From: Eledone cirrhosa
Taxonomy: Eukaryota
NCBI GenBank assembly: GCA_964016885.1
Contig: OZ024741.1
Span: 155,496,001-155,560,000 of the forward strand
DNA length: 64,000 nucleotides
Reading direction: 5' to 3'
Numbering within the stretch: the first letter of the stretch is position 1; every line of letters starts with the position of its first letter. Position numbers and translations under genes: made by a program. The notes beneath the pieces are model-generated. The model ran no database searches, was not told the origin of the DNA, and saw nothing but the letters and a program-made list of their open reading frames with translations. Below are positions 1 through 64,000 of this stretch, piece by piece.

Positions 1-490
1 ATCTAACAGAACGAAGTCAATTACTTGATTAGCGAAAATTCATAAAGTAAGACATAGAAGACAGCATATGTCGCTCATACTATGTTAAGTCAATTAGCTG
101 GGGAAAAAGCTGTTCCTCGGTATATTTGTCATAAGTTTGGCCGAATATGCTTGTCAACTGCAGGACACTAAAGCCACCTCAAAAGTCACGAACACAATCC
201 GCCAATAGATTATGCTCAATTCATTGCAGAATCATTTATCTGTGATGTATGCAGACATGTCTGCAAGTGTCCCCCGGACTCACGAGATATTTGAAAACCC
301 ATAATGATTTTCCACCTGAGAGGCCTAACCATCAGGCCTAAAACACAGATTTAGTTTGCAGTATTTCCGGCAAACTCTGTAAGTCTCTCAGCGGCTTCAA
401 AAGTCACTCTCAATCTCACGTTCATAGGAACAGTTATAAGTCTACCTGTTAGTGATGGTCAAGCTAATTTAACGAGTAGACAGCCATCAT
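1..490 (+). mobile_element. Degenerate 3' end of an RTE-type LINE with tandem C2H2 zinc-finger remnants
   Basis: Manual translation gives CxxC/H..H-like motifs (e.g. CDVCRHVC, KLCKSLSGFKSHSQSH). It ends in CAGCCATCAT + (TATG)n like the RTE tails at 1085-1115, 48240-48270 and 48955-48985. Confidence 0.6.
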
Positions 491-492
491 AC

Positions 493-641
493 ATGTATGT
501 ATGTATGTATGTATGTATGTATGTATGTATGTATGTATGTATGTATGTATGTATGTATGTATGTATGTATGTATGTATGTATGTATCTATGTATGTGTGT
601 ATGTATTTATGTATGTATGTATGTATGTATGTATGTATGTA
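493..641. repeat. (TATG)n microsatellite
   Basis: Direct reading. Confidence 0.98.
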
Positions 642-643
642 TA

Positions 644-1115
644 ACAAAACCTGTCAAAACCTGTCAAAAGGCAAAGGGGCTCTTAAGAGTCAATAGCCAT
701 CCAAAATCACCGGGAGAGATGATCCCTTAGCCTTTGTCAAGGCAGAATTCTAGGAGAAGGAAAACTCTGATATAACACCTGCAACCCTGATGGTATCCAA
801 TGATGTTGACTTGTTCTTCTTTTTGGTAAATATCATCTTCGTTAAGAGAGTGGGACTGGCTTTGTGCAGTGCCTTTGCTCACTATAAAAGCTTCACGGCA
901 CAGGCATTACTTTATATCTGGAGATCTCTCTGCACTTGTCGTCACATGGTACCAGCACTGTGTGTCAATAATTGTCACAAGTGTAGTGTTTGTGCCAGAG
1001 TTTTCAAGTCGCTGGCTGGACTAAAAAGTCACACCCGTTCAGCGCATCGGTAGGAGTTCTCCTACATGGATATAAAGTAGTGGCCGTACTCGAAAACGAG
1101 TTGGCAGCCACCATA
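644..1115 (+). mobile_element. 5'-truncated copy of a non-autonomous bipartite RTE-derived element
   Basis: Near-identical to 48515-48985. The 3' part encodes CSVCARVFKSLAGLKSHTRSAH (C2H2) and ends CTCGAAAACGAG-TTGGCAGCCACC + TATG repeats. Confidence 0.7.
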
Positions 1116-1836
1116 TGTATATATGTATGTATGTAAGTCGGTAGGTAGGTATGCATATATGTATATATATATATGTTCTATAACCATATATCTAAAAAAA
1201 TACGCCAGAGAAGCCACGTAACATGACGTTGAGGTAGCCAATTAGTATATCTGCTTAATTATTAACATCCTGCAATGATTTAGCTGAAACTATCTAAAAA
1301 CGGGTTTGTTAATTCAAATGTATCTTTACAAGTAGACAGAATCCTGCAAAAATTTGTGGTAATTCTGTAATGATTCAGCAAAAAATATCTAAGAAGATAT
1401 TTGTTAATTCAAATGTTCATAGACATTTTACCAATGATCGAATCACTGCGCAAATTTGCAGAATTAACGTTTCTTATCCTATAATAAAAGGAGTTTGGTG
1501 AAAACATTTTACAATGTGTTTGTTAATTGAAATGTTTATAGTATCTTTACAACAGACTGTTGTAAAACATTTGCTGTGTTTTCTTGTAACATTCTGTTAT
1601 AATTTAGGAGAAGAAATCTAAAAATCGTCACAACTATCACCACCGCCATCACATGCTCACACGACCATATAGACGTGCGTACGCGTGGACATATATCCGT
1701 GAGGGAGTTTGCGCGTATCTGAAGGTGTACGTGCGAGAGAGTATGTGTCTCTAAATGAAATGAATCCTTGTAATGTCGGCTTCACACGCACACAGAGGCG
1801 CATAAACACACACACACACACACGCGCGCACACGCA

Positions 1837-1873
<37 letters not shown>

Positions 1874-2165
1874 TTTATTAGAAAGAGGGAGATGGAGAGA
1901 ATGGGAGAGAGATAGAGTGAGAAAGAGAGAGAAGAAGGTAAATACGCATCAATATATGTAAACGTTTGTGTATAAATATATTACACACACACACACACAC
2001 ATGCACACACACACACACACAGGCATATACATACACACACACACAGGCATATACATACACACACACATATATATATATATGTGTGTGAGTCCGTGTGTGT
2101 ATGTTTACATATGTACAAATATATCGATAGACAGCTAAATTGATATCTAAATAATTTCTTATATG

Positions 2166-2223
<58 letters not shown>

Positions 2224-2352
2224 GGTGTGTGTGTAAGTGTGTGTGTGCGTATGTTTGTGCGTGTGTATGCAACATTCTGTATTGTGGCTAGTGATGATCC
2301 TTGCTATTCTTGTGTTTTTCCTGAGTCTTCACAGATTTAGAGAGATACATAT

Positions 2353-2383
<31 letters not shown>

Positions 2384-2579
2384 TACACTTACATATCATT
2401 GTTTATTCGGAAGTATCTCTTTTCCATCATGTCACTTTAACAGCTCATAGCTTTTTCAATATAAGAGTTTTATTAATTTTGCAGACGCCATCTTTTCTTA
2501 TGTTCAATATCCTTCTTTAGTCACGTTTTTAAAAGTCTTATTAAAGAATTATTGTCTTCTAGGGCAATAACAAATGAAT

Positions 2580-2822
<243 letters not shown>

Positions 2823-3446
2823 TTTAAGTCGTTTGGAAGCCTCGACAATGCAGATGGGTGAATCTCCGGGTAACAAGATCCGGTGGTGGAGAGAGAGATG
2901 TAAGTGGGTGTACGTTGAGATGCGTGGCGTGTATAAGACGTGTAGAGGAATGAAGGAAAGAGCGTAAAGGATAAAAATAAAAATAACAACACAAGAGAGA
3001 GTTACCTTGGGAGAGATTTAATTGTCCCTGTATATTTCGGATTCACATCCATAAACTGAGGTTTTTTCCGGGGGGGGGGGGGGTTGTCTGTTGGAAAGGT
3101 GCGAAACGTGTCCTCCGCTGTTCATTGTTTTGATACTCAAAACAACGAACAGCGAAGGACACGTTTCGCACCTTTCCGACAGACAACCTGTTCCCCCCCG
3201 GAAAAAACCCAAGTTGATGGATGTGAATCCGAAATATACAGGGACAATTAAATCTCTCCCAAGGTAACTCTCTCTCGTGTTGTTATTTTTATTTTTATCC
3301 TTTACGCTCTTTCCTTCATTCCTCTACACGTCTTATACACGCCACGCATCTCAACGTACACCCACTTACATCTCTCTCTCCACCACCGGATCTTGTTACC
3401 CGGAGATTTATCCATCTGCATTGTCGAGGCTTCCAAACGACTTAAA
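2823..3446. repeat. ~620-bp near-perfect palindrome (fold-back element) between (TA)n tracts
   Basis: 2823-3130 is the reverse complement of 3137-3446, centred on GTTTTGATACTCAAAAC. The same peptide [15 protein letters not shown]... appears on both strands in the ORF track. Confidence 0.92.
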
Positions 3447-3496
3447 GAAATTTACCTTATTATTCGACAATGCTTCAAGCAAACTTCAATACTTTC

Positions 3497-3542
<46 letters not shown>

Positions 3543-3854
3543 GCATATATATATATATATATGAATATATATACAAAGATCGGAATTAAGAGTATTCCGC
3601 AGTTCACTGTAATAATAATAATAGTATTAGCTCAAAGAAGAATAGAAAATTTCCTTCTGAGCTCAAATGCAAGTATATATTACACAAAGAGAAGTGTGTT
3701 ACACAGTGAGATGTGTGTAAAGAATTATTACAAGTGATTTTACCGTTACTGTATAGGGAACAATATCTACAGGTTAGCAATTAAATAGAAAAAAAAACAA
3801 TTCAGAATCAAATCTCAGGATTAGAGTTTTAATTCACAAACCTTATAACTATAT

Positions 3855-3929
3855 TTTGCTGATACGAATCTTGCTTCGTTTCACCACTTATATGTGAAGT
3901 ATCAGGTCACAGGATCCTCAGTCTGCAAA
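3855..3929 (-). ncRNA. Type I hammerhead ribozyme (family H1, inverted copy)
   Basis: Minus strand: TTTGCAGA CTGAGGA ... GGT GAAA CGAA gcaaga TTCG TA TCAGCAAA. One stem I mismatch. Confidence 0.8.
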
Positions 3930-4309
3930 TGCGAACACAGTAACGGTAAAATCACTTGTAATAATTCTTTACACACATCTCACAATGTAACACACTTCTC
4001 TTTGTGTAATATATACTTGCATTTGAGCTCAGAAGGAAATTTTCTATTCTTCTTTGAGCTAATACTATTATTATTATTATTACAGTGAACTGCGGAATAC
4101 TCTTAATTCCGATCTTTGTATACTTAATGAGCTCCAAATTGTTGAGCTAATAAATTCGAATGGTTGAGCTGCACTTTCTAGCGTCTTCCCCAATCCACGA
4201 GAGCCGTTATTTGATGCAAATAACACGTGATTTCGCCCTACTCTGGCCAGCGTGTCTATTAGCAATCTCTCTATCCATGAGGTTAGATGTACAGTGTTCA
4301 GTGTTCGCA

Positions 4310-4384
4310 TTTGCTGACTGAGGATCCTGTGACCTGATACTTCACATATAAGTGGTGAAACGAAGCGAGATTCGTATCAGCAAA
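4310..4384 (+). ncRNA. Type I hammerhead ribozyme (family H1)
   Basis: Stem I TTTGCTGA/TCAGCAAA, core CTGAGGA (4318-4324), extended stem II, GAAA (4357-4360), stem III ACGAA/TTCGT, GUA cleavage triplet at 4374-4376. Confidence 0.88.
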
Positions 4385-4794
4385 ATATAGTTATAAGGTT
4401 TGTGATTTAAAACTCTAATCCAGAGATTTGATTCTGAATTGGTTTTTTTCTATTTAATTGCTAACCTGTAGATATTGTTCCCTATACAGTAACGGTAAAA
4501 TCACTTGTAATAATTCTTTACACACATCTCACTGTGTAACACACTTCTCTTTGTGTAATATATACTTGTATATGAATATATATATATATATATATTTAGT
4601 TTCTGAATTTGTTTAGCAAGATTCTTTATCTGAAAACGTGTGTTGAAACCGATATTGTTATACTTTGGGAGGGTCATGTTGCCAATAACAAACACACGCA
4701 CCAGTTGCTTTCACTTCAATTTATTATAAATTTAGGAATTTATAAATTTCCGGTTGGTTGGTTGGTTCCAGAACTAGACCATTGTTCATATATT

Positions 4795-4837
4795 GTCAAA
4801 GTTCTTTCGTCACACATTCTATGACCTCTTCAGTGAC
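4795..4837 (-). ncRNA. Minimal type I hammerhead (family H2) in the 3' UTR of the Penelope-like element
   Basis: Minus strand: GTCA CTGAAGA G GTCA tagaatgtg TGAC GAAA GAAC TT TGAC. It lies ~200 nt downstream of the GIY-YIG ORF stop on the same strand. Confidence 0.82.
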
Positions 4838-5036
4838 TGGGGATTCTTTTCTTTGTTTTTGTGCCTCTCCTTTGTTCTGTCCTACGCCATCTTGTTTTTG
4901 TGTGTGTTGTGTGCTTAGTTTGCGCATGTGTTACATCCGGGTCTCTGTGTGTGTTTATATTTGTTTATTTATTTGTTTATTTACATGTTACTGGTTGGTT
5001 GTTTGTTCTATGTGTGTGTGTGTTTTTATTTTGCCC

Positions 5037-6075
5037 TTAATTGTAAGTTGTGATGTTGCTATTCCATTCATGCTTTCTATTTAATTTTGGTTCGAGTTCA
5101 TTTATGTTATTTGCCTCTGTGATTTGCCTAAACATTGCGTCTTTTCTGTGTGTAGATTCTATTTTTATTTCTATGTTCTCTAATTTACCCTTATGTTCTA
5201 TTTTAGCATGTTGGTAGAGTACAGATGATTCTTTACTATCTTGAAGCTCTCGCCAGTGTTCATTTATCCGTTCTCCTATACTACGAGCTGTCTCACCTAT
5301 GTACACTATATTCTTATCTCTACATTGTCCTTCAGTACATCTTATGCTATATACTACATTTCTAGTTTTACAGTTAATATGGGGGCTTAATTTACAGATT
5401 ATACATTTCTTATCTATACAGGGAGGTCTTTGAAAAGGGTATGTATTGCTAATAAGTGTTTTTATGGAGGTACCTGGTCTTTCTACTATCTTAATATTGA
5501 GTTTATGTTTATCTAGAGCCCTTCTGAATTTGTAGGCTAATTCACCTCTAGGGGTTGTATTGATGAACATTACACTCTGGTATTTTTTGCTATCATACCA
5601 TGAGTTTATTCTATTAACCTTATTCCTAGTTCTTTCTATTCTATTCCAAAATTTGCTCCTATACAAGGGGCAGGTCCCATTTGTATCATTATTTACCATT
5701 TTTTCCCATTTGGTTCTGGCTCCTCTATATACTCTGATCTTATCTCTCTGATTGTAACCAGAGAACTGCATACGGTGGATGAAGTGTTGTATGTGTCTCT
5801 CTAGTTCTTTGGGGTTGCACATGCGGGACACGTTTCTCATCACCCACACCAAATCCGCAATCAGTATGTTGATTTTGGTGTGGTCCGAAACAGCTGAGTT
5901 TCGGTGGATCAGATATTTGGAAGTCATGGGTTAGGCGTAATGGGAATGGAGGATCTGTTTTTTGTTATTGATAGTATCTAACCAGAGCTCTGTGTCTAGT
6001 ACAGGTAATCGATGGTTTGGGTGTTTGCTTGGGTAGTCTATAGTAATTCTAATACTCTGGTGGATGGAGTTAGCA
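5037..6075 (-). mobile_element. 5'-truncated Penelope-like retroelement (RT thumb + Cys linker + GIY-YIG endonuclease)
   Basis: ORF 5037-5927 has CxxxxCxxC...C followed by NVVYSIRC...VYIGETARSIGERINEH and a C-terminal EA..I..LEPKLN. An upstream frame reads LPVLDTEL (RT palm/thumb). Confidence 0.9.
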
Positions 6076-6094
6076 TCCAGCAAATAGCTAACTC

Positions 6095-6560
6095 GATAAA
6101 TGGAATAGAATGAAACGAAATTTCATTTCTCACTCTTAGTACGGCACTTACTTAAATGTAAGTATTCATTCTATTCAATTTATCGTTTTCGGTGTGCCCG
6201 GCGGACTGAACTCACTCGATATGCACATTAGGCTGCTCAGCCGTTAATATACATAAGGAAAGTATATACTTTCAGACGTTCAACCATCTGGCAGGAAGGT
6301 ATACGATGCTGACGATAGCTAATAAGTTTGAAACTAGTACATCGTTCCTGTGTCAGTGTTGAACAAAAAGGTGACGTGGTTGCCTAAACACTGTACGGCG
6401 TAATTCGGGCTGTTTGTTTGTTTACAAACAAACAAACCGAGCATTATAATAAATGTTCGGTAAACCGATACCTGCATATATATATATGTGTGCATGTATG
6501 TATATATATACATACTACTGTACGTCTGTATACATATATGTATGTACGTGTACATACTTA
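6095..6560 (+). mobile_element. Non-coding repeat family carrying hammerhead H3 (copy 1)
   Basis: Homologous to 12365-12866 and 30885-31410; no coding capacity; ends in TA/TG microsatellite. Confidence 0.78.
6303..6345 (+). ncRNA. Minimal type I hammerhead (family H3)
   Basis: ACGATG CTGACGA T AGCT aata AGTT T GAAA CTAG TA CATCGT: 6-bp stem I, palindromic stem III (ACTAGT), GUA triplet. Confidence 0.87.
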
Positions 6561-6603
6561 CATATATATATATATATATATATTTATTAAAATAACAGAT
6601 TAA

Positions 6604-6654
6604 AGTTTAAACAAAGAATCGCTGCTTTCATCCTTAACGGGATCTTCTGAAACT
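6604..6654 (-). ncRNA. Hammerhead-like motif with U4A core (family H4) in the inverted pLTR
   Basis: Minus strand: AGTTT CAGAAGA TCCC gttaa GGAT GAAA GCAG...TTGT TT AAACT. Confidence 0.55.
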
Positions 6655-9600
6655 AACAAAGTCAATCTGTAAACGCAGAAGTGGATATTTCAAAAAACGT
6701 TGCAACCGGAGGAAGACAGGAAGACGATACTTTGGTTCGTGGAAACGTTCCCTGGCAAAGAACGGGAAAACACGAATATAATACGTCATTAATAGGAGCG
6801 GTGAAAAACAATTACGCGCAAAGACAGAATCACGTTTATGGTATAAAAGAGGTCGTAGACTAATGTTCTCTTAGGTGGTTCAAAGAAACGTCGGTTGAGC
6901 ACTCTATTGATTTATATTCACCATGCAGAAACAACATCTGAATATTTCTACAAAGAACATACCCGTACCAAGCAGGAAAACATACCTAAAACTCCTGGTA
7001 CAGAAAACAGACGCGTTCATTAAAAGGTTGCGTTGGCGTGCCTTTTATTTCGATAATCCCCGAAAAGCAGACAACAAACAGGATAAATTTGGGTTTAAAA
7101 CCTATAATAACCCCCCCCCCCCCCGTGTAACTCAGCATTGCTACCCTTCGAAAATGATGTCTTGGAACTCATACGGAGTATCAAATTTCGGAATAGGAGC
7201 AATTCCTTCCAGCAGGACCTGAAGAATAGAATTCGTTCTATTAAGGATTCTAATGCCGTGCACGTCCATTCCGACAAAACTGGCAACCTATATCAAGTGG
7301 AGCGCAGTATTTACCATCAACTACTACATAATGCTGTAACTAAAGATTACTAATCGGTGCGTCATCAATGAAATCAACGATGCTGGGTTTAAAATCACAT
7401 CTGATCTCAACATTCTGGACCCGACCGAACCTCTGGACCCTATTTCTCCCGACTTTACCCTGAAGGATCACAAATCCAATTTTCCGAACAACTCCTCTAT
7501 TCGGCTTATTAACCCTACGAAGTGCGATTTAGGTAGACTTAGTAAAACGATTCTTGATAGAATTATACCTGAAATTAGAAGTTTGGCCCCTCTTGCACTG
7601 TGGAACAATTCTTTCGCGGTGATTGATTGGTTCAACGGCATATGTAACAAGGAACATTGCCGTTTTATCTAATTCGACATCAACAATTACTACTCTTCCA
7701 TCACTTTACCACTTCTCCTTAGAGCTATCAATTTCGCTAAAACACTCACAGTGGTTAAGGATTTCGAAGTTGATGTCATCCTCAATGCCCGTAAGTCGGT
7801 GATTAATTTCGACGACTCTATTTGGATTAAAAAATCCAATAGTACCCCATTCGACGTGAGTATGGGCGCCAGCGATTCTGCGGAGGTTACTGATCTTATC
7901 GGCCTTTTCCTTCTTTTCTCTATCAAGGACGAATTCCCCAACGCGGGCGGTGGTTTGTACCGTGATGATGGTATTTTGACCATGACTAAGTGCGGACCTC
8001 GTGCTTGCGACAGGTTCAGAAAAGAACTCACAGCCTTCTTTAAAGGCTTCAACCTCTCTATACAGGTTGAGGCCAATCTCTCGGTCGTTAATTACCTCGA
8101 CGTTACCCTGGGTTGTATTACCCGTATAGAAAGCCGAATGATACGCTTAAATACCAGCCATCCTGCCAGCATAACCAAGAACCTGGTAAGAAACGTTTCG
8201 TTGAGGCTTTCCCGTGTATCTACTAACGAGCATATTTTCAACGACCATTCCACTTATTACAATGAAGCTCTTGCTCGGAGTGGATTTGTCGATAAGGTAG
8301 CATATACAGAGTACGAAAATAGACCTAGAAGAAATAGATCCCGTCGCATTTGTTGGTATAACCCACCATATAATCTGGAGGTGGCCACACCATTAGCTAA
8401 GATCTTTCTTTCCCTTATTACGAAGCATTTTCCCCCTACACATAAATATAGTAACATTTTTAATAGAAATACTATTAAAATTTCTTACTCTACGACTCCT
8501 AACCTTGCACATAACATCATAGCTTCAAATTTAGCTAAACTACCTAGCCGCAGGAACACGTGCAACCGTGTAGTTAGTACTAACTGTAATTGTAGGAATC
8601 GGGTTGATTGCCCCCTATCCGGATATGCCTCTCTAGCAACATTGTCTACAAATGTAAGGTTGAAACACCCACGTCCCGTAGGGCCTACATAGGGTTAACC
8701 GCCAATAGATTCAAGCAGCGTATTTACATGCGAACCCATTCTTTTCGTTACCCTCTATGAAGGAATATGACGTCACTTTCAGCTTATATCTGGTGTCTAA
8801 AAGACAACCACACCCAATATAAGTTACACTGGGAGATCGTAGCTAGGGCTAGATGGTATAACGGAAATAAAAGACCATGTGACCTCTGCGCCGCTGAGGC
8901 CCTGGAAATACTCTACGTCGCAGACCACAAAAAATGTGAGGCAATTTCGGCTTGTAAACATAAATTGCACAAAACTTTCCTGTATTACAGCCCCACGTTA
9001 TACCCTAACGGATAGTACGATCTATACGTGGATATTTTACGTCTTGATGTGGGAGCTAAGTATATGTTTTGTTTATACCATTATTTATTTGTATAGGTAA
9101 GTATTTTTTACCTGTATGTTTTGTGAAGGTACGTATACCTTCTCGTACGTATATTTGATTGTATATGTTATGGCGTATAATTTTATATATTCTGGTACAT
9201 ATCGTTTGGTTATGTGTATACGGGAGTTTTGTGTCTGTGTGAGTATGCAAATTCGAACGCATGTAGGGTGTGTGTATATGTGTACTTCATGTTTTGGTTG
9301 ACTTACGTCTCCGAACATTTGTGTATTTACATGTAGGTATGTGTGTGCGCTTGTTATATACGTATTTATTTATTTATATACGTTTATTTAATTATTTATT
9401 TATTTGTATACACGCATACACACACATATTTATATGTGAGTGGTTTTGTATACCTATGGTAAGTGTCTTCGCGTATGCTTGTGTATGTACGTATTTGTAT
9501 GCGCGTATGTATTTATTTAATTTCTATTACCTCTGTATTGTATTTATTTACTTTCTTCTTAACTCTGAAGCGGAGATTCATTCGGTCTCCTAGTTAGAAT

Positions 9601-9950
9601 TTTAGTCTACGACTCCTGCTATACCATTTACGTGGTTTTGTCTTTGCGTGCAATTGTTCTCCACGCTCCACATATGACGTATTATCTTCGTTATTTTCGT
9701 TCATTGCCAGAGAACGTCTCTTTGAACCACCCAAGAGAACATTAAACTACGACCTCTTTTATACCATAAACATGGTTCTGTCTTTGCGCGTAATTGTTTT
9801 TCACCGCTCCTATTAATGACGTATTATATTCGTTTTTTCCCGTTCTTTGCCAGGGAACGTTTCCACGAACCAAAGTATCGTCTTCCTGTCTTCCTCCGGT
9901 TGCAACGTTTTTTGAAATATCCACTTCTGCGTTTACAGATTGACTTTGTT

Positions 9951-10000
9951 AGTTTCAGAAGATCCTGTTAGGGTGAAAGCAGCGATTCTTTGCTTAAAAT
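9951..10000 (+). ncRNA. Hammerhead-like motif with U4A core (family H4) in the 3' pLTR
   Basis: AGTTT CAGAAGA TCCT gtta GGGT GAAA GCAG cgattct TTGC TT AAAAT. Confidence 0.6.
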
Positions 10001-10107
10001 TTAATCTGTTATTTTAATAAATATTTGCTCTACGGTTCTTATATATTTGATATATATTTATCCTTATCGAGCCCTCTTTGGATTTTAGTCTTCAAATTTA
10101 TTATTAT

Positions 10108-10156
<49 letters not shown>

Positions 10157-10564
10157 AATATGAAAACATGGCGTGCTGCGTGGTTGCAAATGGGTTACAT
10201 ATGAATAAATTTAGTCCTTCATCAGTGATCTTCCAACCTTAATTGGTATTTCATCGCTTTAAAGACCATACACCTCCGGTTGGTGCGAGCAACGGCTAAA
10301 GAAATTCGTTGGAACACTTAAATAAGAGGAACGAGCGAGACTGTAAACAATCAAAGATGGTAATGCAACGAAAAGTGAGGAAGAAGGAGTCAAATCCCAG
10401 AAATCGATGAATATAAGTTCTGTGAAATCGTGGACGAGAGAGAATAAAGACCATCAAACCTGGTCGAAATGTGAGCAAGGAAAGAATTTCGCACAGGTCA
10501 AACGGGAGGAAGAAGGATTCAAGTCCCTGAAATCGGTGAACATAAGTTCTGTATATATATATAT

Positions 10565-10810
10565 ATATATATATTGTTATGCTTTCGGAGGATCATGTTG
10601 CCAATAAGAAACACACGCACTAATTGCTTTCACTCCAATTTATTATAAATTAAATTTATAAATTTAATTTATAATAAATTGGAGTAAAAGCAACTGGTGC
10701 GTGTGTTTGTTATTGGCAAACATAATCCTCCCAAAGCATAACAATATCGGTTTCAACACACGTTTTCAGATAAAGAATCTTGCTAAACAAATTCAGAAAC
10801 GAAATATATA
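10565..10810. repeat. Fold-back palindrome of a repeat also present at 4590-4745
   Basis: 10572-10655 is inverted at 10665-10750. 10665-10805 is the reverse complement of 4597-4735. Confidence 0.8.
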
Positions 10811-10819
10811 TATATATAT

Positions 10820-11527
10820 ATATTATATTATATTTAGAGTTATAAACTCAAACAGTCCTTTACAATTAATTAGCTCAAAGAAAGAAGCATTTCTGAGCCG
10901 TGAAATACAAGTTAATATAAATTAATATATGATAAACACATAAGTGTTTGTATTGTAAAAGACGAAGTTAGCTAGAATGAAATAAACTAATTCAAATAAA
11001 TATAGTTTGCCAGTCTCGATTTAAAATAATAAATCAATAAAAACAAACCCATATTGGCAATAGCCGTGATACCTGGACAAATTTAAATTTCAAAATCCAA
11101 ACCTGTTCCGCAGACAATTTTGAATTTCAAAACACAAATAAGTTTCGCAACGAGAGTATAAAAAAAGTGAAAGATTCCATTTTCTGTGTTCATCAACAGG
11201 TATCCAGAAAATTAAGATGTTTCACCTCGAAATATTTTTGGAGGTCTGGTGTACAAGCGCAAACGCACGTGGTTTCCCAGCTCACTAGCTATCTCATACT
11301 CATGGCGCTAGAAATAACAGCCGTTTATATGGGATTAAAAATTAGCTCAACAAAAGGAGCCGTAATATTATATTATATTTAGAGTTATAAACTCAAACAG
11401 TCCTTTACAATTAATTAGCTCAAAGAAAGAAGCATTTCTGAGCCGTGAAATACAAGTTAATAGCTAACTTCGTCTTTTACAATACAAACACTTATGTGTT
11501 TATCATATATTAATTTATATTAACTTG
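10820..11527. mobile_element. Non-coding element with direct plus inverted terminal duplications, distantly related to 3570-4570
   Basis: 10822-10917 is repeated directly at 11363-11462, and 10908-10972 is inverted at 11461-11527. It shares TTAGCTCAAAGAA...TTCTGAGC and ATTAGCTCAACAA motifs with the 3.6-4.2 kb element. Confidence 0.6.
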
Positions 11528-11712
11528 GCTGGATTGGCAGTATCGGTAGAGGGTCGGACGCCATGCTTTCCAGCATAGTTACGTCCCTTTACGATCTGAG
11601 TTCAAATCCCGCCGAGGTTGTCTTTGCCTTTCATCCTTATGGGGTCGATAAAATAAAGTACCAGTAATGCACTGGATAATTGTTGGCCTTGTGCCTAAAG
11701 TAGAAACAATTA
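11527..11712 (+). mobile_element. tRNA-derived SINE with Meta-type central domain
   Basis: B-box GAGTTCAAATCCC followed by GCCTTTCATCCTTATGGGGTCGATAAAATAAAGTACCAG; multiple copies in the window. Confidence 0.85.
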
Positions 11713-12219
11713 ATTTATATTAATTTGTATTATATATATATATATGTATACGCACACATATATATATTTGATAATATAATGTATGTTTATTTAAAAACCT
11801 TTTGAAGATTAAAATTCATAGCGAATGGTTTTCAAAATGTTTTTAAATAAACATACCGTATATTATCAAATATACTATACGTACATTCATATACATTCAA
11901 CTGCATTTCTTTAGGAAATGTGAGAAGGAAAAGGTTACCGAATTCAAAGAGTAATAAGAATAGACCCTTTTATCAAACACTAGATGTAAAGCAAGCCATT
12001 AAATATAAAAACAGATTGTGCATGGAGTTTTTGAGACGTGCAAAATTATAGGTTGAGGTAAAAAGTATTATATTGTTATTATTAGTCATAATGTTATTAA
12101 CAATTATCCTTATACAGTTAGAATGATAATTGTTGTTAGCTAGATATGCAGGAGTGGAAGTTATTTATGAGGCAGAAGTAAACATTTCGCTTAAGAATAT
12201 ATATATATATATATATATA

Positions 12220-12350
12220 GAAATAGCTGTCGAAACGGCTTGAGCTCTGCCGTCGGGGTCCTGACTCTTTCCCTATTACCCACTTTACTACTCATACTAT
12301 CGAGTACTCTGGTGTGTTATGGTCCACCTGGTCCCTTACCACTCTTCCCT
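12220..12350 (+). mobile_element. Fragment of the H5-hammerhead repeat family (3' half of the ribozyme only)
   Basis: GAAACGGC ttgagctct GCCGTC GGGGTCC matches 29961-30010 (-) and 35303-35380 (-). The 5' core is replaced by (TA)n. Confidence 0.65.
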
Positions 12351-12364
12351 CGTTATATATATAA

Positions 12365-12866
12365 ATGGAAAAATGAAACGAAATTTCATTTCTCACTTTT
12401 AGTACGGCTGTTACTTAAATATAAGTATGTATACGAACATACATATATGTATACAGACGTACAGTGGTATGTATATATATACATACATGCACACATATAT
12501 ACGTCTGTATACATATATGTATGTACGTATACATACTTATATTTAAGTAACAGCCGTACTAAGAGTGAGAAATGAAATTTCGTTTCATTTTTTCCATTTA
12601 TCGTTTTCGGTGCGCCCGGCCGATTAACTCACTCGATATGCAAATTAGGCTGCTCAGCCGTTAATATGCATAAGGAAAGTATATACTTTCAGACGTTCAA
12701 TCATCTGGCAGGAAGGTATACGGTGCTGACGATAGCTAATAAGCTTGAAACTAGTACATCGTTCCTTTGTCAGTGTTGAACAAAAGGGCATCGATGGTGG
12801 CTAAACACTGTACGGCTTAATTCGGGATGTTTGTTTACAAACAAACCGAGCATTATAATAAATGCA
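12365..12866 (+). mobile_element. H3 repeat family copy 2, with inverted duplication of its 5' part
   Basis: 12365-12440 is inverted at 12525-12600; 12590-12866 is homologous to 6170-6455. Confidence 0.78.
12720..12762 (+). ncRNA. Minimal type I hammerhead (family H3)
   Basis: ACGGTG CTGACGA T AGCT aata AGCT T GAAA CTAG TA CATCGT. Confidence 0.87.
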
Positions 12867-13083
12867 AATATTAGTCTGGTTCGCAGATTCAATCTATATA
12901 GAGAGTTGCATTAGGTGACTTCAAATTACACTGTTAGTTACATGCATTTTAAAAACTAAAATTCAAAGATTTGATTTATAATGTGCCAAATCATACTTAT
13001 AATTATCTAGCAACACATTATATAATGCAATATGATTTGATATAACATACCATTATACCATTTTATTATTATATTAATCCAAA

Positions 13084-13275
13084 GGGCGGTGGATTGGCAG
13101 CATCGGTAGAGGGTTGGACGCCATGCTTTGTAGCAAAATGAGTTACGCCCCTTTACGGTCTGAGTTCAAATCCCGCCGAGGTTAACTTTGCCTTTCATCC
13201 TTACGGGGTCGATAAAATAAAGTACCAGTAATACACTGGGATAATTTATGGCCTTGTGCCAAAAGTAGAAACAAT
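13084..13275 (+). mobile_element. tRNA-derived Meta-type SINE
   Basis: Same A/B boxes and central domain as 11527-11712. Confidence 0.87.
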
Positions 13276-14111
13276 TATTATATTAATCCATGATTTTATT
13301 TTAGTACTAGACCACCCGTGACCCGTTGGGTCATGTTCACTTAAAAATAATTTTAAAATTATTAAAATATACACAAAATGTATATAATGTAAAATGACAT
13401 TGGAAAGCCAATATATATATATACGTGTATGTGTGTGTGTATATGTACGTGTATATATATATATATATGTTTGTGTGTGTGGGTGTCTGTGGCCTATATA
13501 CACTGGTTACAGACACACACATACATACATCCTGTTCTAACACAAGTTATAAGATACATATAACTTAATATTCAGTCACCAAATACAAGCTAAATACAGT
13601 AATGCTGTATTCAATTCTTTGAAGTCACCTGTTATAATTTTATTCAACAACACCACCAGCTCTCTCCCTCTCTCTCTCTCACACAACCACTATCTGCGTT
13701 TGTATTCACATTTCAATGGTACCTTACTTTCAAAGAATTTTCACATTATGCGCTGATTTGGTTATTTATAAGGGTACCCGAAAAAACCCGCGTATCTCGG
13801 GATCCCGTGGTCCGATTTACGCGAAACTTGTCTTTTCACTGTATTATTCACAAGTATTTTCACAAAGAAAATATCAAATCATTTTTCACTAATAGCTATC
13901 CAATCACTCCACTTCAAAATTCTTTTTTCTATATCTCTATGGATGCTTGACTGTTTGTTTTGAAAGATTTTTCTGCTTAAAAAGTTGCAATGTTAATGAA
14001 AAGCTGGTTTTATTTACAAAAGTTTGAAAGAAATTATTCTTACTTGTCTTAGATTTTCCTTTTCCTTTCATTTTCTGACGTCGGAACCAACATTTTCTCA
14101 TATTTATGCTG

Positions 14112-17100
14112 TTACAGTTTGATCAAAAGAATGCTTTTGATGACAACATTCTTAGTTGACTGGGTATCCCACAGAAACACTCTGACATTTTCTTTTCTTT
14201 TTCCGCGGCTAAGGGCCACACACAGTTGACCGTGTTGGAATACAGGTCGTTCCAGATAAACCAAGACGTTTTCCATAGTTTGTCCTTGTGCTTTATGAAT
14301 AGTCATAGCGAAGCACGATTGAACTGGGAATTGGCTTCGCTGCAAAGGGATATCCTAACCTTCGGATAGATTAATTCTTATTCTAGGTATCATAACGATT
14401 TCATTTCTGAAAGCAGCAGTGTTGATTCTTGCTACTATGAGATTGTCGTGCAGTTCTTCCACGATCAGTGGCGTTCCATTACAAAGCCTTGGAGGATTCA
14501 AGTTTCTCATAAGAATTATTGGCGATCCTTTTTTCAATTCCAGGTTATGTGGTGGCAGTCCTGATAGTTCAACTGAATCAAGGAATTCAGTCGGGAAATG
14601 AGTGGCATTGGTACCATCACTCACAGAATTATAGGATCGGTACTCTTTTATGGTTCCAGGGAAGCGTCTGATACAGGTGGAATTGATGCTTCTCATCATT
14701 TCATTGAGAGGTACTAAGATGCAATTTTTCGAAAACACTTCAGCTGGATTGTCGAATGAGGGGTAGATGAAATCAATACATTCTTCCATAGTTGTTGCTT
14801 GGAGAACCATTTCTTTTGGCAAAATAATTTCCTCATTTTCAGTTTTTTTAAATCTTATCTTCTCCAATATCCAATAGAAACTGTGAATAGTCTCCTGCTC
14901 CCCCACCCAATCACATGTTTGTCTTCAACTGAAATATTTTGAAGCTTCGCCATAAGTAGGATTTTTTAATGCAGGCGTTTTCCACGTCCGTTTCATTTCC
15001 CCTTTTCACTACCGGAAGAAGCTGACGGAAATCGCCACAGCAAATTGTCAAAATTCCACCGAATGCCTCATTGTTGTCGCATATGTCACGCAGAGTGAGG
15101 TCAACAGCTTCGAAGCTTTCCCCCCGAATCATAGGACACACAACCCAAACAATCAGCCTTGTATGCTGGAAGAGGTTTGCCGTCTTTGAGTTTTTATCAA
15201 TGTTGCACAGACCATTTTCTTTCACTACTATCGGTATTTTGAACCTAGAATGCGCTGTTCTTCAACCAGGCATCAGTGTTGCGGCAATGCCAGATGACGC
15301 AACAGCAATAGCCACGTCACCGTTTCCCCTGACTTTTGAAAGAATTAAGTTAATCAGGAATGTCTTTCCTGTTCCACCTGGAGCGTCATTGAAAATCAAT
15401 GCAGATGTGTTCGTCTCTAAACTGTTACAAATGAAGTCATACACGTGTTTTTGTTCACTATTCAATAGAGGCCCCGTCTCTTCTATAAATCGTCGCTGCT
15501 CTTCTCTGCTGTATTGCAATTCATGCAATAACTCCAAATTGCCAATATCCTGATTAGCAACAATATTATTTGGCCTTGGCAAATTAAAGTCACTAAGACT
15601 TTTGCCCAGGTCATTAAGTTTGTCTTCAAAATACAGAAGACATTGATCATAATGTCTCTCGCTAATCAAAAGGTTAGAGTTTCTGGTAGCCCTTCTTTTT
15701 ATTTGAAGGTAATCCTCAGACAGCGAATGCTTAAATCGAACCCATAAAGCACTGGAATTGTCAATTTCCGTATTTTTGAGGAGCACGATGAATAGATCTC
15801 TCATGGCTTTGGGAAGCCTTGTTCGCTCAGCATCTTCCAGAGTCTGCTGCCAATGATCATCCGATTGAAGCAAACCTTTCTCTCTGTAGACATCTTTGAA
15901 TAATGTCAGGAGTTCTCCATCACACATTTTCAAAGAGTTGAAGGATACTGGCCCTTTGACGTGATGCAGAAGGAGTCTTAAATAATACAGGTCACCACTT
16001 CGTAGAGAAACAGTGTATACTCGTCCCAAAACGTTCGCCTCAAAAATCCCTGGATACTGCTCAACTGTTTTCCCCACCTTTCTCCTTTCCCATCTCTTAT
16101 TACTCCAAGTGTAAAACTTTGGTCATCTTAGCCATGTTATTGTTTACTTTAACAGCAGCATTGACGCGAAAGAAGATTTGGTTTTCCTCAGGTAGATGAA
16201 CTTGAAGGCGAACTACGGCCGGTTCTCTCTCATGAATTGGAAATCCAAGTACCAAGGCAACAGCTTCTGAAGGACCGATATATCTTCCTGTTAAATACTG
16301 TATTATCTCATCTTCCCTGTTCACTCCAAACATTGCTTGATCACTGCCCTTCATGGTATATTTGATAACGTATTTGATCGATTTCACGGAAGAGCACATC
16401 TCTACGTGTAGGTGGCAGTTGAACAGTTTTAATAGTTTCATATTGTAGGGAACCACCCATTCCGAAGTTATATTTCGGCTTCCCCTTCCTTCTTGGTGCT
16501 CCTCAAATCCTCCCATTCCTGGAGACCGTCTTCTGTACACAGTATAAGAGTCCTCTGCACACAGTGTATATTCATTGAAAGGCTTAGGGTACCGCTTACT
16601 ATACGTTCCATCTTTCCAACACAGCGAATTGTTAGAGCAATTCGGACCGTGGATCATGTGCTTCAGCACCAATTCATGACCCTCTGGATCTTTGTTTGGA
16701 TCTGGTATTTCGGCTTGAACAAATTTATCATATTCATGCGGTCTGGGCTTGGAGGCTTCATTGAGCCATAGCAAACATGAGGAAGACCTCGCTTTTGATA
16801 TTCGACTATCAGCACGTAAGCAATGCACTTGCCAAATAGGCCATCTACTCCAGTAAGATACTTTCTTGACAGTTTCCGCTTCAGGTCAAATACTCTGGCA
16901 ATTAAATCTGGCCTGTCGTGTGGCTTCTGTTTCAGGAATAGGTTTTGCCGGATTTCAGGCCAGTTTGGATTGCATGTCATTGTGATGAAGAACGAAGGAT
17001 TGCCGTACTTCCGTATGTACATCATGGCATCCTGGCATCGCTCCATCATATATCTCGGTCCACCGACAAATGTGGAAGAGAGTATGATTCGCCTGCCAAT

Positions 17101-18746
17101 ATTGCGAAAATCGTCATCATCATTCAATGCGTCAGTAAGGCCCTTGTCTGTTGTAAATCGCAATGATGGTTGATTCATTCGGATGTATTGCAGTCTATCT
17201 CCTTCAATCTTCGCAGCCATGTCAACCAAATATTGCTGAAATAAACAACCGCCTCTGAGAAGTTGGTTGAATTCATTCTCATGGTTCATTATTCGATAGG
17301 CATAGTAGCGCATTGGCGTCAACTTCTTGTTGTTGCTCATTAACAGCTGATGATGCCACCCGTCATCGCCAAAAGGAAAAAATAGAACATACTGCAAACT
17401 GTCATAGGACCGATGAAACTCTGAGATTATTTGCAATTGTCCGCCTTTTTCTTTCAACACAATGTGCCGTGCTTTTGCTTGAAGTTCGGTGCTGTTTTGT
17501 ATAATAACGGCAATTTCGTTTGCAGTTCGTGCATTGAATCTTCTCTCATGTTCCATTGCTGGTCTCCTATCAGGATCAATAATAATCGAAGCTTCTGGAA
17601 TATTTTTAATTTGTTCTTTTGCCATTCGAAATGAAGCAACGTAAGGGTTATATTGTCTGAGTATTATTTCCAATAATTCAACTATGTCGCGCTGAATGCC
17701 ATCGTTATGGAGTACCCTGATCCTCAAATCAACACTATCCTGAGGATCCAAGAAGTAAATTTGAAGAAATTGGGTTGTTCATTGGGATTAGGGGTTAAGG
17801 AACCGATGTAATGGTGAATTTGACCATGAATAACGATAGAAGGATTCCATCCACTCCTTGAGGAACGAACTTCTTCGGCCCCAAAAGATGTCATTTGGAA
17901 CAGGCAGTTGTATTGTCTGAGGTTCTTCCTGAACTCGTTTGCCCTAGGTTGATCAGTACTAAATAAACTGTGAAGTTCCTGGGGTAAAGGCTGCAGATTC
18001 CCCAACCTGACTTTTCCATTCATCCAGCAAAAGTTAGCAGTTTCACCATGAAAAAGCATTGCATGACAACAGACACAGATCTTATTCATCTGTCCAACAT
18101 CAGCAGAGAGGTCACGTCGTTGAACTGTCCATGCTCTATCCCTAATGGCTTGTTGGCAAATACGTTCAGTTCTCCAAGCGTCCGATTTATGATCTCTCCT
18201 TCTTCTGTCTCTTTCCCTCTGTTCCGCCTGACGCTCAGCTCTCCGACCATCCGATTAATGATCTCTCCTTCTTCTGTCTCTTCCCCTCTGTTCCACCAGA
18301 CGCTCAGCTCTCCGACCATCCGATTCATGATCTCTCCTGCTTCTGTCTCTTTCCATCTGTTCCACCAGACGCTCAGCTCTCCGACCATCCGATTTATGAT
18401 CTCTCCTGCTTCTGTCTCTTTCCCTCTGTTCCACCAGACGCGCAGCTCTCCGACCATCCGATTCATGATCTCTCCTGCTTCTGTCTCTTTCCATCTGTTC
18501 CACCAGACGCGCAGCTCTCCGACCATCCGATTCATGATCTCTCCTGCTTCTGTCTCTTTCCCTCTGTTCCGCTAGACGCGCAGCCCTTGTTTTATCAGTC
18601 TCATCGATCCTTCTATTCGCATGCCTGTCCCGATCTTGTTGTCGTTGACCACTATCTTGTTCACCTTCTTCGGCTCTCCTTAGCCGTGCTTTCTTTCCAC
18701 TATCGATAGACCAACCAGATGTTTTCTTTCTTCCTCGTCGAGGCAT
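14112..18746 (-). pseudogene. Helitron RepHel (HUH Rep initiator + Pif1-family SF1 helicase), frameshifted
   Basis: Rep motifs FFITMTCNPNW, VEYQKRGLPH, YVIKY; helicase motifs DAPGGTGKT, GDFRQLLPV, LCNGT, FAMTIHKAQGQT, HGQL(C)VALSR; split across about 8 ORFs. Confidence 0.95.
18190..18580 (-). repeat. 60-bp coding tandem repeat (~6.5 units) in the Helitron N-terminus
   Basis: Encodes the charged 20-aa unit RERDRSRRDHESDGRRAARLVEQ (ORF 18255-18746). Confidence 0.9.
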
Positions 18747-20578
18747 TATTTAAGAATAGAAAATCGTATTCACCTTAGAAAAAAATTCCTATTACCTCAA
18801 CAAATATTTTTTTTAAATCATCATTTAGAAATATTTCTAAATAATGAAAATATTGTCTGTTTAAACAACTCGTACTTTTCAAATCATATTCACTTAAAAA
18901 ATACTTATTAATAATTAAAATATTCTGTTTAAAGAAAGCTGAAATATATATACGCAGTGTACAAATAATTTGTATTTTTTAAGAAGTCATTTTCACTTAA
19001 GAATATTTTTTAAATATGCCAAGAAATATTTTTTCCATCGTATTCACCTGAAAATAATAAAAAAAAAATGAAGATATTGTCTATATAAATAAAACTATTT
19101 GTGAAATCAAATTCACTTTAAAATATTTCTAAATAATTGAAATATTCTTTTTAACAAAAGCAAAAATATAAACACCTACTGTTTAAAACCAACTGGTAAT
19201 TTTCAGTGATATTCACTTAATGCTTTTCTGATAATTAAAATATCGTCTGTATAAAGAAAGCTCGAATATAGAAACTTGAAGTACAAACAACTTGTAGTTT
19301 TGAAATCATATTCACTGAGAAATCACTGAACATTTTTTTAAAAATAATTATTAAACTATTTTCATCATTCCAGAAATATTTTTATGTCGATTTCGTCAAA
19401 CCTGTTTTATTCCCATTTCAGGGTTATATCACTTACAGGGCTATTTTTCCATTATGCACGGTTTTGGCTATTTACGAAGGTATCCTACATACACACACAA
19501 ATATATATATATATATATGTCTCTAACTTAAGTACTGTTACACACACATACACACACACATGTCTCTAAGAAACGCAAACACATGCACTGGCACACATAC
19601 ACATACAGATACACACGGTGGCAGTAGAACTGTGAAAGAGAGAGAAATAAATAACGTTATGGATAGGGAGAGAGTTAAAATAAATAAAAGTTAAGGATGC
19701 TGTCTCTTTCCCTATCTGTCATCCCCCCTCTCTCTCTCTCATCCCCTCACTCTCTCTCTTTCTCTCTCTCACCCCTCTCTCTCTCTTTCTCTCTCACCCC
19801 CTCTCTGTCTCTCTTACCTACAGAATAGACAACCAAAAAACAAACGGATTATTTCTTTCGATATTCATTATAAAATAAGATAAATTGAATATAAATGAAT
19901 TTCTTGCTATCTTTGGAAAATTGAAAATATTGTCCATGTGCGATTTACGCCAAACTTGTTTTATTCAGAGTATTTTCTCATTATGCAATGTTTTGGCTAT
20001 TTACGAAGTTTTGCCGGTTATGTTAATTTCGAGGTATTTTCCCAGTATGCACCGTTGTGGCTATTTACGAAGATACCCCCAAAACCCGCGAATCTCGGGA
20101 ACCCGGGGTCAGATTTTCGCGAAACTTGTTTTATTCAATTTGTATTCCCATTTCAGAGGCAACTTGCTTTCAAAGTATTTACCCATTATGCGCCCTTTTG
20201 GCTGTATTACATAACAGACAAGCAAGCAAGCACGCAAGATCAGAGTTTTAGTAGTATATAGATAGATTATATAACTAATACTTCGCAATATAAAGCTTTT
20301 TACGTTAACAAATATGGGATGTATATTTAGACTAAGTCGCTACATGGAATTTTACAAGTAAACTTGCTAGTGAGACTTAGAAGCTAGTAAGATGAGGTCA
20401 GATTATTGTTAAAATACACTTATATTGCATGTAATTTCAGAATATCTGAACAGAGTATTGCCATAAGCATTCCCCAAAAGGATGTCTATACATACATGTC
20501 AAATATACACACATACATGTAATCACATTCCTAGTTGGACACCCATTTGCACATAGACATACACATACACATACATAG

Positions 20579-20610
<32 letters not shown>

Positions 20611-21679
20611 GTATCCACCCATGTTTACTTTAAGATGTGTAAGTGTATATCAATTTATGTGAATATAACACATTGGGTGTGTGGAAAAATTATTTCTTGA
20701 TTATATTGGAAGGAAGGCGGAGATAGATTTTCTCTCTGGAGCGTATATTCATTGTTAGGAGGAGAATTATGTCAATAATTAATCTATAAAAAACATATAT
20801 TTAAAAAACTATATTAAAAAACTACATTTATATCTTAGTATAACAGAGTGTATAATCGATTAAAACTAATGGCGTTTAATTAAATTTACTTCTAGATATG
20901 TTAAATCATTATCAGATTAAAAATTTAGATAGTACCATTATTTTAATATTTACTATAATAGAAAGATTGAGAACATTTCTAACTAACAATTATTGTCCTA
21001 ACTGTAGAATGAAAATTAATTTAATTAATCGAATTTCACATTAAATTAATTAAGAAAAATAAATTATGAAAAATAAATTAAGAAAAAATAAGAAAAAATA
21101 AATGAAGAAGTAATATAAAAATATTAATAGTATACGGTTACGTAAGGTGGTAATTATAATCTTAATATCAGTGAGTCATTAAAAATAATTGATTGAAGTC
21201 TAAGTAATCTAACTTATGCTTATATGTGAATGATTTCATAGTGAAAGAAAAGAAAATTTGGCATGGCGTTCCAGCGAGACTGGCGTAAGAATCCTTCTCC
21301 TCCCTTCAAAATCCAAAAAGATATACCAGTACCGTGTATTTTCAAATATTGAAAAGGGGGAATTTAATTATCTAATTAATTAATACCAGGCACTCAAGCA
21401 ATGAAAATGATTTTAAGCGCCTTGTGTGTAACTCGGAAGGCTATCAGACGGTCAGTCGGTGGTGTCACGCATACCAGATAATGTTAATAATAGTAATGAT
21501 GAAATTACGCTGGGTGGATAAATATACATATACTTAGATAAAAAAAAAAGCAAGTACATAGTTGAAGATAACATTGAAAATAAAAATATGCAAGTACATA
21601 GTTTAAAAATAAATTAAATTTAAATTAAATTTGAATTAGTATTGAGTCGAATAGGTCACTTAATATGCAATATAATATA

Positions 21680-21962
21680 ATTGTTTCTACATTTGGCACA
21701 AGGCCAGCAATTATCCAGTAGGTTACTGGTACTTTATTTTATCGACCCCGTAAGGATGAAAGGCAAAGTTAATATAATTGTTTCTACTTTAGGCACAAGG
21801 CCAGCAATTACCAGTGCATTACTGGTACTTTATTTTATCGACCCCGTAAGGATGAAAGGCAAAGTCAACCTCGGCGGGATTTGAACTCAGATGGTAAAGG
21901 GACGTAACTATGCTGGAAAGCATGGCGTCCGACCCTCTACCGATACTGCCAATCCACCGCCC
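21680..21962 (-). mobile_element. Meta-type SINE with tandem duplication of its 3' half
   Basis: 21680-21770 repeats 21777-21868; full head at 21870-21962. Confidence 0.85.
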
Positions 21963-22119
21963 TTTAGTTAATATAATTATATACAATCAGATAAATTATG
22001 AAAAACACAGAAAATATAAAAATATAGAAAAATAAGGTGTAGATTATGGGTAAATATACAATAAGTAGTGTAGTTAATATAATACAAAATAACCATAGTT
22101 GTTTTGTATTATATAAGCA

Positions 22120-22650
22120 TCCTTGGCAGACAGAGCGCGCAATCTGGAATGGTTGATTTTAACCACAGAGCAGATACCGCTTGAGGAAAGCGTCCAGGTA
22201 TCGATAGTCGACCTATCGAAAGCTTTCGATTGATCCAAATTGATGAGAACCCTACCGAAGCACGGTTTATTTCATACGCTCTCTATGACGTATTTCGTGA
22301 GGTGGTGGTCGAGATTGCGCACGTCTGCCCCTCCCACACCAGACTCTCGACGAAAAGCTAGAACCTCATTGCTAGCACCCTGGTCAAACATCTTAAACAC
22401 TGTGTTTACCAGAGTTATAGATTGGAAATAATGACCCTCTTTTTCTCTTCTTTCCTCATCAACGTAGCTGCGTCTCGACTCGCTTGACGGAGAATACTCC
22501 CGTTCTGCTGCCAGTTGCAGTAGATATCTTCGAGGAGATCGGAGAACAGGTCTGGCATATATACGTAAAACTCATAGGGCAGTAAGCCAGGGCTTTCCGT
22601 ATCTCGGCTACTGTTATCGGCTATTCCTCTCATAGTTAACACTAAGGTCA
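22120..22650 (-). mobile_element. Degenerate L1/Tx1 RT fragment
   Basis: SPGLLPYEFYVYMPDLFSDLLEDIYCNWQQNGSI and a DQSKAFDRSTI-like segment match ORF2 at 56906-59770. Confidence 0.85.
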
Positions 22651-23410
22651 AATTTCAAATATAAGAAGGGAAATAAATAATTTTCTATATAGATAATAAA
22701 CATAACCACAAGGAATCTTCTGTGGGGTAATTTAAAAAAAATATATACAATATACAAGTGGAACCGGTTTCTTCTACAACAACTACAACGGTACGCGATG
22801 GGACCCACCCACAGCCCCGGCGGACAGAATGGAGAAGGCGTTTACCCGGAGAACGGCGAGGGAGACGCGCTGGAAGAGCCACTCCAACTCGCGGGGCTCG
22901 ACCTGCGACTGGCCAGCTCAGCGCCTATGGTGGTGAGTAAGGAGGTAGCCCTGGGGCTGAGGACACCAGAAGTCTCCACTGCCAGGGGTACGACCGCAAA
23001 CCTGTCGGAGAGCGACCGGTATTTGAGGAGTTTGGCCCCCTCAGCCCGACGTGCAGCATAACCTGGGTCAGTCGCAGACTGCACCAGGTTGCGGCTGCAG
23101 AAAGTGTCGGTGCAAGTGGCATCCCAGACGAGGGATTTGCCACCGCGGAACGGGAAGATGGTCATACCATCTGGCCTTTTGCCGTCCCCTCGATCCATCC
23201 CCACCGGCTCGAGCTGGGAAGGGAAGCCTGCAGCGTCCAAGCCACGCTTAATGACCTCGTTGAGGGCAGCATGGCATGGAATTCGGCCGGCACTGTGGCG
23301 ACAGGAAAACGGGTGGAGGTCAAAAGAGTCCACAGTGGAACCGCAGCGACATTGGTGTGGCTGGCAGATCCGGAGGCCGAGCCTCAGGGAAACGCCGATG
23401 CGCAAAGTCC
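22650..23410 (-). mobile_element. 3' fragment of a CRE-like non-LTR element (zinc knuckle + restriction-like endonuclease)
   Basis: RLGL..CQPHQCRCG...H.FSC...HAALNEVIKRGL...EP.G....DGKRPDG...LVWDATC: a PD-(D/E)xK RLE typical of CRE-type elements. Confidence 0.78.
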
Positions 23411-23593
23411 AAATTAAACAGTTCAGTAATTTTCGCCGCCGTAGTTGCGAATGTGATTTTGTTGCTGTTATTGCTGTTGCTGTTGTCGTTGCCTCTGCTG
23501 CTGCTGCTGTCATTGCTGATGTTTCTAGTGCTGTTGTCACTATAGCCGTTGCTGCTGCTGCTGCTCTTATTGTCTCTACTATTAGTGCTGCTG

Positions 23594-23625
<32 letters not shown>

Positions 23626-23973
23626 GTTGACGGTAGGCTTGCTGTTTGTAGTGGTGACAGTGGTAACAGTGGTGACGTCGTTGGTGGGGGGACGTTCACG
23701 CTCATCTCGAAATTTGCGTCTGTCACGTGACTGCTGACTCAAAGTGAGGGGTCTATCTCTTCCACTTTTCTACGCTTGTAGGTGAGAGAAAAAAAGTTCA
23801 AATATTTGTGCCGAAGTCCAAAATATTATTGGGTTTCTCTTCTTTAGGGCAAAGACCTAAGTCTTATGTCTTCCTTGAAAGAAATATACATAAACGAATG
23901 ACACTGTAAACAACTAAAAACAAGAAAAACTTACGGAGCTAACAATAACACGTCTTCCCGATTCAGTCACCAA
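23410..23973 (-). mobile_element. 5' end (5' UTR + low-complexity ORF1 start) of an L1/Tx1-type element
   Basis: Minus strand starts TTATTATTGGTGAC...AGCTCCGTAAG, like the 5' ends at 56083 and 62004. N/T/S-rich ORF ending KITFATTAAKI, resembling LSFARVAKQF. Confidence 0.6.
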
Positions 23974-24197
23974 TAATAAGGAAGTAAAAACAATATAGAA
24001 AAGAAAAGTACTTTACAACCCGTAAATCAAATATTGATGACAAGAGTCACTGTAGTTGTATAACATTTCTCGTTTTTCAAAGATAAATTATTCTTTGTAA
24101 TGCCCCCTCCCCACCTAGTGGTGGTGAGAGGTGAGATTTAATATATTGGTAGCAACATATCAATATAAATGAATATATTTATATATATTCATTCGCT

Positions 24198-24301
<104 letters not shown>

Positions 24302-24579
24302 CATATATCTACATACATATTTATATATATCTACATACATATATTTACATACATATATCTACAAACACACATATATATATATATACACATATTCCCACAT
24401 GTATGTATATATGTATGTGTGGTGGGTGTGTATGTATGTGTGGCGTGTATGTATGTATGTATATCTAAGCTGGGCACCAACTTGTGGCTGGGTGTTGTTG
24501 ACTTATACGGGAAAGATACTTTAAATGAAATGAAATGACTTATAAGACAAACAATATACATAATACATTTTCAATGACA

Positions 24580-25620
24580 TCTTTGAAAATTCTGTCTTGG
24601 GACGTGCGTACACTATTGGATTTATGAGGCTCAAATCCTCCTGAATGTCGAATAGCTCTTATCTCAAAAGAGTTCCATCGATATCAACTGGATAGTGTTG
24701 CCCTATCTCACTGAACCACGGCTCCCCGAGGATGACCATCTAAAGGAACCAGACTTTGGATGTATCTTATTCGACTAAAGTCGGCCAGAAAATGAACGTC
24801 ATAGAGCCGGAGTCAGTTTTTCTCCAAGAACTTTCCTCATGCAACATCTAACGGAGCTTCTGCATGGTATCTCCGATCAGATTATCACACTTAGGTTGCT
24901 GCTCCACCGTCTTACGACTTTGGTCAGTGTGTACGCTTCCACCCTTGTAAATTCACAAGAAGAAATAGATAAATTTTACGTAGATCTGCGAATAGTCTTG
25001 AAAAATATAAGTAGGGATGACAAATTTCCAGTGTTGGGTGATTTGAATGTTCGTGTTGGATGTGACTCTACTAGATGGAGCAGCAAACGTCGTCATAGAA
25101 TGGGAAAATGTAATAGCAATGGACTTCTGTTGTAGGTGTGCCAGGAATTTGATCTTGTCATAGGTAATATATGGTTCAGACAGAAGAACAAGTACAAGGG
25201 GACCTGGGTTCACCCACGTTCACGACATTGGAATGCTATTAACTATTTGATTGTAAGATGTAAAGATTTGCAGGGTCAGATCTCTCCGTTGTATGTAAGG
25301 GACTGAGTGTTCGACGGACCACCATCTCCTAAAAGTAACTATCCGAGTTCATATTTGGAAGAAGATGAAGTATGGCGATGTCAAAATGCAGGGGCGTATA
25401 AAGGACTCACAAATGTCAAGACGCAGTTCAGCAACTCGAAGTCACCAACAGTTATGATGTCTGCCTGTCTTTCAACAGCATTATGAGGGAGTAGTTACGA
25501 CTTTGGGTTATGCAGAGAAAAACATCAGGACTTGTTTACCGCCAATCAACTGTTAGTAGAAAGCCGTCTAGCAAGTTTCTAACATAGACACAAGACTCTC
25601 TCATTGGAATTTACACATCA
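24580..25620 (+). mobile_element. Degenerate RTE LINE APE endonuclease region
   Basis: WDVRTLLD, SVYASTL, LGDLNVRVG, GKCNSNGLLL, TWVHPRSRHW motifs. Confidence 0.85.
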
Positions 25621-25742
25621 AGTAGGTAGATTATGTATGCATGCATGCATGTGTAGATATGGATGTTATTGTATGTGTGGATGTGGATGTTTTGAGTTGT
25701 ATGTGTATATGCTTTGTATCTGTACATGTGTATATGCAGTTA

Positions 25743-28700
25743 TTAGATGCAACAGTTTTTGAATGTTTTACATATTTTTACTGTTCCATTAATGGATTGT
25801 ACTTGTAATTTCCTAACTAGTTGTGTTCTTTCTGTTACCGTGAAGCCTAGCTTCTCAAGATTTGTATTGAGGCAGTTACTAACATACCCCAGTGCCCCAA
25901 TAATCACAGGCATAAGTCTGAAGGTGTAATCAAGGTGGAGTATCTGCAGATTTCTCATCAGTTCTGCATAAATATTCTCCTTTTTGCTAATCTTTGATAT
26001 TATATTGGCATCTGCTGGGCAGCTAATTTCCACTACTTTGCATACTTTCTTCTCCCTGTCCCATACCATAATATCTGGTCTGTTATGCTTGCATTTTATT
26101 GGGGTTTTTACTGGAACATTCCACCAGTACTCTTTCATATTATGTACATGGATGTCTTCCACATTGCCGTAGCTTTTAATGTGTTTACTATCGGGGCTAT
26201 CTTTTTTACGGATTGCATTGTACAGTGTTTTGGCCACTACATGATGCCTCATAGGTAGATAGTACCGCGATGACATCTTTGGACAGCTGCTGATGACATG
26301 GGTGACATTTTCGATGTTAGTTCTGTAGAGTCTGACTTCTTATCACATCTAGGTGTTTTGCCTACATCCCTATCTCTTTTATGAATCAGGTATTTCGTGT
26401 TAATTTCATGTTCTTGGATTGCAAAAGCGTATCCTTCAAAGTGGGAGCCAATATAGCGGTTGTTGGTACAGATAGACTACTTTCCTTATCTATATTAATC
26501 TCACTATGGAGCTTCCTGGCAACATAGCCATGCGTGATTTTTTGCTGATAAGCATGCAGTTTTTCATCCATGGATTCACTGCAATACTGTTGAGCGACTT
26601 CTCTGGGTGTGAGATTTTGATTATCATGCAGGGAATATCTCTCAAGGAGTTCCTTCCCAACTCTCATGATCTTATCTGTTTCATGCCGATAGACTTGCTC
26701 AAGAGAGGGGCTGCTACGCGTCGAGGTTCGTAGATGTTGTCGGAGGGATATGGTGCGAAATTCAAATGCTGTCTGAACTGATGTTAGGCCTCTGCCTCCC
26801 TGCTTACGTTTCAAGTAAAGGTGGTCTATGTCACTATTGATGTGGAAGTTTCCGGTGTTGTTTAGTATTTTTCGAGTTCCAACATCAACTGCTCGGATTT
26901 CGTCTATCGTCCAATTGAGTATTCCAAACGTTGGTGTTAGGACAGGCACAGCAAACACATTGTGAGCCACTGTTTTGTTTTGCGCTGAGAGTTCCGATGA
27001 CCAAATCTTTTTTAATCGAGTGTAGTACTCCCTGGTTACGCGTTCCTTATTACAGTTACCATTATAGAATATGTTCTCATCTATCCCCAATTATCTGTAG
27101 CAGTTCTCATCAGATATCGGTGAAACAGTTAAGCCATTGATTTCAATGTTGCTAGATTGGGTTGTTGCTTTTCCCCGCTTTACAGTCATGTATGAGCATT
27201 TATCTTGGCCAAACTCCATTCCTATATCCTTTGAGAACGTTGTAACCAGGTCAAGATTTTTCTTCATCCCATCTATGTTCTTGGCATAGAGTTTCAGATC
27301 ATCCACAAAGAAATTATGGGTTAGGTTCGTACTTCTGTCCTCCTGTGAGCCAATGATGTATGCTTCACATTTCTTGAGCAGAAAGGACAAGGGGTTTAAT
27401 GACAGGATGAATAATATCACAGAGAGACTGTCTCCCTGAAATATACCCCTGCGATATTTTATTTTATCAGTGAAAATAGAGTCCTCTCTCTCTGTCTTTA
27501 ACCTTAGGATAGTAGCCCAAGAAGAAGACAGCTTCTCTATGGCTCTGACAATAATGTCTGGGACTTTAGCAAGCTGGAGGGCCTCTATCATCCAAGAGTG
27601 GGGAACAAAATCGAGAACGCTCCTGTTGTCCAGCCAGACTGTAGCCATATTCCTCCTAAGTTGTCGCACCTCCGACATTACAGTTTTGTTGATTAGGAGT
27701 TGTTCAGCACATCCCCAAACCCCTTTCTTTCCAGCTGCTTGTTCATCTGTGATGATGTTATTATTTTCACAGTGATCTTGGAGGAATAGGTTCAGGCAGG
27801 CTGTATACATGTTAGTCATCAGGCTCTGGCATGCAATGGGTCGGTAGATTTTTGCCAAGTGGGTATCTTTGTTCTTGGGGACCAGTAATGTTTGTGCTAA
27901 TGTCAACCATTCTGGTATAAGTGTATCTCCATTAAGAACTTGTTGGTAGAGGTCAGTAAGATACCTCCGATAGAATATCAGTTTTTTTTTACCAGTAGCC
28001 GACAATCATGTCTCTTCCTGGTGTTTTCTCATCTTGGAGTTTTCCTATCGCAGTCTCAATGGTTCCCTCACTTATTTCGTATGATTTTGTTGTAGTGTAG
28101 GAGCAATAGTTCTTTCGGATTTCTTTTAGCCACACTGCATCTTGGTTGAAATTCTTCTTTTCACCCCATATTTTTCTCCAAAAGGAATCTATGTCTTTCT
28201 GGGATGGGGCCTCAGTGACACTTATTATTTTGTTCTTCATATATGTATAGACTGATGTTTGGTTTCGTCTGAATCTTTTATTAAGCACTTTTCTCTCATC
28301 TACCTTCTTCAGGTATCGGCGTTTTTCGCTAACAGTTCTCAATTCTTGTTTGAGGGTGATCAGCTTATATGGAAGAGTTCTGGTTCTACTGTTACCAAAC
28401 ATAGTCTCTATTTTATTTTTCACTCTTTGTTCGTGAGTAGTGAGGTATTTTTGTGTTTGTTTGCATGTAAAGAGCATTGTCACATATCCTATGGTTTTTC
28501 GTAGGTCAGCAATCTTTTTTTCTATTTTAGTTATATATGATGGTATTTTTGGTGGTGTTCTGTTCTTGTTAGTATCCCTGCTATCACCAAGATAATGCTT
28601 CACTGTCGTTGCTAAGGCATATGAACAGGCGTTGATTTGCCAAAATGTTGGGGTTTTAACCGTCGTAAATATTCATCCCCTATTTTCTCAATAACACGTA

Positions 28701-29290
28701 ATATTTCATTATTTGGTTTTTTATTAAACATTGTCGTTTTAACACGTTCAGCAAGAGAAATATTTATACATGAATTAATTTCTCCCTGGAAGATTTCGTT
28801 GAGGGAAATTTTCAACTGTTTATACTTTTGATTATTATCATTATCGATAGTATTTTCTACAACAGTCAAGGTAGACTCGGATGGTACACGTGGTCTCAAA
28901 TTTCTTCGATTATTATTATTATCGATAGTGTTTTCCCCAGCATTCGAGGTAGACTTAGATGGTACACGTGGTTTCAAGTTTCTTACAGGCATAGTTGTTT
29001 CAAGGCGCTGTTTGACCTGGCTGCTAGGAAGTCTAGTAGCATGGCGACCTGTAGCACGTGTTATTGATCCCATGTTTGTTGTGGGGGACTTACAATTAAT
29101 AATATTTATCTTATGTTTACGTTCAACCAACGTCGCTTGTTGGCGTAATTGTTTCGCTGTGAAATAATTTAATTCAGGGTGCATTTCATCCCAGTGTAGC
29201 TTCATTCTATTCCTATAGCCAACGGAGGGATTGTTTTTTGCCATTTTATAACAATTAAATAAATCATCATTAAGTTCGCAACTTCAAGAG
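25743..29290 (-). mobile_element. Near full-length degenerate R4/Dong-like non-LTR retrotransposon (RT + zinc knuckle + RLE)
   Basis: N-terminal GYRNRMKLHW; RT YRPIAC, RGIFQGDSLS, FFVDDLKLY; GGRGL; RHHVVAK...HNRPDI...VEISCP RLE. Confidence 0.9.
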
Positions 29291-29616
29291 AAATGCGATT
29301 TATAATTTCGGTTTCTTCTGTAGATACAACTGAATACAGTTTGTTTACCTTTCTCGTTGTTTGTCTTCTACTTCCTTAATTTTGTTGTTGATGTTGTGTT
29401 CAGTCAAGCTGTTTGTAGCAAAGCCTTGTAAAATGGATTCTGTATTTAGTCGGATATCTCTACGAATTGGAATAAAATGTGTCTTCAGAAGAGATAGTGA
29501 GAAGAATAACCAGTTATTCAACATGACTGTAGTTGTGGCATTACTGTCGGAGATAGTATTCATCTTAAATTTAATAAATAGTCTCCCACGCCAAAATATG
29601 CGACTGATCGCGTTGA

Positions 29617-29805
<189 letters not shown>

Positions 29806-29849
29806 TGAAGATATATATATAGTCTACCCCTTGATGTAGTAGGAAGGGA

Positions 29850-29884
29850 CTTAACGTTTCGGACGTTAATCCTTCATCAGAATA
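29850..29884 (-). ncRNA. Minimal hammerhead (family H6)
   Basis: Minus strand: TT CTGATGA A GGA ttaacg TCC GAAA CGTT AA. Palindromic stem III; stem I is weak. Confidence 0.65.
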
Positions 29885-29928
29885 TAGAATGAGAAATACA
29901 AAAAAAGAAATAGAAAGATAGAGGAGAC

Positions 29929-29961
<33 letters not shown>

Positions 29962-29971
29962 AACGAGTAGG

Positions 29972-30067
29972 ACCCCGACGGCTGAGCTCAAGCCGTTTCG
30001 ACGGCTAATTCTGGACTAAATGAAAATGTTTATCCTGGTATTAGAATAGCCGAGCTTCACAGGGGGT
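29972..30067 (-). ncRNA. Type I hammerhead with long stem II and a 1-nt core deletion (family H5)
   Basis: Minus strand: ACCCC CTG-TGA ag ct CGGCTA TTCT...AGAA t TAGCCG tc GAAA CGGCT tgagctc AGCCG TC GGGGT; GUC triplet. Confidence 0.72.
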
Positions 30068-30896
30068 AATTCCATATATGGTAAAAGTGATTGTCACAAG
30101 GATTGGTCAAAAGTTTGTTGTTGAGACATAATAATTCTATCATGCCAATTTGTGGAGGGAAGGGGTAGCTGAACCTGCCAGTAGAAGAAAGAGGGAGAGG
30201 GGGTGGAGGAAACCCAGTCGTGCGTTGATAGTGCCATCTACAGCTGGGCAGGAGGTCAAAGAAGTTACTAGGGAGGGCGAGTGGGGGGAAGTCGAAACAA
30301 TAAGTGAAACAATATGGGGTAAATATATAGAAAAATACCGAGAGTGTTAAAAAACAATTAAATGTAAAAAAAAAAAAAACAATTTCTGGTTACTATAACC
30401 TAAGGACAGCTATCAAGTCTCTCGCTGGTACTGCTAGACTAAAGAAAGGTTTACTAGGGGGGACGGAATTATAATGAAACCCTTTTAAGAGGTATAAGTA
30501 AACAACCAAATATATCTTACGGTGACGGGTCAACAAGTGGGGGACCAAAATACTAAAGAAACTACTACTAAATAATAATTCAGAGTCCCGAGACCAGTAC
30601 GAAATAAAGGTTTCTACCCCAGGCACAAGGCCAGCAACCACCCAGTGCAAAAAAAAAAAAAACTAATACGAAATAATAATTCAGAATCCCGAAAAGTAAT
30701 ACTAATACTATCTCTAAGGGTGCCGCCACGATACAAAAATTCTAGTGCAAACTACATAAATGCTCGTACGAAGTATATGTAAAATTTGATACGGAAAATT
30801 AATTCAGAATCCCCCCCCCCCCCCACCTAAAAAAAAAAAAAATAAATAAATAAAATAAATACGAGAAATTAAAGCAAAGATACCACTGACAAAGGA

Positions 30897-30939
30897 ACGC
30901 TGTACTAGTTTCAAGCTTATTAGCTATCGTCAGCAACGT
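30897..30939 (-). ncRNA. Minimal type I hammerhead (family H3)
   Basis: Minus strand: ACGTTG CTGACGA T AGCT aata AGCT T GAAA CTAG TA CAGCGT. Confidence 0.85.
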
Positions 30940-31166
30940 ATACCTTCCTGCCAGATTGTTGAACGTATATACTTACCTTATGCATATTAACGGCTGAGTA
31001 GCCCAATTTACATATCGAGTGGGTTAATCGGCCGGGTGCACCGAAAACGATAAACGGAAAAAATGCACCCGGCTGATTAACCCACTCGATATGCAAATTG
31101 GGCTACTCAGCCGTTAATATGCATAAGGTAAGTGTATATACGTTCAACAATCTGGCAGGAAGGTAT

Positions 31167-31209
31167 ACGTTGCTGACGATAGCTAATAAGCTTGAAACTA
31201 GTACAGTGT
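31167..31209 (+). ncRNA. Minimal type I hammerhead (family H3)
   Basis: ACGTTG CTGACGA T AGCT aata AGCT T GAAA CTAG TA CAGTGT. Confidence 0.83.
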
Positions 31210-31404
31210 TCCTTTGTCAGTGTTGAACAAACGAGCAACGATGGTTGCTGGACACTACGGCTTAATACGGGATGTTTTACAAACACACCGAGCATTATAA
31301 TAAATGTTCGGTGAATCCTACGTACATATATGTATGTGTGCATGTATGTATATATATACATGCTACTGTACGTCTGGATACATATATGTATGTACGTGTA
31401 CATA

Positions 31405-31473
<69 letters not shown>

Positions 31474-31655
31474 GTGTGTGTGTATGTGTAAATACTCAAA
31501 TCCATACGCAAATGAACATGTAATCTTTATATAAATATATATAATATTATCTGTGACGCACACAGCCCCTTCTCCTCTCCTTTGATTGTGTTGGTCTCCC
31601 TCTCTCTCTCTCTCTCTCTCTCACACTCTCTCTTTATCAATCTCTCCTTCTCTCC

Positions 31656-31735
<80 letters not shown>

Positions 31736-31737
<2 letters not shown>

Positions 31738-32960
31738 ATAATAATAAATTTGAAGACTAAAATCCAAAGAGGGCTCGATAAGAATAAAAATATATCAAAT
31801 ATATAAGAACCGTAGAACAAATATTTATTAAAATACCAGATTAAAGTTTAAGCAAAGAATCGCTGCTTTCACCCTTAACGGGATCTTCTGAAACTAACAA
31901 AGTCAATCCGTAAACGCAGAAGTGAATATTTCAAAAAACGTTGCAACCGGAGGAAGACAGGAAGACGATACTTTGGTTCGTGGAAACGTTCCCTGGCAAA
32001 GAACGGGAAAAAACGAATATAATATGTCATTATTTGGAGCGGTGAAAACAATTACACGCAAAGACAGAACCACGTTTATGGTATAAAAGAAGTCGTAGAC
32101 TAATATTCTCTTAGGTGGTTCATAGAGACGTTCTCTGGCAATGAACGGAAAAAACGAAGATAATACGTCATATGTGGAGCGTGGAGAACAATTGCACGCA
32201 AAGACAAAACCACGTAAATGGTATTACTGAAGTCGTAGACTAAAATTCTAACTAGGAAACCGAATGATTCTTGGCTTGAGAGTTAAGAATAAAGTAAATA
32301 AAATACAGAGGTAATTGAAATAAAATAAAATAAATACATACACGCATCCAAATACGTACATACACAAGCATACGCGAAAACACTCACCATAGGTATACAA
32401 AAACACGCACATATAAATATGTGTGTGTGGCTGTGTGCGTGTATACAAATAATTAAATAAACGTATATAAATAAATAAATACGTATATAACAAGCGCACA
32501 CACATACCTACATGTAAATACACAAATGTTCGGAAACCCACGTCAACCAAAACATGAAGTACACATATACACACACCCTACATACGTACGAACCCGTATA
32601 CTCACACAGAGGCAAAACTCACGTATACACATAACCAAAAGCATATGTACCAGAATATATAAAATATACGCCATAACATATACAATTAAATATACGTACG
32701 AGAAAGAATATGTACCTTCTCAAAACATACAGGTAATATATACTTACCTATGCAAATAAGTAATGGTATCAACGTAACATATACTTAGCTACCACATCAA
32801 GATGTAAAATATCCGCGTAAAGACCGTACTATCCGTTAGGGCTGTAATACAGGAAAGTTTTGTGCAATTTATGTTTACAAGCCGAAATTGCCTCAGATTT
32901 TTTGTTTAAGATGTGGTCTGAGGCGTAGAGTATTTCCAGGGCCTCAGCGGCGCAGAGGTA
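31736..32960 (-). mobile_element. 3' fragment/pLTR of the same Penelope-like family as 6580-10110
   Basis: Reverse complement of ~8880-10110. Confidence 0.9.
31845..31895 (-). ncRNA. Hammerhead-like motif with U4A core (family H4, best-paired copy)
   Basis: Minus strand: AGTTT CAGAAGA T CCC gttaa GGG T GAAA GCAG cgattct TTGC TT AAACT. Confidence 0.65.
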
Positions 32961-33100
32961 GATATATATATAATGTAGAAGGTGAATAATATTGTAGAAC
33001 AATAAAACTATGTATATATCAGATAAGTAGCACTCGACAGTTGGTAGAACTGGAGTATATATAAAGAAGAAATTAAAAGATGGTTAAAAAAGTTCCATAT

Positions 33101-33168
33101 ATTTTATTATGCGCATTTCGAGAACAACATCATCCCGGGAGAAAAATTGTGTTATCATCAGATAAAAT
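33101..33168 (-). ncRNA. Type I hammerhead (family H7)
   Basis: Minus strand: ATTTTAT CTGATGA taaca...tgttctc GAAA TGCGCA TA ATAAAAT. 7-bp stem I, palindromic stem III; partial inverted copy at 33604-33640. Confidence 0.78.
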
Positions 33169-33642
33169 AAGGTAACATGATATAAGGCCTAAAAATACTT
33201 GTTAGCAAGAAAGTGTACAGTCAACATATGACAAAAATATAAGAGAAGAGAAAAAATAGGAAAAATGAAGAAAAGAAAGCCATCTAATATTTGTAAAATT
33301 AGCACATTCACCTCCCCAATTTATTTATTTATTTATTTATTTTCATTATTTTTTCAGCCGTTATTCACAGCTGTCTTTTCATTTTTGACAGCGTTCCCGA
33401 TCAAAAGTATCTCTCTCTCTCTCTTTCTCTTTCTCTCTCCTCCTTCTTTCTTTCTTTTTCCCTCTCTTCTATTTCTCTTTCCTTTTTCCTTCTTTCTTTT
33501 TTTTCATTTTTCCTATTTTTTATCTTCTCTTATATTTTTGTCATATGTTGAATGGACACTTTCTTGCTCACAAGTGATTTTAGGCCTCATATCATGTTAC
33601 CTTATTTTATCTGATGAGAACACAATTTTTGTCCCAGGAGTG
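33130..33642. repeat. Inverted repeat arms around a pyrimidine-rich spacer
   Basis: 33133-33275 is inverted at ~33495-33640. Confidence 0.75.
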
Positions 33643-33699
33643 CCACGGAACACCCGCCCATCGCCTTACGGTCGAACAACGAACTATCTTCATCTTACA

Positions 33700-34769
33700 G
33701 ACCCACACACCCCCGGCCTGAACTCCCCACCCTTATTCCTTTAGCGTTCGATCGCCCCCCTTCCCCCACACTTATCCCCCACTAACACCACTAACACACC
33801 CCTCCTTTTCACCGCCCACCCCACACTAACAATACTAACACCTCCACTCCACCCCTCATCTGACCACCCTTCCCCAACTAACATACTAACATCCCTTACC
33901 TCCCCTCTTCTCCTCCCCCCTCCTTATCACACGCACACACGCACCCACTTACACCACCCACCCCACACGCAACTAACATCACTAACACCCCCCCAACCCC
34001 ACGCACACGTACCCACACACCCTCGTACACCACCAACTCTACACACCCTACCACCACTAACCCCCACTCACACCTGCATTTAACCCCTCCCCACCTCCCG
34101 TATACTAACACCCACTAACACCTCTTCACCAAACTACACACATACCAGTACACCACACTCCCTCCATAGAACCACACACACCCTTCTCTCCCCGCTCCAC
34201 CCACACCTCCGCTCCACACTCACTCATCCCACTAACACCCCTACTAATACACACACACACACACACACACCCTCCTCACTCCAACTTTCACACCTACCCA
34301 TCCTCGCCCCCTTACCATTCCACCGACTGCTGCTATGCCCTTCTGACCACCTCCCAGCACCAACAGACCACAGCACTCCCACTGCTGACCACTTCCTGTT
34401 GCGCGCGCACCCCACATCTCTCCTCTTCCGACCACCGCTTCATGGATTACCCACACGCAGAAATTGACTTATAACCAATCCTCCAAACATCCTTGGAACT
34501 TACCAACTTTTCAACCATCCTCTTACGTCATCACCTATATAACTCCCCCCCCCAAAAAAAAATTTGTTCTCCACACGCCACCCACACCCACAACACGCTT
34601 AAACCCCACACACACGTGCTTCCCACCACATATTTACACCCTCAGCCTCCTGATTCCTCTCCCCCACCCCCCTATCCACACACGCACAGACACTCCGACC
34701 CACAAAAACACCCCCCACACACACCTCTTCCTGAACATGCAACCCCGTTCTTTCCCCAACCCTTACTTT

Positions 34770-34824
<55 letters not shown>

Positions 34825-34950
34825 CTACACACACACACCACCTTCAGCCCTCCCCGCTCGGAGACCCCGTCTCCCTCTCCCCACTCCACCCGCCACCACC
34901 CCTACTCACCCCACACCCTTTCACCACCTGTTTACCCCCCTTTTAATTTC
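33700..34950. repeat. C/A-rich low-complexity tract
   Basis: Strongly strand-biased CCA/CAC/ACTAAC repeats. Confidence 0.8.
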
Positions 34951-35125
34951 AGTTTATTTTGATCATGCCTTTATTTTTAAATTTTCTCATTCCTTGTATT
35001 TTGATCATGCTTTATTTTTATTTTTTATCTTTATTTGTTAATTTTTCATTCGCACCGTTTCCTTACGCTATATGTCTCTCCACCACTCCCCTACACACCT
35101 TTTGATATCTGTTCCCACACACTTC

Positions 35126-35160
35126 TCACCTGAGGAAGGGCTTATGCCCGAAACGTCGTC
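35126..35160 (+). ncRNA. Minimal hammerhead (family H8)
   Basis: AC CTGAGGA A GGGC ttat GCCC GAAA CGTC GT. Stem I is only ~2 bp; followed by AATAAA and (TA)n, like a pLTR end. Confidence 0.68.
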
Positions 35161-35399
35161 CCCCACCTACCCCCCACTCTCCTGAGCGTGAAATTAATAA
35201 ACATTTATTGTACTGCCTCTCTGTTTTGTCCCTGTTCAAATTTTTCCATTATATATATATATATATATATATATAACAAAGAAATTGTGGTAAGGAACCA
35301 GATGGACCATAACGCACCAGAGTACTCAATACTTAGGGTAGTAGAGTGGGAAATAGGAAAAAGTATGACCCCGACGGCAGGATAGATATAATTAATAAT

Positions 35400-35590
35400 A
35401 ATTGTTTCTAGTTTTGGCACAAGGCCAGCAATTACCCAGTGTATTACTGGTACTTTATTTTATCAACCCCATAAGGATGAAAGGCAAAGTTAACCTCGGC
35501 GGGATTTGAACTCAGAATGGCAAGGGCCGTAACTCTATACGTCAAAGCATGGCGTCCGACCCTCTACCGTTACTGCCAATCCACCGCCCT
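35400..35590 (-). mobile_element. Meta-type SINE
   Basis: Reverse complement of 13084-13275. Confidence 0.87.
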
Positions 35591-36440
35591 GTTAATAATA
35601 ATGATATATAATCTTTGAATCTTCTTTACACAAATTCTTGCATCATTTATCATAATAATGATTCTTACCATTTTGTTTGTGCACGTGTGTATATCAATAT
35701 TTGGAGCCCCCCTGCTGAGAGGGGTGAATGGTGAAGTCAACATTATATCCCTCAAAATATCACGCATCATTTTTTGTTTGTCAACATATGTACATGTATA
35801 CATATGTATGTGTACATGAATGTGTACACGTGTATGTGCATACATAGGCATGTATACATACACATATACTCATATACATATACATAGGTACATACACACA
35901 GGTACATATACATACATATATACTCATATACATATACATAGGTACATACACACAGGTACATATACACATGTACGCAAACACGCATACACAGGCACATATA
36001 AATATACACATAAACACATACACATGCACTCATACACATATACACATATACACATGTACAGATATGCACACATATACATGCACGCACATACATACATACG
36101 CATTTACACATGTATACATACATATCTACACATATACACATACTCATGTACACATAAATATATACTCATACATACGTACACATGTACACATACACAGATA
36201 CAGACACACAGGTTGACATACACGTACACATATATTTGCACACAGACATACACAGATATACACACACGTACACTTACACTTAATATATTTTAACTATCTG
36301 GCCTTGGACAGTTGTTGAAACAGCTGAAAATATTGCTTTATTTCTCAAATATGCATGCATGTATGTATGAATGTATGTATGTATGTACAAAGAAACACAC
36401 ACACACCACTCACTTACACACACACACACACACACATATA

Positions 36441-37049
36441 TCTGTAATATTAAAAAGCTGAGTGTCGTGTGTATGTATTATGTATGTATGTATCCTACAC
36501 ACCTCCTTATAGTTTTTTAGTTTTACTTTCTCCGTCGCTCTTCCCTCTCTCTATAATAGATCATTTTCCCTCTCTATAATTTAACTGCTTTACTCTCTCT
36601 GTCGCTCTTCACTCTCAAATATAATAAAGCTGAGCGTTGTCTATCTCTCTCTCTCTCTCTCTCTCTCCCTCTTTCACCCTCTCTATAATTTAACTGCTTT
36701 ACTCTCTGTCTCTCTTCACTCTCTATATGACAACACTCTTTTGCTTTGCGTAGAGATGAGCGTCGTATGTAAATTCGGTCAACACGTATGTATCTACACA
36801 CCTCCCTATAGTTTCTAAGCTTCACTCTCTCCGTCGCTCTTTCCTCTCTCTATAATAGATCATTCCCCCTCTCTATAATTTAATTGCTTTACTCTCTCTG
36901 TCTCTCTTCACTCTCTATATGACAACACTCATTTACTTTCCGTTTCAAGCAGGTAATACATACATCAAAAGGCAACCCTCTTAGAGAGACAGAGAGTGAA
37001 AGAGACAGATTAGGAAAACTACACACATACACACATCTAAAGAAAGAGA

Positions 37050-37080
<31 letters not shown>

Positions 37081-37430
37081 TGAGAGAGAGAGAGAGAGAG
37101 AGAGTGAGAGAGAGAGAGAGGAGAGAGGAGAGAGGAGAGAGAGAGACATGGAAAGAGAAACAGAGGGACGGGCAAGCAGGTATTACATACATCTAAAATC
37201 ATTTGGATACAAATATAATATAATGGTTGCAGAACGAAAATACAGACAAATATAATAATTGTTTCTACTTTAGGCACAAGGCCAGCAATTACCCAGTACA
37301 TTACTGGTACTTTATTTTATCGACCCCGTAGGGATGAAAGGCAAAGTTAACCTCGTGTTAACAGACAAATATAATAATGTTTGTATCCCACACACTTTTT
37401 CTGTCGTCGCTCGCATAAATAACACACACA

Positions 37431-37514
<84 letters not shown>

Positions 37515-37777
37515 TACACATACTTTCACACCTGATTTCGCCAATTGCTGGATAACATCAAAACAAAACACACAGACACACACATGCACATACACACATA
37601 CACAAACACACATACACATACATAAACACACACACACATATATCTATACTTTATATGTATGTATGTATGATCATTCCCCCTCTCTATAATTTAACTGATT
37701 TACTCTCTCTGTCGCTCTTCACTCTCTATATGACAACACTATTTTAGTTTCCGTATCTCTCTTCAATATATACAGAG

Positions 37778-37822
<45 letters not shown>

Positions 37823-37842
37823 TATATATATATAGAGAGAGC

Positions 37843-37899
<57 letters not shown>

Positions 37900-37965
37900 G
37901 AAGACAATGTGACACGGGAGGGTATACCTATACCTAGCCAGGCGCCAGCCGGACGGGCCAGCTAG
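36441..37965 (+). mobile_element. Probable non-autonomous Helitron with internal tandem duplications and a nested SINE fragment (37257-37355)
   Basis: Starts A|TCTGTAATATTAAAAAG and ends with a GC-rich imperfect hairpin and CTAG|T. Internal repeats at 36480-36620, 36780-36940 and 37665-37750. Confidence 0.55.
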
Positions 37966-37979
37966 TATATATATATATA

Positions 37980-38869
37980 CGAGGTGTGTCAGAAAAGTTC
38001 CAGGACTGATGTCACAAAAGATTTATTTCAAACCCAAACTTCACACTAAGAGTTTTCTCCTTCAAAGTGATCCCCCTGGAGTATGTAACTGTAATCTTAG
38101 CTTTCTGCAGCGATCAAACTTTTTTCTTCATAATTTTATATACATGTCCTCTGATTCAGGTCGTCAAGCAATGAGCACAGAGCAACGAACAAACTTGAAA
38201 ACTCCGTCAGAAGCACTGGGATTGCTGCAGCAAGTGTATGAACATGAGACGATGTCACGCTCACGTGTTTTTGAATGGTGTAAGAGGTTTAAAGAAGGAC
38301 GCGAGGACGTGGAAGATGACCCCAGGAGCGGAAGGCCCTCAACAACCAGGACTGAGGTCAACGTTGGGCGCGTCAGGCAGATGGTGCGTAGTGATCGTCG
38401 GCTGGATGATCGACTGATGGCAAATGAGCTGGGCATGAATCGGGACAGCGTCTGGAAGATTCTCACTGAAGGTTTGGACATGCGGAAAGTCTGCGCGAAG
38501 ATGGTGCTAAAACTGCTAAACGATGACCAGAAGGGTCGACGCATGCAAGTGTGCCAGGACATCCTCGAGCGTCTTGAAACCGAACCAGACTTGCTAGGTG
38601 CAGTCATCACCGGTGATGAATCATTGATCTTCGAGTACGATCCGGAGGGGTCCGTTTTGAAGACGTGGACGACATCATAAAGGCCACGACGACGGAACTG
38701 CGGAGGATCCCGGAAGAATCCTTCCAGGAATGCAGCGTGGCAGAGAAGGATGGAAAAGTGCATTAGACTCCAGGGGGATTACTTTGAAGGAGAAAACTGT
38801 TAGTGTGAAGTTTGGGTTTGAAATAAATCTTTTGTGACATCAGTTCTGGAACGTTTCTGACACACCTCG
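37980..38869 (+). mobile_element. Internally deleted Tc1/mariner (mariner) DNA transposon
   Basis: ~70-bp TIRs (CGAGGTGTGTCAGAAA...CACACTAA) with TA flanks. Transposase remnant W.KRFKEGREDVEDDPRSGRP, MRKVCAKMV.K, ITGDES; the rest of the catalytic domain is lost. Confidence 0.95.
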
Positions 38870-39004
38870 TATATATATATATTACCGTCATTACTGATAC
38901 AAGATTATGTCAACTGTTGACTTTCGAAAGAGTTCGTATAATTGAAGCCGTTCGTGTTACTGTTCAGTATTATTATAATTTCTTTACAGCATAGAGCTAT
39001 GGCC

Positions 39005-39120
39005 CTCTATGTTCCGAGCTCAAATCCCGCCGAGATCAACCTTGCCCACGGAGTCGATAAAACAGAACACCAGTAATGCGCTGGGACAATCTCTGGACCC
39101 GTGCCAAAAGCAGAAAAATT
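39005..39120 (+). mobile_element. Degenerate Meta-type SINE fragment
   Basis: CAAATCCCGCCGAG...GTCGATAAAA...ACCAGTAATGCGCTGGG. Confidence 0.7.
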
Positions 39121-39289
39121 ATTATTATTATAGTTGTTGTTTTCTTAAGGCCCGATCGCTGGTGATGGTGATGGTCATAGTGATGGTGGTGGCAGATTGT
39201 GATGGTGATGGTGATGGTGGTGGCGATGGTGGTGGTGATGGTGGTGTTGATGGTGGTGGTGATGATGGTGGTGATGGTGGTGATGGTGG

Positions 39290-41180
39290 TGAATCAGCCG
39301 TCTGTCGTCAATGAAGATTTCCTCAATCTCATTCCAGAAAAACCTGTGAAAGTAGCTCTCGCAGGACCACCGACGCTTGTGGAGGTTGCAGTAGCTATCT
39401 CGAAGCTGAACAGTGGAAGGTCTCCAGGTATGGATGGCATACATGCAGAGCTCCTAAAATATGGTGGTGAGAGACTTCTGCAACATCTTCACTCTTTGTT
39501 TGGCAGGATATGGGCTAGTGAATCCGTACCTGAGGACTGCAGAGATGCAGTAATGGTGGTCTTGTACAACGGAAAGGGCAACAAGAACGATTGTGGAAAT
39601 TACAGAGGTATATCATTGCTTTCTGTCGTAGGAAAAATGTTATGTAGGTTGCTTCTGGACCGTCTGCTGACACACATTGCAGATTGTGTTCTTCATGAAA
39701 GTCAATCAGGTTTTCGTGTTGGACGCGGCACTACTAATATGATATTCTCAGCTAGATAGCTCCAGGGGAAGTGCACGGAACAAGGTTCGGATCTATATCA
39801 GGTTGTTGTCGATCTGACAAAAGCTTTCGATACTATTAACAAAAATGCATTGTGGAAGGTTCTCCAGAAACTTGGTTGCCCTGATAAGTTCCTTGCTTTG
39901 GTTAGGTCTTTCCATGACGACATGAAGGCTTGGGTTAATTTCAGAGCCTATCTCAGTAACAAATGGAGTGAAACGAGGGGATATTCCAGCACCGACCCTG
40001 TTTGCCATATACTTTGCAATGGTTTTCTGTATTGCATTCAGGAATTGCGAGCATGGTGTTTACATCCGATATCGAAACTCAGTCAGCATATTTAACATCA
40101 GGCGCTTTGCTGCAAAAACAAAAGTATTTACATCAATCATAAGAGACTTCTTGTATGCAGATGATTGCGATCTTGTAGCGCACACAGAGAGTGATATGCA
40201 GCACATTTTGAATGCATTTGTTGATGCTTGCACTGCCCTAGGATTGACTGTCAGTCTCAAGAAAACTGTCGTCATGTAGCAACCTGCTCCTGGTAAGCAG
40301 TACAGTGAACCAAATATCTATGTGTATGGTAAACGACTTGGAGTGGTTGATCAGTTTGTCTACCTGGGAAGCACTGTCAATCGAAACAGCAACCTTGATA
40401 ATGAAATTCAACTCAGGATTAGGAAAGCAAGTGATGCTTTCGGAAAGCTAGAAAGGCGACTCTGGGGTCGACGAGACATATGCAAGAAGACAAAGGTAAA
40501 GGTATACAAGGCATGTGTGCTCTCTTCTCTTCTTCCTGCCTGCAAGACCTGGGTCACGTATCGACACCACCTTAAATAATTGGAGCGTTTCCATCAGATG
40601 TGTCTCAGACGGATCCATGGCGTTCACTGGAAGGACCATATCAGTGATGCCGAGATTTTGGAAAGCCCTCTGTGTGACAGTATAGAAGCTCTTGTGCTTA
40701 AGCAAAGTCTCCGTTGGAGTGGTCACCTTGCCAGGATGAAGGATTCTAGAATACCAAAACAACTCTTTTATGGAGAGTTAGTTAAAGGAAAACGAGCTCC
40801 ACATAAAACAAAAAAGAGGTATAAGGATTCGTTGAAAGCCTCTTTGAAAGACGCTAACATATATGCTGATACATTGGAAAATGTTGCTGCTGATCGTAAT
40901 AAATGGAGAAAGACTGTATACGAGTGGAAAGTTGCCTTTGAGGCATCTCGAATCGCATATGAGAAAGTAAAGAGGGATGTGAGGAAGGGCATTACTGTTG
41001 CACTTCCAGACAGCAAAGATCCTCCTATGGCGCCGACATGCAGCGTCTGTGCGAGACTCTGCCTAAGCAAAGCCGGCTATTCCCAGTGAATGTTTTGGTT
41101 GCCAACTCTGTGCAAGACATTTTAGATCATTGGCTGGGCTAAAAAGCCACATTCGATCGCAGCACACTGTTAATTGTTAT
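39290..41180 (+). mobile_element. 5'-truncated RTE-clade LINE (RT + C-terminal C2H2 fingers), degenerate
   Basis: SPGMDGI, CGNYRGISLLS, DLTKAFD, FLYADD, FVYLGS, LRWSGHLARM..RIPKQLFYGEL, then CSVC and CQLC...LAGLKSHIRSQH. Confidence 0.93.
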
Positions 41181-41181
41181 C

Positions 41182-41287
<106 letters not shown>

Positions 41288-41304
41288 ATGTATATATATG
41301 TGTA

Positions 41305-41353
<49 letters not shown>

Positions 41354-41358
<5 letters not shown>

Positions 41359-41452
41359 TGGTTACACAACAGTTAGTTCACCATACCGAGAACAATTGTT
41401 TCACCTTAGCGGATCCTCAGCTCGGAAACCGACCTGTTGTGTAACCACTTAT
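41354..41452. mobile_element. ~100-bp element with 19-bp terminal inverted repeats enclosing a hammerhead, inside (TA)n
   Basis: ATAAGTGGTTACACAACAG (41354-41372) / CTGTTGTGTAACCACTTAT (41434-41452). Confidence 0.72.
41386..41425 (-). ncRNA. Minimal type I hammerhead (family H9)
   Basis: Minus strand: CCGAG CTGAGGA T CC gctaa GG T GAAA CAATTG TT CTCGG. Palindromic stem III, GUU triplet. Confidence 0.85.
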
Positions 41453-41532
41453 ATATATATATATATATACACACAACTCGTCCCATGGACTGAGTGCTCT
41501 ACCACTACGGATATTACCTTCCAGTGTTCCAC

Positions 41533-41635
<103 letters not shown>

Positions 41636-41835
41636 TACACATATATATACATGCACACATGTATATATATGTGTATGTGTGTGTGTGTATATATATATAT
41701 ACACACGTCCCATGGACTAACTAACTCGTCCCATGGACTGAGTGCTCTACCACTACGGATATTACCTTCCAGTGTTCCACCACTATGTATATATATATAT
41801 ATATATAATTATTATTATTATCATCATCATCATCT

Positions 41836-48985
<7,150 letters not shown>

Positions 48986-49019
48986 ATGTATGTATGCATG
49001 TGTGTATGTATGTATGTTA

Positions 49020-50400
49020 TCTCTTTCTTTTGATCTTGGGTTTATGTTTGACTGACCACCTTCCTGGTGGAAAGGTTGCGCAGAAAAGATATTTTCACGA
49101 TCCCTTGTACAATCGTCCATCTTTCGAATCGTAAAAATGTTTTAAAGATTTTGAAAGTTTCAGATATTATAGCTTATGAATTAAAGAGCTGCGTTCTTTC
49201 TCATACATCCAGGTTCTGTCATACTTTGGTCCAAAGCAAGTTAATGTATATCTCGTAGGTCTAGTGATAATAGTTATGAAACTGAACGTTTATTTTGGGT
49301 ACTGGGCCTGCAAACTCCTCATCAATAGTTTATGTTTCTTATTACATTGACATTGGGTGGGCAGTTGCTTTCTACAGCAGGGCATGTTTTTAATGTGTGG
49401 CCCCCCAAAACAATATAAGGCTGCTTGTGTTTTAATTAGTTCGGTTCTTGCAATGATCAGTGCAGCAGGTGAAATTCTGGCATTAGAATGGACACAGAAA
49501 ATGTGTTATGGGCAATGCGCTTGTTGTACCCCGCGAGTTCTGACGATCATATACTCGTTACCCACCTAAGGTATTAATGCCTAGTCCTCTTCTTATTAAA
49601 GGACGTATCATATCTGACATTCTCATCCTGTTCAAATTGTCACCTGACTGTAGAGGATGTATCGGCAAACCATTCATATTTAGATTTTCATAGGTGGGCA
49701 CAGATTTTCCACATTTTCTGTTTAAAAAAAAAGTGCATTTTGACTCATCAAATGCCCTACGCCCGTAGAGAATTGAGTAAGCAGGTCCAATTGCATTTTC
49801 ATATGGTTGTTATTTGACCCTTACAACTTCAGGTCATCAACAAAGAAAAGATGGAAGATACTTTTGGATCCATTTCTATGACCCCTATTATTTATGGGTT
49901 TAACGAGAAAATGAAAAGCAGCACTGTAAATCTATCACCTGCAAGATGCCTTTTTAGTAGTGTATGGTATCACACTCAATTTGCTTCTTGTCATCTCTAC
50001 TGAACAGACTAGTGTACGAAGTCAAGGTCAATCATTGCATAGCAGCTACTAGTGGTTATGGGGATTTTTGCTAACTTTATGTAGAGCTGCATCTAACATT
50101 ACACCGTCAATTTCATATTTCTTTTGTTTAATATGCTAGTAGTAATCCTGCTCTAGTTCTGGCCATACAGTTGTATGTTGATCTCGTCATTTGTTTTCCA
50201 TACAGATTTCCAATAGCTTCCAAATTGATCTTCTGTATGGGTTTCTTTTGCAGAAATTATGCCTTTTACATTGAGGCTGTGATAGAATAATTTGAGAGCT
50301 CTGGCAAATTATCTATTCAGCATTTAGTGTTTATATGTTGTAGATTTATAATTTAGTTTTGCAGCTGTTACTATTAATACTGTTGTTAGCATTGTAATAA
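49020..50400 (-). mobile_element. Highly degenerate R4/Dong-like RT fragment
   Basis: Manual translation: GDRFTVLLFIFSLNP, LFFVDDLKL, NGLPIHPL, ELAGYNKRIAHNTFSVSIL, colinear with 26386-28005. Confidence 0.75.
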
Positions 50401-50461
50401 TAGTAACAGCTGCACAACTAAATTATAAATCTACAACATATAAACACTAAATGCTGAACAG

Positions 50462-50511
<50 letters not shown>

Positions 50512-50513
<2 letters not shown>

Positions 50514-53500
50514 TTTCTTTATTAACCACAAGGGTTTACATAAAGTAGACATTAAGGACAGTGCAGGACAATGCAGGACGGTACAAATGGGCATTTCTGC
50601 GTGTAAAAAAAAACAAAAACAGAGGATGTAACAAAAATAACAATGAAAATAACAATGAAAAATTCCCCAATAGGGGGGAGACTTCGGAGGGACATTTGTG
50701 GAGAAAGCCCAGTAAAAGCCACAATGACCCTGACCACCAAGGCAAGTGCCCTCTCCCAGTTTTCCACTCTTGTTTACAGATATATACTCAGAGTCGGCCC
50801 ATTCACTCGGGCCATTCTTGCTTCTCTCACCCATCTTTCAACAAAATGCTGGGAAGAGAGCACTTCCTTCTCTACTCTGATTTTCCTTTTCAAATGAAAT
50901 TTGAAAAAGTCAATCAGAGCATCACCGAAGAGGTAAGTGCTCGTCTTCAGCCCTTTCAAACGTGTCCACCATACTATCTCTTTCGCCATGGCCACCAGAC
51001 AGATAAAAACTGCCTGCCCTTCCCGGCTAAAGGAGGAGGGCGGGGCAATCCTCACGATAGACTCAGATGATAGCTGGATCCGTCCTAAACGCGACAGCAG
51101 GTGTTCGACATAAACCCACAAGTCAGCAATTTTCGGACACTGGACGAGTGCGTGCAGGACGGTTTCGTCGCCCTGCGCGCATCTCGGACATGCCCGGCTG
51201 ACGGCACCTCCATGCCTGTAGAGTTTATCCCGAACTGGCAAGGCTCCTCGGTAGCACTGCCAGGCCAGAGATTTCTGGAAGTTGTCCATAGGCCCTGGCC
51301 CGAAAGTTCTTCCGAAGAGATTGGCTAGTTGATTTTCGTCGACGCCTAGAGTTTCCCCAAGTACGTCGTCGCTCTTCCCCTCCACTAATCCTCTATAGAA
51401 CGCCGAGGTGGAGTTTCCACCGATCACATTGCCCGATTGGTCGAGGGCTGTGAGCGCCTGAAGACATTCCAGTCTCCAGGCGCTCCCTCTCGGTCTTCGC
51501 TTGACCCAGGACTGCAGCTCCGTCAAGGAAACGAGCTGGGGAAAAACGCGTCTAGCAAACGGCGACCACACCTGATCACCGTCGAGGAAGAGGTGGAGAT
51601 GTCGTAGCCTGAGCGCGTGCCTGCGCATCATCAGCCACGGCATGCCCAGCCCTCCACGTAGCGGGTGTTGACAACAGATGGACCGCCTGACCATCGGAGC
51701 ACGTCCCTTCCACAAAAAGCGAAAGAGCAAACGCTCCAGCGCAGTCAGGCGAGGCTTAGGACAAGGTACGACGGTTAGGCGGTAGCAGATGACAGACGCG
51801 ATGTACGCGTTAGCCACCTCCGCTCGACCTTTCAGGGATAGCTTCCTCTCCGCCCATTTCTGGGTGAGAGAAGCCACCCTGCTCGTCACCTCGTCCCAGT
51901 TTTTGTCCGTCTGGAGGTCTGGACCGAACCAGACCCCTAGCAATTTAACCGGTCCGTCCGTCCAGCCCCCGACGACGCTGTTGGACGGCATGGACCTGCC
52001 TCTCCAGGTGCCGAGCTGCAGGCCCACTGACTTTTCCTGGTTGATCATTGCTCCTGTCACCGCTTCGTATTCTCTTAGTGTAGTGCCGATCGCCTCGATG
52101 TTTTTGGCGTTCGACACCACTACGGTGACATCGTCGGCATATGCTGACACGGATCTTCCGCATCCTAGTTCGCGCGGGACCCCTCTCAACGTCTCCAGCT
52201 TGTGCAGTAATGGCTCGAGAGTCAGTACGTACAATAGGGACGAGAGAGGACATCCTTGGCGGACCGAACGCATGATGTTGAACGGTTCCGAAAGGTGACC
52301 GTTCACTCTCACTACAGAGCAGATGTCGCTGTGCATGGCAGCGATCCAGCCTCTGAAGACGGGCCCAAAGCTAGCCGCCCTCAGGACTGCCGTTAGGTAA
52401 CGATGGTCGACCCTATCGAAGGCTTTCGACTGATCTAAATTGATCAAAGACCCACCCGTGCCAGGTTCCCTAGCTACCCTCTCTACGATGTATCGCATGA
52501 GGTGGAGGTTGTCGTGGATGGATCTGTCGGGAATGGCGCATGTCTGTGCCTCTCCCACCAGAGCACCAACGACAAGCGCCAACCTCTTTGCTAGCACCTT
52601 GGTCCATCCCTCGATCCGGCCCGCCACTGCCCCCGAACAGTTGAGCGAAGTGTCGCTGAAAAGCTTCACACATTTGCCCGGGATCGAGTAGCATGCGCCC
52701 GTCGTGATCCACCAAAGACCGGATCGTGGCTTTGTTGCCACGACGCGCCTCCGCCACTCGGGCCCATTGAACGGCTTTCGTCCCCTCGTGTCTGAGAGCA
52801 CGCACCTTAGCTCTGACAACGCAGCCTTTGTGCTTTGCATTGAAGAATTGGTCAAGGGCCAATTTCGCCGCAAGCGCGTCGGTCGCGATGCCTTTGCTAA
52901 GCGCCTCATCTAATTTTCTAACTAGTTCTCCCTCTGCTCTATTTTTCTCTATTGCTAAAGTCTTACTAAACCTAATGAACTCTATTCTAATTGCTCTTTT
53001 CAAAGCAAACCACCACTTGTTGTTGACGATGGCCCCCGTCAGCGCCCGCTTAACTAGTTCGCTAATCCGGTCTCTGTAGTCCTTGCGCGCTGGTAAGGAC
53101 GCGTTTAGCTTCCAGTAGCCGGGTCCTCGCCTATGAAGCCTATCTAAGTCAAGCACACAGATCACGAATTTGTGGTCCGTGTAGCTGACTATCTTGAATT
53201 GTGGACAGCCTATGCTAGACTTATCTATTTCCCTACAAAATACTCTATCTAGATATGATCTGGATGACCCTATGCGATTTGTCCAAGTCTACATTGGTAC
53301 ATTCGGGAAATCCATTCGGTACCTGTCAGACAGTTCAAAACGTCTGAGCAGGTTGGTGAGACTCTTGCACCCTCCTTCCCTATCCACTAATCCCACACAA
53401 TCCCAGCGTGCATCTAAGATCCCGTTCCAGTCGCCCACTAACACTAAAGAGCGGGACGTTCCAAGAAAGGTCTCCAGACGCCGGAAGAAATCAGGCCGCC

Positions 53501-56083
53501 CTGCTCCTGTCGGGGCATAGACGGCCACTAACCTGAAAGCTTGCCCGTCTCCGCTGGTCGCGTCCAGCACCACCAACTTACCTTCTGGGTCCAGGAAGAT
53601 GACCCGTATGGCAAGATCCAAACCTCTCCGAAAAAGCACAGCAACTCCTCCCCCCGATCCCGGACGGCTGGGAGATGCGTACACATCGTAGCCGCCGAAG
53701 ATCGGTGCGAATGCCTGTGCTTCGGAGATTCTGGTCTCGCTGATGGCCACTACATCTATGTTTAGTGACCTGAGGTCGTTGAGCAGGTGGCCCTGCTTCC
53801 ATGACGACCCCAAGCCACGCGCATTTATGCTGCCTATTCTGAGTGAGGTCATGTTGAAAAGGAGTGGAAAAGATGGGAAAGACCACTTACCTTACTTCTC
53901 GTAGGGGAAGGACGGTTTTTCCATCCTTTTCACTGCTTGTGGCCTCCTCAGGAAGGATGTCCTTATAAATCCTCCTGGAGAGTGCTTGTCGGAAGTCTCC
54001 GATGTCTTTGGGGAATTTTTGTTTTAGTGTCATGTACGTTTTCTGTGTGATGCGAGTGATTTGTATGTGTGGAGGTGGTGTGAATTTTGGGGTTGTTGTG
54101 TAGTCTTTTTCTGTGATGCTGGTGTTGTGTTGGATGTAGTGCAATAATTGCTTGTTGTTCAAATTTAATGCTGTGTAGTGTGTATCGTTTTGGTTGTTTT
54201 GTTTTGTTTGCGTTTGTTGTGGGTTTGTTTCTGTTTCGCATTTTGGTGACTTTTGTGGTGTAGGTGATGGTGGTGTTGGAGTTAATGATGGTGATGGTGT
54301 TGGTGTTTGGGTTGATGGGGTTGGTGATGCTGGTGTGGATGGTGGCATATCTGTCCTAACTTTTTTGTTTCTTAGTTTATTTGTTTCCCTCTGTATTTTG
54401 TTTTTGGAGGGGGAAGGAAGAGAATTTTTTCTTTTTTGGTTTCTTTTTTTTTTTCCGGATATCGTTTCCCACTCCTCGTCGTCACAATCTGTCTCCAGTT
54501 GTGATAGGCCGGGGAGTGGAAAATCCTCCACAGGCGTTAGTTTTGGTTGTGGCATGGTGGATGGTGTAGGCGCTGGTGCTAGTTCTGAAGCGTTGGGTGG
54601 TGGTGGTGTTGGTTTTGCAGGTGGTGGTGGTGGTGTTGGTTTTGCTACTGTTGCTGGGCTTGTTGCTGTTATAGTTGCTTCTGTTGTTGCTGCTACAGTT
54701 GTTGCTTGCATCTCTGCTACTGGTGGTGTTGATGGTTGTGTCACTGGGGTGGGTAGGAGAGGTGGCCTCAACCTTTTAGCCTGAGGGCAGAAAGCCCTTA
54801 GGTGGGTTCCTTCACCACAAACGACACACCTACGTCTTCTGCCCTCGACAATTACCGTGAGGTGGCTGCCGTCAGTGAGGTCTATTACCTCTGGGATCTC
54901 CTCAATGCTTTTTTGGTCCGCTTGGATCAGGAGCCCCATCCCAGATCCGGACCAGTTCTCCTGCTTTTCTTTTGCTAATGCTATTATTTTTGTGTTGGCT
55001 TCGATGCCGGAGAGGACGGCTGCTATTAGCCAGGGAATTTCGATGGCCGGTGGAACGTGGGTCACCCTGATCTTTACGAGTCTCTGGCCACAATAGCTTG
55101 GGACGAGTGTGAAGTCGTCACTTCTTAATGGGGCCATGGAGTGTTCTCTAGCCTCCTCTGGTGTTTCAAAGAACACGTCCACGGTTCCATACTTTTGCCC
55201 ACGTCTGATGTGGGTTTTTCTTGCCCACACATGTCCCAAAGCTTTTTGGATTTGGGACTCGGATGCCCGTTCCACTCGGCGCGATTTTACATTTATTGTT
55301 CTATACGACACGGTGCATAGGCGCCGATGCTCCATTTTATTAGGTGGGGGGGGGGGGGGTGATGCTGACCCTGTACCCATCTTTCTTTACCATTTGTTTG
55401 GCATTTTCTAAATCTTCTTGAGTTACGGTGAATGCTTCGAATTGTTTTGCTACTCTGGCGAAACTGAGTGGGCGTTTTATAATGTCATTGTTGTTGTTGT
55501 TGCTATCGTTAATATTAATTTTAGTTTCAGTTGTGGTGGTGAGGTCAGTCGTCTTTGGTGGGGAAGAGTCCATTTTGCTTGATTTCATTTCGACATCACG
55601 AGTTAATATATTTTTTTCTTCTTTTGTTTCTGTTGTCGCGGTGGTGGTGGTGGTGGTGGTTGTCACGGTGGTGGTGGTGGTGGAGGCTTTAACAACTGCA
55701 GTCATTGGTAATGGCGGGAAATGAATGTCTGCCTGAGACAAATTTAAAATATTGCTACTGCTTATATTTTTTTTTGTGTTGGCAAACGTAGTAACATTTA
55801 CAATGGTGGTGTCGGTGTGAGGTGTTAATTTGTGAGAAAGACTTTCAGCTGCTTCGTGCAGAGGTGAATTAGCCATTTTTTTCAAATAAATTTTTGATAA
55901 TAATAAAAGTTTAAATTTTGGGCACAAGGCCCCAATCTTTTTGGGTGTCCTTTTCGGAAAACAATGTATGTGCGCTTATAAACAGTTAACAATAACATTT
56001 TCCATAAATGACAATTTTTAACAAACGGAAATAACAAACCTTTGAGGAGCTCACGATGATACGATTTACTACGTAGGTCGCCA
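50512..56083 (-). mobile_element. L1/Tx1-clade LINE (copy B) with a ~341-bp RT deletion and a premature stop
   Basis: Very similar to copy C; ORF1 53887-55873, ORF2 50774-53852; flanked by (TAA)n on both sides. Confidence 0.95.
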
Positions 56084-56350
56084 ATTATAATAATAATAAT
56101 AATAATGTTTTCTTTATTAACCACAAGGGTTTACATAAAGTAGACATTAAGGACAGTACAGGACAATACAGGACGGTACAAATGGGCATTTCTGCGTGTA
56201 AAAAAAACGGAGGTTGAAATAAAATAACAAAGAAAAATTCCCCAATAGGGGGGAGACTTCCGAGGGACATTTGTGGAGAAAGCCCATTAAAAGACCACAG
56301 TGGCCCTGACCACCAGGGCAAGTGCCCTCTCCCAGTTTTACACCTTTAAT

Positions 56351-59300
56351 TTACAGACACATACTCAGAGAAGGCCCATTCATTCGGGCCATACTTGCTT
56401 CTCTCACCCATCTTTCAACAAAATGCTGGGAAGAGAGCACTTCCCTCTCTACCCTGATTTTCCTTTTCAAATGAAATTTGAAAAAGTTAATCAGGGCATC
56501 ACCGAAGAGGTAAGTGCTCGTCTTCAGCCCTTTCAAACGTGTCCACCATACTATCTCTTTCGCCATGGCCACCAGACAGATAAAAACTGCCTGCCCTTCC
56601 CGGCTAAAGGAAGGGGGCGGGGCAATCCTCACGATGGACTCAGCTGATAGCTGGATCCGTCCTACACGTGACAGCAGGTGTTCGACATAAACCCACAAGT
56701 CAGCAATGCTCGGACACTGGACGAGTGCGTGCAGGACGGTTTCGTCGCCCTGCGCGCATCTCGGACATGCCCGGCTGACGGCACCTCCATGCCTGTAGAG
56801 TTTATCCCGAACTGGCAAAGCTCCTCGGTAGCACTGCCAGGCCAGGGATTTCTGGAAGTTGTCCATAGGCCCCGGCCCGAAAGTCCTTCCGAAGAGATTG
56901 GCTAGTTAATTTTCGTCGACGCCAAGAGTTTCTCCAAGTACGTCGTCGCTCTTCCCCTCCACTAATCCCCTATAGAACGCCAAGGTGGAGTTTCCACCGA
57001 TCACATTGCCCGATTGGTCGAGGGCTGTGAGCGCCTGAAGACATTCCAGTCTCCAAGCGCTCCCTCTCGGTATTTGCTTGACCCAGGACTGCAGCTCCGT
57101 CAAGGAGACGAGCTGGGGAAAAACGTGTCTCGCAAACGGCGACCACACCAGATCACCGTCGAGGAAGAGGTGGAGATGTCGTAGCCTGAGCGCGTGTCTG
57201 CGCATCATCAGCCACGGCATGCCCAGCCCTCCACGTAGCGGGTGTTGACAGCAGATGGACCGCCTGACCATCGGAGCGCATCCCTTCCACAAGAAGTGAA
57301 AGAGCAAACGCTCCAGCGCAGTCAGGCGGGGCTTAGGACAAGGTACGACGGTCAGACGGTAGTAGATGACGGATGCGATGTACGCATTCGCCACCTCCGC
57401 TCGACCTTTCAGGGATAGCTTCCTCTCGGCCCATTTCTGGGTGAGGGAAGCCAGCCTGCTCGTCACCTCGTCCCAGTTTTTGTCCGTCTGGAGGTCCGGA
57501 CCGAACCAGACCCCTAGCAATTTAACCGGTCCGTCCGTCCAGCGTCCGACGACGCTGTTGGACGGCATGGACCTGCCTCTCCAGGTGCCGAGCTGCAGGC
57601 CCACTGACTTTTCCTGGTTGATCATTGCTCCTGTCACCGCTTCGTATTCTCTTAGTGTAGTGCCGATCGCCTCGATGAGTTTAGCGTTCGACACCACTAC
57701 GGTGACATCGTCGGCATATGCTGACACGGATCTTCCGCATCCTAGTTCGCGCGGGACCCCCCTCAACGTCTCCAGTTTGTGCAGTATTGGCTCGAGAGTC
57801 AATACGTACAATAGAGACGAGAGTGGACATCCTTGGCGGACCGAGTGCATGATGTTGAACGGTTCCGAAAGGTGACCGTTCACTCTCACTACAGAGCAGA
57901 TGTCGCTGTGCATGGCAGCGATCCAGCCTCTGAAGACGGGCCCAAAGCCAGCCGCCCCCAGGACTGCCGCTAGGTAACGATGGTCGACCCTATCGAAGGC
58001 TTTCGACTGATCTAAATTGATCAAAGCCCCACCCTTGCCAGATTCCCTAGCTACCCTCTCTACGATGTATCGCATGAGGTGGAGGTTGTCGTGGATGGAT
58101 CTGTCGGGAATGGCGCATGTCTGTGCCTCTCCCACCAGAGCACCAACGACAAGCGCCAACCTCTTTGCTAGCACCTTGGCCAAAATCTTGAACTCTGTGT
58201 TTAGCAGGGTTATGGGCCTAAAATTATCTATGTTATCCCCCTTGTTCAGATCCTTTCTCAGCAGCGCCACCGCTCCTCGGCTCACAGAGCTGGGAATTCT
58301 CCCGTTCTGTTGCCAGTTGCAGTAGACGTCCGCCAAGAGGCCTCCGAACAAGTTTGGCATTTGTACGTAAAGTTCATAGGGCAGACCATCCAAACCAGGC
58401 GATTTGCCCCTTGTGCAACTAGTCATTGCATCCCGTACTTCAGCGGTTGTTATCGGCTTTTCGCAACACTCCGCCTCAATGGCCGAAAGCCGCGACAGTC
58501 CGTCGAGGTAGACACTAAAGTCCATCCCTCGATCCGGCCCGCCACTGCCCCCGAACAGTTGAGCGAAGTGTCGCTGAAAAGCTTCACACATTTGCCCGGG
58601 ATCGAGTAGCATGCGCCCGTCGTGGTCCACCAAAGACCGGATCGTGGCTTTGTTGCCACGACGCGCCTCCGCCACTCGGGCCCATTGAACGGCTTTCGTC
58701 CCCTCGTGTCTGAGAGCACGCACCCTAGCTCTGACAACGCAGCCTTCGTGCTTTGCATTGAAGAATTGGTCAAGGGCCAATTTCGCCGCAAGCACGTCGG
58801 TCGCGATGCCTTTGCTAAGCGCCTCATCTAATTTTCTAAATAGTTCTCCCTCTGCTCTATTTTTCTCTATTGCTAAAGTCTTACTAAACCTAATGAACTC
58901 TATTCTAATTGCTCTTTTCAGAGCAAACCACCACTTGTTGTTGACGATGGCCCCCGTCAGCGCCCGCTTAACTAGTTCGCTAATCCGGTCTCTGTAGTCC
59001 TTGCGCGCTGGTAAGGACGCGTTTAGCTTCCAGTAGCCGGGTCCTCGCCTATGAAGCCTATCTAAGTCAAGCACACAGATCACGAATTTGTGGTCCGTGT
59101 AGCTGACTATCTTGAATTGTGGACAGCCTATGCTAGACTTATCTATTTCCCTACAAAATACTCTATCTAGATATGATCTGGATGACCCTATGCGATTTGT
59201 CCAAGTCCACATTGGTACATTCGGGAAATCCATTCGGTACCTGTCAGACAGTTCAAAACGTCTGAGCAGGTTGGTGAGACTCTTGCACCCTCCTTCCCTA

Positions 59301-59770
59301 TCCACTAATCCCACACAATCCCAGCGTGCATCTAAGATCCCGTTCCAGTCGCCCACTAACACTAAAGAGCGGGACGTTCCAAGAAAGGTCTCCAGACGCC
59401 GGAAGAAATCAGGCCGCCCTGCTCCTGTCGGGGCATAGACGGCCACTAACCTGAAAGCTTGCCCGTCTCCGCTGGTCGCGTCCAGCACCACCAACTTACC
59501 TTCTGGGTCCAGGAAGGTGGCCCGTATGGCAAGATCCAAACCTCTCCGAAAAAGCACAGCAACTCCTCCCCCCGATCCCGGACGGCTGGGAGATGCGTAC
59601 ACATCGTAGCCGCCGAAGATCGGTGCGAATGCCTGTGCTTCGGAGATTCTGGTCTCGCTGATGGCCACTACATCTATGTTTAGTGACCTGAGGTCGTTGA
59701 GCAGGTGGCCCTGCTTCCATGACGACCCCAAGCCACGCGCATTTATGCTGCCTATTCTGAGTGAGGTCAT
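56351..59770 (-). CDS. Tx1 ORF2 (APE endonuclease + reverse transcriptase + CCHC), one in-frame stop at 56906-56908
   Basis: GSINARGL, SET, GDWN, TDHK; SPGLDG, DQSKAFD, RQGCPLS, YADD; CPRC..ET..H.LVQC. Copy B has CAA (Gln) at the position of the stop. Confidence 0.93.
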
Positions 59771-59804
59771 GTTGAAAAGGAGTGGAAAAGATGGGAAAGA
59801 CCAC

Positions 59805-61794
59805 TTACCTTACTTCTCGTAGGGGAAGGACGGTTTTTCCATCCTTTTCACTGCTTGTGGCCTCCTCAGGAAGGATGTCCTTATAAATCCTCCTGGAGAG
59901 TGCTTGTCGGAAGTCTCCGATGTCTTTGGGGAATTTTTGTTTTAGTGTCATGTACGTTTTCTGTGTGATGCGAGTGATTTGTATGTGTGGAGGTGGTGTG
60001 AATTTTGGGGTTGTTGTGTAGTCTTTTTCTGTGATGCTGGTGTTGTGTTGGATGTAGTGTAATAATTGCTTGTTGTTCAAATTTAATGCTGTGTAGTGTG
60101 TATCGTTTTGGTTGTTTTGTTTTGTTTGCGTTTGTTGTGGGTTTGTTTCTGTTTCGCATTTTGGTGACTTTTGTGGTGTAGGTGATGGTGGTGTTGGAGT
60201 TACTGATGGTGTTGGAGTTACTGATGGTGATGGTGTTGGTGTTTGGGTTGATGGGGTTGGTGATGCTGGTGTGGATGGTGGCATATCTGTCCTAACTTTT
60301 TTGTTTCTTAGTTTATTTGTTTCCCTCTGTATTTTGTTTTTGGAGGGGGAAGGAAGAGAATTTTTTCTTTTTTGGTTTCTTTTTTTTTTTCCGGATATCG
60401 TTTCCCACTCCTCGTCGTCACAATCTGTCTCCAGTTGTGATAGGCCGGGGAGTGGAAAATCCTCCACAGCCGTTAGTTTTGGTTGTGGTGTGGTGGATGG
60501 TGTAGGCGCTGGTGCTAGTTCTGAAGCGTTGGGTGGTGGTGGTGTTGGTTTTGCTGGTGGTGGTAGTGGTGTTGGTTTTGCTACTGTTGCTGGGGTTGTT
60601 GCTGTTATAGTTGCTTCTGTTGTTGCTGCTACAGTTGTTGCTGCCATCTCTGCTACTGGTGGTGTTGATGGTTGTGTCACTGGGGTGGGTAGGAGAGGTG
60701 GCCTCAACCTTTTAGCCTGAGGGCAGAAAGCCCTTAGGTGGGTTCCTTCACCACAAACGACACACCTAGGTCTTCTGCCCTCGACAATTACCGTGAGGTG
60801 GCTGCCGTCAGTGAGGTCTATTACCTCTGGGATCTCCTCAATGCTTTTTTGGTCTGCTTGGATTAGGAGCTCCATCCCAGATCCGGACCAGTTTTCCTGC
60901 TTTTCTTTTGCTATTGCTATTATTTTCGTGTTGGCTTCGATGCCGGCGAGGACAGCCGCTATTAGCCAGGGAATTTCGATGGCCGGTGGAACGTGGGTCA
61001 CCCTGATCTTTACGAGTCTCTGGCCACAATAGCTAGGGACGAGTGTGAAGTCGTCACTTTTTAATGGGGCCATGGAGTGTTCTCTAGCCTCCTCTGGTGT
61101 TTCAAAGAACACATCCACAGTTCCATACTTTTGCCCACGTCTGATGTGGGTTTTTCTTGCCCACACATGTCCCAAAGCTTTTTGGATTTGGGACTCGGAT
61201 GCCCGTTCCACTCGGCGCGATTTTACATTTATTATTCGATACGACACTGTGCATAGGCGCCGATGCTCCATTTTATTAGGTGGGGGGGGGGGGGGGGGTC
61301 AGGCTGACCCTGTACCCATCTTTCTTTACCATTTGTTTGGCATTTTCTAAATCCTCCTGGGTTACTGTAAACGCTTCGAACTGCTGTGCTACCCTGGCGA
61401 AACTGAGGGGGGGGGGGGTTATAATGTCATTGTTGTTGTTGTTGCTATCGTTAATATTAATTTTAGTTTCAGTTGTGGTGGTGGTGACGTCAGTCGTCTT
61501 TGGTGGGGAAGAGTCCATTTTGCTTGATTTCATTTCGACGTCACGAGTTAATTTATTTTTTTCTTCTCTTGTTTCTGTTGTCGCGGTGGTGGTGGTGGTG
61601 GAGGCTTTAACACCTGCAGTCATTGGTAATGGCGGGAAATGAATGTCTGCCTGAGACAAATTTAAAATATTGCTACTGCTTATATTTTTTTTTGTGTTGG
61701 CAAACGTAGTAACATTTACAATGGTGGTGTCGGTGTGAGGTGTTAATTTGTGAGGAAGGCTTTCAGCTGCTTGTTGCAGAGGTGAATTAGCCAA
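59805..61794 (-). CDS. Tx1 ORF1 (gag-like, single CCHC knuckle, Pro/Thr-rich, basic patch), frame break at the C17 run 61282-61298
   Basis: CVVCGEGTHLRAFC; KKKRNQKRK. The two ORF pieces join as RVSLTPPPPPNKMEHRRL, colinear with the unbroken segment in copy A. Confidence 0.85.
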
Positions 61795-62003
61795 TTTTTT
61801 TCAAAGAAATTTTTTGATAATAATAAAAGTTAAAATTTTGGGCACAAGGCCCCAATCTTTTTAGGTGTCCTTTTCGGAAAACAATGTATGTGTGCTTATA
61901 AACAGTTAACAATAAAATTTTCCATAAATGGCAATTTTTAAACAAACGGAAATAACAAACCTTTGCGGAGCTCACGATAATACGATTTCCTACGTAGGTC
62001 GCC

Positions 62004-62038
<35 letters not shown>

Positions 62039-62900
62039 GGGAAGAAGACGCACGAGGTGACGGAGGTCATGAAATCGCTCCCGTAAGTTTTGAATTTTTA
62101 ACATATTTAAATCATTTGTGAAATAACAACTCTTAGTACAAATGCTACGTAAAGCACCCGGCTTGAGCCCCAAAAAATTCGGACCCAAAATATATTGTTA
62201 TAAGGCTCAAATATTCAAATATTCAACTTTGTATTGTACACTGTATATCCAAAAAAGAAAATGGCTATAAATGGAAGAAGAAGAACCCCCCCTCCTCTCC
62301 TCTGGCTACACTATATAGGACAGCTAAACTCACCAACACCAGAAACTAGATACACCACCCACCCCATCATCTGTGTACACTAAACACAACAGCCAGATAA
62401 CGACATTTTCACCTTCACCGCCACCGCTCACTACGGCCATCATTACCACCACTATCCCATCACCGCCGCCACCGCCCCTTGACTCCTTCACTACTGCCAC
62501 CGCTACAGCACCATCACTACAGTAATACGGTCACATCACCGCCACCACTGCCTCGGTATCGACATCACCACCACCACTGTCTCAGTATCGCTACCGCCGC
62601 CAGTCTCCCACTTCCCCCTGCTGGCTGCTACTTCCACATTATAGAATTCCTACTATTAACAAAGAGGAAGGCATCAAAATATATAGATAGACTCAAAAGA
62701 AAAAAGAAAAAACAAACAACAAAACCAAAGCAGCACAGCAACAACAGCAAAAACGAGAAAAACAAACAGAGAAAAACAAAAACAAAAAAAGAAACCCCCA
62801 AAACGTAAAGAAAATAAGAATGAAGAGAGAAGCAGGCGGACGGACAGAGAAGAGGGGGGAAAAAGTAAAACTTAAAAAACAAAAACTAAGTCAGACATTC
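62039..62900 (+). mobile_element. Possible 5' remnant of another L1/Tx1-like element, head-to-head with copy C
   Basis: Begins at the (TAA)n. GCTCCCGTAAGTTTTG resembles the other Tx1 5' UTRs, followed by P/T-rich and K-rich low-complexity coding-like sequence. Confidence 0.35.
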
Positions 62901-62984
62901 GAACACTACATTACAATGAAACTTATGCTTATTCATTTTTGGGGCCCTTTCTGCCTGTGTGTTTGTTTGTTTATGTGTGTTCGT

Positions 62985-64000
62985 ATACAGCGTGGCGATA
63001 ATGCCACACAAGGGCCAAGTGGGATGGCGGATCCACAGATGGCTATGTAACCATACATTCGCCAATCCTCGATAAGAGTGTTTAAATATCGAACATAAAC
63101 AGTTCGAATAACGGTGAAATGGAGACTAGAACGTCATGTGACAGACTCTCACCCAACAGGTGCCCCCTGGCTCAGCAGCAGGAACCTGACTGTCAACCAA
63201 ATACTGCTGATGTTGGAGGAAGAAGAAGAAGGAAAGGGGCCAGAACCAACTGGACGAAAGAATTGAATAGAACTGTTATGCAATGCTACCTGAAAAGTAA
63301 CCCCAAGGAGAGGGGCTACAGGAGACGGATGCATAACATCTGGAACGAGATTGGTTTATTTAAATTAGATGAACAAAAATTGGCCGGGCAGGCTCGGGTA
63401 ATAAGAACTAATGGGTGGATAAGCGAGCTGGAACTGGAGGAACTGAGCAGAGAGAATGGCTTGGAGATGGCGGGTGTAGTATGCCAGACAAGCGAGCCGG
63501 TGGGAAATGAAGGTGAGGAGGTCCTGAGAACGGAGGAACCACCCGAAGCAGACAATGATCTGAATACTGAGATAAATAATACCTGGAACAGAGATACGGC
63601 CACTGAGGAGATGAATGCTGATGGGCTAGGACAAGATTCGGTTGACATCCTAAATTTAGTGGTAGATGAATTGAACAATGATAGTGGGAGACCTATGAAC
63701 CTAAGATTTGTAGACAGGAAAAAAGTTAAAAGAAACAACAGCTAAGGTAAACAAAGTCATCCCATACCTTGAGGCGAGGAGCCTTCACCAGTGCAACAAT
63801 ATCCTCAAAGCAACAGCAAATACGGTGAGGAAACTACTTGGTATAAAAGCGAGAGGAAACAACAGACAAGAAAGAGCAGAGCCGTGGTGGAAGAAGCGAC
63901 TGAGTGGGCAAATCGGGGAAATGAGAAATGACATAGGAAAGCTTGAGTCACTACTGAATGGGACACTAAAAAACATAGGCACTAAAAATAGACTGGAAAT
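62985..64000 (+). mobile_element. 5' part of an R4/Dong-like non-LTR element (runs off the window)
   Basis: WTKELNRTVMQCYLKSNPKERGYRRRMHNIW...KLAGQAR.I and later EPWWKKRL; homologous to the N-terminus at 28612-29244. Confidence 0.8.

Follow-up and report, generated by a model that had tools for sequence, protein, structure and literature searches.

A 99-bp element at positions 41354 to 41452 of the window (the whole 64,000-nt stretch of Eledone cirrhosa DNA analyzed here) places a hammerhead motif between inverted termini inside a TA microsatellite, which raises the question of whether it is a mobile unit or a piece of a larger retroelement. A sequence-only reading had favored a minimal mobile unit with MITE-like termini and had offered an extreme fold-back remnant of a Penelope pLTR as the alternative. 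The inverted repeat behind that proposal was real. Its two perfect 19-bp arms (41354-41372 and 41434-41452) were the two matches found in the window with up to 3 mismatches allowed, where 0.00 were expected; 17 bp of each arm belonged to the element, and the outermost 2 bp belonged to the microsatellite. The minus-strand hammerhead was also confirmed, with stem I CCGAG/CTCGG, core CTGAGGA, GAAA, and the palindromic ACAATTGT. Pure TA repeats had been described on both sides. The left run was as described (41317-41356, 20 units), but the right run gave way after 19 nt to CACAC and then to 64 nt of the same retroelement (41475-41538).

When the genome was searched with the 99-mer for copies sharing its boundaries, only the window itself matched positions 1 to 99 at 100% (57 matches; 40 scored of 1,582 candidates). 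Positions 26 to 99 of the query were 100% identical to many loci. Specifically, a 27-mer from the shared 3' end had 5,094 exact matches in the genome, and a 24-mer across the 6-nt inversion junction (41428-41433, minus strand) had one match in 2,995,841,428 bases with up to 1 mismatch allowed. In 30 fetched loci, the part from the hammerhead to the end was common to all, and the sequence before it varied, consisting of plain TA, unique DNA, inverted arms of differing length, or long common upstream sequence. Similar mini fold-backs were collected with a gapped sequence pattern, and the resulting 47 loci carried 44 distinct junction strings. The identical junctions (one string found three times and one found twice) showed stem I microhomology and occurred in both tail polarities. 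The mobile-unit reading fails because the junction is single-copy and the boundaries of its homologues, which run into a longer pLTR and ORF, are variable; the sequence-only reading had itself named both findings as grounds against a mobile unit. Its alternative, the fold-back remnant, matched the data.

It is highly improbable that the 99-mer or similar mini fold-backs move as units, whether MITE-like or retrozyme-like. Short copies are very common, and two ~185-bp fold-backs, L190 (G000:C3:237028166) and L238 (G000:C10:50930591), have a complex three-part junction in common in unrelated flanks, with exactly two matches in the genome. This pair hints at re-mobilization or gene conversion and bears on other fold-backs, not on the window copy; gene conversion or recurrence could explain it. 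Against unit mobility stand the single-copy window junction, the differing junction strings, the microhomology and both tail polarities at the repeated ones, termini that are Penelope-like ends and not transposase TIRs, and the absence of tandem hammerheads. The element resembles MITEs in its shortness, inverted termini, and TA flanks. However, MITEs are present in many copies with the same termini and interior and carry the TIRs of a DNA transposon, whereas the window unit is single-copy, and its arm is the 3' end of a pLTR, an inverted repeat generated incidentally by retrotransposition. Animal non-LTR retrozymes (Cervera and de la Pena; Li et al. 2026) are similarly short, noncoding, and derived from Penelope-like elements, and they have a type I hammerhead. 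Unlike them, the locus has neither tandem units nor repeated unit boundaries; the window holds one hammerhead of this family, and no tandem array is present at the locus. The claim that the element is far shorter than described retrozymes was wrong, as Li et al. (2026, bioRxiv 10.64898/2026.07.22.740005) give consensus lengths of 51 to 972 bp for animal retrozymes.

The parent element was found by stepwise upstream extension to near-full-length copies. It is a ~2.6-kb Penelope-like element (PLE) with a pLTR-ORF-pLTR structure and ~5,000 related ends in the 3.0-Gb genome. One copy, L081:1500-4461 (G000:C2:72347999-72350960), contained direct pLTR repeats of 385 bp at 96%, a spacing of 2,577 bp between its hammerheads, and an open frame of 722 codons with a YRDD core and a VIY..YVG EN motif. 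Contigs from public runs (four runs, at most three samples, two studies) extended beyond both arms, into tail sequence and into upstream pLTR. Among the public contigs listed, none crossed the window junction, although this does not show that the junction is absent from them. The family ORF had no Pfam match to RT or GIY-YIG, and a PDB sequence search returned nothing informative. The domain call was based on motifs, 680 homologues, and an Atlas lead (GIY-YIG on 22% of the members of one cluster).

Craig 2021 (PMC8557442) defines the Hydra clade by RWK, DKT, a CxCx5C linker, the lack of CCHH, CxxC and CxH, a size of <3 kb, and (TA)n insertion. The family ORF had the CxCx5C linker, no CCHH inside GIY-YIG, and CxxC and CxH near its end; family protein P0001 contained DKT and RWR, and the five aligned homologues reaching that region had RWK or RWR. 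In the case of L081, motifs indicated a single ORF with RT and C-terminal GIY-YIG between pLTRs in a unit under 3 kb. The family also had a canonical pLTR hammerhead and was inserted in (TA)n, as 78 of the 98 sampled ends abutted a TA run. These features are shared with the C-terminal EN+ PLEs of the Hydra clade (e.g., Hydra-1_Obim and Hydra-1_Ajap), as described by Craig 2021, as are a hammerhead of the form CTGANGAT..TGAA, in which stem III is palindromic and the cut site often has a U, and inverted truncated 5' copies. The family differs in having RWR instead of RWK, a tail of ~65 nt compared with the 30 to 40 bp described, and a hammerhead distinct from all of those in the compared part of File S2; a motif search of that supplement was negative. 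By its motifs, the family appears to be a new member of the Hydra-type PLEs with RWR for RWK, and its structural type is already known. Identity with Hydra-1_Obim was ruled out because the hammerhead is different. Neptune/Nematis, our first guess, was dropped on clade definitions, as the CX2-5CxxC linker and the CCHH within GIY-YIG were absent. We found no description of the family in the open-access literature searched.

We then characterized the ends of the family using the first 100 matches of the 3' 27-mer, in position order, on contig C1; 98 copies were left after removal of two from a segmental duplicate. The duplicate (L123/L124, at G000:C1:35.17 Mb and 36.10 Mb) is inverted and 98.5% identical over 6.2 kb. 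The 3' ends fell into two classes ~65 nt apart, with 46 long ends, 45 short ends, and 7 others. The ~65-nt extension between the two classes is the PLE tail, and a 27-mer from it had 3,357 exact matches. In several copies (L146, L177, L191, L207, L208, L212, and others), (CT)n preceded (TA)n, at long and short 3' ends alike; CT is also the native terminus of the element there, and these repeats possibly reflect slippage or reiterative synthesis at priming.

Inverted 5'-truncated PLE copies with a one-sided tail are known (Craig 2021, PMC8557442; Arkhipova 2013, PMC3846280). Among our 47 fold-backs, two had no scoreable second end. A script classified 40 of the remainder as one tailed and one short arm and five as displaced, and four of these five were reread as contiguous tails with early mismatches or small deletions. 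Thus, the tail was on exactly one arm in 44 of the 45 scoreable fold-backs. The sole exception was the window copy, in which the tail resumes 24 nt out; no other short-plus-short fold-back was present among the 45, which came from the 47 pattern-selected loci. In the unbiased sample of 98 copies, a count by hand gave one tail in 15 of 17 head-to-head pairs and tails on both arms in 2 of 17. The one-tail counts were put to binomial tests. A search of the open-access literature found no paper that quantified the one-tail rule or the 5'-end pile-up described below.

Work on Poseidon PAc of Anolis has traced the PLE tail to two internal RT start sites and has shown in vitro that both target strands are cut and extended (Frangieh 2024, PMC11167929). 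Our family resembled that system, as described there, in its two fixed 3' ends (would-be RT starts) in AC-rich sequence, both of which follow ACCACT here, in its AT-rich target, and in the lack of any indication that ends coincide with the cut site of the hammerhead. It differed in belonging to another clade and in having an ORF that starts ~290 nt after the hammerhead and not inside it.

With these ends in hand, the locus can be read in parts. The target (TA)n microsatellite, which lies outside the short 3' end (41317-41355), is followed by a 5'-truncated sense arm on the minus strand (41356-41427), which is the last 72 nt of the pLTR by identity to family loci, ends at the short 3' end, and has no tail. 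Past the junction lies the inverted arm (41434-41450, plus strand), the apparent "TIR", which is a 17-nt copy of the element's own short 3' end (19 bp with the TA overlap) and a known PLE structure. A 24-nt TA/CA stretch (41451-41474) then replaces the first 6 nt of the tail. This stretch has a 25-nt inverted match to 41311-41335, and we infer that it is an inverted copy of the left flank edge, although it is of low complexity. The 64-nt piece beyond it is a tail fragment on the plus strand that ends at the long 3' end and is in register with the inverted arm. Farther to the right, exact copies of the left flank (41281-41330) occupy 41623-41701, first 37 nt inverted and then 44 nt direct; a 30-nt test word of the left flank occurred in the window only in that flank and in these two copies. 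A second tail fragment, recognized by its sequence, follows at 41707-41786 (plus strand) and has a short partial tandem on the 5' side.

We are highly confident that the 99-mer derives from the 3' pLTR of this abundant Hydra-motif PLE as a 5'-truncated, head-to-head fragment present in a single copy, likely produced by a GIY-YIG cut in (TA)n and an RT stop after ~70 nt. This reading builds on features that were directly observed (family identity, boundaries that vary between copies, a pair of fixed 3' ends with ~65 nt between them, TA flanks, and a unique junction). In the proposed mechanism, the GIY-YIG endonuclease of the element would cut the (TA)n tract, and RT would halt after ~70 nt, aborting the insertion. 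The two target strands would likely be primed at two different start sites of the same RNP, as suggested by the in vitro data of Frangieh 2024 and the one-tail rule, and the two short cDNAs would be joined head to head to give one tailed and one tail-less arm. In the window copy, flanking TA/CA DNA was likely copied into the tailed arm, and this interruption would explain why the inner 99 bp resembles a neat TIR element. The whole event was likely one complex insertion spanning ~41356-41786, of which the 99-mer is only a part. Several observations count against this proposal: the ORF has no Pfam match to either domain, among the scoreable fold-backs only the window copy breaks the one-tail rule, some pieces consist of a tail alone (at least 2 of 30), two unbiased pairs were tailed on both arms, many junctions are near-symmetric, and no empty site was seen.

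Near-symmetry fits another origin, in which one cDNA stops, folds back through stem I self-complementarity and microhomologies, and self-primes the second strand, after which the endonuclease resolves two staggered sites and leaves one tail. Self-priming was proposed by Arkhipova 2013 (PMC3846280), and endonuclease resolution was proposed as the source of the tail by Craig 2021 (PMC8557442). We regard this snap-back origin as a possibility to be held tentatively. Many head-to-head pairs are symmetric to within ~15 nt, the recurrent junctions (three and two identical) use stem I microhomology, and a 4-bp hairpin is located at the inversion junction of the 99-mer. However, under snap-back the arm that extends further 5' should be the tailed one, and the tail was more often on the less far-reaching arm (34 of 47 versus 12, in the pattern-selected fold-backs, after rereading by hand). 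Some pairs are also strongly asymmetric, by hundreds of bases, and both strands were extended in vitro (Frangieh 2024, PMC11167929). Two-strand priming and cDNA snap-back are indistinguishable with these data.

Because the window copy breaks the one-tail rule, the tail fragments could instead be separate insertions, with the 99-bp fold-back and the two fragments piled independently into one TA tract. That (TA)n is the target of the family and that tail-only fragments exist would allow this, but we consider it unlikely: the first tail fragment picks up 6 nt past the end of the arm, oriented as the one-tail rule predicts, the same TA/CA word derived from the flank stands before both tail fragments, amid exact left-flank duplications, and a second short-plus-short fold-back was absent from the 45. 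A further idea, which we consider rather improbable, is that the pLTR yields a short (~150-nt) hammerhead-plus-tail RNA that is retrotransposed in trans by the autonomous protein, with both cut strands primed at the two tail starts. If so, this RNA would be a minimal non-autonomous PLE template, and it would explain the one-tail rule, the 5' pile-up, and why TA tracts hold thousands of very small fold-back hairpins; a few such short-template fold-backs (L190/L238) may have moved again.

The 5' ends of the 98 copies spanned +36 to -2223 relative to the hammerhead core, and they piled up near the hammerhead. Specifically, 40 of the 82 copies at risk ended between -23 and +7 of the first C of the core, compared with 16 of 98 in the 30 nt before this interval and 9 of 42 at risk in the 30 nt after it. 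Further upstream, the rate of 5' ends was ~10-fold lower than around the pile-up. The sample was from one contig (C1), and the arms of one insertion are not independent. Non-inverted copies, roughly classified, also showed the pile-up (10 of 29 at risk). The median 5' end was -4 in both tailed and tail-less arms (31 and 33 ends), so the pile-up depends on RNA position and not on the length of the cDNA. Hammerhead cleavage was rejected as the source of the 5' ends, as 0 of 98 lay within 1 nt of the predicted start of the 3' product. This agrees with the finding that the hammerhead is dispensable for insertion in the Poseidon PAc system (Frangieh 2024, PMC11167929). A general stall at hammerheads was also rejected, since only 2 of 30 ends of a second hammerhead family fell in the interval, although many of these ends are internal tandem units. 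None of eight near-full-length copies ended in the interval at the 5' pLTR, which argues against a single main transcription start and also against a general stall. Short pLTR transcripts or RNP-limited drop-off may have caused the pile-up. The pile-up at the 5' edge of the hammerhead accounts for the window copy appearing cut down to its ribozyme.

The ribozyme itself is a putative type I hammerhead on the minus strand (41386-41425), with a predicted cut after 41391 at the triplet GUU. It comprises stem I (41425-41421/41390-41386), the core (41420-41413), a stem II of only 2 bp between U and U (41412-41404), TGAA (41403-41400), and the palindromic stem III (41399-41392). An Rfam scan made no hammerhead call at the locus and returned only microsatellite-driven miRNA matches below the gathering score; the assignment was made from the motif and the match to the Hydra layout in File S2 of Craig 2021 (PMC8557442). 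A U-flanked stem II, a palindromic stem III, and a cut-site U are common among the Hydra hammerheads in that file, so these features, unusual at first sight, are normal for the clade; the listed stem II helices are 3 to 7 bp, longer than the 2 bp of our family. Subfamily differences over 166 hammerhead copies fell in the free core position, loop II, and outer stem I, with part of the core fixed by the search pattern.

The transcript had been expected to form one rod ending in the ribozyme. The rod was indeed predicted for the minus-strand RNA of the 99-mer (-46.9 kcal/mol, z -8.15, 0 of 200 shuffles as good), but a folded ribozyme at its end was not, given a predicted stem I pair probability of ~0. 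In the 99-nt rod, the hammerhead-constrained fold was predicted to lie 11.6 kcal/mol above the minimum, compared with 5.5 to 6.9 kcal/mol in three native contexts, and the clamp is thus predicted to disfavor the ribozyme fold. A predicted dimer co-fold extended stem III and kept stem I. Cervera 2014 (PMC4209133) described opposite-strand hammerhead pairs 100 to 700 bp apart and low activity that needed dimers. In our models, the hammerhead would be inherited cargo that is misfolded in the rod and needs a dimer partner, and the 99-bp fragment is likely inert.

Other elements were observed in the window. The second hammerhead family, with a Hydra-type core, was at 6309, 12726, 30909 (minus strand), and 31173 and in L261-L267. 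It is a noncoding tandem repeat of 456 to 502 bp with head-to-head inverted ends, its 28-mer had 17,739 exact matches, and it had no blastn similarity to L081. It looks like a true non-LTR retrozyme, and a literature search on octopus retrozymes gave no account of this family. Two further minimal hammerheads of the A-bulge type (29857-29880, minus strand, and 35130-35153, plus strand) are probably pLTR remnants of other PLE families. A remnant ORF of another Hydra-like family (7673-8692, plus strand) was 35% identical to P0001, and a fragment at 5037-5930 (minus strand) was judged by eye to be a PLE-like thumb/endonuclease. Pfam matches at 14355-18254, 27091-28005, 37913-38680, 39184-41089, and 50774-61298 marked a Helitron remnant, LINE RT fragments, a mariner-like HTH remnant, and tandem APE-RT LINE copies.

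The locus itself, a dead fragment whose structural type is already known, does not matter alone. However, how PLEs form tandem and inverted insertions with a one-sided tail was named as unresolved by Craig 2021 (PMC8557442), and the family is a useful natural data set for this question. Its near-strict one-tail rule and the position-fixed drop-off at the hammerhead provide constraints for in vitro systems such as that of Frangieh.
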